Assembly: GCA_944349405.1 (NCBI GenBank)
Contig: CALVMY010000099.1
Location: 1-49,193 of the forward strand
Reading direction: 5' to 3'
DNA from: an uncultured Bacilli bacterium
GTDB taxonomy: Bacteria; Bacillota_I; Bacilli_A; RFN20; CAG-826
DNA length: 49,193 bases
The translations under genes and the position numbers were made by a program. Shown here piece by piece: positions 1 to 49,193 of this stretch. Positions within the stretch are counted from its first letter, which is position 1. Each line of letters starts with the position of its first letter. The notes under the pieces are model-generated. The model was not told the origin of the DNA. It searched no databases and saw only the letters and a list, made by a program, of their open reading frames with translations.

Positions 1-90
1 CATCATTCAACTGTTGTAACAATTAAAGGAAAATCATATAGACTAAAAAATATGTACGAAACTTCGAATACTGAATCTGAACATTCATAA
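1..90 (+). mobile_element. istB: 3' end of an IS21-family istB (helper ATPase) gene, cut by the left window edge
   Basis: Frame 1 reads HHSTVVTIKGKSYRLKNMYETSNTESEHS*. The HHS-x4-IKG-x-SYRLK tail is the characteristic C-terminus of IstB/DnaC-like IS21 helper proteins. Only 29 codons are visible and the IS terminus cannot be located. Confidence 0.5.
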
Positions 91-207
91 GTTAAAAAAA
101 ATGTACATTTTTATCTTGAAATTAATAGATTAACAATATAATTAAGAATATTAATTATAAAAATTATTTATACTTCTTAACTAAGTTATGTGTTCTATTT
201 ATTTTCA

Positions 208-978
208 CTATTTATAATAAACTTTATATAGATATAACCCCTCTGAAGGTGCTTGATAATTTATTATTTTTCTGTTATCTTCATTATTCGAATCATCTAA
301 ATATTCTTTTATTTTCTTTAAAGTAATCTTATTATCGTTATAAGCTAAAATAGTGCCTACTATTTTTCTTATCTCATATCTCATAAAACCATTACCAATA
401 AATGTTAATTTAAGATATTTATTATTTATTTTTGATATTTTTATATCAAAAATAGTGCGAACATAATTATTTAACTTATCTTCTTTTTTAGAAGTAAAGT
501 TAATAAAATTATGTTCGCCTTTAAATAAAGTGATTACTTCTTTTATTTTATTTAAATCAATATTAGATTTATATAATTCATAATTTCTTTTTAAGGGATC
601 ATATTCTTTATAGTTTATTAAATAATAATATTCTTTTTTAATAGAAGATAATCTAGCTGAAAATAAAAGAGACACCTCTTTTATTTTCTTTATATAGATA
701 TCTTTAGGCAATAATTTATTTATCTTATATAAGAATAAAGATAAATCATTAATTTTTTTAAGAGTAAAAAAATTAGCTACTTGATTAATAGCATGTACTC
801 CTTTATCAGTTCTTCCACTACTATATATCTTTATATTATTTATATTTAAGATAATAGATAATGCTTTTTCTATTTCTTCTTCGACACTTCTTTTATCATT
901 TTGAATCTGATAACCAAAAAAAGAAGATCCATCATATGAGAATGTTATTTTATAGTTATATTTGTTATCTTTATTCAT
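208..978 (-). CDS. truA: tRNA pseudouridine(38-40) synthase TruA
   Basis: 256 aa with the catalytic GRTDKGVHA motif. It lies directly downstream of ecfT, as in the conserved Firmicutes ecfA-ecfA'-ecfT-truA arrangement. Confidence 0.9.
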   Translation of the reverse strand: MNKDNKYNYKITFSYDGSSFFGYQIQNDKRSVEEEIEKALSIILNINNIKIYSSGRTDKGVHAINQVANFFTLKKINDLSLFLYKINKLLPKDIYIKKIKEVSLLFSARLSSIKKEYYYLINYKEYDPLKRNYELYKSNIDLNKIKEVITLFKGEHNFINFTSKKEDKLNNYVRTIFDIKISKINNKYLKLTFIGNGFMRYEIRKIVGTILAYNDNKITLKKIKEYLDDSNNEDNRKIINYQAPSEGLYLYKVYYK

Positions 979-1187
979 ATACTTTAATAAATATAATATC
1001 TTATATTAATCTTTTAAACATCCAATAGGAACAACTTTTATACCATCTTTTCTTGTATAAGCTATTTCTCCTCCACTAATAATCATTAGTAAATCTGGTT
1101 CTTTAATGTTTTGTTTTTTATCTTCTTTTGACTTAATTAATAAATCTTTAAGTTTTAAAAGATGTTTAGCCCCATAACTATAAAAAT

Positions 1188-2069
1188 CTAAATAGTTGGA
1201 ACTCCAAAGATAATATTAATAAAATCATCACAGCCTTGATAATAACAAGCAAAAATTGAAGCCGTAATCATTATTCCTCCTAAAAGAAGAACAAAGATAA
1301 TTGCAAATAAATCGCGATATGTAAAATGAAGTGTCTTATAATGGCTTCTTTTTTTATATGGATCATATCCTCTTGCTTCCATTGCTATAGCAAGTTCATC
1401 ACTTCTAGAAAAACAACTTACTAAAAGAGGAATAATTAAAGTAGTAATCGATCTTATTTTACTCATTAAAAAACCACGATTATAATCAACACCTCTACTT
1501 TTTTGAGCATTCATTATTCGGTTAGATTCATTTAAAAGAGTTGGAATAAATCTTAATGCTAAAGAAATAGTTAAAGATACTATTTGAGTAGGGAATTTTA
1601 AAAGCTTTAAAGGAGTTAAATACCATTCTAAAGCATAAGTTATATCCATTGGTAAAGTCGTTGAAGTTAAAATAATTGTTAAAGCAACCATTAAAACTAA
1701 TCTTAAAATAATATGCCCAACATTAAGTAAGCCATCATAATATAAAGAATAACCATTTTCAAAAGTATGAATTAAATATTTTCCTTCATTTGGTATAAAA
1801 AACATAAATATAAGAAGGAAAATGAACATAATCCACATTGAAGATAAACTTTTAAAAAAAGAACGGAAAGAAACTTTACCAATTATCATAATTAAAGCGA
1901 TAAAAAAGGTTAAAACTCCTAAAATAATAAATCTATTTGTATAATTTCCATATGGTAAAAATGTAACGACCATTAAAAGGATTAAACTAAATAGTTTAAA
2001 ACGAGGGTCGAGTCGATGAATAATCGTATTATATGGAGAATATTTACCTAAAATATTGCTATTTGCCAT
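1188..2069 (-). CDS. ecfT: ECF transporter transmembrane (T) component
   Basis: 293 aa polytopic membrane protein with the two Ala-Arg-Gly coupling motifs (AQKSRGVD, AMEARGYD). Its start overlaps the ecfA2 stop by 11 nt. Confidence 0.85.
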   Translation of the reverse strand: MANSNILGKYSPYNTIIHRLDPRFKLFSLILLMVVTFLPYGNYTNRFIILGVLTFFIALIMIIGKVSFRSFFKSLSSMWIMFIFLLIFMFFIPNEGKYLIHTFENGYSLYYDGLLNVGHIILRLVLMVALTIILTSTTLPMDITYALEWYLTPLKLLKFPTQIVSLTISLALRFIPTLLNESNRIMNAQKSRGVDYNRGFLMSKIRSITTLIIPLLVSCFSRSDELAIAMEARGYDPYKKRSHYKTLHFTYRDLFAIIFVLLLGGIMITASIFACYYQGCDDFINIIFGVPTI

Positions 2070-2958
2070 ATTTTTCTCCTATTTTATCGACTAATTCATC
2101 GATTGTATTTATATTAGTTATATCTTTATTAAAACCAAAATCAGCTAAATATCGTTTAAATTTATAAAAAGAAGGGATTTCTAAAGAAAAATTACTTAAA
2201 TCTTTAGAATTAAAAAGTTCACTTGGAGTAACCATTTTTATAAAGCGAGAATCTTTTAAAACTACAACTTTTGAAGCATATTCCATTACTACATCCATAT
2301 CATGAGTAACAATAATAATCGTTGTTCCTTTTTCATGAATCTTTTTAATTAAAGATAAAATTTCTTTTTTTCCATTTGGATCAAGTCCAACAGTTGGCTC
2401 ATCTAAAACTAAAATTGAAGGGGATGAAGCAATAATTCCAGCAATAGCAACTCTTCTTTTTTCTCCTCCACTTATTTCAAAAGGACTTTTTTCATAATAT
2501 GTATAATCAATTCCAACCTCATCTAATGCTTCGATAGCTCTTTTTTTAGCTTCTTCTTCACTTAAACCGAAATTTAAAGGTCCGAACATTACATCTTTAA
2601 TAATTGTATCGCTAAAAAGTTGATATTCTGGAAATTGGAAAACCATTCCGACTTCTTTTCTTAAATGAGAAAATCTTTTAAGTTCTCTTTTTTTGATATT
2701 TTTTTCTTTTTTTAATCTTTTTATTATTTCTTTATCACCAGTTACATAATAATCTAAAACTTTTGTATAGCCGCTTGTAGGTAGTAAAAGACCATTTAAA
2801 GTTTGAACTAGAGTAGATTTACCACTTCCTGTATGACCAACTAAAGCGATAAAATCACCTTTTTCAATTGAAAAAGTAACCTCTTTTAAGGCGTCATAAT
2901 GATTTGGGTCTTTTTTGTTATATATAAAAGATATGTTGTTAAAAGAGATTAAAGACAT
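2059..2958 (-). CDS. ecfA2: ECF transporter ATPase subunit A2
   Basis: Walker A GHTGSGKST, ABC signature ISGGEKRR, Walker B ILVLDEP. Overlaps ecfA1 by 10 nt. Confidence 0.85.
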   Translation of the reverse strand: MSLISFNNISFIYNKKDPNHYDALKEVTFSIEKGDFIALVGHTGSGKSTLVQTLNGLLLPTSGYTKVLDYYVTGDKEIIKRLKKEKNIKKRELKRFSHLRKEVGMVFQFPEYQLFSDTIIKDVMFGPLNFGLSEEEAKKRAIEALDEVGIDYTYYEKSPFEISGGEKRRVAIAGIIASSPSILVLDEPTVGLDPNGKKEILSLIKKIHEKGTTIIIVTHDMDVVMEYASKVVVLKDSRFIKMVTPSELFNSKDLSNFSLEIPSFYKFKRYLADFGFNKDITNINTIDELVDKIGEKYGK

Positions 2959-3773
2959 ATATATTTAGCAAGTTCCTCAATAGTTTTTATATTTTCATCG
3001 ATTTCAATACCTTTTGTTTTTAATTTATTTTTAATTTTTAAAACAAAAGGGATATCTAGATTAATTTTTTTCATTTCTTCTTCGTTTTCAAATACTTTTG
3101 AAGGAATATCGTTTTTATATATTTTTCCTTCATTTAAAACGATTACTCGATCACTAAGATAAGCTTCTTCAATATCGTGAGTAATTGAAATGACGGTTAA
3201 ATCAGGATTTTCTTTTTTCATTCTTAAAATTAAGTTTCTTATTTCTTCAACTCCTTCAGGATCAAGCATTGAAGTTGCTTCATCAAAAATCATTATTTTT
3301 AAATTTAAAGCTAATATTCCAGCTATTGCAACTCTTTGTTTTTGGCCTCCACTTAATTCTTCTGGTTCTTTAGTTAAATAATTTTCCATTCCTACTTTTT
3401 TAGAATATTCTTTAACTATTTTTTTCATTTCCTCTTGTTTTATATTTCGATTTTCAAGACCAAAAGCAATATCGTCTTCTACGGTTGAACCAATAAATTG
3501 ATTATCTGGATTTTGAAAGACAATTCCAATTTTATTTCTGATATTTTTAATATTTTTTTCATTTAATTCTTCATTATCAATATATATCTTTCCTTTATTA
3601 GGTTCTAAAATGTAGCTTAAAAGTTTAGCTAGTGTTGATTTACCACTACCGTTATGTCCAATAAGAGTAACATATTCTCCCTTGTTAATAGAAAAAGATA
3701 CATTATTAAGTATCTTTTTCTCTTTTTCATAACTAAATGAAAGATTTTCGACCTTTATTACTTCTTGTTCCAT
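2949..3773 (-). CDS. ecfA1: ECF transporter ATPase subunit A1
   Basis: Walker A GHNGSGKST, signature LSGGQKQR, Walker B IMIFDEATS. First gene of the ecfA1-ecfA2-ecfT-truA operon. Confidence 0.85.
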   Translation of the reverse strand: MEQEVIKVENLSFSYEKEKKILNNVSFSINKGEYVTLIGHNGSGKSTLAKLLSYILEPNKGKIYIDNEELNEKNIKNIRNKIGIVFQNPDNQFIGSTVEDDIAFGLENRNIKQEEMKKIVKEYSKKVGMENYLTKEPEELSGGQKQRVAIAGILALNLKIMIFDEATSMLDPEGVEEIRNLILRMKKENPDLTVISITHDIEEAYLSDRVIVLNEGKIYKNDIPSKVFENEEEMKKINLDIPFVLKIKNKLKTKGIEIDENIKTIEELAKYICL

Positions 3774-3791
3774 TTTTAAAGTAAGTTAATT

Positions 3792-3887
3792 AATAATGCT
3801 AAATAGATAAATATTTAAAATATTTATCTTACTAATAATATTAATATTATTAGTCAGGTAATCATTATTACCTTATTTAGCATTATT
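3792..3887. repeat. 96-nt nested palindromic element folding as a perfect four-way junction (outer 14-bp stem enclosing three hairpins)
   Basis: Outer arms 3792-3805 AATAATGCTAAATA and 3874-3887 TATTTAGCATTATT. Hairpin 1: 3806-3816 with 3818-3828 (11 bp). Hairpin 2: 3831-3842 with 3843-3854 (12 bp). Hairpin 3: 3856-3862 with 3867-3873 (7 bp, loop CATT). All 44 pairs are Watson-Crick; only 8 nt are unpaired (the centre base A3817 of hairpin 1, the TT and C linkers, and the CATT loop). Confidence 0.85.
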
Positions 3888-3970
3888 TTCAACAAAAATA
3901 ATGTATTTTTATATTAATATGTTTTTATACTTTTTAATTAATTTTTAACTTCTTAATTTACTAGATTATA

Positions 3971-4225
3971 TTATTTCAATATTTTCCATACACCAGTCTT
4001 ATCTGAACCACTACGTGTAATATATCCCTTTTCTTTTAAAGATTTTAAATAACGCTCAATAGTTCTTTTACTTTTGTTAATTAATAAGGCAAGTTTATCT
4101 GTTTTTAGTGTTGGATTATTTAAAAGTTCTTCAAGGATATCTTTTTCTATGTCGTTTACACCGACATTTACACCGACATTTACACCGACATATCTATTAC
4201 TCGATACTAAGTAATTACAAAAAAT
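3971..4225 (-). pseudogene. Start-less C-terminal remnant of a winged-helix (RecG-like/AlbA-type or Fic-associated) transcriptional regulator
   Basis: Minus-strand frame reads ...YVGVNVGVNVGVNDIEKDILEELLNNPTLKTDKLALLINKSKRTIERYLKSLKEKGYITRSGSDKTGVWKILK*. It is closed upstream by TGA at 4226-4228 and contains no ATG/GTG/TTG. A GVNV repeat followed by an HTH ending in G-x-WK is typical of the C-termini of that family. Confidence 0.5.
4155..4190. repeat. Perfect 12-bp tandem repeat x3 (TTTACACCGACA)
   Basis: Three identical head-to-tail copies at 4155-4166, 4167-4178 and 4179-4190. They encode the GVNV repeats of the minus-strand remnant. Confidence 0.95.
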
Positions 4226-4304
4226 TCACTATGGCTATAACTTTTAAAACACTTCTATTTATAGTTCTATTATCACTTCTACTACTTCTAGTTAAATTAT
4301 ATAT

Positions 4305-4336
4305 ATTAAAAATTCTAATACTCATAGTATTAGAAT
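4305..4336 (-). terminator. Rho-independent terminator downstream of the dCMP deaminase gene
   Basis: Perfect 11-bp stem 4312-4322 with 4326-4336 and a 3-nt loop, followed on the minus strand by TTTTT (plus-strand A run 4307-4311). Confidence 0.55.
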
Positions 4337-4367
4337 TAATAATTATTAATAATAAATAATATTCTTT

Positions 4368-4850
4368 TTAAAGAAGTTCTACTTCTTTATATCTTCCCTT
4401 ATATTCTTCATAAACTATTCCTGCTAAATCAAATAGTTTTCTAGAAGCTCTAGTTTCTAAAGAATCATGGTATTTATCACTTAAATAGATAATTTTTTTA
4501 ATACCGACTTGAATGATTGCTTTAGCGCATTCATTACAAGGAAAAAGAGTAACATATAAAGTACATCCCTTTAAAGACATATTATTTTTAGTATTTAAAA
4601 TAGCGTTAAATTCAGCATGACATACATAAAGATATTTACTATCTAAATCTTCATTTTTTGCCCAACTAAGTTTATTTTCATCGAGTCCTTTAGGCATTCC
4701 ATTATATCCAATTGAAACTACCTTTTTATCATCATCAACAATACATGCTCCGACTTGAGTTGAAGGATCTTTACTTCTTTTTTTACTTAAAAGGGCAATC
4801 CCCATAAAATATTCATCCCAAGTGATGATATCTTTTCTTCCTTCATTCAT
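4368..4850 (-). CDS. comEB: dCMP (deoxycytidylate) deaminase, ComEB family
   Basis: 160 aa with the zinc-binding cytidine/deoxycytidylate deaminase motifs CHAEFNAI and PCNECAKAI. Confidence 0.85.
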   Translation of the reverse strand: MNEGRKDIITWDEYFMGIALLSKKRSKDPSTQVGACIVDDDKKVVSIGYNGMPKGLDENKLSWAKNEDLDSKYLYVCHAEFNAILNTKNNMSLKGCTLYVTLFPCNECAKAIIQVGIKKIIYLSDKYHDSLETRASRKLFDLAGIVYEEYKGRYKEVELL

Positions 4851-4852
4851 CG

Positions 4853-6274
4853 TTATTTTTCCTCTTTATTATTAAGTGATAATTTATCAAAATCTTTATC
4901 TTTTATATTCTCATCTTTTAAAAGAATAAATGAGATAATCGATGTTAAAAGTGATAATCCTTCTAAAACAACAACTAATATTGGATAAGCATTTAATTCA
5001 TAAGTTGAATCTAAATTTGAATAATATGTCGAAAGAGTAAATAAAACTAAAATTAAAATCGATAGAACACATCCAAAAATATTAAAAATTAAATTATTTA
5101 ATCGATAAGCATTATATTTTCGAATCATTCTAAAAGAATAAAGTAAGGAAAGAGAAATAAATACAGCGCTTAAAATATAAATAAAATATCCAACAAATCC
5201 TAAATAGAAACTTAATCCATTATTAGAATCTGAAAAATGTTCTAAAAGTTCGTTTAAATAAGAATGAATTGTATAATTTGATGCTCCTGAAATAATAATA
5301 CGATAAGAAATTAAAACTAAAGCACCTAATCCTAAAAAAGATGAAACAATAAGTAAAATTCTTCTACTAATAACTATAAATTCTTTTACTACACTAGCTT
5401 TAAAAACATAATATCCACCAACTGCAACTAAATAAACTAAACAAATTATAATAAAAGCTAAAATAGTAGGAGAATACATTAAAACACTTGTATCTAATGA
5501 AATAGAAATCATTAAAGCCATTGAAACTAATAAATCAATTAAAACTAAAACATAATAATTATTTTTATAATCTCTTCGATTCATCTTATTAAGACCTTGA
5601 ATTAAAACAAGTAAGAATAATCCTATTGAAGTTCCCATAAATCCTAATGTAAAGATAAACTGCAATATTGGAGCAAGACCATGAGCTATACCATTACCAA
5701 TATAACCATAAGAAAAACCTTTAATGACGCTAGACCAATTATCAATTAAAAAATGATATGGATAAATTGCTCCTTCACTATTTGAAATAACTAAAGGTAA
5801 AAATGAAAAAATTGAACCAAGTAAAAGAATAAAAGCAGCCGAGATAAATGAAGCAATATGAAATATTTTTTCTACCTTTAACATCTTTTCAGCACTAATC
5901 TTACTTTTTTTAGAAGCAAAATCTTCGTTATATTCTCTAATTTTTTGCTTTTTTATATTTTTATATTCATCTTCATTTAATCTTTTAATTTTAGAATTAA
6001 AGACTCTTTGTTTAATTTCTTTTTGTTCTTTTAAATATTCTTCTTCATCAATTACATCAATATCAATTGTATTGATTGATTGAGTTTCACAAGCACTAAC
6101 ACTAGTAAAGCGATATCCACATTTAGGGCAGATTTTCGAATTAGCATTTGTAACCGCATTACATCTTGGACATCTAATATTATGATCGCTTAAAGAAGCG
6201 CCACAATCGATACAAAATTTCGCATTGTCATTATTTTCTTTACCGCAGTTTGGACATTTTTTCATATCTAACAT
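4853..6274 (-). CDS. Double zinc-ribbon, polytopic membrane protein of unknown function
   Basis: N-terminus has two CxxC-x(n)-CxxC ribbons (CPNCG...CIDCG, CPRCN...CPKCG). These are followed by a Lys/Glu-rich linker and about 9 hydrophobic segments. Confidence 0.6.
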   Translation of the reverse strand: MLDMKKCPNCGKENNDNAKFCIDCGASLSDHNIRCPRCNAVTNANSKICPKCGYRFTSVSACETQSINTIDIDVIDEEEYLKEQKEIKQRVFNSKIKRLNEDEYKNIKKQKIREYNEDFASKKSKISAEKMLKVEKIFHIASFISAAFILLLGSIFSFLPLVISNSEGAIYPYHFLIDNWSSVIKGFSYGYIGNGIAHGLAPILQFIFTLGFMGTSIGLFLLVLIQGLNKMNRRDYKNNYYVLVLIDLLVSMALMISISLDTSVLMYSPTILAFIIICLVYLVAVGGYYVFKASVVKEFIVISRRILLIVSSFLGLGALVLISYRIIISGASNYTIHSYLNELLEHFSDSNNGLSFYLGFVGYFIYILSAVFISLSLLYSFRMIRKYNAYRLNNLIFNIFGCVLSILILVLFTLSTYYSNLDSTYELNAYPILVVVLEGLSLLTSIISFILLKDENIKDKDFDKLSLNNKEEK

Positions 6275-6302
6275 TTACTCCTTTTCGTTTATCCATTTTT
6301 TC

Positions 6303-8951
6303 TTATCGTAATAAAACAGTTACAAATTCTGTTGAAGAAGAAACTAATTCTTCCCCAGAATATTTTCCCAATATTCTAACAATCATAATTATAAATTGAC
6401 GGTCACTAGAAGAAGAATTCTCATGACGAGTTACAATAAGATTATTGTTTTCAACTCTTGCATCTACTTGAGAAGATGTATCACTAACTACAAATTCTAC
6501 ATTATATTCATCACTACTTACACTATTTCCATCATTATCTATAAATGAATAAGATAATGGGACACTAATTTCACTTCCGTTTAGGACAATATCTCCTTTA
6601 GATTCATCTGATAAACTAACATGATAAGAAGAATCAAAATATCTTTCATAATTAATTGATAAATTTAATTCTTTTTTACCTTGGACATTATATAAACAAG
6701 ATGTATCAGTCAAATCGCAAACAATTGGTTCATCTTCATTATCTAAAGATTCGTTTAAAATAACTACTCGATAATTTTCTCTTTCTTCAAAAGGAATTGA
6801 TAATAAATCTTGGCAGTTATAATAAATTCCTTCTAAAACTTCGCCATCAGAATAATGAATTTGATAAGTGCGAGGAGTAAAACCAACTCTTTGAGCTTCT
6901 TCATTTACATTCCCACTTTCTCCAACAAAATCATAAGAATTATAAAATTCAGTTAAATTTGGACAGTTAGCAAAAGCATTATCACCTAATTCTTTAACGC
7001 TTCTAGGAAGATTAAAAAGAGTTAAAGATTCACATCCATCAAAAGCATTTTCACCAATTCTTTCAAGCTCAGAAGGAGTATCCGAGAAAATAAAACTATC
7101 TAAAGAAATACATCCTTTAAAACAATCATCAGGAATTTCTTTAATAAAATGTGGAAAATTATTAATTTGAACAATATTTCTATTGTTTTGGAATGCGTTA
7201 GGAGAAATTGCGCTAACAGGAATTCCATTAATTATATAAGAAAGAGTAATTCTATTTGAATAAGTTGGGGTAGGATCATAATCAACGATTGTATAATAAT
7301 CTCTTGCTTCAGTTGTTTGATAAGTAACACCATATTGATCAGTAACTACTAAAGCCGGAAGGAAGATTGGACTAGCTTCGATTGAATAATATCCACTGCA
7401 AGAGAAAGTAACTCCTTCTGAATCATCATCAACTGCTTTAAAGTCACTAACATTTCCATTAATTTGATAACCAGTAAAATCAAATTCATCCTCGCTACTT
7501 ATTGGAAGAGTAACTTCATCCCAACTATAAAAAGTTAGTTGATAATCGCTATCAGCAATCGTTAAAAGTCTTGGTGTTAAGCCTATTTTTGCTTCATCAA
7601 ATGTTGCGTTAGTTAATTTTGTTAAATTAATTAAATTAGGGGTATTTTCAAAGGCGTTATCACCAATATTTGTAACAAATTGGGGGATAGCTAAAGTTTC
7701 TAAAGATGTACAATCCTTAAAGGCATTTTCTCCAATATTTGAAAGAATACTACCATTTGAAAAAGTGAAAGATGTTAAAAAGTCGCAACTTTCAAAAGTA
7801 GATTCAGGGATAGTAGTAATATATTTAGGGAAATTTATAACTTGTTGAATTGATGAATCAAAGAAAACATCACTTTCAATCATGTTAACTGGCATTCCAT
7901 CAATTTCATCAGAGAAAGTTACAATACTACTTTCAAAATCATAACCGACAATCGTATAACCGTTTCGATTATTTTTAGCATAAATTACACCATTATTAGT
8001 AATTGGCGCATCATCAACACTTGCTCCAACTCCTATCCCAATAAATATACAAATTAAAGAGACGGCTAAAGAGGATAAAGCGATAGTTAAGCCTTTTTTT
8101 GAGAATTTTAATTCTTTTTTTAGCTTAGGTCTAATTTCATCTAATAAATCATCAGCTTCATGATTTAAATAGGTTGATTCTAAAAATTCCTTTACCTCTA
8201 AAAGTTTGTCTTGCTCGGTCGTATTATCAATAATCTTTTTTAAGATAACTAATAAATAAGATAAAACAGATTTATGGTCTTTTATGCATTGAGCGATGAT
8301 ATCTTTAATATCAGAAATATCATCGAAATGATAAAGAATATCTATATAATATTGGAAGGAAGATTCCATCTTCGTTAAGATAGGAATAAAATTATCTTTG
8401 CTCAAATTTTCATCGATATAATCGGTATCAATATATCTAAAAGAACGATATAAAATACCTAAAATTAAAGAGATTGTATAAGTATAATCAATACCTTTAT
8501 TTTTTTGGATTCTTAGATGTTTTAAAAGTTGTTCAACATCAGCATTATCTAAGTTTACTTCTAATTCTTTATATTCTACTTCTTCGATTATTTGATTTAA
8601 TTCGTCTTTTAATTTTTGATCTCCAAGTTCAAAAGCAGCTTTAAAAAAAGAAGAAGAAATTATTGAATTTGAAGCTCTTTTTTCTAAATCGGAATAACTT
8701 TTAATATTAAATTTTATATAAAGTTTTGCTAAATAAACATAAGCGTTATTTTCATCTAAACTATAAGCTATTTCAATTTCTTTTTTAGCTTCTTCTTTTT
8801 TACCTTCTTTAAGTGAACTAAAAGCTTTGTCGCAATGAGACTTAGCCATCAATATATTTTTAGCGTTTAATGCGTTATTTATTGATTCATCGTTAATGGT
8901 AGTTTCATTAACTTCATTAACTATTGTTTCTTTAACTTCTTTTTTCTTCAT
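6303..8951 (-). CDS. Membrane-anchored BspA-type leucine-rich-repeat surface protein
   Basis: 882 aa. About 290 aa form an N-terminal helical (TPR-like) region, followed by a single TM (LTIALSSLAVSLICIFIGIGVG). The ectodomain carries two duplicated modules with the BspA/LRR_5 pattern (F-x-x-C-x-x-L-x-x-I/F ... IGENAF-x-x-C-x-x-L). Confidence 0.7.
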   Translation of the reverse strand: MKKKEVKETIVNEVNETTINDESINNALNAKNILMAKSHCDKAFSSLKEGKKEEAKKEIEIAYSLDENNAYVYLAKLYIKFNIKSYSDLEKRASNSIISSSFFKAAFELGDQKLKDELNQIIEEVEYKELEVNLDNADVEQLLKHLRIQKNKGIDYTYTISLILGILYRSFRYIDTDYIDENLSKDNFIPILTKMESSFQYYIDILYHFDDISDIKDIIAQCIKDHKSVLSYLLVILKKIIDNTTEQDKLLEVKEFLESTYLNHEADDLLDEIRPKLKKELKFSKKGLTIALSSLAVSLICIFIGIGVGASVDDAPITNNGVIYAKNNRNGYTIVGYDFESSIVTFSDEIDGMPVNMIESDVFFDSSIQQVINFPKYITTIPESTFESCDFLTSFTFSNGSILSNIGENAFKDCTSLETLAIPQFVTNIGDNAFENTPNLINLTKLTNATFDEAKIGLTPRLLTIADSDYQLTFYSWDEVTLPISSEDEFDFTGYQINGNVSDFKAVDDDSEGVTFSCSGYYSIEASPIFLPALVVTDQYGVTYQTTEARDYYTIVDYDPTPTYSNRITLSYIINGIPVSAISPNAFQNNRNIVQINNFPHFIKEIPDDCFKGCISLDSFIFSDTPSELERIGENAFDGCESLTLFNLPRSVKELGDNAFANCPNLTEFYNSYDFVGESGNVNEEAQRVGFTPRTYQIHYSDGEVLEGIYYNCQDLLSIPFEERENYRVVILNESLDNEDEPIVCDLTDTSCLYNVQGKKELNLSINYERYFDSSYHVSLSDESKGDIVLNGSEISVPLSYSFIDNDGNSVSSDEYNVEFVVSDTSSQVDARVENNNLIVTRHENSSSSDRQFIIMIVRILGKYSGEELVSSSTEFVTVLLR

Positions 8952-8970
8952 TTTTACTTAATTTTAACCT

Positions 8971-10173
8971 TTATTTATATAATTCTTTTAAAATTTCGAC
9001 CATTTTTTTCATTTGGGTTAGTGAAACAACTTCATATCTTCCATGAGGAGAAAAATCTCCTACCCCTAAATTAGGACAAGGTAAACCCATATAAGTAATC
9101 GTTGCTCCATCAGTTCCTCCTCTTATAGGAGTATAAGAAATTTTAACATTAGAATTTAAATATGCCTTATTAATTAAATTGATCGCTTTCATATCATTAA
9201 TAAAATAATCAAACATATTACGATATTCATCGTGAATTTCTAAAATAAATTTAACTTTTGGGTTGTTGTATTTTTCTTTTAAAGTATTAACTATATTCTT
9301 TAAAATAATCTTTTTTTCTTCTAATAAAGATGAATCGTGATCTCTTAAAATAAAATTTAAATGGGCTTCTTCAACGTTTCCACTAAACTCAGTTAAATGA
9401 ATAAAACCTTCTCTTTCTTCGGTTTTTTCAGGAACCATATCTTTAGGAAGAAGATTTATAAATTCGCTTCCTAATAAAGCAGCATTGACCATAATATTTT
9501 TAGCACTTCCTGGATGAATTCCAACTCCTTTAATAGTTAAAGATGCGCTTGCAGCATTAAAATTTTCATAATTTGCTTCATAAATTGAGCCGCCATCTAA
9601 AGTAAAAGCAACATCGCTATTCATTTTTTTAACATCAAAATGAAGTGCTCCTTTACCAATTTCTTCATCAGGAGTAAAACAAATTGCTAAATTATAATTA
9701 AATTCACCTTTATGGGATAAATAATATGATAAAAAAGTAAGAATTATTGCAATTCCAGCTTTATCATCTCCTCCTAAAAGGTGTTCTCCATCGGTATGAA
9801 TTATATCTTCTCTGATTAATTCATTTAAAAACGGGAATTCTTTAGGATCAAGTGAATAATTTTCATTTAATTTAATAATTGAGCCATCATAATTATTAAC
9901 AATTACTGGATTTTTTAATCCTCCTTTTAATTCAGGGGAAGTGTCCATATGAGCGATTAATCCGATGGTTATTTCTTTATTATTATCAACTTTAGCATAA
10001 ACTAAGCCATATTCATCTTTATAAGCATTAGCTACATTTTCTGAATGTAAAATGTCAACTAATTTATCGGCAAACTCTAACTCTTTATCACTTGAAGGAT
10101 AAGAAAGAGATGATTCATCACTCATCGTATCAAAAGCAATTAATTCTTTAAATAAAGTTACTATATCTTTCAT
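8971..10173 (-). CDS. pepT: Peptidase T (tripeptide aminopeptidase, M20B)
   Basis: 400 aa with M20 metal-ligand motifs IAHMDTSPE and LGGDDKAGIA; the overall length fits PepT. Confidence 0.85.
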   Translation of the reverse strand: MKDIVTLFKELIAFDTMSDESSLSYPSSDKELEFADKLVDILHSENVANAYKDEYGLVYAKVDNNKEITIGLIAHMDTSPELKGGLKNPVIVNNYDGSIIKLNENYSLDPKEFPFLNELIREDIIHTDGEHLLGGDDKAGIAIILTFLSYYLSHKGEFNYNLAICFTPDEEIGKGALHFDVKKMNSDVAFTLDGGSIYEANYENFNAASASLTIKGVGIHPGSAKNIMVNAALLGSEFINLLPKDMVPEKTEEREGFIHLTEFSGNVEEAHLNFILRDHDSSLLEEKKIILKNIVNTLKEKYNNPKVKFILEIHDEYRNMFDYFINDMKAINLINKAYLNSNVKISYTPIRGGTDGATITYMGLPCPNLGVGDFSPHGRYEVVSLTQMKKMVEILKELYK

Positions 10174-10195
10174 TTTTTATTAACCTCGTTAAGTT

Positions 10196-10858
10196 TTAAT
10201 AAGCAAAAAATACTAAATCAATTCGTGAAATAGAAAAATCGTATACTTTTTCTTCGTTATTTAAATTGACAGTTTTAAGCTCGTTTTCATATTCAATATT
10301 TAAATAAGGAATTGAAGAAATAGCTGAATCATCCTTTAATTTACCTAAAGATACTTCATCAATAGATAAATAATCGTTAGGCGCAACTAAAGGATAATTA
10401 TCGGATTTAAAATCTAAAAATGATGAACGAAGATAAATTGAAGGAAAAGAAACAAGTGTTTCACTTTCATCATTTAAAGAGGAAATCATCGATTCATCGT
10501 ATTCAAAATATAAATTTAAATATATACACACTTCATGATCATAATTAGAAGCAAAATTATCTTTATAAATTGAATAAATATCAACATAATAAAGAGATTT
10601 AAATTCATCTGCTATAGTGCTTTTAGCAAAATAAGATTCATCTTCACTATTTAAGGTAGAATAAACAGTAGCTAGATATTCTTCATTAGTCGACGAAACT
10701 CTATATTGATTAGTTACATCAACTCCATGTTTATAAATACGATAATTTGGCGTTATAAAAGAATAGACTAATACTAAGACGAGCCCAATTATAATTAAGA
10801 AACTTCCTACTCCTATCGATATATATTTAATTAATTTTGATTTTTTCTCTATTTCCAT
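10196..10858 (-). CDS. Hypothetical N-terminally membrane-anchored protein
   Basis: 220 aa with a single N-terminal TM (ISIGVGSFLIIIGLVLVLVY). No recognisable motif. Confidence 0.4.
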   Translation of the reverse strand: MEIEKKSKLIKYISIGVGSFLIIIGLVLVLVYSFITPNYRIYKHGVDVTNQYRVSSTNEEYLATVYSTLNSEDESYFAKSTIADEFKSLYYVDIYSIYKDNFASNYDHEVCIYLNLYFEYDESMISSLNDESETLVSFPSIYLRSSFLDFKSDNYPLVAPNDYLSIDEVSLGKLKDDSAISSIPYLNIEYENELKTVNLNNEEKVYDFSISRIDLVFFAY

Positions 10859-10920
10859 ATTTTTTGTTAAATAAGTAATTATTAATATAATTACTTCAAA
10901 TATTATATAATAGTTTCGAA

Positions 10921-11760
10921 ATGTTAAAAAGAAGTTATCTTATAGATACTCACACTCATTTAGGATTAAAAGGATTAATTAAAGAGTGCGAAAATAATCT
11001 TATTTATTCATTCAATAATTATGATTTATCATTCATTTTAATATCTTTTGATATGGATGAATATAATGAGAAAAGTAATAATAATCTTTCTTTTGAAGAG
11101 TCTTTATTTTATTTAAAAAACTTTATATCTAGATTTAATGGAATGGGAATACTTATTTGGATTCCATATGGAAAAACTAAGATAAATATCCCTCTTTTAG
11201 AAAAATTTATAATCGAAAATAGAAGTAATATTTATGGATTAAAACTTCATCCTTATCAATCTAGAAAAACTGTTTTAACTAAAAGATTAAATCCTTATTT
11301 AGAAATCGCTAGAAAATATGATTTACCAATTTTAATTCATACTGCTTTAGATGAATTTTCTTATATTGATAGTGTTAAAGAACTTGCTTTAAAAAATAGC
11401 GATATTAATTTTATTGCTGCTCATTTAGAGTTAGGAAGTAATCACTTATATTCATTAAATTGTATTAAAGAAGTTAAAAATTTATATGGTGATACAGCCT
11501 GGGTTGATCCATCTTTATTAAAAGCTATTTTAAAAATGGGTTTAATCGATAAAATCTGTTTTGGAAGTGATACTCCAATTGATGGAAAAGATACTTTAAA
11601 AGAAGATATTTATCAAAAATATATCAATAATTTTTATAAATTAAAAAAGAGCGATTATGACAAAATAATGTATTTAAACGCTCTTAAGATATATAAAATT
11701 AAAAAAGAAAATTTATTAAATCGATATTTATGGGGCAAGTCCCACTATCTCCACAAGTAG
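10921..11760 (+). CDS. Metal-dependent amidohydrolase-fold (TIM-barrel) hydrolase
   Basis: N-terminal DTHTHLG (HxH) motif, later HTALD and a GSDTP-type aspartate, consistent with the Amidohydro_2-like superfamily. The last ~20 codons overlap a convergent ORF, so the true stop context is odd. Confidence 0.5.
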   Translation: MLKRSYLIDTHTHLGLKGLIKECENNLIYSFNNYDLSFILISFDMDEYNEKSNNNLSFEESLFYLKNFISRFNGMGILIWIPYGKTKINIPLLEKFIIENRSNIYGLKLHPYQSRKTVLTKRLNPYLEIARKYDLPILIHTALDEFSYIDSVKELALKNSDINFIAAHLELGSNHLYSLNCIKEVKNLYGDTAWVDPSLLKAILKMGLIDKICFGSDTPIDGKDTLKEDIYQKYINNFYKLKKSDYDKIMYLNALKIYKIKKENLLNRYLWGKSHYLHK

Positions 11761-11926
11761 GATTATTGCTACTTGAAGAAGAAATAAGTGAAATTACAAT
11801 AATACAAATTATTATAATGAAAATGATTATAACTATAAAAATTATAATTCCTCTTTTAGTTTTCTTTTCTTTTTTTTCATCGAATTCATTTTCATCTATT
11901 AAATGAGGTTTATTATTTTCTAACAT
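11699..11926 (-). CDS. Small single-pass membrane protein (hypothetical)
   Basis: 75 aa: charged N-terminus, an Ile-rich TM and a Ser-rich tail. Its start overlaps the stop of the upstream S-component gene by 14 nt (coupled). Confidence 0.35.
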   Translation of the reverse strand: MLENNKPHLIDENEFDEKKEKKTKRGIIIFIVIIIFIIIICIIVISLISSSSSNNPTCGDSGTCPINIDLINFLF

Positions 11927-12746
11927 CTTCTTCTCCTTCTATTTTTTTATCTTCAAACATTAATTCTTTAGGTAAAAGCGCACCTTTAACTCCGCTTTTT
12001 AAAGATACATTTAAAGCAACTATCACGATTATATAATGAACAAAGGCAGTTAAAAATCCAGTTAATCCTCTAACTCCATAAATTACTTCGAAAGAATAAT
12101 TTAATCGATACATAAAAATAAGTGAAGAAACTGGGATTTTAAAGAAAAAATAAGTTATAAACATCGAAGCGGCAATTAAATACAAATTATAATATTGATT
12201 TATTTTTCTATCTTTATATTTTCTTTTAAATAATAATATTGCCACATAAAAAATAATTGAAAGAATAAAAAATACTAAAGGAATAATTATTTTTAAAGTA
12301 GGAGTAAATTCATATTTAGTTGAACTAGTTGTATAAGAAAAAGTATCGTGAGTTAAAACAAATACTAAAACAAATACATCTAATAAAAGTAAAATAATTC
12401 CTAAAACAATTGGATATTTTCGATCAACTTTACATTTTTCTAATACTTTATAAACAAAATAAGGGATAAATCCTTGAATTATTGCAGGAATTGAGAATAA
12501 AAAGTCATATGGCCCGCCTTGAGGGAAAAGTAATGCCCCAAAAAAATCAACTGCAAAAGAAACAATTGTTCCATATAAAGGCCCTAAATAAAAGGAGGCA
12601 AAAAATATAACACTCATTGAGAAAGATATTTTTAAAAATGGGAGACCAAATAAATAAGGCAAAGAAAAAAATCTAGATAAAATAATACCTAAAGCTATAA
12701 ATAAAGCGCTAAATGCTATTTTATATAGAACCGTCATCTTTCTCAT
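11913..12746 (-). CDS. ECF transporter substrate-specific (S) component, folate-family-like
   Basis: 277 aa polytopic protein. The N-terminal half (IAFSALFIALGIILSRF...ISFSMSVIFFASFYLGPLYG...DFFGALLFP) resembles FolT-type S components. It is longer than typical members. Confidence 0.5.
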   Translation of the reverse strand: MRKMTVLYKIAFSALFIALGIILSRFFSLPYLFGLPFLKISFSMSVIFFASFYLGPLYGTIVSFAVDFFGALLFPQGGPYDFLFSIPAIIQGFIPYFVYKVLEKCKVDRKYPIVLGIILLLLDVFVLVFVLTHDTFSYTTSSTKYEFTPTLKIIIPLVFFILSIIFYVAILLFKRKYKDRKINQYYNLYLIAASMFITYFFFKIPVSSLIFMYRLNYSFEVIYGVRGLTGFLTAFVHYIIVIVALNVSLKSGVKGALLPKELMFEDKKIEGEEDVRK

Positions 12747-12756
12747 ATATCAAAAA

Positions 12757-13215
12757 TTATCTTTTTAAAGCTTTTGCGATATTTCGATCAATATCTCTTT
12801 TTTTAATTGTTTCCCTTTTATCGTAAAGTTTTTTGCCCTTAGCAAGAGCAATTTCAATTTTACATCTTCCTTTTTTTAAATATACCTTAGTTGGAATAAT
12901 TGTATAGCCATCTTTTTCAGTTTTGTTCTTTAATTTTAGAATTTCTTTTTTATGTAATAAAAGTCTTCTGCTTCTTAAAGGGTCATGATTAAAAACGCTA
13001 CTTTTTTCATAAATAGCGATATTAGAATTTAATAAAAAAGCTTCATTATTGCGAATTAATACATATGAATCATCAATATTTATTTTATTATTTCTAATTG
13101 ATTTTATTTCGCTTCCTTTAAGTTCAATTCCACATTCAAGAAAATCACTTAAAAAATAATTAAAATGATCTTTTCTATTATTACAAACAATTTTAATTCT
13201 TTCTAATTTTTCCAC
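12757..13215 (-). CDS. smpB: SsrA-binding protein SmpB
   Basis: 152 aa with a characteristic SmpB sequence (NRKDHFNY...GIELKGSEIKSIR...LLLHKKEI...). Confidence 0.9.
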   Translation of the reverse strand: MEKLERIKIVCNNRKDHFNYFLSDFLECGIELKGSEIKSIRNNKINIDDSYVLIRNNEAFLLNSNIAIYEKSSVFNHDPLRSRRLLLHKKEILKLKNKTEKDGYTIIPTKVYLKKGRCKIEIALAKGKKLYDKRETIKKRDIDRNIAKALKR

Positions 13216-13222
13216 GTGTAAA

Positions 13223-14170
13223 TTATTTTCCTCGATAATATTCGATAGTTAAATCTAAAGCATATTCAAAATCATAATCGTGACGATAGCCTAATTCATT
13301 TTCAATTTTACTTGTATCTACAGCATATTTGCGATCATGAATCTTTCTAGCTTCAACAAAACGAATAAGTGATTCTTTCTTTCTTAATTTTTGAAGAATA
13401 AATTTAATAAGTTCTAAATTTTGATGAGGCTCGTGAGAAGAAACATTATAAGCTTCGCCATTTTTACCTTTTTTAATAATTAAATCAATCGCTTTACAAT
13501 GATCTAAAACGAAAAACCAATCACGAATATTATTTCCATCACCAAATACAGGAATTTCCATATTATTTAAAGCTCTATTTATAACAAGTGGAATTAATTT
13601 ATCACTAGCTTGATATCTTCCAAAATTATTAGTTGAACGAGAAATAGTCATATTTAAGCCATGTACTTTATGATACATAAAAAGAAATTCTTCAGCTTGA
13701 GCTTTACTTAAAGCATATGGATTTTTAGGATTAAATGGGTCATTTTCACTAAATTTTTTCTTACTATCTAAAGGTAAATCACCATAAATTTCATCGGTAG
13801 AAACTTGATGAAATCTTTTAACGTTATATTTTAAAGAAAGAGAAGCAAGATTAATTACTCCTAAAACATTACTTTTAAAGAAAGTTGCTTCATCAAGAAA
13901 TGATTTATCAACACTTGTTTCAGCAGCAAAATTAACGACATAATCAAATTTTTCTTTTCTAAATACTTTCTCTAAAAATTCTAAATTTGCTATATCACCT
14001 TTATAAAATTTAAAGTTAGAAAAATGTTTGAATTCATCAAGTATTCTTCTATTTGCTGCGTAAGTAATTTTATCTAAAACAACTACTTCGTCTTCTTTAT
14101 ATTTACCTAAAAAGAATTTAGTAAAATTAACTCCGATAAAACCTAATCCACCTGTGATTAATACTTTCAT
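13223..14170 (-). CDS. rfbB: dTDP-glucose 4,6-dehydratase / NAD-dependent sugar epimerase-dehydratase (SDR-e)
   Basis: GGLGFIG Rossmann motif, AAETSVDKS, STDEIYG and the catalytic YALSK (YxxxK). Confidence 0.7.
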   Translation of the reverse strand: MKVLITGGLGFIGVNFTKFFLGKYKEDEVVVLDKITYAANRRILDEFKHFSNFKFYKGDIANLEFLEKVFRKEKFDYVVNFAAETSVDKSFLDEATFFKSNVLGVINLASLSLKYNVKRFHQVSTDEIYGDLPLDSKKKFSENDPFNPKNPYALSKAQAEEFLFMYHKVHGLNMTISRSTNNFGRYQASDKLIPLVINRALNNMEIPVFGDGNNIRDWFFVLDHCKAIDLIIKKGKNGEAYNVSSHEPHQNLELIKFILQKLRKKESLIRFVEARKIHDRKYAVDTSKIENELGYRHDYDFEYALDLTIEYYRGK

Positions 14171-14194
14171 TTTGTTTCCTCTTTTTTAAAAATA

Positions 14195-14285
14195 AAAATA
14201 ATCTTTTCTTTCGTTTTTATATTATAAACTAGTTAACTTATTAAAGATACTTAATAATATTTTAATAAAAAGAAAAGATTATTTT
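14195..14285. repeat. Perfect 17-bp inverted repeat with a 57-nt structured spacer, between copA and rfbB
   Basis: Arms 14195-14211 AAAATAATCTTTTCTTT and 14269-14285 AAAGAAAAGATTATTTT. The spacer contains the palindromes AACTAGTT and AGTTAACT, plus a 7-bp hairpin (14238-14244 with 14251-14257). Confidence 0.8.
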
Positions 14286-14303
14286 ATATAAATTTAGTAA
14301 TTT

Positions 14304-16574
14304 TTAATTCTTTTTTATAAATAAAGTTAAGGCATTCATACAAACAGTTACACTACTTAAAGCCATTAACATTGAGCAATACATTGGTTCTAAAACAAAA
14401 CCTAATATCGCAAACACCCCAGCTGCGACCGGAATAAAAATGACGTTATATATAAATGCCCGGAAAAGATTAAATGAAATATTATTTCTGATTCTTTTTG
14501 AGATATTTAAAATTTTAAAAATATCAGTCAAAGATGATCTCATCAAAATAAATTCGGCACTAGCTAAAGCAATATCACTTCCTTTTGCAACTGCTACACC
14601 TACATCACTTCTAGTTAACGCAATTGAATCATTTACACCATCTCCAACCATCATTACTTTATAGCCTTCATTTTGAAGTTTGATAATTTCCTTATCTTTT
14701 TCGGTTGGTTTAACTTCACTTATAACTTCATCAATTCCAACTTCTTTAGCAATATAAGAAGCAATATTTTTATTATCACCAGTTAAAAGAACAATCTTTT
14801 TAAATCTTGTTTTGGCTTCTTTAATAAACTCTTTACTTTCTTTTTTTAGTTTATCTTTTAAATAATAAAAACCATAAATATCGCCATTTTTATTATAAAC
14901 ACAAATTGGTATTTCTCCTTTAAATGATCGCTTATCAACTTCTTTTAATATCTCTTCATTTAAAGAGACGATATCTTTAGCATAATTTAAATTAGTTATA
15001 TAAATAACTTCGTCTTTAAAAGTAGCTTTAATTCCGGCTCCTGGAAGAGTTTCATTCATCATAAAACTAGAATTTAAAGAAGTAACTTCACTTTTTAATC
15101 TTAAAGTAATAGCTTTAGCAATCGGATGTTCACTATAAGACTCCATTGTATAAATTTTAGATTTTAAATCTTCATCTAAATCTTTAATAAATCTTTCATA
15201 AGATACAGTTAATTCACCCTCAGTAATAGTATTTGTTTTATCTAAAACTAAACAATCAATATCTTTAACTTTTTCAATTCCATCACTTTTTTGAACTAAA
15301 ACATAATTTTTACTAAAAACTGATGAGCCAACGAGTAATGAAATTGGAGTAGCAAGACCTAAAGCACAAGGACAAGAAATAACTAAAACCCCTACTCCAA
15401 AAGTAAATGCTTCATCAAATCCGTTTAAAAAGTGAGATGAAGTAATAATAACTCCGTTTTCATTACCGATTGTATATCCTAAAATTAACCAAATAATAAA
15501 TACTAAAGTGGCTATAGCCATTACAGATGGAACAAATATTTTGGCAACCTTATCAACCTTTTGAGTTAATGGAGTTTTCATATTACTAGCTTCACTAACT
15601 AAAGAGGCAATTTTATTTAAAACGTTATCTTTTTTGTTTTTATTAACTAATATTTTTAAAGGAGCTTCTTTATTTACACTACCTCCAACAACATTATCAT
15701 CTTCTTTTTTAAATATAGGCAAAGATTCTCCACTTATAATTGATTCATCAACGCTACTTTTCCCACTTAAAACAATTCCATCACAAGGAATAGTTTCACC
15801 TGGTTTAACAACTAAAATATCATTTAATTTAACTAATTTAGTAGGTGTATCAACAATTTCATTATTAATTAATACATGGGCTGTTTTAGGTCTTAAAGCT
15901 AAAAGTGCTCGAATAGTTGATTTAGCTTTATTTTTAGATAAATCTTCAATATATTTTCCTAATGAAACAACAACTAAAACCATGGCCGCACTATCTAAAT
16001 ATAAATGGAAATGCTCAAAAGAATACATCGAAGGATGAACAATAACATTAATTGTTAAATAAATAGAATAAACAAAAGAAAAGAAACTACCTAAAAATAC
16101 GAGAGAATCCATATTAAAAGATAGTTTTATAATCGATAAAAATCCGTTTTTATAATATTCAAAAAACATTATAACTATAATGATTGTAATAACATATTGA
16201 ACAACATTTGAAATAATAAAAGGGCTCTCTTTAACAATATCTGGAAAAATAGAAGAATACATTCCTCCCATTCCAAAAAACAATAATGGGACTAAAAGAA
16301 TAAAACCGATAATAATTTTAATTAATTTTTTGTAATCTTTTTTATTTTCATAGATTGATTCTTCATCAAAATCATCGCTTAATTCGTAACCAGCATCATG
16401 AACCGCTTTAAAAATTTTAGAAGTATCAACTTTATCATCAAAAACAATTTTTGCACTATTAGTCATTAAATTAACTTCGCAAGATTTAACACCTTCAACT
16501 TTTTTTGCAGCATTTTCAACATTTATTTTACAAGCTGCACAGTGCATATTTTTAACGCTATATTCTTTTTCCAT
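14304..16574 (-). CDS. copA: Copper-translocating P1B-type ATPase
   Basis: N-terminal HMA domain (MHCAACKINVE), TM6 CPC motif (SCPCALGLATP), SEHP, TGDN and GDGVNDS. The phosphorylation motif reads DKTNT instead of DKTGT. Confidence 0.85.
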   Translation of the reverse strand: MEKEYSVKNMHCAACKINVENAAKKVEGVKSCEVNLMTNSAKIVFDDKVDTSKIFKAVHDAGYELSDDFDEESIYENKKDYKKLIKIIIGFILLVPLLFFGMGGMYSSIFPDIVKESPFIISNVVQYVITIIIVIMFFEYYKNGFLSIIKLSFNMDSLVFLGSFFSFVYSIYLTINVIVHPSMYSFEHFHLYLDSAAMVLVVVSLGKYIEDLSKNKAKSTIRALLALRPKTAHVLINNEIVDTPTKLVKLNDILVVKPGETIPCDGIVLSGKSSVDESIISGESLPIFKKEDDNVVGGSVNKEAPLKILVNKNKKDNVLNKIASLVSEASNMKTPLTQKVDKVAKIFVPSVMAIATLVFIIWLILGYTIGNENGVIITSSHFLNGFDEAFTFGVGVLVISCPCALGLATPISLLVGSSVFSKNYVLVQKSDGIEKVKDIDCLVLDKTNTITEGELTVSYERFIKDLDEDLKSKIYTMESYSEHPIAKAITLRLKSEVTSLNSSFMMNETLPGAGIKATFKDEVIYITNLNYAKDIVSLNEEILKEVDKRSFKGEIPICVYNKNGDIYGFYYLKDKLKKESKEFIKEAKTRFKKIVLLTGDNKNIASYIAKEVGIDEVISEVKPTEKDKEIIKLQNEGYKVMMVGDGVNDSIALTRSDVGVAVAKGSDIALASAEFILMRSSLTDIFKILNISKRIRNNISFNLFRAFIYNVIFIPVAAGVFAILGFVLEPMYCSMLMALSSVTVCMNALTLFIKKN

Positions 16575-16600
16575 ATTTTTCTTTTTTTAAGAAAATAATA

Positions 16601-17152
16601 TTAATTTGATGAATTTTTATTATTTGAGGCGATAATTTTTAATCGATGATAAACATCAAGCATTCGATCTAATTTTGAAGTATCTGTTAAATCAATCGGG
16701 GTAGTTAATCTTCCTTCGATTTGTTCAAGAGGAATATTTTGCTTTTTTGCAGCTTCTTTTAGCCCAATTTTCATCATTTTTTGCATAAATTTATTCATTT
16801 TTGAATAATCCATTCCTCCAGGAAGAAGATAAAATCTAACGTGATAATAATTTAATCCATTAATTGTGATTACATTTTCTTTTTTATCATCCGTAATTGG
16901 TTCAATTCCTGTACAAAAAACAAAAATATTTTTCTCTTGAAACTTATCGTAATGTTTAAAAAATTTATCTAATCCAACAATCTTATTATTTCTTAAAGGC
17001 CCTCCATAAAAAATATATTCGACGTCTTTTGTCATTTTAGCCTTAAATTTACCAATTTCTACTACTTCACTTTCTGGAATTCTTCGATTTAAAGAATCAA
17101 CATATTTTTTAGTAAATCCAGTATTTGATTTATAAACAATTAAACTATCCAT
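16601..17152 (-). CDS. Flavodoxin-like protein
   Basis: 183 aa. The N-terminus LIVYKSNTGFTKKY matches the flavodoxin FMN-phosphate loop (T/S-x-T-G-x-T). It sits 26 nt upstream of copA on the same strand. Confidence 0.55.
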   Translation of the reverse strand: MDSLIVYKSNTGFTKKYVDSLNRRIPESEVVEIGKFKAKMTKDVEYIFYGGPLRNNKIVGLDKFFKHYDKFQEKNIFVFCTGIEPITDDKKENVITINGLNYYHVRFYLLPGGMDYSKMNKFMQKMMKIGLKEAAKKQNIPLEQIEGRLTTPIDLTDTSKLDRMLDVYHRLKIIASNNKNSSN

Positions 17153-17272
17153 ACAGAAAATATTATAACTAAAAAATAATGAAAAGTTAGATAAATAGAT
17201 TAATTAGCAATGGCTAACATAATTAACTTTAATTTATTTAAGAAAAATTTTCAAATGTCATGCTTTTATCTA

Positions 17273-17302
17273 TTGACAGTTGAATAGTTGTTCAACTATT
17301 AT
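17273..17302 (+). promoter_or_regulatory. Sigma-70-type promoter with an embedded ArsR/SmtB-type operator
   Basis: -35 TTGACA (17273-17278), 18-nt spacer, -10 TATTAT (17297-17302). The spacer is the inverted repeat GTTGAA-N6-TTCAAC (17279-17296), overlapping AATAGTTG-TT-CAACTATT. RBS GGAGGA at 17315-17320. Confidence 0.5.
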
Positions 17303-17326
17303 ATGTATAGTGATGGAGGATTTTAA

Positions 17327-17656
17327 ATGGAAAATAAAGAAATTAAAACAAATCAACCTACAAGAAAAATTAAAGATGAAGAAATTTATGATCTTTCTGA
17401 TTTTTTTAAAGTCTTAGGTGATTCAACTAGATTAAAGATCCTCTGGGCTTTAGATAGGAACGAGATGACCGTTACCGATTTATGTTCCTTGCTTGGTATG
17501 ACAAAAAGCGCTATCTCACACCAATTAAAGGTATTAAAAGATAATAAATTAGTAAATTATCGCAAAGTTGGCAAAAATGTAATTTATGAACTTGATGATT
17601 TACACATCTCAACAATTATCGAAACAGCACAAATTCACTTAAAAGAAGGGAGATAG
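17327..17656 (+). CDS. ArsR/SmtB-family metalloregulator
   Basis: 109 aa with a winged HTH (LGDSTRLKILWAL...MTKSAISHQLKVLKDNKLV) and a C-terminal D-x-H-x10-H-x2-E pattern (DLHISTIIETAQIHLKE). Confidence 0.85.
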   Translation: MENKEIKTNQPTRKIKDEEIYDLSDFFKVLGDSTRLKILWALDRNEMTVTDLCSLLGMTKSAISHQLKVLKDNKLVNYRKVGKNVIYELDDLHISTIIETAQIHLKEGR

Positions 17657-17659
17657 TTT

Positions 17660-17872
17660 ATGGAAAGAATCTATGTTGTTAAAGGTTTAGACTGTGCTAA
17701 TTGCGCAAGAGAATTTGAAGAAAAAGTATCAAAAATTTCGGGAGTTACAAAGGCAACTTTGAACTTTATGGCTGAAAAATTAATCGTTAATTTAGAAAAC
17801 GATGTAGAAAACGAAATTTTAAAACTTGCTGAAAATTTTGAAGATGGTTTAAAACTTAAAAGAATTAAATAA
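17660..17872 (+). CDS. Stand-alone heavy-metal-associated (HMA) domain protein
   Basis: 70 aa with GLDCANCAREFEEKV, the CxxC motif in the CadA-type CANC form. RBS GAAGGGAG lies upstream. Confidence 0.8.
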   Translation: MERIYVVKGLDCANCAREFEEKVSKISGVTKATLNFMAEKLIVNLENDVENEILKLAENFEDGLKLKRIK

Positions 17873-17899
17873 TCTTTAAATTTCGTGGGGGATAAATAT

Positions 17900-19813
17900 A
17901 TGTCTAAAAAAGAAAAATATGATATTTTTGCGATAATTTTCGGAGTTGTCGTAACTATACCAATGCTTATATTAACATTTACTATTGCTGAAGATAAGTT
18001 AGGGCCAAGCGATGTAAAAACACTTATTATTTTACCTCTTTCTTTACTTGCTTATTTATTGCTTATTTATGATTTTTTAGTTAAAACCTTTAAAAATTTT
18101 AAGAAAAAAAGATTTTTTGATGAAATTACTTTAACTTTAATTGCTTCACTTGTTGCATTTATCGTTGGAGAATATGTCGAAGGTTTAGCTGTTGTTGTCT
18201 TTTTCCAAATAGGTGAAAAATTCGAAGATTATGCTGTTAATAAATCTAGAAAATCTATTAAAGAGGTTTTGGATATCCGTTCAGATAAAGCTACTTTATA
18301 TTTAGAAAATGGCATAGAAAAAATCGTTGATCCTTACGACGTTAATGTAAATGATTTAATCATTGTAAAAAGTGGCGAAAGAATTCCGCTTGATGGAGTA
18401 GTTTTTAAAGGCAACTCATTCTTAGATACTTCTTCTTTAACTGGTGAATCAGTTCCAAGAAGGGCTAAAGAAGGTGATACTGTTTTGAGCGGTGTTATCA
18501 ATAAAGGTTCACCTTTGATTATTAAAGTTACAAAACCTTTTTATGATTCAACTGTTTCAAAAATTATGGATATGGTTGAAAATGCAACCAATACTAAAAC
18601 TCAAAATGAAAAATTTATTACAAAATTTTCAAAATATTACACACCTATCGTATTAATTTTGGCTTTATTAATTGCAATAATTACTCCATTTTTTGGTGAT
18701 TATGCCTCTATTGATTCTTGGTCAAATTCATTCTTTAATGCCGCTTCACTTTTAGTCGTTTCTTGTCCATGTGCACTTGTTTTATCAGTTCCTATGGCTT
18801 ACTTTGTTGGAATTGGTGAAGCTAGCAAAATAAAAATGCTTATTAAAGGCAGTGTTTATTTAGAAGATTTAGCTAAATTAGACACCGTTATTTTAGATAA
18901 AACAGGTACGATAACAAAAGGTAATTTCGTTTTAACAGATATTATTCCAGTTGATGAAAGCGTTTCAAAAGATGAAATTTTAAAACTTGCTAGAATTGCT
19001 GAATATAACTCTTTACATCCAATCGCTTTATCAATTATTGGAAATAATAAAAATGATATTGATATAAGCGAATGGAAAAATGAAGAATCAATTGATGGAG
19101 AAGGTATAAAAGGCGAATATAAAGGGAAGATTTTACTTGCTGGAAATAGCAAATTACTCGATAGATTTAATATTCCTTATATTAAAAATGATGAAATCGG
19201 AACAATTGTTTATATCGCTTATAATAATAAATTCTTAGGATCAATGGTTATTAAAGATGAAATTAAGGAAGACAGTGAATTTGCTTTAAAAGAATTTAAG
19301 AAGTTAGGAATTAAAAATACGTTTATGTTAACCGGCGATAATCTTGAAACTGCTTCTTATGTCGCAAAAAAATGTAATATTGAAAATGTAAAAGCAAATC
19401 TTTTACCTTTAGATAAGGTCGATGAAGTTAAAAAGATAAAAGGTGATAAAAACAATAAAATGGTTGCTTTTGCTGGTGATGGAGTTAATGATGCTCCTTC
19501 AATGTCAATAGTTGATTTAGGAATTTCAATGGGTGGAATTGGAAGCGATGCAGCTATTGAAGCAAGTGATATTGTTATTATGGATGATAAGCTTTCAACC
19601 TTAACAAAAGGGAAAAGAATTGCAAAAAGAACATTAAATACAGTTTATATTAATATAGTCTTTGCAATATTAATTAAATTATTAGCTGTAATAATTGCTA
19701 CATTAAATATTATTCCTTCTTATATTATGTGGATTGCTATTTTTGCTGATGTAGGAGTTACATTCCTTTGTGTTTGTCATTCTTTGACCTTAATGATACA
19801 TAAAAAGAGATAA
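17900..19813 (+). CDS. cadA: Zn/Cd/Co-type P1B heavy-metal ATPase (CadA/ZntA-like) lacking a fused HMA domain
   Basis: CPC motif (SCPCALVLSVP), DKTGTIT, SLHP, TGDN and GDGVNDAP. I prefer ATG 17900 (RBS GGGGGA at 17887-17892) over the GTG at 17885 given in the ORF track. Confidence 0.85.
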   Translation: MSKKEKYDIFAIIFGVVVTIPMLILTFTIAEDKLGPSDVKTLIILPLSLLAYLLLIYDFLVKTFKNFKKKRFFDEITLTLIASLVAFIVGEYVEGLAVVVFFQIGEKFEDYAVNKSRKSIKEVLDIRSDKATLYLENGIEKIVDPYDVNVNDLIIVKSGERIPLDGVVFKGNSFLDTSSLTGESVPRRAKEGDTVLSGVINKGSPLIIKVTKPFYDSTVSKIMDMVENATNTKTQNEKFITKFSKYYTPIVLILALLIAIITPFFGDYASIDSWSNSFFNAASLLVVSCPCALVLSVPMAYFVGIGEASKIKMLIKGSVYLEDLAKLDTVILDKTGTITKGNFVLTDIIPVDESVSKDEILKLARIAEYNSLHPIALSIIGNNKNDIDISEWKNEESIDGEGIKGEYKGKILLAGNSKLLDRFNIPYIKNDEIGTIVYIAYNNKFLGSMVIKDEIKEDSEFALKEFKKLGIKNTFMLTGDNLETASYVAKKCNIENVKANLLPLDKVDEVKKIKGDKNNKMVAFAGDGVNDAPSMSIVDLGISMGGIGSDAAIEASDIVIMDDKLSTLTKGKRIAKRTLNTVYINIVFAILIKLLAVIIATLNIIPSYIMWIAIFADVGVTFLCVCHSLTLMIHKKR

Positions 19814-19855
19814 AAGTATTATACTAGACTATCTAGTATTCAAAACTAAAAAATT

Positions 19856-19884
19856 AAAAAAGTCCTTATTATTGGGCTTTTTTC
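19856..19884 (+). terminator. Rho-independent terminator after the P1B ATPase
   Basis: AAAAAAGTCC-TTATTATT-GGGCTTTTTT: a 6-bp stem with one G-U pair plus flanking A/T runs, followed by a T tract. Confidence 0.6.
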
Positions 19885-19886
19885 TT

Positions 19887-19915
19887 TTGACTTTAATATT
19901 TAAAGGGTTTATATT
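19887..19915 (+). promoter_or_regulatory. Sigma-70-type promoter for the 1537-aa ORF
   Basis: -35 TTGACT (19887-19892), 17-nt spacer, -10 TATATT (19910-19915), about 50 nt upstream of ATG 19965. Confidence 0.45.
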
Positions 19916-19964
19916 ATGTTGATGAAGATTGTAACGAAAAATTACTTTTTTAAGGTTAAAATAT

Positions 19965-22900
19965 ATGAAATTTAAAAGGACTAAACTATTATTTTGTTCA
20001 CTATTTATCGGATTAAGTGCTCTTTCTAGCTCTTTGAATATTAAAAACAATAATGAACATATATCAAATGACGAAACTTCAATTAAAGAAGAAATTTTTA
20101 GTGATGAAAAAGAAGAAAACGATTTAATTAAAGAAAAATTTTTATCAAATTTAAATTCAAATTCAATCTATGATTTTGATTCATCTTCTTATATTGCCTT
20201 AATTGATCCTAAAACTTATCAAAAAATAAATTTAGATATTAATTATGGAAATATAACTTTTTTAGATTCATCTTCTGTTTCATATAACATTTCTTTTTCT
20301 TATGTTGATAAAAATAATAAAAAGTCAGATTTATTATTAAATAATACTTCCTCTACTTTATCGACCATTAAAAATAAAGAAGAACTATATTATTTAAATC
20401 AAAAAGATGAATTAAAAACATTATTTAATTATGAAACTTTAACAAATAAAGATGATTCATCTTTAAAATCAATCTCTTTTAAAGATAATAATTTATCAAT
20501 CTCTAATCTTTTTAATGAAATATTTTCTACAATTAAAAATTCAACTATTTATAAAAATGATTTTTTAAATGAATATATCTTTAAAAATGATATTTACAAT
20601 ATAAATATTGATCAATCAACCTATAATTTAAAATCAATTTCAACAAATTCTTTATCAAAAAGTTTAAATTTTGAAATTGATTTTAAATTTATTAATAAAA
20701 ATAAAGAAAAAGCAACTTTTTCATCCTTAATTAATGAGGAAAATCCAGCAGATTTAATAACAACTCTAACTAAATTATTAAATAATTCTAATTTTAAAAC
20801 AGTTTTTGATTTTAAAATTGATCCAATAAAAGAAGATAATTCTTCTTCATCTATAAAAACTAAATCAAATTCTTTATTAGATAAATCTTATCATTTTAAA
20901 GGCGATATAAATGTTGATTATAAAAATCATGATTTATTAGATAATGGGAAAGTCGAATTAAATTTACTTCATTATACAAATAAAGATTTATCAAATGATT
21001 TATCTTTAAGATATCAAGATACTTCAATTTATTTTAGAAGTGGATCTTTAATTAAAGGTAAAATAAAAGAAGAGACAGTATTAAGTTTAGTTGATGTAGT
21101 TTCTTTAATTACTAATGACACATCTTTTACTAGATTAGTTAATAATCCATTAAATAATTTAATTAATAATGATACATTTTTAAAAATAACTAACGCTGAT
21201 TTATCTTCTTTTAATCTAGATAATCTAGATGAATATATTAAAGAGTTAAATATCAGAAATAATTTAATTACTTTAAAAGTAGATAGTGCTTTATTTAATT
21301 TGCCTTCTTTTATATTTACTTTAAAAGTTGGATTACAAAATTTAAAACTAAAAACGATTGAAATAAGTGATTTTAAAATAAATGACGAAGCTTTATTAAA
21401 TGGAAATATGAGATTTATTGAAAATTCATCATTTATTAATTTAAATGAAGAAGATTATCCTTCCTATGATTTTGCTCCTTCTTTAATCACTTCACTATAT
21501 AAATTAGTTGATGAAAAAAGATTAGGAGGAAGACTCTCTTTAAGTGTAAAAAATAAAATAAAAGAAAATACTTTTAATTTTGTTTCAAATATTGATGCTG
21601 ATTTATCTTCTTTAGATTTAAATGATCCTATATCTATAAAAAACTTAAATTTAGCTTTAATTAATCCAAGTTTTTCTAATACTTTTAATGGCAATAACAC
21701 TTTTGAGTTACCTATTAAAATAAATAAAATAAATATACAAAAAGATAGTCAAAATAAAAATGCTTTCTTTATTGATGGATCTATTGGAAAAAATGATTTT
21801 TTACCTTTAAAACTAAAATTTAATGATAATTTATTTAATAGTGAGAATGATTCATCTTCAACAATAAAAAATATATTAGAAAAATTAGGAGTAGATACTG
21901 ATAAATTAGTAAACTCTTTTGATTTATCTTCAATTATTAATAAAATTTCCTCCTATATTGATGAAGTTTTAATTAATCCGAGTTTAAAATCAGATTTAAA
22001 AAAGGTTATAAATGATTATTCTTTATCACATTTAGAAAATATTATATCTATTTTTAATGATGGAGATTTTTTAGAAATAAGAATAAACGTCGATTATTTA
22101 TTTAATGAAGATTTATCTATTAAGGGTGAAAATAATGAAATTTATAAAGACCAAATTTCATTATTTTATAATATAAATCGTAATAAATTTCAGGGATTAT
22201 ATTTAAATATTAATGATTCAGTCAATAATATCGAACTTTTATATAATTATGATTATTATAATTATTTAGAATTTATTGATAAAAATGAAGAAAATAATTA
22301 TTTAGATGTAAATGATATATTATCTAGTTTAAATCCATTTATTAATAATCCCCCTTCTTTTACTTTAAATAATATTTATGATGTAGATGTTAAAAATATC
22401 GATCCTAGTATCGATATTAATAATGTTAAATTAGGTATTAAAAAAGATGAAGAAACTAATGATATTTATAGTGAAGGAATGTTTAATATCAATATAGATA
22501 ATAATACTAATTTAGATTTTAAATTTATTTATGATGATAAAGAATTTAATGATGAATATTTTACTTTAGGATATAGTGATGGAAAGATTATTTATAATGA
22601 AGCCAACGAGGGAATAAAAATACCTGAAGGTCAACTTCAAGCGGAAATTAGGTTAAATAATATGAAAACTCCGCTTCATACAATTACTAAAACTTCTTCT
22701 CCTTTTAATGTTTTATCAGAATTTTTAAATATAAGCGATGAGAATGTTTTAGCTCCATTTAGAGATTCTTTTTCATCTATTTTGGATCAATTATTTACTC
22801 AAAATATTCCTTTATTTAATTTGATTTCAAATGGCGAATATTTAAAACTTTTAGATAAAGAAATATTCCCTTCATATAATCTTGATATTAAAGAAAATAG

Positions 22901-24578
22901 CGATAATACTAAAATAGTTGATTTATCTATCGAAATAAATCCTAAATATATAAATGACGAAAATAGTGAATTAATTAATAAAGAAAATGTAAAAATAGAG
23001 GCAAGAATAAATTTAAATCAAGCTAATTCAATTATTTTCGATTCTTTATTAATTGATGCTACTAATTCTTCTATTTTTAATATCGAAAATTTCTACTTAA
23101 AATTAACTAATAGTGGAGAATTTGTTAAAAATAGTGAAAATGAATTCTATCTTTTAGATACATTTACAAAATATAGCGAATCTAATAAATCTGATTTTGT
23201 TAATATTGACGATTGTGTTACTTTAGCTAAGTTAGGTTTAAGCACAACCGAACAACACTATTTTGAATTAGAAGGTGTTTTAGATTTAAGTGCATCATTT
23301 TTATCATTAAATGTTGATTTATCAGGAGCTATTCCTCAAAAATACGTCAATGCAAAAATCGAACTTATTAAGCCAGAGGGAGAAAAATTATATTCTCAAA
23401 CGAGGGCTCATTTAACATTAAGAAATTATGGTTCTTCTACAATTATTGATTCTAACGATAATTTTGTTGAATATTTTACTGAACGATTAGACTTAGGAGC
23501 AAATGGTTATCAAGAAATTTGCTATATTGTTAAAACAAAAGGTTATTATCATGAAGAAAGCCAAAATTTAGTAAAAGGTCCTGAACTAGTTGAGACAGTT
23601 TATACTACTTCTTCAGAAGTTGTTAATAATTTATTTACTAAATATCCTTCTGATCAATATCAAATAACAGGCCAAAATATATTGCCTTCAGAAACGGAAA
23701 CTTACTTTAATAAAAATGATGCTGAAAATCGTGCTAGTGAACTAAAGAATAAATATAACGATAATAATGTCGCAAGAGTTGAAAGCGAAGGATTCATAAT
23801 CAAAAGGTATAAAGTTTATATTTCACAAAGATATGACGTTACTATAACCACCAAGGCTATTTATGAAACAATTCCTGCTCATAATGAATTCGAACAAACA
23901 ATTTATAAGGTTACTCAAGATGAAATGCTAGGAAATGGTGGTTTAAATTTAATCTATTACCTCCTTGATTTAAGCATTATTGAAGAACTCGATTTATCTT
24001 TAGCTAAAGCTTCTCATGAAGATATAATGGCAATAATTTATTACAACGTATTTAATAGTGAAACTTCTGGAAATGAAGGAAATTCGGAATTAGATTTATT
24101 TGCTTGTTTAAATCAATTTGAAGTAAATAATACTAATTTTTCTATGAATGTTGATTTGGGAAAATTAATAAATTATGACGATATTTTAGGTTTAAAAATA
24201 GACTTAACATATAACGAAAATAAATTAACCAATCTAAATATTTATGGAAATGGTGAAGAAAATACAATTTTGAATGGTCTTGGAGGATTAATTTCAGCTT
24301 CTGTTTCTCTAAATATAAAATTAGTAGATAATCCTGTTGGAATGGATAGATATGATAATTTTATTAATGCAATTCATCTATATGAACAAACAAATAATTT
24401 AGATTACTTTGTAATAGAAAATTACGAAAATAAAGAGGCTACAATTTTAATTTTAGGTTTAATACCTACAAGTTTAGATGGCCAAACACCTGTAACGAAC
24501 AATACTCAACTAACCTTAAAATTATATAGTTATAATGATGACGAAATTACCAAAGGTTTAATTTACGGATTAAATTAA
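19965..24578 (+). CDS. Very large secreted or surface protein of unknown function
   Basis: 1537 aa with a signal peptide (MKFKRTKLLFCSLFIGLSALSSS). It is Asn/Asp/Ser/Lys/Ile-rich, I recognise no catalytic or repeat motif, and it has its own promoter and terminator. Confidence 0.6.
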   Translation: MKFKRTKLLFCSLFIGLSALSSSLNIKNNNEHISNDETSIKEEIFSDEKEENDLIKEKFLSNLNSNSIYDFDSSSYIALIDPKTYQKINLDINYGNITFLDSSSVSYNISFSYVDKNNKKSDLLLNNTSSTLSTIKNKEELYYLNQKDELKTLFNYETLTNKDDSSLKSISFKDNNLSISNLFNEIFSTIKNSTIYKNDFLNEYIFKNDIYNINIDQSTYNLKSISTNSLSKSLNFEIDFKFINKNKEKATFSSLINEENPADLITTLTKLLNNSNFKTVFDFKIDPIKEDNSSSSIKTKSNSLLDKSYHFKGDINVDYKNHDLLDNGKVELNLLHYTNKDLSNDLSLRYQDTSIYFRSGSLIKGKIKEETVLSLVDVVSLITNDTSFTRLVNNPLNNLINNDTFLKITNADLSSFNLDNLDEYIKELNIRNNLITLKVDSALFNLPSFIFTLKVGLQNLKLKTIEISDFKINDEALLNGNMRFIENSSFINLNEEDYPSYDFAPSLITSLYKLVDEKRLGGRLSLSVKNKIKENTFNFVSNIDADLSSLDLNDPISIKNLNLALINPSFSNTFNGNNTFELPIKINKINIQKDSQNKNAFFIDGSIGKNDFLPLKLKFNDNLFNSENDSSSTIKNILEKLGVDTDKLVNSFDLSSIINKISSYIDEVLINPSLKSDLKKVINDYSLSHLENIISIFNDGDFLEIRINVDYLFNEDLSIKGENNEIYKDQISLFYNINRNKFQGLYLNINDSVNNIELLYNYDYYNYLEFIDKNEENNYLDVNDILSSLNPFINNPPSFTLNNIYDVDVKNIDPSIDINNVKLGIKKDEETNDIYSEGMFNINIDNNTNLDFKFIYDDKEFNDEYFTLGYSDGKIIYNEANEGIKIPEGQLQAEIRLNNMKTPLHTITKTSSPFNVLSEFLNISDENVLAPFRDSFSSILDQLFTQNIPLFNLISNGEYLKLLDKEIFPSYNLDIKENSDNTKIVDLSIEINPKYINDENSELINKENVKIEARINLNQANSIIFDSLLIDATNSSIFNIENFYLKLTNSGEFVKNSENEFYLLDTFTKYSESNKSDFVNIDDCVTLAKLGLSTTEQHYFELEGVLDLSASFLSLNVDLSGAIPQKYVNAKIELIKPEGEKLYSQTRAHLTLRNYGSSTIIDSNDNFVEYFTERLDLGANGYQEICYIVKTKGYYHEESQNLVKGPELVETVYTTSSEVVNNLFTKYPSDQYQITGQNILPSETETYFNKNDAENRASELKNKYNDNNVARVESEGFIIKRYKVYISQRYDVTITTKAIYETIPAHNEFEQTIYKVTQDEMLGNGGLNLIYYLLDLSIIEELDLSLAKASHEDIMAIIYYNVFNSETSGNEGNSELDLFACLNQFEVNNTNFSMNVDLGKLINYDDILGLKIDLTYNENKLTNLNIYGNGEENTILNGLGGLISASVSLNIKLVDNPVGMDRYDNFINAIHLYEQTNNLDYFVIENYENKEATILILGLIPTSLDGQTPVTNNTQLTLKLYSYNDDEITKGLIYGLN

Positions 24579-24614
24579 AAACTAGCAAATATTTACTTAA
24601 TATTTACTAGTTTT
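24579..24614. terminator. Bidirectional terminator hairpin between the convergent 1537-aa ORF and sdaA
   Basis: AAACTAGCAAATATT-TACTT-AATATTTACTAGTTT: a 15-bp stem with one C-A mismatch, an A run 5' and a T run 3'. Confidence 0.55.
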
Positions 24615-24640
24615 ATCATAGCTTACACGTGGAAATTAAA

Positions 24641-25933
24641 TTATTCGATAATTTTTGCAAGTCCACCTTCGCTTGTTTCTTTATATTGAGGATTTAAATC
24701 ATCTCCTGTTGCTTTCATTGCCTTTAAAACATCATCAAAAGAAACTTTATTTTTTCTTAAAGGGGCAATATTTTTGGCATATAAATAAGCGGCTTCGCTT
24801 CTTAATACACCTACGCCATTTCTTTCAATACATGGAATTTGAACATATCCTTTTACAGGATCACAAGTTAAACCTAAAAAGTGTTCTAAAGCAGCTTCAC
24901 TAGCGTATTCTATTTGATAAATTGATAAATCATTTAAATAAGCTAAGATTGCTGCCCCCATTGCACTTGCAACTCCTATTTCAGCTTGACAGCCACTTAC
25001 AGCACCACTTATCGAAGCATTTTCTTTAGCTAAAAGAGCAAAAATACCACCAATTTTTAAAGAGTCTATTAATTTATCCTCTTTAAAATTTAATATATTT
25101 TTATAATAAAACATAATCGAAGGAATAATACCCGCACTTCCACAAGTAGGAGCAGTTACAATCATTTTTCCACTCGCATTTTCTTCAGCTACACTATAAG
25201 CAAAAGAAGTAAGAAGCATCTCTTTCTTTTCACCTTCATCATCAATATTTAAACTATTTTTATATAATTCTTTAGCAACTCTTTTAAGATGTAGACTTCC
25301 TGGAAGATATTCTTCATCACTATTTAAACCATTATAAACACTATCTAACATCTTATTTAAAATATCTTTTAAATAAGAATTAATATCTTTTTCTTCATAT
25401 TTATCAACAACTTCTTTTAAATCTAATATATTATTATCTTTAACATATTTTTTAATCTCATCAAATGAAGAAAAAGGATAGATATAATCATTTTTAAAGA
25501 TATAAACTTCACAACTATTTTTAGAAGTTAAATCATCTTCTTTAATAACATCTTTTCTAATCTCTCCTCCTCCAATAGAGAAATATAATTCACTTTTAAT
25601 AATTTTATTATCTTTATTAAAAGCTTCAAATTTCATTGTATTTGGATGTAATAATTTATTAAAAGGAGTAGATATATCAAAAACAACCTTATTTAAAGGA
25701 AAATCTAGATGATTTTCCTTTAAAACATCTAATATAATTTTATCAGTTAAATGTCCTTTACCTGTTAAAGCAAGTGAACCATAAAGCGTAATATAAATAA
25801 AAGATAAATCTTTTAAAAGATTATCTTTTTTTAAAGATTCAATAAATTCTTTACAAGCTTTATAAGGCCCAATTGTATGCGATGAAGATGGTCCTGGACC
25901 AACAATATAAACATTTTTAATCGACTTTAACAT
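24641..25933 (-). CDS. sdaA: L-serine ammonia-lyase (iron-sulfur-dependent, single-chain form)
   Basis: 430 aa with N-terminal GPGPSSSHTIGP and C-terminal CGSAGIIP...SGCQAEIG...C motifs typical of Fe-S L-serine dehydratases. Confidence 0.8.
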   Translation of the reverse strand: MLKSIKNVYIVGPGPSSSHTIGPYKACKEFIESLKKDNLLKDLSFIYITLYGSLALTGKGHLTDKIILDVLKENHLDFPLNKVVFDISTPFNKLLHPNTMKFEAFNKDNKIIKSELYFSIGGGEIRKDVIKEDDLTSKNSCEVYIFKNDYIYPFSSFDEIKKYVKDNNILDLKEVVDKYEEKDINSYLKDILNKMLDSVYNGLNSDEEYLPGSLHLKRVAKELYKNSLNIDDEGEKKEMLLTSFAYSVAEENASGKMIVTAPTCGSAGIIPSIMFYYKNILNFKEDKLIDSLKIGGIFALLAKENASISGAVSGCQAEIGVASAMGAAILAYLNDLSIYQIEYASEAALEHFLGLTCDPVKGYVQIPCIERNGVGVLRSEAAYLYAKNIAPLRKNKVSFDDVLKAMKATGDDLNPQYKETSEGGLAKIIE

Positions 25934-25946
25934 AAAATAAATAATA

Positions 25947-26183
25947 TTAAAAAGAAACTAACTCTTCTAAAGGAATATTATATCCTTCTGAAATACGATA
26001 TAAAACTTTTAAGGTTGGATTTTTTCTCCCGTTTTCTAAATCTGAAAGATAGTGAGTATTTACTTCACAAATTAAAGAAGCTTCTTCTTGAGTCAATTCT
26101 CTTTCAATTCTTAAATTTCTTATATGTTTGCCAAAATCCTCTAATAATCTTTTTTCAATTTCTTCCTTAGTTAATTCTTTCAT
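25947..26183 (-). CDS. XRE-family helix-turn-helix transcriptional regulator
   Basis: 78 aa; IRNLRIERELTQEEASLICEVNTHYLSDLENGRKNPTLKVL is a canonical HTH_3 pattern. Confidence 0.75.
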   Translation of the reverse strand: MKELTKEEIEKRLLEDFGKHIRNLRIERELTQEEASLICEVNTHYLSDLENGRKNPTLKVLYRISEGYNIPLEELVSF

Positions 26184-26235
26184 ATCTTTTTTCTTCCTTT
26201 ATACTTATATTTATTTTAATTAAATTTTTATTAAA

Positions 26236-27222
26236 TTAATCTTTAAATCTCTCACCCATTTCTCTTATTTTTATAACTAGATGATTAATATTAGATTTAG
26301 AAATATTTTTACCTAGTTTTTCCCCTAATAAAAAAGAAAGTTCATTATAAGATGCTTCAGGATATTCTTTTCTTAAATAACAAAGCTCTCTTACTTTTTC
26401 ATTAGCGACATTTTTTATACCGAGTTTTTTATCAATTAGATTAATCGTATTAATTAATTCTTCGCTATTTTTAATAACTTTTTTATAGTTGTAGATATCT
26501 AAATTTTCTTGACGATTAACGTTATTTGAAACATCTCTATCAAGTCGATATCCTTCATAAATTAAAGAAGATTGATTAGCATCCATATACGCTAAAAAAG
26601 ATGCTATTTGATCACTTCTTTTTAAATATAAAACATAATTATTACGTCTTTTTATCATCTTAAAATCAAAAGGATATACTTTAATCTTATTTTTAATTAA
26701 AGAAAGAATATTTGATGAAAATTTTTCATCATGAGTATATATTTCAAAATGATAATTACTGCTTTTAGGATTAGAACATGATCCACTTACTAAAAATAAT
26801 CCAATAATATATCCTCTTACTTTCTTTTCACTATTAATTAATAGATAAGGTATTTTATCATCAAGTGATGATAAAAATAATTTATCTATTAATTCATCAA
26901 TATTAGATAAAACATTTATTAAATATTCATAAGATTTATTAAATCTCATATTTTTACGATAAGAAAATGATAATTTAATATCTTTAAATACTTCTTTAAG
27001 TAATTTATAGATAAATTTAGCTATTTTAGCATTTTCAGTTTTAATAATTATTCTTTCATTATTTTTAGATAAAATAAGTTCTCCGTTACATTTTAAAAAA
27101 GAGGCTAAAATAGAAATAGCCATATCTAAAGGATAAGAAAGCGAAGTTAATTCTTCTTTTATTTCTTTAGAAAAAGATTCTTTTTTAATTTCGTTTGTAT
27201 TGATATTTTTGACACTATTCAT
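26236..27222 (-). CDS. whiA: DNA-binding protein WhiA
   Basis: 328 aa with a degenerate LAGLIDADG-type core (RGYIIGLFLVSGSCSNP) and a C-terminal HTH, located downstream of ppaX and lgt. Confidence 0.85.
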   Translation of the reverse strand: MNSVKNINTNEIKKESFSKEIKEELTSLSYPLDMAISILASFLKCNGELILSKNNERIIIKTENAKIAKFIYKLLKEVFKDIKLSFSYRKNMRFNKSYEYLINVLSNIDELIDKLFLSSLDDKIPYLLINSEKKVRGYIIGLFLVSGSCSNPKSSNYHFEIYTHDEKFSSNILSLIKNKIKVYPFDFKMIKRRNNYVLYLKRSDQIASFLAYMDANQSSLIYEGYRLDRDVSNNVNRQENLDIYNYKKVIKNSEELINTINLIDKKLGIKNVANEKVRELCYLRKEYPEASYNELSFLLGEKLGKNISKSNINHLVIKIREMGERFKD

Positions 27223-27252
27223 ATTTTTTATATATTAATATCTATATTTTAC

Positions 27253-27903
27253 TTAAAAATTATTAATTTTTTTAATATATTCATAAAATTCTAAATAAGA
27301 AGAGGCTTTAAAACAATAATCAATATTTTCGATATTAATTCTTTTGCGCATTAAAAAAATAGTTCCTAAAATAGAAGCATTTTTACTAGCTAAAGCATCA
27401 TAAAATGTGTCTCCTACCATCATCATCTCATCATTTTTAAGATTATATTTTTCTTTTAAATAATTAATTGCTTCAGGAGATGGTTTAGGAGGAAAAGAAG
27501 AATCACAGGTTATTAAATCTTTAAAATATTTTCTTAGATGAAATTTTTTTAAACAATATTCAGTCATTTCAAGTGTTTTAGCGGTTAAAACACATAAAAT
27601 AATTCCTTCTTCATATAATTTTTTTATTACTTTTTTAGAAAAAGGAAAGATAGATAAGTCAGTATCATAATATTTTTTTGTTCGTTCACGATATTCTCTT
27701 TTAATAAATTCTTTATCCTCATAATCTTTAAAAGCATCGTTTATCGCATAAGAAAGAGGAGGTCCACTATATTCAGCGATTTTTTCTTTATTAAAGGTTT
27801 CTCCACTTTTATATAAAGAAAATAATTCTTCCCATGTTTTAATTAAAATTAAATCGGAATCGATGATTGTACCATCCATATCAAAAATAAGCAGTTTAAT
27901 CAT
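27253..27903 (-). CDS. HAD-superfamily phosphatase (PpaX/phosphoglycolate-phosphatase-like)
   Basis: DMDGT motif I (LIFDMDGTIIDS), motif II T (LTAKT), motif IV GDTFYD. Its position after lgt matches the B. subtilis lgt ... ppaX neighbourhood. Confidence 0.7.
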   Translation of the reverse strand: MIKLLIFDMDGTIIDSDLILIKTWEELFSLYKSGETFNKEKIAEYSGPPLSYAINDAFKDYEDKEFIKREYRERTKKYYDTDLSIFPFSKKVIKKLYEEGIILCVLTAKTLEMTEYCLKKFHLRKYFKDLITCDSSFPPKPSPEAINYLKEKYNLKNDEMMMVGDTFYDALASKNASILGTIFLMRKRINIENIDYCFKASSYLEFYEYIKKINNF

Positions 27904-29389
27904 CGTTTTCCTCAGTTATTGAAATCTCTTTTACATCATTTTCTTCATTATAGTTTTTATACCATAAAAGTCTATTTTTCTTGATATAGAAATTATTAAA
28001 AACCGCTAAAGCAACAATTAATAATCCTCCACCAATCATTATATAAGAAGTGATTTCACTAGTTGCATAATAATCAGCCTCTGTTCTTAAAGGCTCTAAA
28101 ATAGCTCTAGTTACTCCATACCAAATTAAATATCCACCTAAAAGTGAACCATCAGAATGATATTTTCCAAGCAATTTTCTTATTAAATATTCTAAGATAA
28201 AATAACCTGCTAAATTTGATAAGAATTCAACAAAGAATAAAGGAACATAGAATTTACCATTTTCTAAATAATAATGTAGGGCAGTTTCTCCAATTAACGA
28301 AACACCATCAACTTCAGTACTTAAAATTGATCCGTGTTGGAAATACATATTATTTTTTATCCATGTAGGTAAAAATTCCCAATAAGAAATATCAACTAAT
28401 TGACCATAAACTTCATTATTAAAGAAATTACCAATTCTTCCTAATGCTTGAGCAAATAATATTGAAGGGATAATAATATCAATTGCTTTTAATAAAGAAA
28501 AATTCTTATATTGGCTTCTTTTCATTCCATATTTAACAACTAAAACTTGGGCAACACCAGCAATTATACCTAAAACTGCTCCTCCCATAATTCCTAATCC
28601 GCCCATTCTAAAGTTAAATATATTTACCCAGTTAGCACCAGCAAAATCAGTTGATCCACTACTTACACTTAAAATAACATACCAAATTCTTGCTCCAATT
28701 ACTCCTGAAGGGAAAGCAATTAAAAATGTATTTGTAATTAAATCATGCTTACCATAAATCTTATATAATTTATAATCACAAACATATAAGACTAAACAAG
28801 CACCAGATAAAATAAATAATGCGTATAAATAAATAGTTAAACCATCAGTATAATTATCATAATATTTATAAATATTGACTAATTTAATTCCTTTTGCACC
28901 AATATAGATCGCATTTGCTAAAGGATATTCTAAATAAGGAGCATTACCTTCTCCCCATAAAAAGAAAAATACTATTGTTAAGGCTAAAGAAAAACCTAGT
29001 GCCATAGTCGTATATTTTCTTTTTATCTCAAATTTTTCGATATATAACTTAATAAATAAAGAATAAATAAATGCCATTAAAGAGATAGCAAATAATATAC
29101 CAAATAAATAGACCATTACTTGGTGGTACCATTTTAAAGTTATATTATTAGTTTCTAAATAAATAGATGTATTTGGATCTAAATAGAATGCTAAATTTAA
29201 TAAAACAAAACCAAGAATAAAAGCAAGGGTAGGTATTCCTAGTTTTATTAAATTTTTCTTTATTAAATCGATAAATGATTCATATTTTGATTCATTTTTC
29301 TTAATAAAATATAAAAATACGATGCTAGTGATTAGTCCTCCAAATGTAAGAACTAATCCGATATAATAAGTAATCTCATATCCAATCAT
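27896..29389 (-). CDS. lgt: Phosphatidylglycerol-prolipoprotein diacylglyceryl transferase with a long N-terminal membrane extension
   Basis: Signature LGRIGNFFNNEVYG (Lgt G-R-x-G-N-F-x-N-x-E-x-x-G). 497 aa, versus about 270-290 for typical Lgt. Confidence 0.8.
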   Translation of the reverse strand: MIGYEITYYIGLVLTFGGLITSIVFLYFIKKNESKYESFIDLIKKNLIKLGIPTLAFILGFVLLNLAFYLDPNTSIYLETNNITLKWYHQVMVYLFGILFAISLMAFIYSLFIKLYIEKFEIKRKYTTMALGFSLALTIVFFFLWGEGNAPYLEYPLANAIYIGAKGIKLVNIYKYYDNYTDGLTIYLYALFILSGACLVLYVCDYKLYKIYGKHDLITNTFLIAFPSGVIGARIWYVILSVSSGSTDFAGANWVNIFNFRMGGLGIMGGAVLGIIAGVAQVLVVKYGMKRSQYKNFSLLKAIDIIIPSILFAQALGRIGNFFNNEVYGQLVDISYWEFLPTWIKNNMYFQHGSILSTEVDGVSLIGETALHYYLENGKFYVPLFFVEFLSNLAGYFILEYLIRKLLGKYHSDGSLLGGYLIWYGVTRAILEPLRTEADYYATSEITSYIMIGGGLLIVALAVFNNFYIKKNRLLWYKNYNEENDVKEISITEENDD

Positions 29390-29424
29390 AACTTATTTTC
29401 CCCTTTAAAATAATTTTAATATAA

Positions 29425-32265
29425 CTACACTTCTTTGTCTTTTTCTAATATAGGTTTTAAATACTCTCCAGTATAAGAAACTTTACTTTTTATAATTTCT
29501 TCAGGAGTTCCCTTAGCGATAATTTTTCCTCCCTTATCTCCTCCATCTGGACCAAGATCAATAATATAGTCAGCCATTTTTATAACATCTAAATTATGTT
29601 CAATAACTAAGACTGTATCGCCATTATCAACAATTCCTTCTAAAACTTTTAATAATCTAGCAACGTCATCAGTATGTAAGCCAGTTGTAGGTTCATCTAA
29701 AATATATAAAGTTTTTCCTGTAGGCTTTTTCTCTAAATAATAAGCTAGTTTAACTCTTTGAGCTTCACCTCCAGATAAAGTTACTGCACTTTGACCAAGT
29801 TTAATATAGCCAAGGCCAACATCACATAAAGTTTTAAGTTTTATAGCAAGTTGAGAATGATTTTTAAAGAAGTTATAAGCTTCTTCAGCCCTCATTTCCA
29901 AAACATCATAAATATTTTTCCCTTTATATAAACAAGAAAGAGTTTCGGCGTTATATCTTTTTCCATCGCATTCATCACATTTAACATAAACATCAGGTAA
30001 AAAGTTCATTGGAATGCGTGTAACTCCAGCCCCTTGACAATGTTCGCACCTTCCTCCAGGAAGATTAAAAGAGAAGCGTGATTTATTAAATCCGCGAGCT
30101 TTTGCTTCAACAGTTTGAGCAAAAATATCTCTAATATCATCAAATGCTTTGATATAGGTTGCAGGATTAGAACGAGGTGTTTTACCAATTGGTTCTTGAG
30201 AAATATTAATTACTTTATCAATATTTTCTACACCTAAAAGTTCTTTATATGGGCCTGGATAAGTTTCCACGTGTGAAATTTCTTTGTAAACTGCTCGATA
30301 GAGTGTTTCATTAATTAAAGACGATTTCCCACTTCCACTAACTCCGGTAACACATACAAAACAACCTAGAGGAACTTTTATATCTACGTTTTTTAAGTTA
30401 TTTAAAGTTGCTCCTTTAAGTTCAACAAATTTACCGTTTCCTTTTCTTCTATTTTTAGGAACATAAATTTTCTTTCTTCCAGAAAGATAGGCTCCTGTAA
30501 TTGAATCTTTATTATTTTCGATTTTTTCTAAACTTCCAGCTTCAACAACTTCTCCTCCATGAACACCAGCTCCAGGGCCAATATCTACGATAAAATCCGC
30601 AGATTTTAGCATTCCGTCATCGTGTTCTACAGCAATTAAGGTGTTTCCTAAATCTCTCATCTCTTTTAAAGAAGCAATGAGTTTAGCACTATCTTTTTGA
30701 TGTAAACCAATTGAAGGCTCATCTAAAACATATAAAACCCCACTAAGTTTTGATCCAATTTGGGTAGCTAATCTAATTCTTTGAGCTTCTCCCCCAGAAA
30801 GAGTCATTGCATATCTAGATAAAGTTAAATATTCTAAGCCAACATCAATTAAAAATTGGCTCCTATTTAAAATTTCATTGATAACTAAGTTTGCAATATT
30901 TAATTCATATTCGCTTAATTTTGTTTTTAAAGATAAAATCCACTCGTGTAATTTATCTAAAGTTAAACAGCAAACATCATAGATATTTTTTCCATCAACT
31001 AAAACGCTTAAAACTTCTTCGTTAAGTCTAGCGCCATGACATTCGCTACAAATTCTATCTTTTAAAAATTTAGCATAATATGCTCGATTAAATTCAGAAG
31101 TTGTTTCATTATAAAGTCGCTCAATTCTTTCTTTTACACCTTCAATATGGCCGTTTTTCTTTGAAACATTACCGCTAACTGAAGTTAAAGTATAAGAAAT
31201 ACTTTCTTTTGATCCATTTAAAATAATATCAACTTGTTCTTTTGTTAAATCTTTAAAAGGTATATTTGTAGGGATTTTATAATAATCTAAAAGCGCCTTA
31301 AATCCGAGCCAATCTAAATTTGTGGTATTAACAGTGTTTTTATAATAAAGAATGGCCCCTTGATTGATTGTTAAGTTTGGATCTGGAACTAATAAATCTA
31401 AAGAAACTTCTTGTTTTATTCCTAATCCATTACAAGAAGGGCAGCATCCTAAAGGATTATTAAAAGAAAATAATCGAGGTTCAAGTTTAGGAATTGTAAA
31501 ACCACAAATTGGACAAGCATTTTTTTCACTATATAATTTTTCAACGCCATTTATATCGACACTTACAAAGCCATTTGACCAGTTAGTAGCAAGTTCGACA
31601 TCTTCAAAAAGTCTCGAATCTATGCCATCTTTTCTTACAATTCTATCAATGACAATATCAATGTTATGCTTATTATTTTTAGCTAGTTCTCCGACTTCTT
31701 CAATTCTTTTTATTTCCCCATCAACCCTAACTCTAATAAAACCATTTTTGGCAATTTTTTCTAAAATAGCTTTTTGAGTTCCTTTTTCGTTTTTAACAAT
31801 TGGTGAAAAAATAATTATTTTACTACCATTTTCACTTTTTAAAATAATATCTACAATTTTAGTAATTGAAAAAGCAACTATTGGTTCATGATGGTGTGGA
31901 CAATAAGGTATTCCAATTCTAGAAAATAATAATCTTAAATAATCATAGATTTCAGTAACTGTTCCAACTGTTGAACGAGGATTATGGGAAGTCGATTTTT
32001 GATCAATTGAAATAGAAGGAGATAATCCCTCGATTGATTCAACATCAGGTTTTTCATAATTACCTAAAAATTGTCGGGCATATGATGATAATGATTCAAC
32101 ATATCTTCTTTGACCTTCAGCAAAAATAGTATCAAAAGCAAGAGTCGATTTGCCACTTCCACTAACTCCTGTAAAAACTATTAATTTATTTTTAGGTAAA
32201 GTTAAATCTATATTTTTAAGGTTGTTTTCTTTAGCACATTTAATCTTAATTTCGTCGTTTTGCAT
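29425..32265 (-). CDS. uvrA: Excinuclease ABC subunit A
   Basis: 946 aa with two ABC modules (GVSGSGKS twice, LSGGEAQR twice) and zinc-finger CxxC pairs. Confidence 0.95.
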   Translation of the reverse strand: MQNDEIKIKCAKENNLKNIDLTLPKNKLIVFTGVSGSGKSTLAFDTIFAEGQRRYVESLSSYARQFLGNYEKPDVESIEGLSPSISIDQKSTSHNPRSTVGTVTEIYDYLRLLFSRIGIPYCPHHHEPIVAFSITKIVDIILKSENGSKIIIFSPIVKNEKGTQKAILEKIAKNGFIRVRVDGEIKRIEEVGELAKNNKHNIDIVIDRIVRKDGIDSRLFEDVELATNWSNGFVSVDINGVEKLYSEKNACPICGFTIPKLEPRLFSFNNPLGCCPSCNGLGIKQEVSLDLLVPDPNLTINQGAILYYKNTVNTTNLDWLGFKALLDYYKIPTNIPFKDLTKEQVDIILNGSKESISYTLTSVSGNVSKKNGHIEGVKERIERLYNETTSEFNRAYYAKFLKDRICSECHGARLNEEVLSVLVDGKNIYDVCCLTLDKLHEWILSLKTKLSEYELNIANLVINEILNRSQFLIDVGLEYLTLSRYAMTLSGGEAQRIRLATQIGSKLSGVLYVLDEPSIGLHQKDSAKLIASLKEMRDLGNTLIAVEHDDGMLKSADFIVDIGPGAGVHGGEVVEAGSLEKIENNKDSITGAYLSGRKKIYVPKNRRKGNGKFVELKGATLNNLKNVDIKVPLGCFVCVTGVSGSGKSSLINETLYRAVYKEISHVETYPGPYKELLGVENIDKVINISQEPIGKTPRSNPATYIKAFDDIRDIFAQTVEAKARGFNKSRFSFNLPGGRCEHCQGAGVTRIPMNFLPDVYVKCDECDGKRYNAETLSCLYKGKNIYDVLEMRAEEAYNFFKNHSQLAIKLKTLCDVGLGYIKLGQSAVTLSGGEAQRVKLAYYLEKKPTGKTLYILDEPTTGLHTDDVARLLKVLEGIVDNGDTVLVIEHNLDVIKMADYIIDLGPDGGDKGGKIIAKGTPEEIIKSKVSYTGEYLKPILEKDKEV

Positions 32266-32310
32266 ACTCTTTAAAATTATACATTTTTTTATCTCTTTTA
32301 AAAGTAATAC

Positions 32311-32338
32311 GAATATAAAATAATACTATTTTATATTC
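32311..32338 (-). terminator. Perfect 12-bp hairpin between the GT28 gene and uvrA (possible terminator or attenuator)
   Basis: GAATATAAAATA-ATAC-TATTTTATATTC. All pairs are A-T except the terminal G-C, and there is no strong T tract, so function is uncertain. Confidence 0.35.
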
Positions 32339-32376
32339 ATTAGATTAGCAAAAAGAGCTTATATAGCTCATATCAT

Positions 32377-33468
32377 TTATAGATTTTTTAGATTGTTTAT
32401 AATTGTTGTTGCAATATTTTTAGCCCCATCTAAATCAGGACAAAGTTTTTCTTTTTCGCTCATTTTTAAAAGAAGAGATGGTTCATCAATTAATATTTTT
32501 TTTAAAATTAAGAATAATTCTTTTGGTTTTTCAGCAACAAAAGCATATCCTCTAGAAGTAGCATAAATATAATTTAATTCTTCTTGTCCCAAAAGATGAC
32601 CAGTAAAAATAATTGGGATAGAAGCCGAAATAGCTTCAAACATTATATTTGGACCGGCTTTTGTTAAAATAATATCTCCTTGTCTAAGTCGATAATCCAT
32701 ATCATTTACATATCCAAAAATATTAACGCCATCTCGTTTTGTTAAATTTTTTTCTAAATATTTTTTAAGTTTTCCATCACTTCCTGTAATAATATCGATA
32801 TTAACATCAAAAGAATAAGCAACTTCAATAAGTTTTAAAGTTGTCTTTAAAGAACGTTGGCTTGGATTAACAAATATAAGTTTTTTTCTATCATTTTTTT
32901 CTTTTTTTACTTCAATATTTTTCTTAGACAAAGGAAATCCACATTGAATAAGAGTTTCCTCTTTAAATCCATCTTTTATAAAAATATCTTTTGTTTCTTT
33001 AACTGGTAAAAAATTTAAATCACTTCTTTTATCTCTCCATAAACTTGAATGTTTGACTGGATCAAGAACTACAACATAAAAAGGTATTCTTCTTTTTGTC
33101 TTTTTCAATACTTTAATAATAGAACCTACAAAACAGGGATGTAAAGAAACGATTAAATCAGGCTTATATTCATCTAAAAGTTTAAAGGTGTGATGCTTTA
33201 TTGCTTGATAAAGAAAATAATTCGATATTTTTCTAAAAAATGAGGAAAACTCAAAAAAGATTTTCCAAACCAAACGAAAACGAGTCGTTAAATTAATATA
33301 ACCTTGTTCTCCGCTACCTTCCTTATAACCTAAAAATAGTTTATTAGAATCATAATCATTTATATTCAAAGTCGGATCGATTTCGAGAAAAGCAGCTTTA
33401 ATAGCATTAGAGGCACTTCGATGGCCTCCGGTTTTACCCGCTGTTAAAAGAAGAATCTTTTTATCCAT
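32377..33468 (-). CDS. GT28-family glycolipid synthase (MGDG-synthase/UgtP-like diacylglycerol glycosyltransferase)
   Basis: N-terminus ILLLTAGKTGGHRSASNAIKAAF matches the MGDG_synth N-domain pattern (S-x-GGGH-x-x-AA-x-A-hydrophobic). 363 aa. Confidence 0.65.
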   Translation of the reverse strand: MDKKILLLTAGKTGGHRSASNAIKAAFLEIDPTLNINDYDSNKLFLGYKEGSGEQGYINLTTRFRLVWKIFFEFSSFFRKISNYFLYQAIKHHTFKLLDEYKPDLIVSLHPCFVGSIIKVLKKTKRRIPFYVVVLDPVKHSSLWRDKRSDLNFLPVKETKDIFIKDGFKEETLIQCGFPLSKKNIEVKKEKNDRKKLIFVNPSQRSLKTTLKLIEVAYSFDVNIDIITGSDGKLKKYLEKNLTKRDGVNIFGYVNDMDYRLRQGDIILTKAGPNIMFEAISASIPIIFTGHLLGQEELNYIYATSRGYAFVAEKPKELFLILKKILIDEPSLLLKMSEKEKLCPDLDGAKNIATTIINNLKNL

Positions 33469-33480
33469 TAAAGTCTCTAT

Positions 33481-33837
33481 TTATAACATGGCTCCTGAAG
33501 AAGCAGCTAAAACGATAATAATAATTTCGATAAGGTAAATAAATGCAAAAAGAGCAGATAAACCAACAGAAATCCATCCACAAATCATTCCAACAGTTGC
33601 AACATGATATTTATGATGTCTTTCGTTTAAAACTTTTTTTGCATTCTTCTCATTTTTTATTGCAAAAATTCCTAATATAAAGCCAAAAACAAGTGTTGAA
33701 AATAAAATGCTTAAGCAACCAAGAACTATTGAAACTACAGCGCTATTTTCGGCTTCAATAATTTCAGGAAGTGGTTTGTCGACAAAAACACGGTCGCCAT
33801 CTCTAACTTGGCCATTATAACTTTCAAATTCTTCCAT
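33481..33837 (-). CDS. Small membrane protein, DUF4190-like
   Basis: 118 aa with two hydrophobic hairpin segments (VVSIVLGCLSILFSTLVFGFILGIFAI ...). 12 nt upstream of the GT28 gene. Confidence 0.4.
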   Translation of the reverse strand: MEEFESYNGQVRDGDRVFVDKPLPEIIEAENSAVVSIVLGCLSILFSTLVFGFILGIFAIKNEKNAKKVLNERHHKYHVATVGMICGWISVGLSALFAFIYLIEIIIIVLAASSGAML

Positions 33838-33982
33838 AAATACCCCTCCGATATTAAGTGTTTATTGAATTTATTTTATTTTTTAATTTTCAAAATAATA
33901 AAATTTATTCTAAATAAATATTAATATAATTTTTATTTTTTAAAAATAATGTTATTAATTAAATACACAACTTTATTATAGT

Positions 33983-34942
33983 TTATTTGTTTAAAAATTC
34001 TTTAATCTTATTATCGTATTCTTCTAAATTCGAGGAGCGTACATGTGAATGTCTTCCGTGAGCAAAAAACACTAACTCGCTTAAAGGATTTTTAGAAGAG
34101 ATATAAAGTTTTTCACAAAGATTATGAGGCGAAAATATATCTTCTTCGCTATAAATTAAAAGAACAGGGCACTTCAAATTTTTTAATGTTTCAATTGGTT
34201 TATTATTAAAAAAACTAACTCCAGTATAAATTCTTGCTAAAAGAAAAGTTAAATGAAGCATTGGAAACGGTTTCTTTTTATAATGAATAAAATTTTGCTT
34301 AAACATTTCAAAGTATGTTGCAAATAAGCCTTCACCAACTATCTTTTTTACTTTGTCATATCCTTTTTCTTCTAATTTTTTAGTTGCAAATATAGCAGTT
34401 GCAGCACCAATACAAATCCCGTGAAAAACAAAACTTTCAATATTAAAACGTTTTTCAACATATTCCATCCATGCGATGATATCTTCACTTTCTTTTATTC
34501 CACCAGTTTGATATTTTCCATCACTTAAACCATGAGCACGTAAATCAACTACTAAGATGTTATATCCTTCTTCAGCATAAGGTTTTGCAAAATAATAACT
34601 ATAAAGAAGTGATTCCGTTCTTCCTTGCAAAATAATTGCACATTTTTTTGAACCAAAATCAATATATTCACCTTTTTGAAGCAATCCATCATGCGTTATT
34701 TCTAAAGGAATTCTTTTGTCATTATAAGAATTAGCCCAAGCAATTCCTTCTTTAAACATTTTAACTTGATCATCATCCTTTTTATTAGTGCATTCCCTTA
34801 TTCTCTTTTTTCTTGGGTTTCTATAAATGGTATTATAAAAAACTACGTGAGGAACAAGAATTAACATCACGAGAAGGTTAAATAAAATAAAGGCTGCAAT
34901 AACTATTAAAGTTATTTCCCGCCAACTCAATGGATTGCTCAT
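33983..34942 (-). CDS. Membrane-anchored alpha/beta-fold hydrolase with a Cys in the nucleophile elbow
   Basis: N-terminal TM and an alpha/beta hydrolase layout (ILQGRTES..., VVDLRAHGLSDG). The elbow reads HGICIGA (G-x-C-x-G) rather than G-x-S-x-G. Distal HGRHSH. Confidence 0.6.
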   Translation of the reverse strand: MSNPLSWREITLIVIAAFILFNLLVMLILVPHVVFYNTIYRNPRKKRIRECTNKKDDDQVKMFKEGIAWANSYNDKRIPLEITHDGLLQKGEYIDFGSKKCAIILQGRTESLLYSYYFAKPYAEEGYNILVVDLRAHGLSDGKYQTGGIKESEDIIAWMEYVEKRFNIESFVFHGICIGAATAIFATKKLEEKGYDKVKKIVGEGLFATYFEMFKQNFIHYKKKPFPMLHLTFLLARIYTGVSFFNNKPIETLKNLKCPVLLIYSEEDIFSPHNLCEKLYISSKNPLSELVFFAHGRHSHVRSSNLEEYDNKIKEFLNK

Positions 34943-35877
34943 AATTTTTTAATAATTCCGTTAAGAACCTCTTTTTCGTAACTTAAATCAGTAATTTTAC
35001 CTCCAAAATAGAAGGCAACATATAGTCCTGGACCACAATTTATACCAGTGTTAGGATAAATATTTGAAACAATTACTTCGCGTGGGCCGATTTCTTTCCT
35101 AATCATATCAGCAACGATTTCGGCTTGTTTTCTACGTAAAGTTTGAGAAACTAAAATGACTTGTTCTTTTGGATTTTTGATAGTTTTTTTAATATATTCG
35201 ATAACAACTTTATAAGTTTTATCAATTCCATTAACTTTTCCTAAAGGAGTAACCATCCCTTCCGAACTAAAATCTCCTAATGGTTTAATACCAAAAATAT
35301 TACCGAAAAATGCTTTAGCATTACTGATTCTGCCTTTACTTGCAACCCGGTTAAGATCATCAATAGGCCCCATTTGATGGAGACATTCTCTTTCTTGCTC
35401 TAAAAGTTTATAGTTCTCTTCAATACTTAATCCTTCATCACGATGTTTAGAAGCAACAATTGCAATACTACCAACCCCTAAAGAATAACGACGAGAATCA
35501 AGAACAAGAATTTTCCTAGATGGATATTCTTCCATTAATTCCTTGGCAGCTTGATTAGCAATTTTATAAACAGCACTTAAAGCACTAGAAATAGTAACAA
35601 CAAGAATATCTAATCCTTTTTCAATCCATAACCTCATTCTTTCTTTAGTTTTTTCTAGCCCAATCGCAGCTGTTTTATATCCATTAGGATTTGCTTTTAA
35701 TTTTTTATAAAAATCATCAAAAAAAGCATCATCTTCTTCTTCAAGATTACCTTCCATATTTTCTTGTTCAGGAGTTGAAATTACTCCACGAAGATAATCA
35801 TCAATTTTAAAACGTTTGCGAAGTTCTGGAGAAAGATCGCTTGTTGAATCAGTAAGAATTGCATAACTAAAATCCAT
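34939..35877 (-). CDS. DegV-family fatty-acid-binding protein (FakB-like)
   Basis: Starts AILTDSTSDLSPE (the DegV T-D-S-x-x-D signature) and is 312 aa. A 4-nt overlap couples it to the downstream hydrolase. Confidence 0.75.
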   Translation of the reverse strand: MDFSYAILTDSTSDLSPELRKRFKIDDYLRGVISTPEQENMEGNLEEEDDAFFDDFYKKLKANPNGYKTAAIGLEKTKERMRLWIEKGLDILVVTISSALSAVYKIANQAAKELMEEYPSRKILVLDSRRYSLGVGSIAIVASKHRDEGLSIEENYKLLEQERECLHQMGPIDDLNRVASKGRISNAKAFFGNIFGIKPLGDFSSEGMVTPLGKVNGIDKTYKVVIEYIKKTIKNPKEQVILVSQTLRRKQAEIVADMIRKEIGPREVIVSNIYPNTGINCGPGLYVAFYFGGKITDLSYEKEVLNGIIKKL

Positions 35878-35888
35878 ATTTTACCCCC

Positions 35889-36863
35889 TTAAATTTTTAA
35901 AGTTACACGATTAACATAGTCTAAACAATTATTATCTTTTAAAGAATAATTTTTTTGACCTAATGTTTCATTAATATATTTTGTAATTTCATCAATAGAA
36001 CGAGTTTTAATTCGTTTTGATAAAATTCTTACTTCAGGAATTTGTCCTGCGGCAAATGATGTTAATGTTGTAATATGCACATCGACTACTTCATTTGCTT
36101 TATTAATATAATGACCAAATTCAACGACTCTATCATCATCTAAATAAATTGCATAATGATGATAAAATCCTATATTTATTCTAATTACATCTCCTTTTTT
36201 AATCTCTTTATAACTGTAGCACATTTTAAATTTAGCTGCTTTTTCGCGTTTTAATTCATATAGTAATTTTAAACATTTATTTTTTATTTCTTCATTAGCA
36301 TTTATTAATTGATTACGAGAAGAATCGTTCTTCTTTAACATTGTTGGATAAATTGGTTTTCCAATTTTAAAATGAACCCTTTTAAAAATTCCATAGTTAA
36401 AATCCGAAATAACAGGGATTATAGGAGCGCCACTTTCTAAAGCAATCAAAAGGTATCCGTTTTTAAAATCGCCAAATTCAAAAAGTTTTTTATTAAAAAA
36501 ATAATCACCTTCAGGAAATACTAATAAACTTTTCTTTTTATTAAGTAAGGAACAACTTTTTACTATAAAATTATATTTTTCTCCTTTTAAATCAACTAAT
36601 ACGGCGCCTAAAAGAAGCATAAACGGTTTAAAAATTATTTGAAAACCATGATACCAATCAGCGGCTAAAAAATATAATCTTCGAAAGAAAAATAAATAGG
36701 CTATCGCAAGAGGATTTAATCCGCTTTTATGATTAGAAACAATTATAGCTCCTTTAGGGAGCTTAAATTTTTTTCCTCCTTCATAACTTATTTTGAATTT
36801 AAAAAAGAGTAGGGCAATAGGCAAACCAATTATAAGAGCTAAATAGTACATTATAGTTTTCAT
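35889..36863 (-). CDS. Fusion of a PlsC-type (lysophospholipid) acyltransferase with a C-terminal LRAT/PLAAT (NlpC/P60-like) Cys-His domain
   Basis: N-terminal TM, then acyltransferase blocks VSNHKSGLNP (H-x4-N), FPEG and APIIPV. The C-terminal ~110 aa carry GDVI...YHHYAIYL..VVEFGH and NNCLDYV, the His-box/NC-motif pair of LRAT-family enzymes. Confidence 0.6.
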   Translation of the reverse strand: MKTIMYYLALIIGLPIALLFFKFKISYEGGKKFKLPKGAIIVSNHKSGLNPLAIAYLFFFRRLYFLAADWYHGFQIIFKPFMLLLGAVLVDLKGEKYNFIVKSCSLLNKKKSLLVFPEGDYFFNKKLFEFGDFKNGYLLIALESGAPIIPVISDFNYGIFKRVHFKIGKPIYPTMLKKNDSSRNQLINANEEIKNKCLKLLYELKREKAAKFKMCYSYKEIKKGDVIRINIGFYHHYAIYLDDDRVVEFGHYINKANEVVDVHITTLTSFAAGQIPEVRILSKRIKTRSIDEITKYINETLGQKNYSLKDNNCLDYVNRVTLKI

Positions 36864-38773
36864 TGTTTGTTCCTAATTTTATTATAAAAATCTTCTGGAG
36901 TTCTTAAAGAGTCTTCTTTTTCAAGATTAATAGTAATATCAAAGGTTTTTTCTATACTTACAAGTAAAGACATGTATCCTAATGAATCGCCACCTAAATC
37001 AATAAAATAATCACTATCTTTTTTTATATTACTAATTTCTTTCCCTAGACTTGCCTTAAATAAGTCTTCGATTAAAAGTAAAGTCTCATCTTCTTTAGTT
37101 TTATTTATCGTTTCTTTTTTTATATTATTTAGTGAGAAAAAATGAATTTTATCTTCTTTTATAGCTTTTCTTAATTGAGCACGAGACATTTTTATAGCTT
37201 CATGATTTGTAATATCATCATAAGTTAATAAAATGTCATTTACATTATTTCCGTATTTAATTTTAGATAATAAAGGTCCGATTGAGTCTACTTCTTTTTC
37301 TATTAATAAATGAGGAGTGTCTTTTTTATATTGAATTATTAAAGAGAGTTTCCCTTTTAATTCAAGAACGGAAAAAGATTCAGCTAAAGACAAATTAATC
37401 TCTTTTTCTATAAGGTCAGGAGAAATATTTTCCCCGTTTTCTCCAATAAATAAATCGTCTTTTCTTCCTTTTATTAAATATTTTCCATTTTCATAAGAAA
37501 ATAAATCTTTTGTAAAAAATTTTTCTATTACTTCTTCTTTTCCATTTAAATAAATTATTCTTTTTGCTAAGCTAGTTCCTTCAATATATAAAATTCCGTC
37601 TTTATCAATACTATAAGAAACACTTGGAAAAGGCTCACCAACTGAACCGTCAATTCTATTAGAAAATTTAAGTGAAAGATTAGCTCCAGTAATTGATGCT
37701 TCTGTTGTTCCATAACCATTAAAAAGAGGATAGCCAATTCCGTTGATTATTTTTAAAACGTTAGAATCTATATAAGAGCCGCCCGAAATCATAAAACGTG
37801 GAGATTCTCCAAAAGCTTGAATTCTGACTTCTTTTAAAAGCAAACGTGATAATTTTAATGCTAAACGTGGAAAATAATCCCCTATTTTGGAAACTAAATT
37901 AATCGCTTTATTAAATGCTTTTTTCTTTTTTTCTCCAGCTGAATTTACTCCTTTTTTTATTCCTTCATAAAGTTTATTAAAAAGGAGGGGAGGAGCAAAA
38001 ATATGGGTAATTTCATGCCTAATTATTGTAGCGCGTATTGTTTCAGGTGATAAATCGTTAAAAAAAACGATAGTTCTATTAAAAAAAGCAAACCGTAAAT
38101 AAGAAACCATAATACCAAAAATATGAAAAAAAGGTAAAATTGCAGCCACCTTTATTCTCTTATGAAAATCTTCCATAAATAAAGGGTTTTTGGCAATAAT
38201 TTTATCGCTATTTAATATTTCTGAAGCAATTGAAGATCCTTCATATACAACTATTTTTGCTTCTAGACCAGTTAAACTTGAAGATAAAGCAAAAGTATTA
38301 GCCCAATTATTATTTTCTAGTTTTCCTTCAATATTATTTTTTAAAATTTCTTCAATATCTATTTTTATATAAGATTCAAAATCATTTGATAAAGTAATAA
38401 TTTTTTTAATATTTAATCTATCAAGCAACCTAATATTAAGATCTAAAGGATAATATCTATTTATTAAATAAGGGGAATATCCTGCCATCAAACTTCCCCA
38501 AAAAGCGATAATAAAAAACGGACCATTAGATAAGTCTATTCCGATATATTCATCCTTTGTCATTTTAAATGAACTTTTTAGATATAGTGCAAATTTTTCG
38601 ATTTCTTTTTCTACTTCTTCATATGTTTTACTTTCCATATCAAGATTGTTAAGTCTTTCATAAGCAATCATTTTTTTGCGACAAAAAACTATCGAATAAA
38701 TATCTTTTAATTCTTTTTTTGAATTTTCTAATAAATTCAAATTATATTTAACAGTAGCTCGATAGTTTTCCAT
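36860..38773 (-). CDS. Long-chain-fatty-acid-type adenylating enzyme fused to a C-terminal phosphopantetheine carrier domain
   Basis: ANL-superfamily cores LPFFHIFG, ISGGS, NGYGTTEAS and IKGRKDDLFIGENGENISP. The C-terminal IDLGGDSLGYMSLL is a PP-binding motif (the Ser is the 4'-PP attachment site). The P-loop core is divergent (SSSLTGLEAK). Confidence 0.7.
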   Translation of the reverse strand: MENYRATVKYNLNLLENSKKELKDIYSIVFCRKKMIAYERLNNLDMESKTYEEVEKEIEKFALYLKSSFKMTKDEYIGIDLSNGPFFIIAFWGSLMAGYSPYLINRYYPLDLNIRLLDRLNIKKIITLSNDFESYIKIDIEEILKNNIEGKLENNNWANTFALSSSLTGLEAKIVVYEGSSIASEILNSDKIIAKNPLFMEDFHKRIKVAAILPFFHIFGIMVSYLRFAFFNRTIVFFNDLSPETIRATIIRHEITHIFAPPLLFNKLYEGIKKGVNSAGEKKKKAFNKAINLVSKIGDYFPRLALKLSRLLLKEVRIQAFGESPRFMISGGSYIDSNVLKIINGIGYPLFNGYGTTEASITGANLSLKFSNRIDGSVGEPFPSVSYSIDKDGILYIEGTSLAKRIIYLNGKEEVIEKFFTKDLFSYENGKYLIKGRKDDLFIGENGENISPDLIEKEINLSLAESFSVLELKGKLSLIIQYKKDTPHLLIEKEVDSIGPLLSKIKYGNNVNDILLTYDDITNHEAIKMSRAQLRKAIKEDKIHFFSLNNIKKETINKTKEDETLLLIEDLFKASLGKEISNIKKDSDYFIDLGGDSLGYMSLLVSIEKTFDITINLEKEDSLRTPEDFYNKIRNKQ

Positions 38774-38779
38774 TATTAT

Positions 38780-40303
38780 CTACATAACCCCAATAATTAT
38801 GTGCGGTTTTTCTTGTCCTCCAGGAAAATAAGTGAATTCAACATCATCATTTTCTGTGAAAAATGAAGTAATTGTATCTACATCGTATTCATCAATTTCT
38901 TTTCCACCAAAAGCAACTACTGTTGAATATCCTTTAATTCGATTAGGTGATAAATAGCGTTCAAGTTGAGATCTTAAAGAAACATTTTTATCAATCTTAA
39001 ATTCAATCGTTTTTACTTTATTAACTATTTCGAGGTTCTTTTTAAAATCATTAAAAGTTCCATCAAACATTGAGGAGGCAATCTTGAAAAAAGTATTTAC
39101 TATTCCACGACATTCAACAACAACAAAGTTATTATAATGGCCCCGCCAAGCAATAGATTTAAGTTTATCTTCAATTTTTTTATCAGCACTAAAGAAAATT
39201 GTATTTTCTTTATAATATGGTTCGATTAGAGATTTTAATTCATCTTCACTAGGTTCATGACCGTGAGGAATTGTAAAACAAGCATCAGCTCCAATTTTTT
39301 CAAATAAAGAGGCAATTTGTTTTCCATAGGTAAAACAAACAACAGCATAGTCTGAATGTTTTCTTCTTTTTAATTGATTAAATTCTTGGGTTAAAAATAA
39401 ATCGTCTACTTTTGTTGTAACAATTGAACCAAATTTTTTAAAAATATTAATTACATTGTTTGGCCCATTAGTATGAATATGTACTTTTAATAAATTACCA
39501 TTTATTGCTAAAACTAGCGAATCTCCTCGCCCTTTTAAAAGATCAGAGTAGTATTCATAGTTATAATCGTCTTTAAGATTAATTGTAAATTCTGTGCAAT
39601 AACGAAAAAAAGTTAAAGGAGTATCTGAATTAGCATTTCTTTTTGGAAGAACACCACTCTCTTCACAATTAAAATAAGGATCATCTTCTTTAAAAGATTT
39701 TTTCATACCATCAACAACAAGATAAAATCCAAGCGCTCCACTATCAACAACATTGTTTGTTTTAAGAAGAGACATTTGAGAATTTGTTTTTAAAGTGCTT
39801 TCAAAAACACATTTGCTAAAAATTTCAAAAAATTTATCAAATGTTTGATTTTCAATATTTTTAAAGATTTCTAAGGACTTTTTTGCTCCTTCTCTCATAA
39901 CAGTTAGCATTGTTCCTTCGGCTGGATTTACTACTGCGGCATAAGCAATTTTATAAGCATGAACTATAGCGTTTTTAAAATCCTCAATGCTAATCGATTC
40001 TTTTCCTTTTAAATATTCGCTTAAACCAATAAAATATTGCGAAAGAATAAAACCACTATTCCCTCGACTATCTAAAGACATACTATGAGCAAATTTAAAG
40101 AGCAAATCTCCAGCGTTTTGTTTTTCGTCTGTAGCAACTAATCCTTTATGAAAAGATTGCTTCATGTTTGTTCCGGTATCACTATCACTTACTGGAAATG
40201 TATTAATATCATTTAAATAACTTTCATTATAAGATAGACTCGTAAAAGCCATTCTAAACATATGATAGAGGCTTGCTCCATCAATAACATTGTTTCTATT
40301 CAT
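38780..40303 (-). CDS. DAK2-domain fatty-acid kinase, FakA-like
   Basis: N-terminal DhaL/Dak2 motifs FPVSDSDTGTNM and DSRGNSGFILSQ. 507 aa, with a C-terminal region the size of the FakA DegV-like domain. Confidence 0.65.
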   Translation of the reverse strand: MNRNNVIDGASLYHMFRMAFTSLSYNESYLNDINTFPVSDSDTGTNMKQSFHKGLVATDEKQNAGDLLFKFAHSMSLDSRGNSGFILSQYFIGLSEYLKGKESISIEDFKNAIVHAYKIAYAAVVNPAEGTMLTVMREGAKKSLEIFKNIENQTFDKFFEIFSKCVFESTLKTNSQMSLLKTNNVVDSGALGFYLVVDGMKKSFKEDDPYFNCEESGVLPKRNANSDTPLTFFRYCTEFTINLKDDYNYEYYSDLLKGRGDSLVLAINGNLLKVHIHTNGPNNVINIFKKFGSIVTTKVDDLFLTQEFNQLKRRKHSDYAVVCFTYGKQIASLFEKIGADACFTIPHGHEPSEDELKSLIEPYYKENTIFFSADKKIEDKLKSIAWRGHYNNFVVVECRGIVNTFFKIASSMFDGTFNDFKKNLEIVNKVKTIEFKIDKNVSLRSQLERYLSPNRIKGYSTVVAFGGKEIDEYDVDTITSFFTENDDVEFTYFPGGQEKPHIIIGVM

Positions 40304-41096
40304 AACTTTTTATTCCTCTATTCTTATGAAATTTTTTATATTCTCTTTTTAATTGACCAAGCATATTAGCTCTTGCAAGAGTTTCAAAACACATTCCAAA
40401 AGCATGATCACCAAGTAAATGAACCATGCCCGAAGCAACTTTTACTCCAAGCATTTTTGCTTTGCTATGCCAAGTTGAACCATAATGATGTATAGATATA
40501 GTATTAGGAGTAATTTTTAATTCTTTGGTAATATAGTGTTTAGGAAAAAAGTATTCACGTGGAAGCAAAATAACATCATTATTAACGATTCTTTTTTTAC
40601 CATCAAGTTTTATATTATACAGTCTTTTTATCGAAGCAGAAAAATTTAAAACACATAACATGTTGCTTTTTCGATCTATTTTTTTACATGGTTTTTCATA
40701 GCGACTAAAAACTTCTTTCATAATTGGATGCCCTTTTTTAGAACCTAAAACAGCGCATCCGAACCAACAATTAGTTTCGTATCCAATAAAAAAAGAATAA
40801 TTATTTACTAACTCATTAAAACTTTTTAATAATTCAACATCAGTGTCTAAATATATTCCACCATAATTTAATAAAGCCCAACTTCTTATTACATCAGCGG
40901 CAATAGCGTAATTTTTTGCTTCAACAGCTTTTTTTACCCATTCATTAGAATTTATATCAAACGTTTTTTCATTCCGTTCATAAAATTTATAATCAGGAAG
41001 TAATTCTTTCCGCTTTTCAATAAATATTGCAAAACGTTCTGGTATTTTATTCCCTCCTAACCATACGTAATGTATGTTTTTTTCTATAAGTCCCAT
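40296..41096 (-). CDS. GT32-family (Gly_transf_sug, DXD) glycosyltransferase
   Basis: IHYVWLGG at the N-terminus, AADVIRSWALLNYGGIYLDTDVE (DXD motif). 266 aa; first gene of the operon. Confidence 0.7.
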   Translation of the reverse strand: MGLIEKNIHYVWLGGNKIPERFAIFIEKRKELLPDYKFYERNEKTFDINSNEWVKKAVEAKNYAIAADVIRSWALLNYGGIYLDTDVELLKSFNELVNNYSFFIGYETNCWFGCAVLGSKKGHPIMKEVFSRYEKPCKKIDRKSNMLCVLNFSASIKRLYNIKLDGKKRIVNNDVILLPREYFFPKHYITKELKITPNTISIHHYGSTWHSKAKMLGVKVASGMVHLLGDHAFGMCFETLARANMLGQLKREYKKFHKNRGIKSYE

Positions 41097-41567
41097 GGTA
41101 AAATGTTACAACCAAAAAGATTATTCTTCAACTTATATTTATTAATAAATCATTTATTAAATAGGTAATTTCTTTATTTTTTTACTTAATTTTATTTTCT
41201 TTCTTTTATAAAGATATTTTTAATCTCGGATTAAAAATATAATTATTTTATTAAATAATTAAGAAAATTGTCTTTTTTAATTAAAGATAAATATTATCCT
41301 ATATCATTAATAGGTATTAATACTTTTTTGCTATTTCATCATTTATCTCTATATAAGGATTAGATATAAAGAAAATATTTTTAATAGTTTATTAAGTTTC
41401 ATATTTTTAAGACTTCCTTTTTAAGAAACAATTATTAATCTTTATAATCTAAATTTAAAAAAATATTTTATTTACAATTGAAGAAATAATTAATCTATAG
41501 CTTATAGGAATAAATATCACTCTTTTGACATTAAAATGTTTCATATTGATTAAAAAAATATAATTTA

Positions 41568-41607
41568 CTTTATAAAAGAAAAGAAACGACTTTAAATGTC
41601 GTTTCTT
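41568..41607 (-). terminator. Rho-independent terminator of the alcohol dehydrogenase gene
   Basis: Perfect 10-bp stem 41581-41590 AAGAAACGAC with 41598-41607 GTCGTTTCTT and a 7-nt loop. The T-rich tail on the minus strand is TTCTTTTAT. Confidence 0.7.
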
Positions 41608-41632
41608 TTTAATTATAAATTATTTTATTTAA

Positions 41633-42817
41633 TTAGAATTTATAAGGAATGTTATAGTAGCAGCATTTGAAGAGCTCTTCCATAGTCTTATCATCGATAG
41701 GATTTGGATTAGTTCCTGTACATGCATCACCAACTGCTTCATGAGCAATGAATGATAATTTGCTTAAGAATTCATCTTCTTTAACACCGAATTCTTGCAT
41801 TGAATGTGGGATATTTAAAAGAGTATTTAATTCATGAATTCTATTGATTAATCCTTGTGTTTGTTCACGAGCATCATGTCCTTGAATACCTAATGCAGTT
41901 GCGATTTGAGCATATCTTTCAAGAGCAACTTTATTATTTGCATTGTATTCAATAACGTGTGGTAAATACATAGCATTAGCACAACCATGTGGAATATGAC
42001 CTGTTGAGAATGCAGCACCACTCTTGTGAGCCATTGAGTGGACAATACCAAGTAAAGCATTTGAGAATGCCATACCTGCTAAACATTGAGCATAGTGCAT
42101 TTCTTCTCTACCTTTTCCTTCTGGATTGTTATATGAATCAACAAGATATGTATTAACCATTTGAATTGCTTTTAATGATAAGCATTCTGTAAATGGTGTA
42201 GCGATTGTACCAACATATGATTCAACTGCGTGAGTTAAAGCATCCATTCCAGTATAAGCAACTTGGACTTTTGGTAAACCTCTAACGATATCTGGATCAA
42301 CAATAGCAACATCTGGGGTAATTTCGAAGTCTGCTAATGGATATTTAATACCTTTTGCATAATCAGTAATAACTGAGAAAGCTGTAACTTCTGTAGCTGT
42401 ACCACTTGTTGAAGGAATAGCACAGAATTTAGCTTTTGTTCTTAAGTGTGGGAAATTGAATGGAGTAACTAAATCTTCAAAAGTTGTATTTGGATATTCA
42501 TAGAATGCCCACATAGCTTTAGCTGCGTCAATTGGAGAACCACCGCCGATTGAAACAATCCAATCTGGTTCGAATTTTCTCATTGCTTCAGCGCCTTTCA
42601 TAACTGTTTCGATTGATGGATCTGGTTCGACGCCTTCGAATAATTCAACTTCAAAACCTGCTTCTTTTAAATAATTGACTGTTTTGTCTAAGAAACCACT
42701 AGCTCTCATTGAATGACCACCGGTAACAACGATAGCTCTTTTACCTCTGAGTGTCTTTAATTCTGCTAAAGAACCACTTCCGTAGTAAATGTCTCTTGGT
42801 AATGTAAATCTTGACAT
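41633..42817 (-). CDS. Iron-containing (group III) alcohol dehydrogenase
   Basis: 394 aa with GGGSPIDAAK, the metal-ligand His cluster (H-x3-H: HSMAHKSG ... HGCANA), and a strong RBS AGGAGG. Confidence 0.85.
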   Translation of the reverse strand: MSRFTLPRDIYYGSGSLAELKTLRGKRAIVVTGGHSMRASGFLDKTVNYLKEAGFEVELFEGVEPDPSIETVMKGAEAMRKFEPDWIVSIGGGSPIDAAKAMWAFYEYPNTTFEDLVTPFNFPHLRTKAKFCAIPSTSGTATEVTAFSVITDYAKGIKYPLADFEITPDVAIVDPDIVRGLPKVQVAYTGMDALTHAVESYVGTIATPFTECLSLKAIQMVNTYLVDSYNNPEGKGREEMHYAQCLAGMAFSNALLGIVHSMAHKSGAAFSTGHIPHGCANAMYLPHVIEYNANNKVALERYAQIATALGIQGHDAREQTQGLINRIHELNTLLNIPHSMQEFGVKEDEFLSKLSFIAHEAVGDACTGTNPNPIDDKTMEELFKCCYYNIPYKF

Positions 42818-42850
42818 AAATTCCTCCTATTTGTCTAAAATTACATACCT

Positions 42851-42878
42851 ATTCTAGCATTAATTTTTTGATTGTAAA
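42851..42878 (-). promoter_or_regulatory. Strong sigma-70 promoter of the alcohol dehydrogenase gene
   Basis: The minus strand reads TTTACA-N16-TAGAAT with an extended -10 TG (TGCTAGAAT). It is about 35 nt upstream of the RBS. Confidence 0.5.
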
Positions 42879-42885
42879 ATAAAAT

Positions 42886-42920
42886 CACAAAAAAATAAAA
42901 AAAGTGGCATTTCAGCCACT
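42886..42920 (-). terminator. Rho-independent terminator of the macro-domain gene
   Basis: Stem AGTGGC (42903-42908) with GCCACT (42915-42920) and a 6-nt loop, followed on the minus strand by TTTTTTTATTTTTTT. Confidence 0.65.
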
Positions 42921-42964
42921 AATTCGGATATTTTTTACCACAATTTTTATATTTTTAAGTTAAT

Positions 42965-43876
42965 TTAAAACAACTTTTTGGATAGAGTTTCTAAGTTATA
43001 AAAGAATAAACAGTCATTGATTTGGAAAACATCAAAAATATCCTTTTCGACAAAGTAACGAACAACAAGTTCATACATTGTGTTTTTGCCAAATACATAC
43101 CCTTGTTTTGCTAAAAAATTTCCTATTTCTTTAATTGGCAATTTTAAAGCGACTGCTAACGAAAGAAGCATATTTTTAGAAGGAATAAATGTTGATTCCT
43201 CAAATAATCTATCTAAATATCGATAATCCCAGTTAGCATTTACAATTAATTCATTTCTATCGATATTTTTCTCTTCAATTAATTTTTTTATTTCTTTTAC
43301 AATTTCTAAATTTGTATCTTTAATATCTTGTTTAGGATTTTTTGTTTCGAAGTGAGTATTAACATAATGGGATAAATTGTCTTTAAAATCATCATCAAAA
43401 ATATCAAATGGTTGTTTAAATAAAACAACATATATATCACTTTCGATATGAGATAATAAGTATTTAATAATCTCATCTTTTTCTATATCGTAGCATTCTC
43501 TTAAAGGATAATTAAAATCACTAGAAATAATAGGAAAAGCAGCGCTTTTAAAACCATTTTGATCCATAATTTTAAAAACATTTTTATAAGCACTTCTTAA
43601 TTTTTTTTCTTCGCCATGCTTCCCGTTTATATAATTAGGACCAACTGCATGAATTATAGCTTTACAGTTTGTAATGTTAAAAGAAGGGGTAATAACAGCG
43701 TGGCCGACATCACAATGACCAATCTGCCTACAAGCGGTTTGAAGTTCTAAATCGCCAGCACGATGAAAAATAGCTCTACTAACGCCTTCAACCATCTTGA
43801 GATTAACATTTGCATTAGCAACAATTGTGTCAACCTCCATATTCACTAAATCACCACGAATTAAATAAAAAGCCAT
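42965..43876 (-). CDS. Divergent macro-domain protein fused to a C-terminal HTH-like domain
   Basis: N-terminal macro pattern IRGDLVNMEVDTIVANAN...AIIHAVGPNY...AAFPIISS. The C-terminal ~100 aa (SKNMLLSLAVALKLPIKEIGNFL) resemble an XRE-type HTH. Confidence 0.65.
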   Translation of the reverse strand: MAFYLIRGDLVNMEVDTIVANANVNLKMVEGVSRAIFHRAGDLELQTACRQIGHCDVGHAVITPSFNITNCKAIIHAVGPNYINGKHGEEKKLRSAYKNVFKIMDQNGFKSAAFPIISSDFNYPLRECYDIEKDEIIKYLLSHIESDIYVVLFKQPFDIFDDDFKDNLSHYVNTHFETKNPKQDIKDTNLEIVKEIKKLIEEKNIDRNELIVNANWDYRYLDRLFEESTFIPSKNMLLSLAVALKLPIKEIGNFLAKQGYVFGKNTMYELVVRYFVEKDIFDVFQINDCLFFYNLETLSKKLF

Positions 43877-44123
43877 ATCTTTCTCCCGCGCATTATTATA
43901 TCAAAAATAGTATCAACAATTAAGTAATAAAAGATAAAAATATCGCCAATATTCTTATTCTTTCAAACGAAAGAAAATATTTATAAAAATGAATAATTTT
44001 TCAAAAAAATAATAAAAACTAGATAGAAAAATATCAACCTATATCATCTAGTAATTAGTATCACATTTTCATAAAACCACTAAAATGCTACAATTTTGTT
44101 TGTTTTATTGGAGTTTTTAAAAT

Positions 44124-44999
44124 ATGAAGATTTGTGTTACAACCGATGATACTGCCCAATTCACAAAAGAAGAAATTAAAGAATATGGCAATTTATATAC
44201 AGTTAGAGTACCTATTATTATTAATGGAGAAGCTTTTTTTCAAAACGAAACAATCGATAATGATACATTTTTTAAACGCTTAGAAAATGATGATGATATC
44301 GCTACTTCTCAACCTTCTCCAGGAGAAATCATGGAACTTTGGACAAAGTTATTAAAAGAATATGATGCAATCATACATATTCCTCTTTCTTCTGGCTTAT
44401 CAGAAGCTTGCAATAGTGCAAAAATGATTTCCCAAGAAGATGAATTTAAAGGAAAAGTTTTTGTTTGTGATAATCATAGAGTCGAGCCAACTTTAAGAGA
44501 AAGTGTTATAGATGCTTTAAAATTAATTAAAAAGGGTTATAAACCGGAAGAAATTCAAAAAATTATTGTTGATGAAGGTCCTAATTCATCAATTTATATT
44601 ATGGTAGATACTTTAAAATATCTTAAAAAAGGCGGAAGAGTTACTCCAGCAGCTGCAATGATTGGAGGAGCTCTCCATGTTAAACCAATTCTAGCTATTT
44701 TTGGTGGAAAACTCGATGCTTATCAAAAAGTAATCGGATCTAAAAAAGGAAGAAAAGTTTTAATTGAAGCAATTAGAAAAGATATGAATGAAAAATTCAA
44801 AGGTTTAAATAAAGATGAATTATATTTTGGGGCAGCTTATGCTAATAATAAAGAAGAAGCCGAAGAATTCATTAAAGAAGCAGCTAAAGAATTAGGCGTA
44901 GATTCATTTGAATTAAGACCACTTTCACTTGTTGTTTCGACTCATACCGGTCCTGGAATATTAGCTTTAACTGTAGCTAAAAAAGCAATTAAGGAATAA
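44124..44999 (+). CDS. DegV-family fatty-acid-binding protein
   Basis: 291 aa with canonical ATSQPSPGE and YLKKGGRV motifs. Confidence 0.85.
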   Translation: MKICVTTDDTAQFTKEEIKEYGNLYTVRVPIIINGEAFFQNETIDNDTFFKRLENDDDIATSQPSPGEIMELWTKLLKEYDAIIHIPLSSGLSEACNSAKMISQEDEFKGKVFVCDNHRVEPTLRESVIDALKLIKKGYKPEEIQKIIVDEGPNSSIYIMVDTLKYLKKGGRVTPAAAMIGGALHVKPILAIFGGKLDAYQKVIGSKKGRKVLIEAIRKDMNEKFKGLNKDELYFGAAYANNKEEAEEFIKEAAKELGVDSFELRPLSLVVSTHTGPGILALTVAKKAIKE

Positions 45000-45027
45000 A
45001 AATTCAACTTTTTTAATAAAAAACAAT

Positions 45028-45056
45028 AGAGCGATTTATTAATCGCTCTTTTTATT
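45028..45056 (+). terminator. Rho-independent terminator after degV
   Basis: Perfect 9-bp stem AGAGCGATT-TATT-AATCGCTCT followed by TTTTTATTT. Confidence 0.75.
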
Positions 45057-45290
45057 TCATAAAAAAATAAAGATAACTTAGAAGAAAAAGGATTCTCTTA
45101 AATTAAAAATAAGTGACAAAATATTTAAAAATAATAGAACGATTCTTACGCCAAGAATTTACATTCAAAAGAACTCTAAATTTTTTATAATAAACATATA
45201 AAAAGTGCAATATCAACAATTACCTTTCTATTATTGCTTAATAGAAAACGAAAATAATAATTACTATTATTGTCTTTTAGAATTAGAAAT

Positions 45291-45977
45291 ATGAAAACTA
45301 GAAAATTTTTAACATTATTAACATTGCATTAATATTAACTTCTTGTTCTAGAGATTTTTTTAGTTGCGGTTGATCTTTATTTTTTAGGTAAAAGCAAATT
45401 TCAAGATTTTTTAGAAAATTATATTGCTGATAGCGATTCATTATATGTCCGAGAACTTTATTTATTTAAGCGGGGTAAAAATTGAAGATATATATTTAGA
45501 AACTCCATATTCTTTAGAATCTCCGATCATTAATGTTTCAGCTTATAAAAAAGAGGCTTTCTCTTCTGATGAAATATTTTATTTAAATAGTATTAAAGAA
45601 GTAAGTAGGATTGCTTATTCTTTCTATTATTCTTAGTTTGACTGCTAGATTAATATAACAACAAAAATGTATTTTAAAAGTAAAGAAAACTTTATTGAAG
45701 CAAAAACTAAATCAATAGATAAAGTCGAACAAAAATATGAATATAATGAAGAAATTCGTTCAATTCAATATATTTTTGATTATTATTATCCACTTTATGA
45801 ATTTGGCTTTCATGCTAGAGATAAAACAATTTATCAAGATGATATTTATGAAGTAACTGTTTATTATAGTTGGTATATGAAGAAGATTTTAATGATGAAT
45901 TAGATATTCTTGAATCTATTTTTAGTGAAGAAATTAGTTTTGGAAATTATAAAAATTATTTTAAATCATATTCATAA
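45291..45977 (+). pseudogene. Decayed lipoprotein gene broken into at least 6 pieces by frameshifts and nonsense codons
   Basis: MKTRKFLTLLTL(H*) continues one frame over as ALILTSCSRDFF (lipobox LTSC). Further open stretches follow in shifting frames. The track ORFs 45424-45636 and 45667-45903 share one frame, separated by two in-frame TAG codons. A last 33-codon stretch runs in another frame to 45977. Confidence 0.5.
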
Positions 45978-47401
45978 TATTTAAACGTTTCATCTTCATT
46001 TATAAATTTAAAATTTAATCGATTAATTAATTTATCGCTTTTTATATTTTCTTTAAAACATTTCATTCTTATTTTATTTATATGTATATTTTCTTTTAAA
46101 TAGATTAAAAGAAAATATATAGTTTTATATCCAATATTTTTTCCTTCCATTTCTTCTATTAATCTAATTCCTAATTCTAAAGAATTATCATTTCTATAAT
46201 CATATAAAACTACTTCTCCACTAAACTTATCTTGATAATAAATTAATAAAGATAATCCGCTTTTATTTTTAAAATCATTTATTACATCATTATAAAAATA
46301 TAATGGATCTACTTTTTCATTTTCTTTTAAATGTAATTTATACTCATATCCCCAATATTTATTTCTTTTTTCATTTATTACCAATAAATAATAATCTTTC
46401 ATATTATCTTCATCTATCTTTTTTAAAAGTATATTTTCATCTACTTTTAAAAAAGGGAATGAAGATAATAAAGTCATGTTATTTAAAACTTTAAATGCTA
46501 TTTTATCAACTAATTTAATAGGATTATAACTTCTTTTAGATTGTCTTAATCCTAAATCTCCACTATCATCTTCTCGATTAAAATATTTAACTCTATCTTT
46601 ATTATATATAGCGATATTATTAATTAAATATGGATAGATTCCTTTATAAAATCTATTACATTTTTCAATATGGTCGAAAATTACATCATTAACGATTTCA
46701 CAAACACTAAATCCGATTAATTTTTCTTTATCATAAACTAAATAAAGATCAAAATTTAATTTTCTTATATTTTTTAATACTTGCTTACTTTTTTTAGCTT
46801 CATTTAACCCAATTTCGTTAAGTTCATTATTTTTATTTATAATAAATTCATCGATTAATGCTAAAGAATCATTTATTTCTTTATTAAAAAGTTGAGTATT
46901 ATTAAAATCACTCTTTTTAAAATAGGTAGAAGGATATAATTTTTTAAAAGTATTTAATTGATGTCTTTTTTCTTGAAACTTTTTACCTTTAAAATAAATA
47001 AAATCCTCATTTAAATATAAATAATCACTCCACATCTTATCAACTTCATATTTATAAACAGGGAAATAATCTCTTAAAATCTCTAAATTACTATTATTTA
47101 AACAGGCAAACTCTAATGGTAAAGAATTAGTTTTTAAAGCATCTAAAGAGATTAACTCTAATGATTTTAAATAATTATTTCCTAATGGAAAATAATATAA
47201 ATATTTATTATTTTCTTTATCGAATTTAGCTTTTAATAAAATATTAGATTCATCAAGATAACAAATTAAAGTCTCATAATATTCTTTCCGCATATATAAA
47301 ATTCCTAGTGTATAATCACACATATAAGAATTTGATTGATATAACAATTCTTTTATCTTTTTTAAATCATTTAACTCTAATTTTTTAAATATTAAATCCA
47401 T
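45956..47401 (-). CDS. DUF2156 (MprF C-terminal-like, LPG_synthase_C) domain fused to a RimJ/RimL-type GNAT domain
   Basis: The first ~310 aa carry DUF2156 hallmarks (DYLYLNEDFIYFKGKKFQEKRHQLNTFKK ... HIEKCNRFYKGIYPYL ... NREDDSGDLGLRQSKRSYNP). The last ~150 aa look like an Acetyltransf_3 GNAT. Confidence 0.6.
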   Translation of the reverse strand: MDLIFKKLELNDLKKIKELLYQSNSYMCDYTLGILYMRKEYYETLICYLDESNILLKAKFDKENNKYLYYFPLGNNYLKSLELISLDALKTNSLPLEFACLNNSNLEILRDYFPVYKYEVDKMWSDYLYLNEDFIYFKGKKFQEKRHQLNTFKKLYPSTYFKKSDFNNTQLFNKEINDSLALIDEFIINKNNELNEIGLNEAKKSKQVLKNIRKLNFDLYLVYDKEKLIGFSVCEIVNDVIFDHIEKCNRFYKGIYPYLINNIAIYNKDRVKYFNREDDSGDLGLRQSKRSYNPIKLVDKIAFKVLNNMTLLSSFPFLKVDENILLKKIDEDNMKDYYLLVINEKRNKYWGYEYKLHLKENEKVDPLYFYNDVINDFKNKSGLSLLIYYQDKFSGEVVLYDYRNDNSLELGIRLIEEMEGKNIGYKTIYFLLIYLKENIHINKIRMKCFKENIKSDKLINRLNFKFINEDETFKYYEYDLK

Positions 47402-47470
47402 AATAACTGTCCTATATTTTAATAAGTTTTATTATCGTGATAAAGTTAAATGATATAAAATTATTTACAT

Positions 47471-47800
47471 ATGGCAGATAGAGGAATGAAAAAATGGCTC
47501 CCTTTTGCTTCACTTGTTGAACAAGGGGAATATCTTTCAAAAATGATGTATGAAAAATATAAGATTGATAAACCATTAATCTTAGAAGATACATCTGAAA
47601 TTATTGATAAAATATTAAAAGATTATGATTTTAATGAAGTTTTATCATTAAAGATATTTTATGATGGATATATTTATAAGGTTGTCGATAAAATTATTTT
47701 TATCGACAAAAATAAAAAACTCGTATATTTTACGAACTTTTATATTCCTATTAATAATATTTTATCTATTGAAGATGAGATATTTACTTCTTTAAATTAA
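47471..47800 (+). CDS. YolD-like protein
   Basis: 109 aa. The N-terminal DRGMKKWLPFASLVEQ matches the YolD family motif (R-G-x-x-K-W-x-P-F-x-S-L-x-E). Confidence 0.55.
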   Translation: MADRGMKKWLPFASLVEQGEYLSKMMYEKYKIDKPLILEDTSEIIDKILKDYDFNEVLSLKIFYDGYIYKVVDKIIFIDKNKKLVYFTNFYIPINNILSIEDEIFTSLN

Positions 47801-48412
47801 TTATCTAATTAATAAAAGAGGGAAGATAGCAAAAATTAATGAGAAGCCAAAATTAACAATTATTAATAAAATATTTAATATTTCACTAATTAAATTACCA
47901 ATTCCTAAATTTAAAATATTTTTAATTAAATAATCAATACTAATCCATAAATCATTAATTAAACTAGATAATCCACTAATTAAAAGAATAATTCCTAAAA
48001 TAATTAAAGTAATTACATACCATTTTTTATGATTTCTACTCTCTAAAATAAGAAGAATTGAATAAGCAATTCCAGCAATTAAAGAAATTGAAAGAATCAT
48101 AACATTAAAATTAAATGAAATAATTCCAATAATTATATTCATAATAAATGGGATTAAATAAGTAGCTAAAGCTAAACAAAGCATTGCATAATAACTTCCA
48201 CTTCCACCCTTTGAACGATAAAAATATAACGCTACTAAGCAATAAAAACAAACATTGATAGCTAAAGAAATAATGCTCATTGTATCGATATTTGTTCTAA
48301 AAACTATTAGATTAACTAAAAGAGAAACTATATTAAGTAAAATATAGATTAAACAAACTGCGGCCGCACCCACTGAAAATGCGCCATTTAAATTTCTTAT
48401 TCTTCTTGCCAT
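47801..48412 (-). CDS. Hypothetical polytopic membrane protein
   Basis: 203 aa with about 6 hydrophobic segments and no recognisable motif. Confidence 0.4.
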   Translation of the reverse strand: MARRIRNLNGAFSVGAAAVCLIYILLNIVSLLVNLIVFRTNIDTMSIISLAINVCFYCLVALYFYRSKGGSGSYYAMLCLALATYLIPFIMNIIIGIISFNFNVMILSISLIAGIAYSILLILESRNHKKWYVITLIILGIILLISGLSSLINDLWISIDYLIKNILNLGIGNLISEILNILLIIVNFGFSLIFAIFPLLLIR

Positions 48413-48454
48413 AACTTCAATATAATATCATATTTTTTTATTTTCTTATATTTA

Positions 48455-48483
48455 TATTAAAAACGGAGTTATTAACTCCGTTT
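48455..48483 (-). terminator. Rho-independent terminator downstream of the enolase fragment
   Basis: Perfect 10-bp stem AAACGGAGTT-ATT-AACTCCGTTT (48461-48483), with T residues following on the minus strand. Confidence 0.55.
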
Positions 48484-48517
48484 TAACTATATAAATTTAA
48501 AGTTTATTTAGATTACA

Positions 48518-49193
<676 letters not shown>

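Follow-up and report, generated by a model that had tools for sequence, protein, structure and literature searches.

What is a 96-nt element made almost wholly of perfect palindromes, lying just upstream of ecfA1 in the genome of an uncultured Bacilli bacterium? The window analysed here, that is, the whole stretch of DNA, is 49,193 nt long, and the element at 3792-3887 reads on its plus strand as a 14-bp outer stem closed around three hairpins, which are called C, B and A in the order of the plus-strand coordinates:

3792-3805, plus strand: first arm of the outer stem, AATAATGCTAAATA
3806-3816 and 3818-3828, plus strand: the two arms of hairpin C, around A3817
3829-3830, plus strand: linker TT
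3831-3842 and 3843-3854, plus strand: the two arms of hairpin B, loopless
3855, plus strand: linker C
3856-3862 and 3867-3873, plus strand: the two arms of hairpin A, around the loop CATT
3874-3887, plus strand: second arm of the outer stem, TATTTAGCATTATT

This direct reading confirms exactly the count given in the first-pass annotation, 14 + 11 + 12 + 7 = 44 Watson-Crick pairs and 8 unpaired nt in four nested stems. Thermodynamic folding retained the four-way junction with 41 pairs as RNA and 40 as DNA; hairpin B gives up two pairs and hairpin C one in these folds, because loops of 0 and 1 nt are sterically impossible. The energies were -30.9 kcal/mol for RNA (z -8.0) and -24.7 kcal/mol for DNA (z -9.3), each equalled by 0 of 200 shuffles, and 3,000 more dinucleotide shuffles of the element reached -20.8 at best and 36 pairs at most, so that the shuffled-sequence control proposed in that annotation produced nothing near the real fold (0/3,200). 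When the whole 49-kb window was dinucleotide-shuffled three times, the best 96-nt energies were -22 to -23. Among 6,138 sliding 96-nt windows of the real window the element ranks second in stability, after 425-520 within truA, and in a surrounding context of 296 nt the junction is still both the MFE fold and the centroid. The four nested perfect palindromes are genuine and far above chance expectation. The unusual feature is the exact 14-bp closure; two neighbouring hairpins alone are not extraordinary, because perfect hairpins are common in this genome.

The element stands between two features that were placed correctly at the outset, the ecfA1 start at 3773 and the gene remnant at 3971. The surroundings are as follows:

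2949-3773, minus strand: ecfA1, which opens the ecfA1-ecfA2-ecfT-truA operon (371 bits for TIGR04520, cut-off 315)
3690-3721, minus strand: 12-bp perfect hairpin within ecfA1, codons ~18-28, conserved with compensatory changes
3971-4191, minus strand: gene remnant, the 3' end of a 439-aa gene (SLFN_AlbA_2 / HATPase_c_4 / wHTH in Pfam)
4311-4337, minus strand: intrinsic terminator of the dCMP deaminase gene, a 12-bp stem with a T-run

The ecfA1 start is 18 nt downstream of the element; ecfA2, like ecfA1, scores above its NCBIfam equivalog cut-off (TIGR04521, 339.5 against 330), and truA matches TIGR00071. The annotated flanks hold the dCMP deaminase gene, zinc-ribbon and LRR genes, ecfA1, ecfA2, ecfT and truA, and no recombinase, integrase or Rep gene is found among them. 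The element had been thought to mark a point of broken synteny, but dCMP deaminase beside ecfA1 is the ancestral arrangement across the clade, with a gap of at most 25 nt in four distant relatives. The site between the two genes holds a variable gene cassette. The 439-aa gene is intact in other strains (L001, L002, L005, L006, L008 and L092), and the remnant in the window was left by a deletion between 12-nt repeats (at 4155-4191); in one strain an IS3-family element has inserted 37 nt ahead of the -35 hexamer described below. The stem of the 4311-4337 terminator is conserved among strains and its loop is variable. The loop of the ecfA1 coding-region hairpin has 9 nt of complementarity to one arm of the outer stem, the 3' arm on the minus strand (with AA added), a probable coincidence because this loop is polymorphic.

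The direction of the ecf operon makes the minus strand the informative one, and on it the palindromes coincide with the parts of a putative promoter and leader:

3892-3887, minus strand: -35 hexamer TTGAAA of the inferred ecf promoter, the best promoter-like match
3874-3887, minus strand: 5' outer arm AATAATGCTAAATA, making up most of the promoter spacer by its position relative to the -35 and -10
3869-3864, minus strand: -10 hexamer AATAAT, within the 5' arm and loop of hairpin A
3856-3873, minus strand: hairpin A (AGGTAAT AATG ATTACCT), carrying the -10
3831-3854, minus strand: hairpin B, a 24-nt perfect palindrome, 1-5 nt past the expected start
3806-3828, minus strand: hairpin C, GATAAATATTT T AAATATTTATC, in this species only
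3792-3805, minus strand: 3' outer arm, an exact inverted copy of the spacer segment 3874-3887
3781-3830, minus strand: species-specific insertion of ~50 nt, boundaries +/-3 nt
3774-3780, minus strand: leader end TTTAAAA, 7 nt before the ecfA1 ATG, common to sister species

An ecf promoter of its own is needed by the operon because the dCMP deaminase gene has its own terminator, and in L095 ecfA1 must have its own promoter because the upstream genes are divergent there. The proposed site agrees with 10 of 12 consensus positions over a 17-nt spacer and is the best in 3600-4500; promoter-like sites as a class are common in DNA of 75% AT (9 observed against 7.6 expected). The 5' outer arm provides most of the spacer and hairpin A the other 4 nt, the last A of TTGAAA being also the first base of the outer stem. 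Alignment of 7 sequences from 6 species leaves GTTGA of the -35 block and GTAATAAT of the -10 block unchanged, and in the sister species the spacer is equal in length and divergent in sequence. A promoter of the sigma-70 type has near-consensus hexamers 16-18 nt apart and a start 5-9 nt past the -10; hexamers and spacing here are of that kind, and the hexamers are conserved around a drifting spacer. We infer the ecf promoter from this consensus match together with the phylogenetic footprint, and a transcription start at ~3859-3855 would be expected from it. A fifth perfect palindrome, of 9 bp, lies at 3881-3903 (CATTATTTT caaca AAAATAATG) and overlaps the outer arm; on the minus strand it has the GTTGA of the -35 in its loop, excludes the outer stem and is excluded by it, and has weaker counterparts in L012-L014 (TTAATTT agttg AAATTAA).

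Careful comparison with the sister species revealed that the two sides of the element differ in age. About 60% of it, the 5' part, is orthologous to the promoter and leader of those species. A perfect hairpin followed by a T-run stands at the position of hairpin B in L012, L013, L014, L095 and L097, and over six species the hairpin is perfect with four distinct stem sequences and loops of 0-5 nt: CTAATTAATT/AATTAATTAG in L012-L014, CTAATTAATAA/TTATTAATTAG in L095, CTAATTAATAAA/TTTATTAATTAG in L097 and CTAATAATATT/AATATTATTAG in the window. Its ends, CTAAT..ATTAG, are conserved, with an end-to-end distance of 22, 24 or 27 nt depending on the species. Hairpin B is, on these alignments, the ancestral leader hairpin, and it is dispensable because L011, the closest relative, has lost it. 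Of the check for pairing in homologues proposed in the first-pass annotation, the part concerning hairpin B gave kept pairing in changed stems, whereas hairpin C and the 3' arm are absent in the sisters. In the five sister loci hairpin B runs straight into the T-run..AAAATGG; what they lack is the insertion, made up in the window of AA, hairpin C, the 3' outer arm and AATTAACTTAC (11 nt). At all 14 positions the 3' outer arm, absent from all five, is the reverse complement of the segment 3874-3887, found 68 nt upstream of it, and the outer-arm sequence has just these two exact copies in the window. Hairpin C is absent in all sister species compared and no source copy of it was found in the window and related loci; for 36 nt of the insertion, blastn-short identified no source in the window or in any of the loci. 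The leader end at 3774-3780 contains no Shine-Dalgarno sequence before the ecfA1 ATG. No species with EcfA1 identity between 89% and 99%, which could have served to date the insertion, occurred in a set of 5.8 billion proteins.

Hairpin A is imperfect in the sister species (AAGTAAT..ATTATCT), and two AT-to-GC changes in the lineage have converted its A.C and G.T oppositions to G-C. Two of the three lineage-specific changes in this hairpin improve pairing (p about 0.01, a hand estimate), which hints at selection on a part that would lie outside the ecf-promoter transcript. Across ten sequences of the same species no site varies between -52 and +149, counted from the start of the element, whereas the examined 780 nt of the ecfA1 coding region have 19 variable sites, and this absence of polymorphism around the element fits constraint that may extend beyond the promoter alone.

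The first-pass annotation had suggested a nested MITE, or else a single-strand origin or a recombination site left behind by a lost mobile element, and had pointed to Rfam and to further copies as the places to look. Rfam gave the element no match, either at gathering thresholds, applied to the complete window, or at E<=10 over 3650-4050, and ARAGORN found no tRNA or tmRNA in the window; a tRNA-like cloverleaf or an Rfam family identity was rejected on these empty results. Exact patterns derived from the element, 25-mers and longer, gave 0 matches in GTDB representative genomes and 0 in 241 million JGI metagenome records, and the exact pattern of hairpin C plus outer arm gave 0 in IMG/VR. A search of a plasmid collection left the element unmatched; blastn of the element with its flanks against a phage collection returned just an ABC-ATPase coding match. 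With blastn-short, the element and the 50-nt insertion matched the window and all loci over at most 18 nt with two exceptions, the palindrome of L014 and an IMG/VR palindrome in L091. The latter, the lone IMG/VR match to the hairpin B palindrome, lies in unrelated sequence that is AT-rich and of low complexity, and was judged a chance match. At 919-944 of L100 the hairpin B motif has a degenerate match within a coding region. When a covariance model built on the four-way junction was applied to the window and its relatives, 150 kb in all, the sole match was the element itself. At 41100-41650 a second promoter-plus-hairpin layout was considered, and no clear parallel was seen. The element is single-copy in everything searched, which held no complete genome of the species.

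Palindromic repeats of the MITE and REP type, such as Correia, BOX, RUP and REP, resemble the element in being ~100 nt long, intergenic and strongly self-complementary; the element differs in having one copy and no target-site duplication, and in consisting mostly of ancestral local sequence, only about 50 of its 96 nt being inserted. Folded single-stranded recombination sites, among them integron attC and CTX phage attP, offer another likeness in that a gene cassette is followed by a self-complementary sequence of ~100 nt. The pairing of attC is imperfect by design, whereas the element is perfectly paired without extrahelical bases, has no integrase among its annotated flanks and forms no array; no attC core sites were recognised on reading its sequence by eye. 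That the element is a relic of mobile DNA, be it a nested MITE, a single-strand origin or an ssDNA site of the attC or IS200/IS605 type, would suit the insertion hotspot between the dCMP deaminase gene and ecfA1 and the 36 sourceless nt. The sister species nevertheless carry, in their promoter and leader, orthologues of the 5' outer arm and of hairpins A and B, and second copies, extrahelical bases, a target-site duplication and a neighbouring recombinase or Rep gene are all missing in the material searched. These comparisons largely refute the suggestion, and we regard it as highly improbable.

The source of the perfect pairing may instead be sought in the lineage as a whole. The window contains 16 perfect stems of at least 11 bp, where shuffles gave 1.2 and a mirror-repeat control 1; 9 fall inside genes, where synonymous-codon shuffles gave 1.3 +/- 1.2. 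The lineage has a general excess of perfect hairpins, genes included. Three clear terminators (4311-4337, 41579-41609 and 48460-48484) have 12-bp perfect stems, and in truA at 457-518 five substitutions within 8 nt make a perfect 12-bp inverted repeat that is missing in all four sister species. Template switching can create and repair perfect stems (PMC8794818), and prokaryotic transcription start and end sites are enriched in perfect inverted repeats (PMC13155455). Some of the lineage's hairpins look like template-switch products on the evidence of their sequences: the clustered multi-base change in truA has the likeness of such mutations (PMC8794818, PMC5453318), and so does the 3' outer arm, a reverse-complement copy without counterpart in the sisters. 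Within the element this arm alone is a new exact reverse complement of nearby sequence that outgroups lack; hairpin C differs in having no identifiable template, and hairpin A was perfected by one change per arm, which is not the outcome of a single switch.

It is proposed that the element is the ecfA1-ecfA2-ecfT-truA promoter together with its 5' leader, remodelled into palindromes in one species, a reading to which we give a probability of about 0.55 and which builds on the established orthology, insertion, single-copy status and fold strength. The minus strand would then present, in order, the -35, the 17-nt spacer, the -10 in hairpin A and a start at ~3859-3855, followed by the ancestral hairpin B, the species-specific insertion of ~50 nt, 7 nt and the ATG. 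Messenger RNAs from the ecf promoter would carry hairpins B and C alone; a structured-leader role is limited to these two because the 5' outer arm and hairpin A precede the inferred start. The structured 5' leader is the closest of the four candidates offered by the first-pass annotation, and it would hold for hairpins B and C, with the 5' outer arm and hairpin A going to the promoter. The closed four-way junction would form only in DNA or in RNA read through from the upstream gene. Its perfect pairing may have arisen by template-switch or inverted-duplication mutations, possibly followed by selection for pairing. As stem-loops at the 5' terminus, hairpins B and C could protect the transcript or modulate it, and in the sister species hairpin B with its T-run resembles a promoter-proximal terminator or attenuator.

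Leaders with 5'-terminal stem-loops include those of aprE and ermC in B. subtilis. Another example is the ompA 5' UTR (Emory, Bouvet & Belasco 1992, ref. 113 of PMC2777011). Hairpins B and C would be like these in lying a few nt from the predicted 5' end of the ecf mRNA, and the position and pairing of hairpin B are conserved across species. They differ in that their stems are near-pure A-T, with about -6 to -9 kcal/mol, that the T-run after hairpin B in the sisters is terminator-like, and that only half of the 96-nt element would be in the predicted transcript.

The upstream side of the element admits a different explanation, in which the whole junction is a selected RNA insulator in read-through from the variable AlbA_2-type gene, separating the transcription of the cassette from that of ecf-truA through 3'-end protection, termination or RNase III-type processing. 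Several observations speak for it: the 5' outer arm and hairpin A would be present in read-through RNA only, the junction stays the best fold in that 296-nt read-through context, no other terminator separates the upstream gene from the ecf promoter, the two AT-to-GC changes in hairpin A improve pairing, the element is invariant in 10 strains, and hairpin B with a T-run in the sister species has terminator architecture. Like intrinsic or bidirectional terminators, moreover, it is made of perfect intergenic stem-loops, and the window's own terminators have 12-bp perfect stems. However, the bases after the outer stem are AATTAAC and not a T-run, those after hairpin B are AAGATA, a T-run being present there in the sister species only, and a start codon comes just 18 nt after the element, which itself lies downstream of a conserved promoter. 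A terminator scan was empty on the element, in L012 another AlbA_2-type gene occupies the site and the four-way junction is absent, and the element is unaltered in strains where the upstream gene and its likely promoter have been deleted. The terminator or insulator foreseen in the first-pass annotation thus fails at the outer stem and may hold for read-through RNA; as an account of the whole junction we consider it unlikely. Improbable in our view is a DNA switch, in which supercoiling extrudes cruciforms or the junction and so sequesters the -10 and spacer of the ecf promoter. Inverted repeats at promoters can form cruciforms, and AT-richness favours their extrusion (PMC3176155). The element shares with promoter cruciforms (PMC3176155, PMC13155455) perfect, AT-rich, short-spacer repeats over the -10 and start region; its pairs are all Watson-Crick, the centres of B and C are of 0 and 1 nt, as is typical of DNA palindromes and not of evolved RNA helices, hairpin A has been made perfect, and the -10 and spacer lie within stems. 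Yet the closed four-way form with its 68-nt-spaced outer repeat is not a classical single cruciform, extrusion from duplex of arms 68 bp apart is kinetically unlikely, and five sister species have the same promoter without the junction.

The symmetry could also serve proteins, the palindromes being operators at the ecf promoter for dimeric DNA-binding proteins such as the neighbouring wHTH protein. The -10 and +1 are overlapped by perfect dyad symmetry, species share the outer half-site CTAAT..ATTAG, and the wHTH gene is directly upstream in some strains. A distance that ranges from 22 to 27 nt is, however, incompatible with a fixed dimer footprint, and stem interiors vary yet remain complementary; the motif has no further occurrence in the window and does not precede any other gene in the related loci, its extra matches being the degenerate coding-region one and one on an unrelated viral contig, and the palindromes are unaffected in the many strains and species in which the wHTH gene is missing or deleted. 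We hold operators to be quite improbable. Distinctly unlikely, finally, is a broader proposal that all four stems were selected as one junction round a housekeeping promoter, working as a supercoiling DNA switch or RNA insulator, and that the element is also the most visible product of a lineage-specific writing of ~12-bp perfect hairpins that goes on even where it alters the amino acids encoded by ecfA1 and truA.

On the preferred reading, a remodelled promoter and leader, the element would be a designed-looking structure put together from ordinary parts, namely a promoter, a leader hairpin of old standing and an inverted duplication of recent date, and it cautions that nested perfect palindromes should not be taken for mobile elements or structured RNAs. 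Should the closed junction prove to have a function, it would give a rare example from nature of a promoter set within a multi-arm palindrome, and the hairpin excess of this lineage, which partly rewrites its proteins, would offer a bacterial test bed for setting template-switch mutagenesis against selection for DNA or RNA structure.

The nested palindrome structure of the 96-nt element (3792-3887), which lies just upstream of the minus-strand ecf operon, is real and statistically exceptional. Its parts are as follows.

Parts of the element, by direct reading of the plus strand
3792-3805: ecf-proximal outer arm (3' arm on the minus strand), AATAATGCTAAATA
3806-3828: hairpin C, GATAAATATTT / A / AAATATTTATC
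between hairpins C and B: linker TT
3831-3854: hairpin B, ACTAATAATATT / AATATTATTAGT
between hairpins B and A: single-base linker C
3856-3873: hairpin A, AGGTAAT / CATT / ATTACCT
3874-3887: far outer arm (5' arm on the minus strand), TATTTAGCATTATT

Direct reading and folding both confirm the closed four-stem structure described in the first-pass annotation, and by direct reading its 44 base pairs are all Watson-Crick, with 8 bases left unpaired. The four-way junction is the minimum free energy fold and also the centroid fold (ViennaRNA), and it still forms within a 296-nt context. Its energy is -30.9 kcal/mol as RNA (z -8.0) and -24.7 kcal/mol as DNA (z -9.3), equalled by 0 of 200 shuffles in each case and by none of a further 3,000 (best energy -20.8); in three dinucleotide shuffles of the whole window the best 96-nt stretch reached only -22 to -23, and the element ranks second among 6,138 windows of the real sequence. 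The structure is taken as real because shuffled sequence, which the annotation had named as the relevant control, yields nothing comparable. The annotation had also raised a known repeat family. There is no second copy in the window, no match to a covariance model of the junction over 150 kb of window and relatives, no exact 25-mer in 185,579 GTDB species representatives or 241 million JGI records, no relevant match in IMG/VR, phage and plasmid collections, no Rfam match even at E<=10 and no tRNA-like call; a repeat family or known RNA is thus rejected.

The gene order on the minus strand is dCMP deaminase (4850-4368), a 594-nt gap, ecfA1 (3773-2949; TIGR04520), ecfA2 (TIGR04521, both over cut-off), ecfT and truA. 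The dCMP deaminase gene has a terminator on the minus strand (4337-4311; 12-bp hairpin and T-run), in which the loop differs among strains (ATG, CAA, GGA) and the 12-bp stem does not (alignment A1, columns 77-79). Twenty same-species metagenome contigs carry the window's dCMP deaminase protein. An intact gene of 439 or 448 aa with SLFN_AlbA_2, HATPase_c_4 and wHTH domains fills the gap in the same-species loci L001, L002, L005, L006, L008 and L092; the window, L003, L004 and L007 have lost it through a deletion bounded by copies of a 12-nt repeat (ATGTCGGTGTAA), of which 1-3 remain. This tandem repeat occurs as one set upstream of the 439-aa gene and another inside it, coding GVNVGVNVGVN (window 4155-4191; L001 3685-3708 and 4855-4890), and recombination between the sets accounts for the gene loss and for the remnant ending at 3971, which had already been recognized as such. 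The 439-aa gene is therefore a presence/absence polymorphism inside one species. A 24-nt unit, AATAGAACTATAAATAGAAGTTTC (window about 4215-4290; alignment A1, columns 131-154), is present in one or two copies depending on the strain, and the sister-species loci L012 and L014 contain repeated motifs of a related kind (TAGAAGT/TAGAACT) in their corresponding intergenic region; they may be candidate protein-binding repeats.

The gap is a hotspot of insertion and deletion. L008 carries at 5125-5861 an IS3-family element inserted at ...GTATAAAAAC|, a point 37 nt ahead of the ecf -35; its rve-type transposase (207+ aa) is on the opposite strand, and the contig stops within the element. In L012 another gene (2429-3856, 475 aa, AlbA_2-like by sequence) fills the same gap, and L011, L013 and L014 have no cassette gene there, which makes the gap look like a site whose cassette content varies between species. 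In the more distant relatives L094, L099, L100 and L103 (74-80% identity), dCMP deaminase and ecfA1 are at most 25 nt apart, and neither a promoter nor a hairpin separates them. This close pairing indicates that the missing rplQ/rpoA synteny is ancestral to the clade, and the earlier view that synteny is broken at the element is not borne out.

The sister species comprise L011-L014 (EcfA1 86-89% identity; GTDB MAGs labelled uncultured Bacilli), L095 and L097 (78-80%). Upstream of their ecfA1 genes they share the layout GTTGA(A/T)A, 17-nt spacer, (G)TAATAAT, about 6 nt, perfect hairpin, T-run, about 10 nt, ATG; both promoter blocks are invariant across the alignment and the spacer sequence is variable. 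The genes upstream of ecfA1 are divergent in L095, so a promoter must lie in that gap. The corresponding window sites are the best promoter-like match of the region (10/12 positions).

Predicted ecf promoter, from consensus match and phylogenetic footprint
3892-3887, minus strand: -35
3869-3864, minus strand: -10

The conserved blocks would make the 5' outer arm the promoter spacer and place the -10 inside hairpin A, with transcription expected to start at about 3859-3855, directly 5' of hairpin B. A Shine-Dalgarno sequence is absent from ecfA1 (window 3774-3791) and its sister-species orthologues; by eye, an obvious one is also missing from roughly at least one third of the window genes.

Hairpin B recurs in the sister species with different stems.

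Hairpin B stems
L012 and L013: CTAATTAATT/AATTAATTAG
L014: as L012 and L013, with one G.T pair
L095: CTAATTAATAA/TTATTAATTAG
L097: CTAATTAATAAA/TTTATTAATTAG
window: CTAATAATATT/AATATTATTAG

Loop sizes of 0-5 nt put 22-27 nt between the conserved CTAAT and ATTAG ends. Such changing stems at a variable distance fit a nucleic-acid hairpin, and comparison of the species indicates that hairpin B is old and maintained as such. It is non-essential, since the closest relative, L011, has lost its 5' arm. In the sister species a T-run directly follows the stem, which on sequence grounds is a terminator or attenuator architecture; in the window the T-run is displaced by about 50 nt. The motif was found elsewhere in the window or related loci only as one degenerate coding-region match, besides one unrelated viral contig match. 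L014 also has a zero-loop 24-nt palindrome, ATTAATAATATTAATATTATTAAT (3902-3925), just upstream of the -35, sharing 22 of its 24 bases with window hairpin B; the hairpin B of L014 itself lies downstream and has another sequence, and the likeness could reflect recurrent origin or transfer between palindromes.

None of the sister species has the roughly 50 nt (3830-3781) that the window species carries between hairpin B and TTTAAAAATG; this insertion comprises AA, hairpin C, the 3' outer arm and AATTAACTTAC. The 3' outer arm is the exact reverse complement of the window species' own spacer, and sister-species spacers differ; it bears the signature of an inverted duplication or template switch (PMC8794818). 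No source sequence was detected for hairpin C. Hairpin A is imperfect in relatives (AAGTAAT..ATTATCT), and two AT-to-GC substitutions in the window, one per arm, turn A.C and G.T into G-C pairs (hand estimate p ~0.01 for two of three random changes perfecting the pairing); of all the observations, these changes hint most strongly that base pairing as such is favoured. The element is 100% identical in all 10 sequences reaching it. Among these 10 same-species sequences no site varies over the 201 nt that begin 52 nt before the element and end 35 nt inside ecfA1, against 19 variable sites in 780 nt of ecfA1 coding sequence (hand Poisson estimate P ~0.007).

Perfect hairpins (stem >=11 bp, loop <=8 nt) are in general excess in the window: it has 16, where shuffles give 1.2 and a mirror-repeat control gives 1; 7 of the 16 lie within 1-4400, the ecf-truA operon. 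Stem lengths peak at exactly 12 bp (11/34), and 9 hairpins are found within genes against 1.3 +/- 1.2 after synonymous-codon shuffling. Several in-gene hairpins are conserved through compensatory changes that alter amino acids. A perfect 12-15-bp hairpin at ecfA1 codons ~18-28 (window 3690-3721; L011-L014 4044-4081) is conserved across the clade and absent from the more distant L094 and L095; it pairs AGA..TCT in the window and ATA..TAT in L012 and L014, is lengthened to 15 bp in L013 by a D-to-Y change, and its compensatory changes alter residues (E to D or Y, S to Y). The loop of this hairpin plus 1 nt, UUAAUAAUG (3702-3710), is exactly complementary to CAUUAUUAA (window 3790-3798, AA together with the end of the 3' outer arm). 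Transcripts from the ecf promoter might form 9 bp with the loop in this way, but the match is probably coincidence because the loop is polymorphic among strains. The most stable 96-nt stretch of the whole window is 425-520 in the truA coding sequence (-35.1 kcal/mol). There, at 457-518, a perfect 12-bp inverted repeat (GCGAACATAATT..AATTATGTTCGC) with further inner pairs arose in this lineage through a 3-nt insertion and five substitutions clustered within 8 nt, which turn ..DNFIRT into ..NNYVRT in the protein; the repeat is missing in all four sister species, and the cluster looks like a template-switch event. This excess suggests that the lineage makes and keeps perfect palindromes readily, a plausible mutational source of the element, and makes its perfection less surprising. 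Sites where prokaryotic transcription starts or ends are known to be enriched in perfect inverted repeats (PMC13155455).

These comparisons indicate that the element is a composite of promoter, ancestral leader hairpin and recent local insertion. Transcripts from the ecf promoter would carry only hairpins B and C as 5'-proximal stem-loops, and folding 3858-3740 yields both of them plus an open initiation region; hairpins in this position are a classical means of protecting mRNA 5' ends (Emory et al. 1992, as cited in PMC2777011). Only DNA, or RNA that reads through from the upstream cassette, could adopt the full junction. We assign this composite reading a probability of roughly 0.55. Its main rival, in which selection keeps the complete fold as an insulator separating cassette transcription from the ecf-truA operon, draws on the pair-improving changes in hairpin A and the lack of polymorphism across the element; however, the T-run is missing and L012 has a cassette without the junction, and we regard it as rather unlikely. 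A cruciform switch is improbable, and marginally more so is an operator cluster; the 22-27 nt between CTAAT and ATTAG disfavour a fixed dimeric operator. A mobile relic is the least probable origin. On the composite reading, the element is an ordinary promoter and leader that this one species has elaborated, in a single copy, and it falls among known kinds, namely promoter-proximal inverted repeats and template-switch palindromes, rather than forming a new class. Its significance would be higher if the junction or the lineage-wide writing of hairpins proved functional, which we consider quite doubtful.

Follow-up and report, generated by a model that had tools for sequence, protein, structure and literature searches.

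Eight neighbouring genes in an uncultured Bacilli bacterium (GenBank assembly GCA_944349405.1, contig CALVMY010000099.1) raise the question of what a FakA-like kinase, a DegV/FakB-like protein, an adenylase fused to a carrier domain (adenylase::carrier), a PlsC-type acyltransferase fused to an LRAT domain (PlsC::LRAT) and two putative glycosyltransferases accomplish together. The window, i.e., the whole stretch of 49,193 nucleotides that was analysed, has a GC content of about 25% and a compact gene content. A first-pass annotation of this DNA proposed a self-contained module for Lands-cycle-like lipid remodelling or glycolipid assembly, independent of plsX/plsY/acpP.

Operon Layout and Boundaries

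All eight genes (8/8) lie on the minus strand. From the upstream end, they encode the GT32 protein (40296–41096, 266 aa), the FakA-like kinase paralogue (38780–40303, 507 aa), the AMP-binding::PP-binding protein, i.e., adenylase::carrier (36860–38773, 637 aa), PlsC::LRAT (35889–36863, 324 aa), the DegV/FakB-like protein (34939–35877, 312 aa), an alpha/beta hydrolase termed here the Cys-hydrolase (33983–34942, 319 aa), a DUF4190-like membrane protein (33481–33837, 118 aa) and the GT28 protein (32377–33468, 363 aa). The successive junctions are an 8-nt overlap, a 6-nt gap, a 4-nt overlap, an 11-nt gap, a 4-nt overlap, a 145-nt gap and a 12-nt gap; every overlap and gap is exactly as first described. 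The 145-nt gap 5′ of the DUF4190 gene holds no longer ORF in that frame. The domain assignments of the first-pass annotation were likewise all correct: the eight Pfam families that it named (PF04488, PF02734, PF00501, PF00550, PF01553, PF04970, PF02645 and PF06925) score above the gathering cutoff, and PF21645 and PF13684 accompany PF02734.

Judging from the sequence, positions 41096–32377 of the minus strand are a single, real eight-gene operon. A terminator-like hairpin of 12 pairs with a T-run (41579–41609, minus strand), 3′ of the upstream Fe-ADH gene, probably marks its 5′ boundary, and a weak terminator-like hairpin (32355–32369, minus strand), 8 nt past the GT28 stop codon, probably marks its 3′ boundary. 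The operon promoter must lie within 41097–41578; a promoter scan did not locate it, giving 58 sites vs. 58.8 expected, which is not above chance. No PlsY, phosphatidate phosphatase or PPTase was seen in the window, which leaves the pathway incomplete on paper. Tight packing of the operon is nothing special for the window, since other genes overlap there too (2059–2958 with 2949–3773, and 27253–27903 with 27896–29389). The feature beyond chance is the conservation of gene order over about 100 loci in several phyla.

Conservation and Variant Forms

The loci with the same gene order all come from MAGs or metagenomes, of uncultured gut organisms throughout: uncultured Bacilli/Firmicutes and termite-gut Treponema, Clostridiales, Oscillospiraceae, Fibrobacterota and Actinomycetes. 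The complete eight-gene order is kept in MAGs of Bacilli/Firmicutes, in Clostridiales, Treponema and Oscillospiraceae, and contigs from Actinomycetes and Fibrimonas MAGs, too short for all eight genes, keep the order over those present. Co-conservation in other genomes, on which the module proposal had been staked, is thus strongly borne out, but there is no fixed six- or eight-gene unit. The loci show an invariant core of three genes, namely GT32, the PlsC-type acyltransferase (usually LRAT/PLAAT-fused) and the Cys-Asp-His alpha/beta enzyme. Adenylase::carrier and the FakA-like/DegV pair are optional, interchangeable feeders that occur separately or together, DegV always being accompanied by the FakA-like gene. 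GT28, GT2, an MFS_2 transporter and DUF4190 are add-ons; the long form is extended by MFS_2 and GT2 genes in some loci, and an MFS_2 gene, found in many long-form loci, is not present in the window.

In Treponema, aryl-polyene-like gene clusters harbour a short form with four genes, and 10 of the 12 short-form loci with adenylase::carrier are embedded in such clusters, which hold their own ligase and ACP. The window and other long-form loci have no polyketide genes. In a split form, MAG locus L103, adenylase::carrier, PlsC-PlsC, ACP, LRAT and PPTase genes adjoin fakA-plsX-degV. An Acholeplasmataceae locus, L005, combines adenylase::carrier, an MFS transporter, two PlsC genes, an AMP-ligase, ACP, LRAT and PPTase; its PlsC and ligase genes match Aas models with scores far under the cutoffs. 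The split relatives also hold hydrolases and GT2, and adjoin fakA, degV and, in L103, plsX.

Termite-gut copies from different phyla are 55–84% identical, and a MAG with 56% GC carries a cassette sharing 59–70% identity with that of the 25% GC window, between different flanks. The cassette is probably horizontally mobile and accessory, and its distribution is patchy. The proposed independence of plsX/plsY/acpP is weakened both by the split relative adjoining fakA-plsX-degV and by acetyl-CoA carboxylase genes lying close to the termite-gut loci (Treponema, Clostridia).

Enzymes of the Cassette

The catalytic residues of all cassette enzymes are conserved in the family, apart from N50 in the PlsC domain of the window. 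The 40296–41096 product, a core member, is a predicted GT32-type (GT-A, DXD) glycosyltransferase: it scores 49.7 bits against PF04488 (cutoff 23), is similar to the DXD region of TcdA/TcdB, and its D84 and D86 are conserved in at least 97% of 37 sequences. The gene was found in every locus with sequence extending far enough upstream. The optional, long-form GT28 gene probably encodes an MGDG-synthase/UgtP-like glycosyltransferase (PF06925, 51.7 bits; the C-terminal domain is below gathering, 20.1 bits vs. 22), and its best NCBIfam matches are diglucosyl-diacylglycerol synthase models at 87 bits vs. a cutoff of 500. The DUF4190 match is below gathering (30.3 bits vs. 35); this protein is optional, and the window copy lacks the N-terminal zinc ribbon of its relatives.

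In the FakA-like protein, a Dak2 ATP domain and a middle domain precede a C-terminal domain that is divergent (PF02734, PF21645 and partial PF13684). Its conserved residues D40, D42, T43, N82, D187, C236, H275 and H277 are the FakA catalytic residues published in PMC9136124, as aligned to 7w7h and 7rm7. DegV (PF02645, 151 bits) keeps R183, the equivalent of FakB Arg173. The initial reading of the pair as FakA and DegV/FakB agrees with these residues; by sequence, both are divergent paralogues, far under the NCBIfam equivalog cutoffs (159 vs. 975 for FakA). A second, more canonical DegV at 44124–44999 is 27% identical to that of the cassette.

The adenylase::carrier protein (PF00501 and PF00550; AF2 model with a mean pLDDT of 82.9) has an atypical P-loop, SSSLTGLEAK, and about 50 aa of helical structure inserted between its motifs A4 and A5. 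The invariant features are H217 within the A4 motif PFFHIFG, the motifs NGYGTTE and G436-R437, D423, K528 and, on the carrier, Ser597. The adenylation domain is probably not of the amino-acid type, since the invariant His217 is the acyl/aryl-ligase His in place of Asp, and the carrier (motif DLGGDSL) matches AcpP models best. Clustering with amino-acid enzymes would have told against the first proposal; the similarity to DltA and to amino-acid adenylation domains in NCBIfam and Foldseek comparisons is weak. The suggested fatty-acyl ligase fares less clearly, as neither sequence nor fold comparison places the enzyme among such ligases: the solved proteins nearest to it by profile are MenE enzymes (97 bits), followed by NRPS A domains, and Foldseek did not separate fatty-acyl ligases from other adenylate-forming enzymes. 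It is from context only, therefore, that a fatty acid is taken as its substrate.

PlsC::LRAT combines an N-terminal hydrophobic helix, a PlsC-type acyltransferase (PF01553) and an LRAT/PLAAT Cys-His domain (PF04970) with invariant H236 and C313. Foldseek matches the protein to T. maritima PlsC, PatA and PLAAT3/4; the match of the PlsC-domain model to PatA, a sugar acyltransferase, nearly equals that to T. maritima PlsC, and the LRAT domain reaches a target-normalised TM-score of about 0.7 against PLAAT3/4. H45 and D50 are conserved in at least 97% of 74 sequences, whereas motif I of the window reads HKSGLN, with N50 (codon 36716–36714) where HX4D is expected; the conspecific strain P0121 has Asp there. 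Within-species pN/pS, derived from very few substitutions, is 0.44 for PlsC::LRAT and 0.63 for the FakA-like gene vs. 0.04–0.11 for flanking housekeeping genes. Given HX4N and the higher pN/pS, the activity of the window's own copy may be reduced.

The remaining core member, the 33983–34942 product, is an enzyme predicted to have an alpha/beta fold, a membrane anchor and a triad of Cys177, Asp268 and His298. The Cys elbow seen initially is real: the motif is H-G-I-C-I-G, and each triad residue is conserved in at least 97% of 54 family members. In the alignment to the esterase 5g59, Cys occupies the place of G-F-S-M-G there. A protein search returned 336 related clusters, some of them labelled 'lysophospholipase' by their sources.

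Proposed Function and Alternative Explanations

We consider it somewhat probable (about 0.55) that the operon is a horizontally mobile accessory cassette which, at the cytoplasmic membrane face, builds or re-tailors a glycosylated glycerolipid with acyl chains taken from free fatty acids. DegV would bind a fatty acid, and the FakA-like kinase would turn it into acyl-phosphate; in parallel, the adenylase would form an acyl-adenylate and then an acyl thioester on its own carrier domain. The PlsC domain would use the carrier-bound acyl group to esterify a lysolipid or a hydroxyl group of a sugar. Like the Cys-hydrolase, the LRAT Cys-His domain might shift or strip acyl groups through thioester intermediates, as a second or third acylation (e.g., of the sugar) or as acyl exchange with existing phospholipid; these role assignments are guesses, and either of the two might instead serve in hydrolysis or editing. 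GT28 would yield glycosyl-diacylglycerol, GT32 would add or provide sugar, and the expected product would be an acylated glycosyl-glycerolipid. In the characterised aryl-polyene system, carrier-bound acyl chains are built into a glycerolipid with an acylated sugar by a PlsC-type enzyme together with a glycosyl/acyl-transferase (bioRxiv 10.1101/2020.12.19.423268). Of the two functions first envisaged, the Lands cycle is one possibility only, and the invariant glycosyltransferase, together with the short form in aryl-polyene-lipid-like clusters, points more to acylated glycolipid assembly. The arrangement had not been recognised as a described operon, and full-text literature searching found no description of a pathway with it; most likely, free fatty acids end up on a glycosylated membrane lipid through a hitherto undescribed route.

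Phospholipid repair of the Aas/LplT type, or a Lands cycle, is a rather unlikely alternative. Here, LRAT and the hydrolase would deacylate phospholipids or imported lysophospholipids and PlsC would re-acylate them from the in-cis carrier, the glycosyltransferases serving otherwise. The gene set of L005 with its MFS transporter and Aas matches, the MFS_2 gene of many long-form loci, the PLAAT phospholipase/acyltransferase likeness of LRAT and the lysophospholipase label of some hydrolase relatives fit such a cycle. Yet GT32 is invariant while adenylase::carrier and the transporter are dispensable, the long form brings along GT28 and GT2, the window has no MFS gene, and all Aas scores are far under the cutoffs. 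It is improbable that a reduced host without FASII relies on the operon as its main membrane-lipid pathway, in which adenylase::carrier would replace AcpP/PlsX for PlsC, FakA-like/DegV would feed PlsY, and GT28 and GT32 would make bulk glycolipids. The low GC and compactness do resemble small-genome host-associated bacteria, one split relative directly adjoins fakA-plsX-degV, and the 4-nt adenylase/PlsC gene overlap is conserved (also in loci L001 and L003). Against this stand the patchy, horizontal spread, including Treponema and Clostridia with acetyl-CoA carboxylase genes nearby, the second, more canonical DegV, the divergence of the cassette FakA-like and DegV proteins, the HX4N change tolerated by the window's strain and the lack of plsY in the cassette.

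The nature of the activated acid bears on two further explanations. There is a slim chance that the carboxylate activated by the adenylase is a non-fatty one (e.g., an aryl, polyene, hydroxy or dicarboxylic acid), with the cassette attaching a specialised metabolite to a glycolipid in the manner of aryl-polyene lipids: the short form housed in aryl-polyene-like clusters, the MenE relatives and the atypical P-loop agree with this reading, whereas those clusters already have a ligase and ACP, and the long-form loci, the window included, pair an absence of polyketide genes with fatty-acid-handling DegV and FakA-like proteins. A DltA-like adenylase aminoacylating a glycolipid or teichoic-acid-like polymer is very improbable; despite the weak DltA similarity and the DLGGDSL motif, His217 replaces the Asp of amino-acid-activating domains, AcpP models fit the carrier best, DltB and DltD are missing, and the downstream enzyme is a PlsC-type O-acyltransferase.

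Comparison with Known Systems

The cassette shares features with several known systems. Like UgtP/YpfP with LtaA, it has an MGDG-synthase-type enzyme, GT28, and several relatives have an adjacent MFS transporter; however, GT28 is optional and far below the equivalog cutoff (87 vs. 500), the window has no MFS gene, and no link to lipoteichoic acid was seen. The predicted PlsC-domain fold resembles PatA, the mycobacterial PIM mannose acyltransferase, almost as well as PlsC, and the C-terminal domain resembles mammalian PLAAT3/4 of the PLAAT/LRAT enzymes, with the Cys-His pair present; sequence identity to these proteins is only 14–27%, and a PlsC-LRAT fusion is absent from the solved structures matched and the literature searched. 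In common with the FakA/FakB-PlsX-PlsY-PlsC route of Firmicutes, there are a FakA-type kinase with all catalytic residues and a DegV/FakB-type protein with the essential Arg, and one split relative adjoins plsX. In contrast to that route, the cassette copies are divergent (DegV is 27% identical to the second DegV, and FakA differs in its C-terminal domain) and optional, and the operon has no PlsX or PlsY.

E. coli Aas/LplT also couples a PlsC-type acyltransferase to an adenylate-forming enzyme making a carrier acyl-thioester, and some cassette relatives have an MFS transporter as well. The cassette differs in that each of the two activities has its own gene, the genes overlapping and standing in the reverse order, the adenylase bears a fused carrier domain where Aas uses free ACP, the PlsC domain is LRAT-fused, a glycosyltransferase and the Cys-hydrolase are obligatory partners, and the Aas model scores are far under cutoffs. 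In the late ApeD/ApeJ steps of aryl-polyene lipid formation (Xenorhabdus/E. coli ape cluster), a PlsC-type enzyme acylates a lysolipid from a carrier, and a sugar is added and then acylated; the short form of the cassette lies within ape-like clusters in Treponema. Unlike the ape system, the window has no polyketide genes, and the cassette employs a glycosyltransferase of GT32 rather than GT2, an LRAT-fused acyltransferase and, in addition, a Cys-hydrolase and adenylase::carrier.

Organization of the Operon

Gene calling on the window bore out the eight consecutive minus-strand open reading frames proposed by the first-pass annotation at 32377-41096, together with their coordinates and junctions. 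GT32 and the FakA-like gene overlap by 8 nt, and a 6-nt gap separates the latter from the gene for the AMP-binding::PP-binding protein (adenylase::carrier). This gene overlaps PlsC::LRAT by 4 nt, and an 11-nt gap, a 4-nt overlap and a 145-nt gap then lead to DegV, the alpha/beta-fold hydrolase and DUF4190, respectively. A further junction, between DUF4190 and GT28, is a 12-nt gap. The domain calls were likewise reproduced above the Pfam gathering score for GT32 (Gly_transf_sug), the FakA-like protein (Dak2 and FakA-like_M), the adenylase::carrier (AMP-binding and PP-binding), PlsC::LRAT (Acyltransferase and LRAT), DegV, the alpha/beta hydrolase and MGDG_synth; the FakA-like_C match is partial, and DUF4190 and the C-terminal domain of GT28 score slightly below the Pfam cutoffs.

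A strong terminator-like hairpin at 41609-41579, 3' of the upstream Fe-ADH gene, and a weaker one at 32369-32355, 3' of GT28, flank the genes, so that all eight look like one transcription unit. A promoter scan was not above chance (58 sites vs. 58.8 expected), and therefore no promoter is proposed; scanning the window for tRNAs and Rfam families gave no hits. Tight gene packing is ordinary in the compact 25% GC genome of the window; the test that counts is conservation.

The 145-nt gap before the DUF4190 gene (33838-33982) is non-coding and much shorter in relatives, and the window copy of DUF4190 is missing the N-terminal zinc ribbon of the relatives' proteins. Close to the operon, a lipid-related 481-aa protein (45956-47401, minus strand) carries GNAT and LPG_synthase_C domains, the latter being the MprF C-terminal domain of the aminoacyl-phosphatidylglycerol synthase type; it has no further Pfam domains and no NCBIfam match. 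A 1537-aa open reading frame (19965-24578, plus strand) has neither Pfam nor NCBIfam matches. The prolipoprotein diacylglyceryl transferase Lgt (27896-29389, minus strand) bears an N-terminal extension of ~180 aa, with the Lgt domain at residues 184-459. Near the window edge, an enolase open reading frame (48518-49192, minus strand) comprises the C-terminal TIM-barrel part only, with in-frame stops upstream, and reflects either a frameshift, pseudogenization or an assembly error.

Conservation and Distribution

A protein homologue search returned homologues of the adenylase::carrier and PlsC::LRAT proteins from uncultured material only. Scanning genomes with the single PlsC::LRAT protein as query gave no match; an alignment query succeeded. 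PlsC::LRAT alignment scans of species-representative genomes and JGI metagenomes yielded 94 loci; a further eleven (L001-L006, L101-L105) came from contig look-ups. Gene order was established by tblastn of the window proteins against 100 loci, and one recurring order was found, so the co-conservation across related genomes that the first-pass annotation had made a test of its proposal is upheld. Chance adjacency of unrelated genes in a compact genome is ruled out by these ~100 syntenic loci.

The long form runs GT32 - [MFS_2] - FakA-like - adenylase::carrier - PlsC::LRAT - DegV - hydrolase - [DUF4190] - GT28 - [GT2]. It occurs in the window, in uncultured Bacilli/Firmicutes MAGs and in termite-gut MAGs of Clostridiales, Treponema and Oscillospiraceae, and short contigs of Actinomycetes and Fibrimonas MAGs hold the front part only, in unchanged order. 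Other Treponema have a short form, GT32 - adenylase::carrier - PlsC::LRAT - hydrolase. Several loci are reduced in other ways. The FakA-like gene lies immediately 5' of PlsC::LRAT in L089 and L077, where the adenylase is absent, and immediately 5' of PlsC in L097, which has neither adenylase nor LRAT domain. L026 consists of GT32 - PlsC::LRAT - hydrolase only, and L023 of GT32 - PlsC (without LRAT) - hydrolase - GT2. From the gene make-up of the long, short and reduced forms, the invariant core is GT32, a PlsC-type acyltransferase and the hydrolase; the two acyl-activating units (FakA-like/DegV and adenylase::carrier) are optional and interchangeable. The self-contained module initially proposed is thus retained as a co-conserved gene set and abandoned as a fixed gene content, the acyl-activating units being dispensable among variant loci.

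Termite-gut copies across different phyla share 55-84% mutual identity. The clade of the window has 54-73% internal identity and takes in a MAG of 56% GC (L001) along with the 25% GC window. Between the window and L001/L007 (a 676-kb scaffold of 56% GC) gene order is equal and protein identity is 59-70%, and the flanks differ, evidence that the unit was transferred laterally as a whole. Of the four window flank genes used as queries (Fe-ADH, Macro, UvrA and Lgt), none was found beside the cassette elsewhere, except in the conspecific L101. The evidence is comparative, all loci come from uncultured organisms, and the MAG taxonomy may include binning errors.

The locus is also found on contig CASDWU010000041.1 of the conspecific MAG GCA_949284785.1. 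Decay of the cassette in the lineage of the window was considered and is not favoured: all open reading frames are intact, and pN/pS against the conspecific strain is <1 for the six genes compared (DUF4190 and GT28 differ in length), although 2-17 substitutions per gene are too few for a stronger conclusion.

Acyl-Activating Enzymes

In the FakA-like protein, the ATP/Mg-site residues D40, D42, T43, N82 and D187 line up with those of FakA structures (S. aureus Asp38, Asp40, Thr41, Asn82 and Asp185), and at least 97% of 25 family members retain them. The triad of the middle domain is also present, C236 (YCTE) and H275/H277 (HIH) corresponding to FakA Cys240, His282 and His284. In S. aureus FakA, the Cys-His-His triad and the ATP/Mg residues are essential (PMC9136124). 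The C-terminal domain matches PF13684 partially (28.5 bits, profile positions 2-116 of 216), and the protein misses the FakA equivalog cutoffs (NF038248, 159 vs. 975; TIGR03599, 282 vs. 396). As judged from sequence, it is a paralogue and not the housekeeping FakA.

The cassette DegV scores 151 bits with PF02645 and 162 vs. a cutoff of 99.7 with TIGR00762, and misses the FakB1 equivalog cutoff (96 vs. 350). Arg173 of FakB is essential for phosphorylation; its equivalent in the cassette protein, R183 (GRIS), is conserved. A second degV gene, 9 kb upstream (44124-44999, plus strand), encodes a more canonical protein 27% identical to the cassette DegV. Its scores on the DegV and FakB1 models exceed those of the latter, which makes it the probable housekeeping FakB; the window holds no housekeeping fakA.

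The adenylase (PF00501, 87 bits) retains invariant ANL motifs, namely NGYGTTE (A5), D423 (A7), GR(K)DD...GEN.SP (A8) and the A10 lysine K528. The A3 P-loop is noncanonical: the family consensus is SS(S/T)LTGLEAK vs. (T/S)SG(T/S)TGxPKG, with only T168 and K173 invariant. In the window protein it reads SSSLTGLEAK, and residues 167-170 have pLDDT <50 in the AF2 model. The adenylase::carrier proteins form a clade of their own with an atypical P-loop. Motif A4 is PFFHIFG; its His217 is invariant, a feature shared with MenE and acyl-CoA ligases. In amino-acid-activating A domains (NRPS, DltA), the Asp of motif A4 (FDxS) binds the alpha-amino group. This Asp is absent here, with invariant His217 instead, which argues against an A domain of the NRPS/DltA type. 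The initial annotation had assumed a fatty-acyl ligase rather than an amino-acid-activating enzyme such as DltA; His217 speaks against the amino-acid type, and neither profile nor fold matches single out the fatty-acyl ligases.

In a profile search of the PDB, MenE was the best match and FadD13 much weaker. Foldseek on the AF2 model ranked McyG, MenE, DltA, FadD32 and AasS about equally and did not separate NRPS enzymes either, and every NCBIfam match was far under its cutoff. None of these three routes assigned a substrate, and the His-type A4 motif is the only evidence against amino acids among the classification routes. A helical insertion of ~50 aa occupies residues 262-320. An assignment to the ACSL/FadD11 or FAAL insertion had a weak contiguous FadD11 match of 31 bits as its sole support and is not claimed. 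The carrier domain (PF00550, 35.6 bits) has the motif DLGGDSL with S597 invariant, and AcpP-type ACPs match it best. The window contains no PPTase gene, whereas in L005 and L103 such a gene adjoins the locus.

Acyltransferase, Hydrolase and Glycosyltransferases

The PlsC family has H45 and D50 of motif I (HX4D) in at least 97% of 74 sequences, plus FPEG (motif III). Motif I of the window protein is HKSGLN, with Asn50 encoded by aat at 36716-36714; the 98%-identical protein P0121 of the conspecific locus L101 has Asp50. Asn50 is either a sequencing error or a strain-level change, and the resulting HX4N motif may impair the PlsC domain of the window strain. For the AF2 model of PlsC::LRAT (pLDDT 82.9), the best Foldseek match of the PlsC domain was T. 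maritima PlsC 5kym (E 1e-6), with the sugar acyltransferase PatA next and nearly equal. The LRAT domain (PF04970, 48.9 bits), with invariant C313 (NNCLD) and H236, matches PLAAT3/4, and its target-normalised TM-score to PLAAT3 and AdPLA is 0.72-0.73. The fusion is rare: 3 close and ~6 distant clusters of full-length PlsC::LRAT proteins were found among 1.84 billion cluster representatives.

The elbow of the hydrolase is G-I-C-I-G, and Cys177, Asp268 and His298 each occur in at least 97% of 54 sequences. Cys177 aligns with the Ser of esterase 5g59. A serine alpha/beta hydrolase ('lysophospholipase', lipase or esterase) was rejected, given that the Ser nucleophile of G-x-S-x-G is absent and Cys177 is present instead. 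An alpha/beta-fold enzyme with a predicted, invariant Cys nucleophile is an obligatory partner in the cassette. GT32 (PF04488, 49.7 vs. 23) has an LDTD motif with D84 and D86 conserved. GT28 scores 51.7 vs. 25 with PF06925 and 20.1 vs. 22, slightly under the cutoff, with PF04101, and misses the diglucosyl-DAG synthase equivalogs (87 vs. 500).

Relatives in Aryl-Polyene-like and Split Loci

In 10 of the 12 short-form loci with adenylase::carrier, all ten from termite-gut Treponema (L003, L015, L019, L030, L034, L041, L056, L067, L076 and L096), the cassette, its order and orientation varying, is housed in an aryl-polyene (ape)-like cluster. The cluster genes encode a KS, a CLF-like KS, an ApeP-like dehydratase, a ketoreductase, an aromatic ammonia-lyase, a methyltransferase, an AMP-ligase::ApeI-like protein, an ACP, DUF3261, LolA, MMPL and GT2 proteins. 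No second PlsC-type gene was found within the annotated stretches. The cluster of L003 also contains a B12/radical-SAM gene and a large Plug-domain outer-membrane protein. Full-text literature searches combining termite gut, Treponema and aryl polyene found no paper.

The Xenorhabdus product is a diacyl-glycerol-phosphate-GalNAc with the polyene esterified to the sugar; ApeD, which is PlsC-type, moves a carrier-bound acyl chain onto a lysolipid, and ApeJ attaches the sugar and then acylates it (bioRxiv 10.1101/2020.12.19.423268). By analogy, the cassette may supply glycosylation and lipid-anchor acylation in the ape-like clusters. The window itself has no type II PKS genes (KS/CLF, DH, KR, ACPs) and no LolA, DUF3261 or MMPL gene, and does not qualify as an ape cluster.

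More distant adenylase::carrier homologues (36-38% identity) head a split version of the locus. Its order is adenylase::carrier - [MFS transporter] - two PlsC genes or a PlsC-PlsC didomain - [AMP-ligase] - [ACP] - standalone LRAT - [PPTase]. The MFS transporter and the AMP-ligase are limited to L005 (10001-17934), which has two PlsC genes; L005 and L103 (7087-11815) share the ACP and the PPTase, and L103 and L104 (7097-10621) additionally hold alpha/beta hydrolases and a GT2. The L103 locus adjoins full-length fakA, plsX and two degV genes, and that of L104 lies directly 3' of fakA and degV. Adenylase::carrier, PlsC, LRAT and hydrolase therefore keep company with Fak genes and a glycosyltransferase whichever domains happen to be fused. 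In the didomain relatives, a second PlsC domain replaces LRAT at its position in the window protein, and LRAT is a separate downstream gene. This weakly suggests that the fused PlsC::LRAT protein performs more than one acyl transfer.

Proposed Function

With a probability of about 0.55, we consider the operon an accessory, mobile line that makes or re-tailors a glycosylated glycerolipid from free fatty acids. DegV and the FakA-like protein would make acyl-phosphate, and the adenylase would charge its own carrier domain. The start codon of PlsC::LRAT overlaps the stop codon of the adenylase gene, and the PlsC domain may pass the acyl group of the carrier to a lysolipid or a sugar hydroxyl. The Cys residues of LRAT and the hydrolase could carry out further transacylation or deacylation via thioesters, and GT28 and GT32 presumably provide the sugar head group.

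A phospholipid Lands cycle of the Aas/LplT type would draw on the same PlsC and PLAAT-like domains, set beside a core that always includes GT32, and seems rather unlikely. A bolder proposal, which we consider unlikely, is a sugar-acylated (tri-acyl) glycoglycerolipid of a class not seen before. Here the acyl group would be relayed from the in-cis carrier thioester to the Cys of LRAT, of the hydrolase or of both and on to the acceptor, and the acyl-phosphate from FakA-like/DegV would be consumed directly by one of these enzymes. If so, acyl-phosphate would have a third fate besides PlsY and PlsX, and gut bacteria a portable route from scavenged host or dietary acyl chains to their own glycolipids.

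It is improbable that the operon is the main lipid pathway of its host, independent of plsX/acpP; a probable housekeeping FakB is encoded in the window as well. Anchoring of a non-fatty carboxylate, with MenE leading the profile matches, is very improbable. DltA-like aminoacylation, with DltA among the structural matches and the A4 Asp missing, is hardly credible.

The spread of the cassette among at least five phyla in gut ecosystems points to a role in membrane or surface lipid chemistry that is self-contained and selectable. An acylated glycolipid made from scavenged fatty acids, should that be the product, would close gaps in the picture of membrane building in uncultured small-genome gut Bacilli, and would help to explain the anchoring of aryl-polyene-type pigments in spirochaetes. 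Glycolipids of the acylated type are often immunologically active. The cassette is tractable, as its eight genes span ~9 kb and suggest obvious point mutants.

Comparison with Known Systems

The locus resembles parts of Aas/LplT, FakAB-PlsX/Y/C, ApeD/ApeJ and UgtP/LtaA, and belongs to none of them: missed equivalog cutoffs, different fusions, an atypical P-loop, a Cys in the hydrolase and an obligatory GT32 set it apart. In E. coli Aas, acyltransferase and ligase form one polypeptide that uses free ACP, whereas here each has its own gene and the carrier sits in cis; the NCBIfam Aas model NF006386 gives 26.6 vs. a cutoff of 1221. No account of the gene combination turned up in full-text literature searches, in agreement with the first-pass annotation, which had not recognized it as a described operon. 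The enzyme families are known; the combination, the architecture and the proposed pathway are new.

Follow-up and report, generated by a model that had tools for sequence, protein, structure and literature searches.

Gene organization of the locus

The window, a 49,193-nt stretch of DNA from an uncultured Bacilli bacterium, contains an operon of eight genes on the minus strand. In order, these encode a glycosyltransferase, a FakA-like kinase, an adenylase fused to a carrier domain (adenylase::carrier), a PlsC-type acyltransferase fused to an LRAT/PLAAT domain (PlsC::LRAT), a DegV protein, a hydrolase with a Cys nucleophile, a DUF4190 protein and an MGDG-synthase-like glycosyltransferase (Table 1). 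The stop codon of the adenylase::carrier gene overlaps the start codon of PlsC::LRAT by 4 nt (ATGA), with an AGGAA-like ribosome-binding site upstream. The P-loop of the adenylase is non-canonical yet conserved, so even fatty-acid adenylation is only a putative activity of this enzyme. The Cys at the nucleophile elbow of the α/β hydrolase was present in 14/14 operon orthologues. MFS and patatin genes are absent from the window operon, and neither the fusion nor any operon neighbour reached an NCBIfam equivalog model.

Table 1. Positions in the window of the operon genes and of domains and residues of the PlsC::LRAT protein
Feature	Position	Strand	Basis
DXD glycosyltransferase (Gly_transf_sug), operon gene 1	40296..41096	-	domain search, synteny
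Divergent FakA-like fatty acid kinase paralogue (Dak2 + FakA_M + FakA_C)	38780..40303	-	domain search
Adenylate-forming enzyme::carrier domain (AMP-binding + PP-binding), 637 aa	36860..38773	-	domain search, junction inspection
PlsC::LRAT fusion ORF (P0001), 324 aa	35889..36863	-	ORF list, translation; two Pfam domains above cut-offs
N-terminal hydrophobic helix, residues 2-20, predicted membrane anchor	36804..36860	-	AF2 secondary structure
PlsC-type acyltransferase domain (PF01553), residues 27-152	36408..36785	-	Pfam, Foldseek, alignment
Codon of His45, block I catalytic histidine	36729..36731	-	29/29 orthologues
Codon 50, AAT (Asn); close relatives all GAT (Asp); private block I substitution	36714..36716	-	codon comparison
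Long charged linker helix between PlsC and LRAT domains, residues 182-209	36237..36320	-	AF2 model
LRAT/PLAAT-type circularly permuted NlpC/P60 domain (PF04970), residues 220-320	35904..36206	-	Pfam, Foldseek, profile alignment
Codon of His236, aligned with PLAAT3 His23	36156..36158	-	profile-to-PDB alignment; H in 27/29 orthologues
Codon of Glu248, aligned with PLAAT3 His35; likely third triad residue	36120..36122	-	profile-to-PDB alignment
Codon of Cys313 (NNCLD), aligned with PLAAT3 Cys113 acyl-enzyme nucleophile	35925..35927	-	alignment; 29/29 orthologues
DegV/FakB-like fatty-acid-binding protein, one of five in genome	34939..35877	-	domain search
Membrane-anchored alpha/beta hydrolase, Cys at nucleophile elbow (HGICIG)	33983..34942	-	domain search
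Small DUF4190 membrane protein	33481..33837	-	domain search, synteny
MGDG-synthase/GT28-type glycosyltransferase, like diglucosyl-diacylglycerol synthase; last operon gene	32377..33468	-	domain search, synteny
Terminator-like hairpin after upstream Fe-ADH gene; upstream operon limit	41579..41609	-	consensus scan only
Terminator-like hairpin after last operon gene	32355..32369	-	consensus scan only

Elsewhere, the genome encodes a canonical FakA of 574 aa. It also has genes for PlsX, PlsY, AcpP and AcpS, five DegV genes and a second FakA, whereas a search of this 74% complete genome found no ketoacyl synthase. This combination points to a host that is apparently a fatty-acid auxotroph, to be read with the completeness of the genome in mind.

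The fusion protein

The PlsC::LRAT gene is a single intact ORF. Using Pfam, PF01553 was matched with an E value of 3.6e-15 (56.4 bits, where the cut-off is 23) and PF04970 with an E value of 9.5e-13 (48.9 bits against 24.3; 50.2 bits when the whole genome was searched). The AlphaFold2 model had a mean pLDDT of 86.6 and a pTM of 0.84. Its N-terminal half, a PlsC-like α/β fold preceded by the helix at residues 2-20, matched T. maritima PlsC (5kym, the best hit, E 2e-7) and PatA in Foldseek, and its C-terminal half matched human PLAAT3 (7zom, 4dot and 7c3z; TM 0.72-0.74 on the target, rmsd 3.6-3.9 Å). The ORF is a genuine fusion of a PlsC-type acyltransferase with an LRAT/PLAAT Cys-His domain. 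A reading made from the sequence alone (below, the sequence-only reading) had proposed this architecture from short motifs, all of which were found in the 324-aa ORF; the profile search that it suggested for the C-terminal domain places that domain in PF04970 above the cut-off, and the two domain scores, the fold matches and the occurrence of the architecture in about 30 protein clusters bear the proposal out.

The source is a fragmented metagenome-assembled genome (116 contigs), which would be compatible with an assembly or frameshift artefact joining two neighbouring genes. However, 15 other genomes and the about 30 clusters, whose assemblies are independent, have the same single ORF of 317-337 aa, and the model packs the two domains together. 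We rejected an artefact, the probability of which is negligible.

Lys residues are clustered just C-terminal of the N-terminal helix. By the positive-inside rule, both catalytic domains are predicted to be cytoplasmic.

The PlsC half

The conserved acyltransferase blocks of the N-terminal half are NHKSGLNP (block I, residues 44-51, N-H45-KSGL-N50), GAVLVDLKG (block II, without Arg), FPEG (block III, residues 116-119, reading on as FPEGDY) and PIIPV (block IV, residues 147-151). In an alignment of 29 orthologues, H45 was found in 29/29, D50 in 27/29 and PEG in 29/29. The catalytic residues of both halves are kept family-wide, namely His45 and Asp50 in the PlsC half and Cys313, His236 and, as the likely third triad residue, Glu or Gln248 in the LRAT half.

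T. maritima PlsC (5KYM; GPAT/LPAAT, PF01553) was the best structure and sequence match of residues 25-190. A membrane helix at the N-terminus, the His of block I, the PEG of block III and the PxxPV of block IV are common to both proteins. The fusion family differs from PlsC in that block II has no Arg and that PEG is followed by Asp-Tyr/Phe, where relatives have Arg/Lys; the window copy also has Asn50. The fusion scored 48 bits with the PlsC model TIGR00530, whose cut-off is 103. The block II Arg was missing in 27/29 fusion-family members and kept in 14/14 aligned non-fusion relatives, while block III was PEGD[YF] in 27/29 members and PEG[R/K] in 10 of the 14 aligned relatives. In GPAT, basic residues near HX4D form the pocket for the phosphate of the acceptor (PMC4792965). 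Blocks II and III of the window protein (VDLKG, PEGDY) lack the basic residues for this phosphate (xxR; EG-T/x-R). Since the fusion family has other residues at these positions, lysophosphatidate is probably not the acceptor, and with two glycosyltransferases in the operon a neutral glyceride or a glycolipid would fit. PatA, the mycobacterial PIM acyltransferase (5F2Z), was the second-best fold match of the N-terminal domain, at 12-15% identity. PatA has the PlsC fold and attaches its acyl group to a sugar hydroxyl on a glycolipid (PMC4792965), and thus provides a precedent for a non-phosphate acceptor. Unlike the fusion, PatA has a block III Glu in its charge relay and palmitoyl-CoA as donor.

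We rejected the idea that the fusion is the sole housekeeping PlsC, since the genome has four other PF01553 proteins, among them a 251-aa PlsC with HLSLLD that adjoins AcpS.

The LRAT half

The C-terminal half contains the motifs YHHYAIYL (234-241), VVEFGH (246-251) and NNCLDYV (311-317). His236 precedes Cys313, which lies near the C-terminus, as in circularly permuted enzymes. Position 248 was E in 17, Q in 10, D in one and N in one of the 29 orthologues; it is polar as elsewhere in NlpC/P60, and not His. From the alignments, the triad is likely Cys313-His236-Glu/Gln248, with Glu248 as the third residue. The sequence-only reading had taken the His of VVEFGH as a residue of the LRAT His box, which did not hold, as position 251 was H, R, N, Y, D or K among the orthologues and the counterpart of PLAAT3 His35 is Glu248.

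Human PLAAT3/HRASLS3 and LRAT (4DOT, 7ZOM) have the same permuted papain-like fold (TM 0.72-0.74, about 25% identity), and in both, the Cys follows the His and belongs to an N-C motif close to the C-terminal end. They differ in having His at the third triad position, where the fusion has Glu/Gln. No C-terminal hydrophobic membrane anchor was present in the fusion, which ends in ...NNCLDYVNRVTLKI, 11 residues past the Cys; unlike PLAAT3/LRAT, it would be anchored via its PlsC half. Further, the genomic partners of the fusion are carrier proteins, whereas no carrier partners are known for the animal PLAAT/LRAT enzymes. Matches to NlpC/P60 could also suggest a peptidoglycan hydrolase. This was rejected because the match, at 14.6 bits, was below the threshold of 23, the domain is of the permuted lipid type, there is no signal peptide and the operon is a lipid operon.

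Among bacterial proteins, LnsA (S. aureus lipoprotein N-acylation), Lnb/DUF4105 and Tox-Act1 are permuted papain-like Cys-His proteins acting on fatty-acyl linkages (PMC7387801, PMC12994826). They are found outside the cytoplasm, either secreted or in the periplasm, fall into other clades (YiiX-like, DUF4105 and Tox-Act1) and, unlike the window protein, have neither a link to carrier proteins nor a PlsC fusion. Tox-Act1, the characterised bacterial relative, is a phospholipase (PMC12994826).

Distribution and unfused relatives

The fusion family comprised about 30 clusters at 90% identity, with 15 fused loci in the representative genomes scanned. Proteins resembling the LRAT domain at E<=1e-3 numbered 210 among 1.84 billion representatives, and only a handful of these 210 were PlsC+LRAT. 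The architecture had been called unfamiliar for bacteria by the sequence-only reading, and it is indeed rare. Our literature search found no paper describing the PlsC–LRAT fusion or the unfused operon, and nothing relevant on bacterial LRAT with phosphopantetheinyl transferase.

We compared the operon with 16 loci in other genomes (GC 27-61%). All eight genes were present in 6/16 and part of them in the rest, and at least one PlsC-type gene was found in 16/16. A locus from the same species had the identical gene order. One variant (L016) lacks the adenylase::carrier gene and the LRAT domain and keeps the glycosyltransferase, PlsC and hydrolase genes; its PlsC-only protein stops just past the linker helix.

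Unfused relatives of the operon contain FakA, patatin, MFS, PlsX, an adenylate-forming (ANL) enzyme::carrier protein (ANL::CP), PlsC::PlsC, ACP and LRAT (L035/L036/L040), or FakA, a 190-aa ORF, ANL::CP, PlsC::PlsC and LRAT (L037). Four further loci (L038, L043, L045 and L048) have ANL, ACP and LRAT, the latter in part fused to a phosphopantetheinyl transferase (LRAT(::PPTase)). An MFS transporter gene was found in L036 and L038. In the tree, the N-terminal domains of the fusion family were monophyletic (100/100) and grouped with the first of the two domains in PlsC::PlsC proteins (96/99). The PlsC half of the fusion descends from the first domain of PlsC::PlsC in the unfused operon of other Bacilli. 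Independent fusions were also found: P0166 and P0243 are PlsC+LRAT on a different PlsC lineage, and P0188 is LRAT::PlsC::PlsC.

Fusions of LRAT to ACPS (4'-phosphopantetheinyl transferase) were common among LRAT-domain relatives, and in other genomes stand-alone LRAT genes lie directly after ACP genes. When stand-alone LRAT genes were sampled in the class, about half had no carrier gene next to them, and one of these (L039) was in a non-lipid context. The sequence-only reading had suggested a relay from a carrier-bound acyl group to the Cys enzyme. Such a coupling gains comparative support from the 4-nt gene overlap, the ACP-LRAT adjacency and the LRAT::phosphopantetheinyl-transferase fusions.

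Proposed function and alternatives

The physical joining of PlsC and LRAT is Rosetta-stone evidence that both halves work on the same lipid. We propose, with about an even chance of being right, that the fusion is a membrane-anchored, cytoplasm-facing, bifunctional lipid acyltransferase in a private carrier-protein pathway for scavenged fatty acids. The adenylase would load a scavenged fatty acid onto the thiol of its own carrier. The PlsC domain would then move the acyl group from the carrier directly to a hydroxyl of an acceptor lipid, perhaps a neutral glyceride or a glycolipid, by His-Asp general-base chemistry. Using the same carrier as donor, the LRAT domain would form an acyl thioester at Cys313 and hand the acyl group on to a second nucleophile of that lipid, so that one fused protein would install two acyl chains by two chemistries. 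The carrier as donor for the LRAT domain is suggested by the gene neighbourhood.

To our knowledge, the acyl donor of all characterised LRAT/PLAAT enzymes is a phospholipid O-ester and not a carrier thioester. It is conceivable, though we somewhat doubt it, that the LRAT domain is the first LRAT/PLAAT enzyme with an acyl-carrier-protein thioester as donor (carrier-S-acyl to Cys313-S-acyl to lipid), that together with the Arg-less PlsC pocket it lets auxotrophic gut bacteria assemble host-derived fatty acids into a so far undescribed neutral lipid or glycolipid with multiple acyl chains, and that the operon is horizontally mobile between gut phyla. The termite-gut loci had 54-84% mutual identity, and the reading of transfer across phyla is drawn only from record titles and these identities.

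Alternatively, the two halves may run a Lands cycle. With a diacyl lipid as substrate, either already present or taken from the host, the LRAT domain would be a PLA1/A2-type deacylase or transacylase, and PlsC would at once re-acylate the lysolipid with a fatty acid delivered by adenylase::carrier, the fusion keeping the detergent-like lysolipid from escaping. PLA1/2 activity and O-acyl transfer from phospholipid donors are documented PLAAT/LRAT chemistry, and bacterial Tox-Act1 cleaves PG and PE (PMC12994826). The host apparently relies on outside lipids, and the unfused operon L036 has a patatin-like phospholipase and an MFS transporter, comparable to E. coli LplT/Aas lysolipid recycling. 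However, the window operon has neither of these two genes, and a Lands cycle accounts neither for LRAT genes right after ACP genes or ANL-ACP-LRAT modules without PlsC, nor for the fusion of LRAT to phosphopantetheinyl transferase. We consider it unlikely, though a serious alternative.

The LRAT domain could also be hydrolytic, editing or unloading the carrier like a type II thioesterase or freeing the product, in which case there would be no second acyltransferase. Papain-like Cys-His enzymes hydrolyse thioester intermediates if water is the acceptor, the LRAT domain consistently lies beside ACP genes, and a fusion with phosphopantetheinyl transferase would be expected of a carrier-maintenance enzyme. 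Against this, the Cys α/β hydrolase already in the operon could serve the purpose, and LRAT has been covalently joined to membrane acyltransferases more than once, in three different arrangements, which suggests that both act at the membrane and on one lipid. Hydrophobic pockets that bind lipid are also known from permuted NlpC/P60 enzymes (PMC3142127, as cited in PMC7387801 and PMC12994826). A thioesterase role seems improbable to us.

Comparison with known systems

For the bifunctional acyltransferase proposed here, the closest known analogue appears to be E. coli Aas/LplT, in which a PlsC-type acyltransferase, an acyl-ACP synthetase and a tightly held carrier convert free fatty acids to membrane lipid (PMC13170283). 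A PlsC-type domain, an adenylate-forming domain and a carrier all occur at the window locus, in genes overlapping by 4 nt, and like LplT/Aas the unfused relatives have an adjacent MFS transporter. Unlike Aas (PlsC::ANL), the arrangement in the window is ANL::CP plus PlsC::LRAT, with the carrier and not the acyltransferase fused to the adenylase, an LRAT domain added and no MFS gene in the operon. The fusion scored 26.6 bits with the NCBIfam Aas model, whose cut-off is 1221.

OlsF, the bifunctional ornithine-lipid synthase, similarly carries a PlsC-type O-acyltransferase and a second, unrelated acyltransferase domain in one polypeptide and installs two acyl chains on one lipid. Its second domain is a GNAT-type N-acyltransferase, not LRAT. 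The PlsC part of OlsF gave a weak NCBIfam match to the fusion (E 0.0055, 15 bits against a cut-off of 620).

Gut Bacilli with small genomes and no fatty-acid synthesis of their own have to use lipids of the host or its diet for their membranes, and beyond FakA/FakB-PlsX-PlsY-PlsC the enzymes for this are largely undescribed. The locus ties a bacterial relative of the human PLAAT/LRAT enzymes and a PlsC to a private adenylase::carrier system and two glycosyltransferases, and lets one ask whether LRAT-type Cys enzymes accept carrier-protein thioesters. Its 4-8 genes are a compact, testable entry to a so far uncharacterised route of lipid acylation, the unfused version of which is widespread among gut Firmicutes.

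The Asn50 substitution in the window copy

The headline of the sequence-only reading was the H-x4-N of block I in place of H-x4-D. The Asn is truly encoded in the DNA (cat aaa agc gga tta AAT cct), and to that extent the reading was right. It is not a trait of the family. Asp50 was found in all eight other members of the 90% cluster, which are 98-99% identical to the window protein, and across the 29 orthologues position 50 was D in 27 and E in one. Compared with two near-identical loci of the same species, both with Asp, codon 50 differs by one G-to-A change (GAT to AAT). The H-x4-D dyad is thus present in the family and absent in the window copy (H45-x4-N50). The sequence-only reading had proposed an orthologue alignment to check the conservation of H-x4-N and had named Asp in orthologues as the refuting outcome; Asp is what the alignment showed.

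A family-wide retuned or inactivated PlsC domain marked by H-x4-N would agree with the genuine Asn codon and with the loss of charge that Asp to Asn would cause in the His-Asp relay (PMC4792965). Set against the Asp of the cluster members, the orthologues and both same-species loci, the Glu of one orthologue and the lack of a further lesion in the gene, its probability is very slight, and H-x4-N as a property of the enzyme family is refuted. Asn50 is a private allele or a consensus error of one metagenome-assembled genome. Compared with the nearest strain, the window copy had seven non-synonymous and four synonymous differences, a pN/pS of 0.44 that is uninformative on relaxed selection because 11 differences are too few; the pN/pS of the FakA-like neighbour was 0.63. 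If Asn50 is real, the PlsC half is probably weakened in this strain. As a strain-level curiosity or assembly error, the substitution has value only as a natural hypomorph control.

The PlsC::LRAT fusion protein

The PlsC::LRAT protein is encoded by a single intact ORF of 324 aa, as seen in the ORF listing and translation of the window. The ORF is on the minus strand; the sequence-only reading had located it exactly, and all the motifs it quoted were found. Its assignment of a PlsC and an LRAT domain was borne out by Pfam, with PF01553 (Acyltransferase) on residues 27-152 (56.4 bits, cut-off 23, E 3.6e-15) and PF04970 (LRAT) on residues 220-320 (48.9 bits, cut-off 24.3, E 9.5e-13), and by structural comparison. 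An AlphaFold2 model built with 29 orthologues was confident (pTM 0.84, mean pLDDT 86.6). It begins with a helix (2-20) followed by an alpha/beta domain, and a long charged helix (182-209) then leads into a small beta-rich domain. When searched against the PDB using Foldseek, the first half of the model resembled T. maritima PlsC (5kym) and mycobacterial PatA, and the second half human PLAAT3/HRASLS3 (TM 0.72-0.74, identity about 25%). The one-ORF fusion (317-337 aa) recurs in about 30 protein clusters and 15 other genomes, and an assembly artefact was rejected on this ground.

Conserved residues

His45, Pro-Glu-Gly 117-119, His236, Asn311-Asn312, Cys313 and Asp315 are invariant or nearly so in the 29 orthologues of the fusion family. 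In a profile alignment, PLAAT3 His23 and Cys113 align with His236 and Cys313. Because PLAAT3 His35 pairs with Glu248, a position occupied by E17/Q10/D1/N1 in the family, the LRAT domain likely has a Cys-His-Glu/Gln triad. Stand-alone LRAT relatives have the same pattern, some with the textbook NCEHF motif. The His of VVEFGH, earlier taken as part of the His box, is not conserved (H/R/N/Y/D/K).

The block II Arg is kept in 14/14 non-fusion PlsC relatives aligned, and block III reads PEG-R/K in 10/14 of them, whereas in 27/29 of the fusion family the Arg is missing and in 27/29 block III reads PEG-D-Y/F. In GPAT, basic residues near HX4D make the phosphate-acceptor pocket (PMC4792965). As the fusion family is without these basic block II and III residues, we infer that the acceptor of the PlsC half is probably not lysophosphatidate.

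Asn50 in block I

The headline of the sequence-only reading, H-x4-N in place of H-x4-D, stands as far as the DNA is concerned: codon 50 (36714-36716, minus strand) is AAT, in the context cat aaa agc gga tta AAT cct. It does not stand as a family trait. Position 50 is D27/E1/N1 among the 29 orthologues, so that H-x4-D, which that reading had held would speak against it, is the rule; the 8/8 other members of the 90%-identity cluster, 98-99% identical to the window protein, have NHKSGLDP. Two same-species loci have GAT, one transition away. Asn50 is private to the window's assembly and is either a genuine strain allele or a consensus error in a fragmented genome (116 contigs, 74% complete); H-x4-N here is ordinary. 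If the allele is real, the PlsC half should be weakened, because the His-Asp charge relay, a mechanism reviewed in PMC4792965, has lost its carboxylate; a block I Asp-to-Ala mutant of PatA kept 37% activity (PMC4792965). The gene is otherwise intact. It differs from the nearest strain by 7 non-synonymous and 4 synonymous changes, numbers too small to demonstrate relaxed selection.

The operon and its host

The gene lies in an eight-gene operon flanked on both sides by terminator-like hairpins in a consensus scan. The PlsC::LRAT start codon overlaps, in an ATGA junction, the stop of the gene upstream; the product of that gene is a 637-aa adenylate-forming enzyme that ends in a phosphopantetheine carrier domain.

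Genes of the PlsC::LRAT operon in the window
Order	Product	Position	Strand
1	DXD glycosyltransferase	40296-41096	-
2	FakA-like kinase	38780-40303	-
3	adenylase::carrier	36860-38773	-
4	PlsC::LRAT	35889-36863	-
5	DegV	34939-35877	-
6	alpha/beta hydrolase	33983-34942	-
7	DUF4190	33481-33837	-
8	MGDG-synthase-like glycosyltransferase	32377-33468	-

The adenylase has a non-canonical yet strictly conserved P-loop (A[IL]SS[ST]LTGLEAK) and T-N/K-D in place of TGD, with the carrier Ser and other core motifs retained; it is an unproven candidate for fatty-acid adenylation. In the hydrolase, Cys replaces Ser in the nucleophile elbow (H-G-[ILV]-C-[IV]-G) of 14/14 operon orthologues, and a paralogue at another locus (L038) has Ser. 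The operon thus has three putative thiol acyl carriers: the hydrolase Cys, Cys313 and the carrier thiol.

The host looks like a fatty-acid auxotroph, because no ketoacyl synthase was found in its genome (74% complete) while PlsX, PlsY, AcpP, AcpS, canonical FakA and five DegV genes are present. It also carries four other PF01553 proteins, and with this gene set the operon is accessory.

Relatives of the LRAT domain and origin of the fusion

At E<=1e-3 the LRAT domain matched only 210 proteins in a set of 1.84 billion representatives. The matches include many proteins, about 335 aa long, in which LRAT comes first and is fused to a 4'-phosphopantetheinyl transferase (PPTase), two additional PlsC+LRAT proteins (P0166, P0243) and one of reversed order, LRAT::PlsC::PlsC (P0188). 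The nearest relatives also include tandem LRAT proteins with 11 domains (P0122, 1125 aa) and 5 domains (P0131, 637 aa). P0020 (222 aa, 1.5-kb ENA contig) joins an unrelated 97-aa N-terminus to a linker helix and LRAT domain 98% identical to the window protein; it could be a stand-alone form produced by recombination, or a chimera from assembly.

Elsewhere in the class, other families have parts of the module unfused yet adjacent. Three loci (L035, L036, L040) have the order FakA, patatin, MFS, PlsX, adenylase::carrier, PlsC::PlsC, ACP, LRAT; L037 has FakA, a 190-aa ORF, adenylase::carrier, PlsC::PlsC, LRAT; and four (L038, L043, L045, L048) have adenylase, ACP, LRAT with or without PPTase. Such a carrier-gene context is seen at about half of the sampled LRAT loci; the remainder lie elsewhere, L039 in a non-lipid neighbourhood. 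A locus of the window's family (L049, genome G078) has adenylase, ACP, a PPTase-like ORF, DegV and hydrolase without an LRAT domain; this 205-aa ORF matches the C-terminal half of the LRAT::PPTase fusions, so the PPTase half also stands alone.

In a maximum-likelihood tree of PlsC domains, the fusion-family N-domains are monophyletic (100/100) and group with the first domains of PlsC::PlsC proteins (96/99). P0166 and P0243, both long-branched, lie on the side of the second domains, and P0188 has one PlsC part on each side. From these three placements, LRAT and PlsC have been joined at least three times. The window architecture is best read as a cut-down form of PlsC::PlsC, ACP, LRAT that no longer has the second PlsC domain or a free ACP.

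A possible acyl-transfer scheme

Judging by gene arrangement, with its recurrent fusions and adjacencies, the LRAT domain acts together with the PlsC module and a carrier protein. In the scheme we favour, the adenylase would charge its own carrier with a scavenged fatty acid, the PlsC domain would move the acyl group directly onto a hydroxyl of a neutral glyceride or glycolipid, and Cys313 would take acyl from the carrier and hand it to a second nucleophile. As a whole this is the most likely reading, at about even chances; its broad outline is much more secure than the LRAT donor assignment, for which the main argument is the adenylase-ACP-LRAT modules without any PlsC. A Lands-type cycle, in which the fusion would deacylate and then re-acylate, agrees with known PLAAT chemistry and with the presence of patatin and MFS genes in unfused operons; it leaves the ACP and PPTase links of LRAT unexplained, and we consider it rather unlikely. 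That the LRAT domain is a thioesterase for editing or unloading seems more doubtful still.

The PlsC and LRAT domains are each already known. Of known systems, E. coli Aas/LplT (PMC13170283) comes closest; OlsF, with two unlike acyltransferase domains, is an architectural analogue; and LnsA, Lnb and Tox-Act1 (PMC7387801, PMC12994826) provide bacterial precedents for lipid enzymes of the permuted NlpC/P60 type. Neither the fusion nor the carrier-linked LRAT module has been characterised, and a literature search found no paper describing either. The window contributes a fused, cut-down variant of the unfused operon, altered PlsC acceptor blocks, a glycosyltransferase context and a hydrolase partner with a Cys nucleophile.

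Distribution of the operon

We compared 16 loci from other genomes (GC 27 to 61%). All eight genes are present in unchanged order in 6/16; three termite-gut loci have only the glycosyltransferase, adenylase::carrier, PlsC::LRAT and hydrolase, and four are too short to judge. In a single case (L016), the adenylase::carrier gene and the LRAT domain are absent together, leaving the glycosyltransferase, a PlsC-only protein ending just past the linker helix, and the hydrolase. The distribution is patchy: the operon was found in 0/4 other genomes of the window's genus and in 2/40 of its family (one with the fused ORF), and the fused ORF in 2/399 of a class sample.

Four loci have a GC of 56-61% against 27% in the window, a very wide composition for one gene cluster, at amino-acid identities of 53-72% (L001, L003, L005) and 39-51% (L012). 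The fusion proteins of termite-gut MAG loci L008-L015 are mutually 54-84% identical under record titles of Treponema, Ca. Fibrimonas, Actinomycetes, Clostridiales and Oscillospiraceae (genomes 0.9 to 3.3 Mb), which reflects either horizontal movement between phyla in termite guts or faulty binning or labelling. When 26236-43876 is compared with the same-species locus L051, synonymous divergence is 0.01-0.04 in the lipid operon and adjoining ADH and macro genes, and 0.10-0.13 in uvrA, lgt, HAD and whiA on the other side; such a step suggests either the edge of a recombination tract or an operon that has recently swept.
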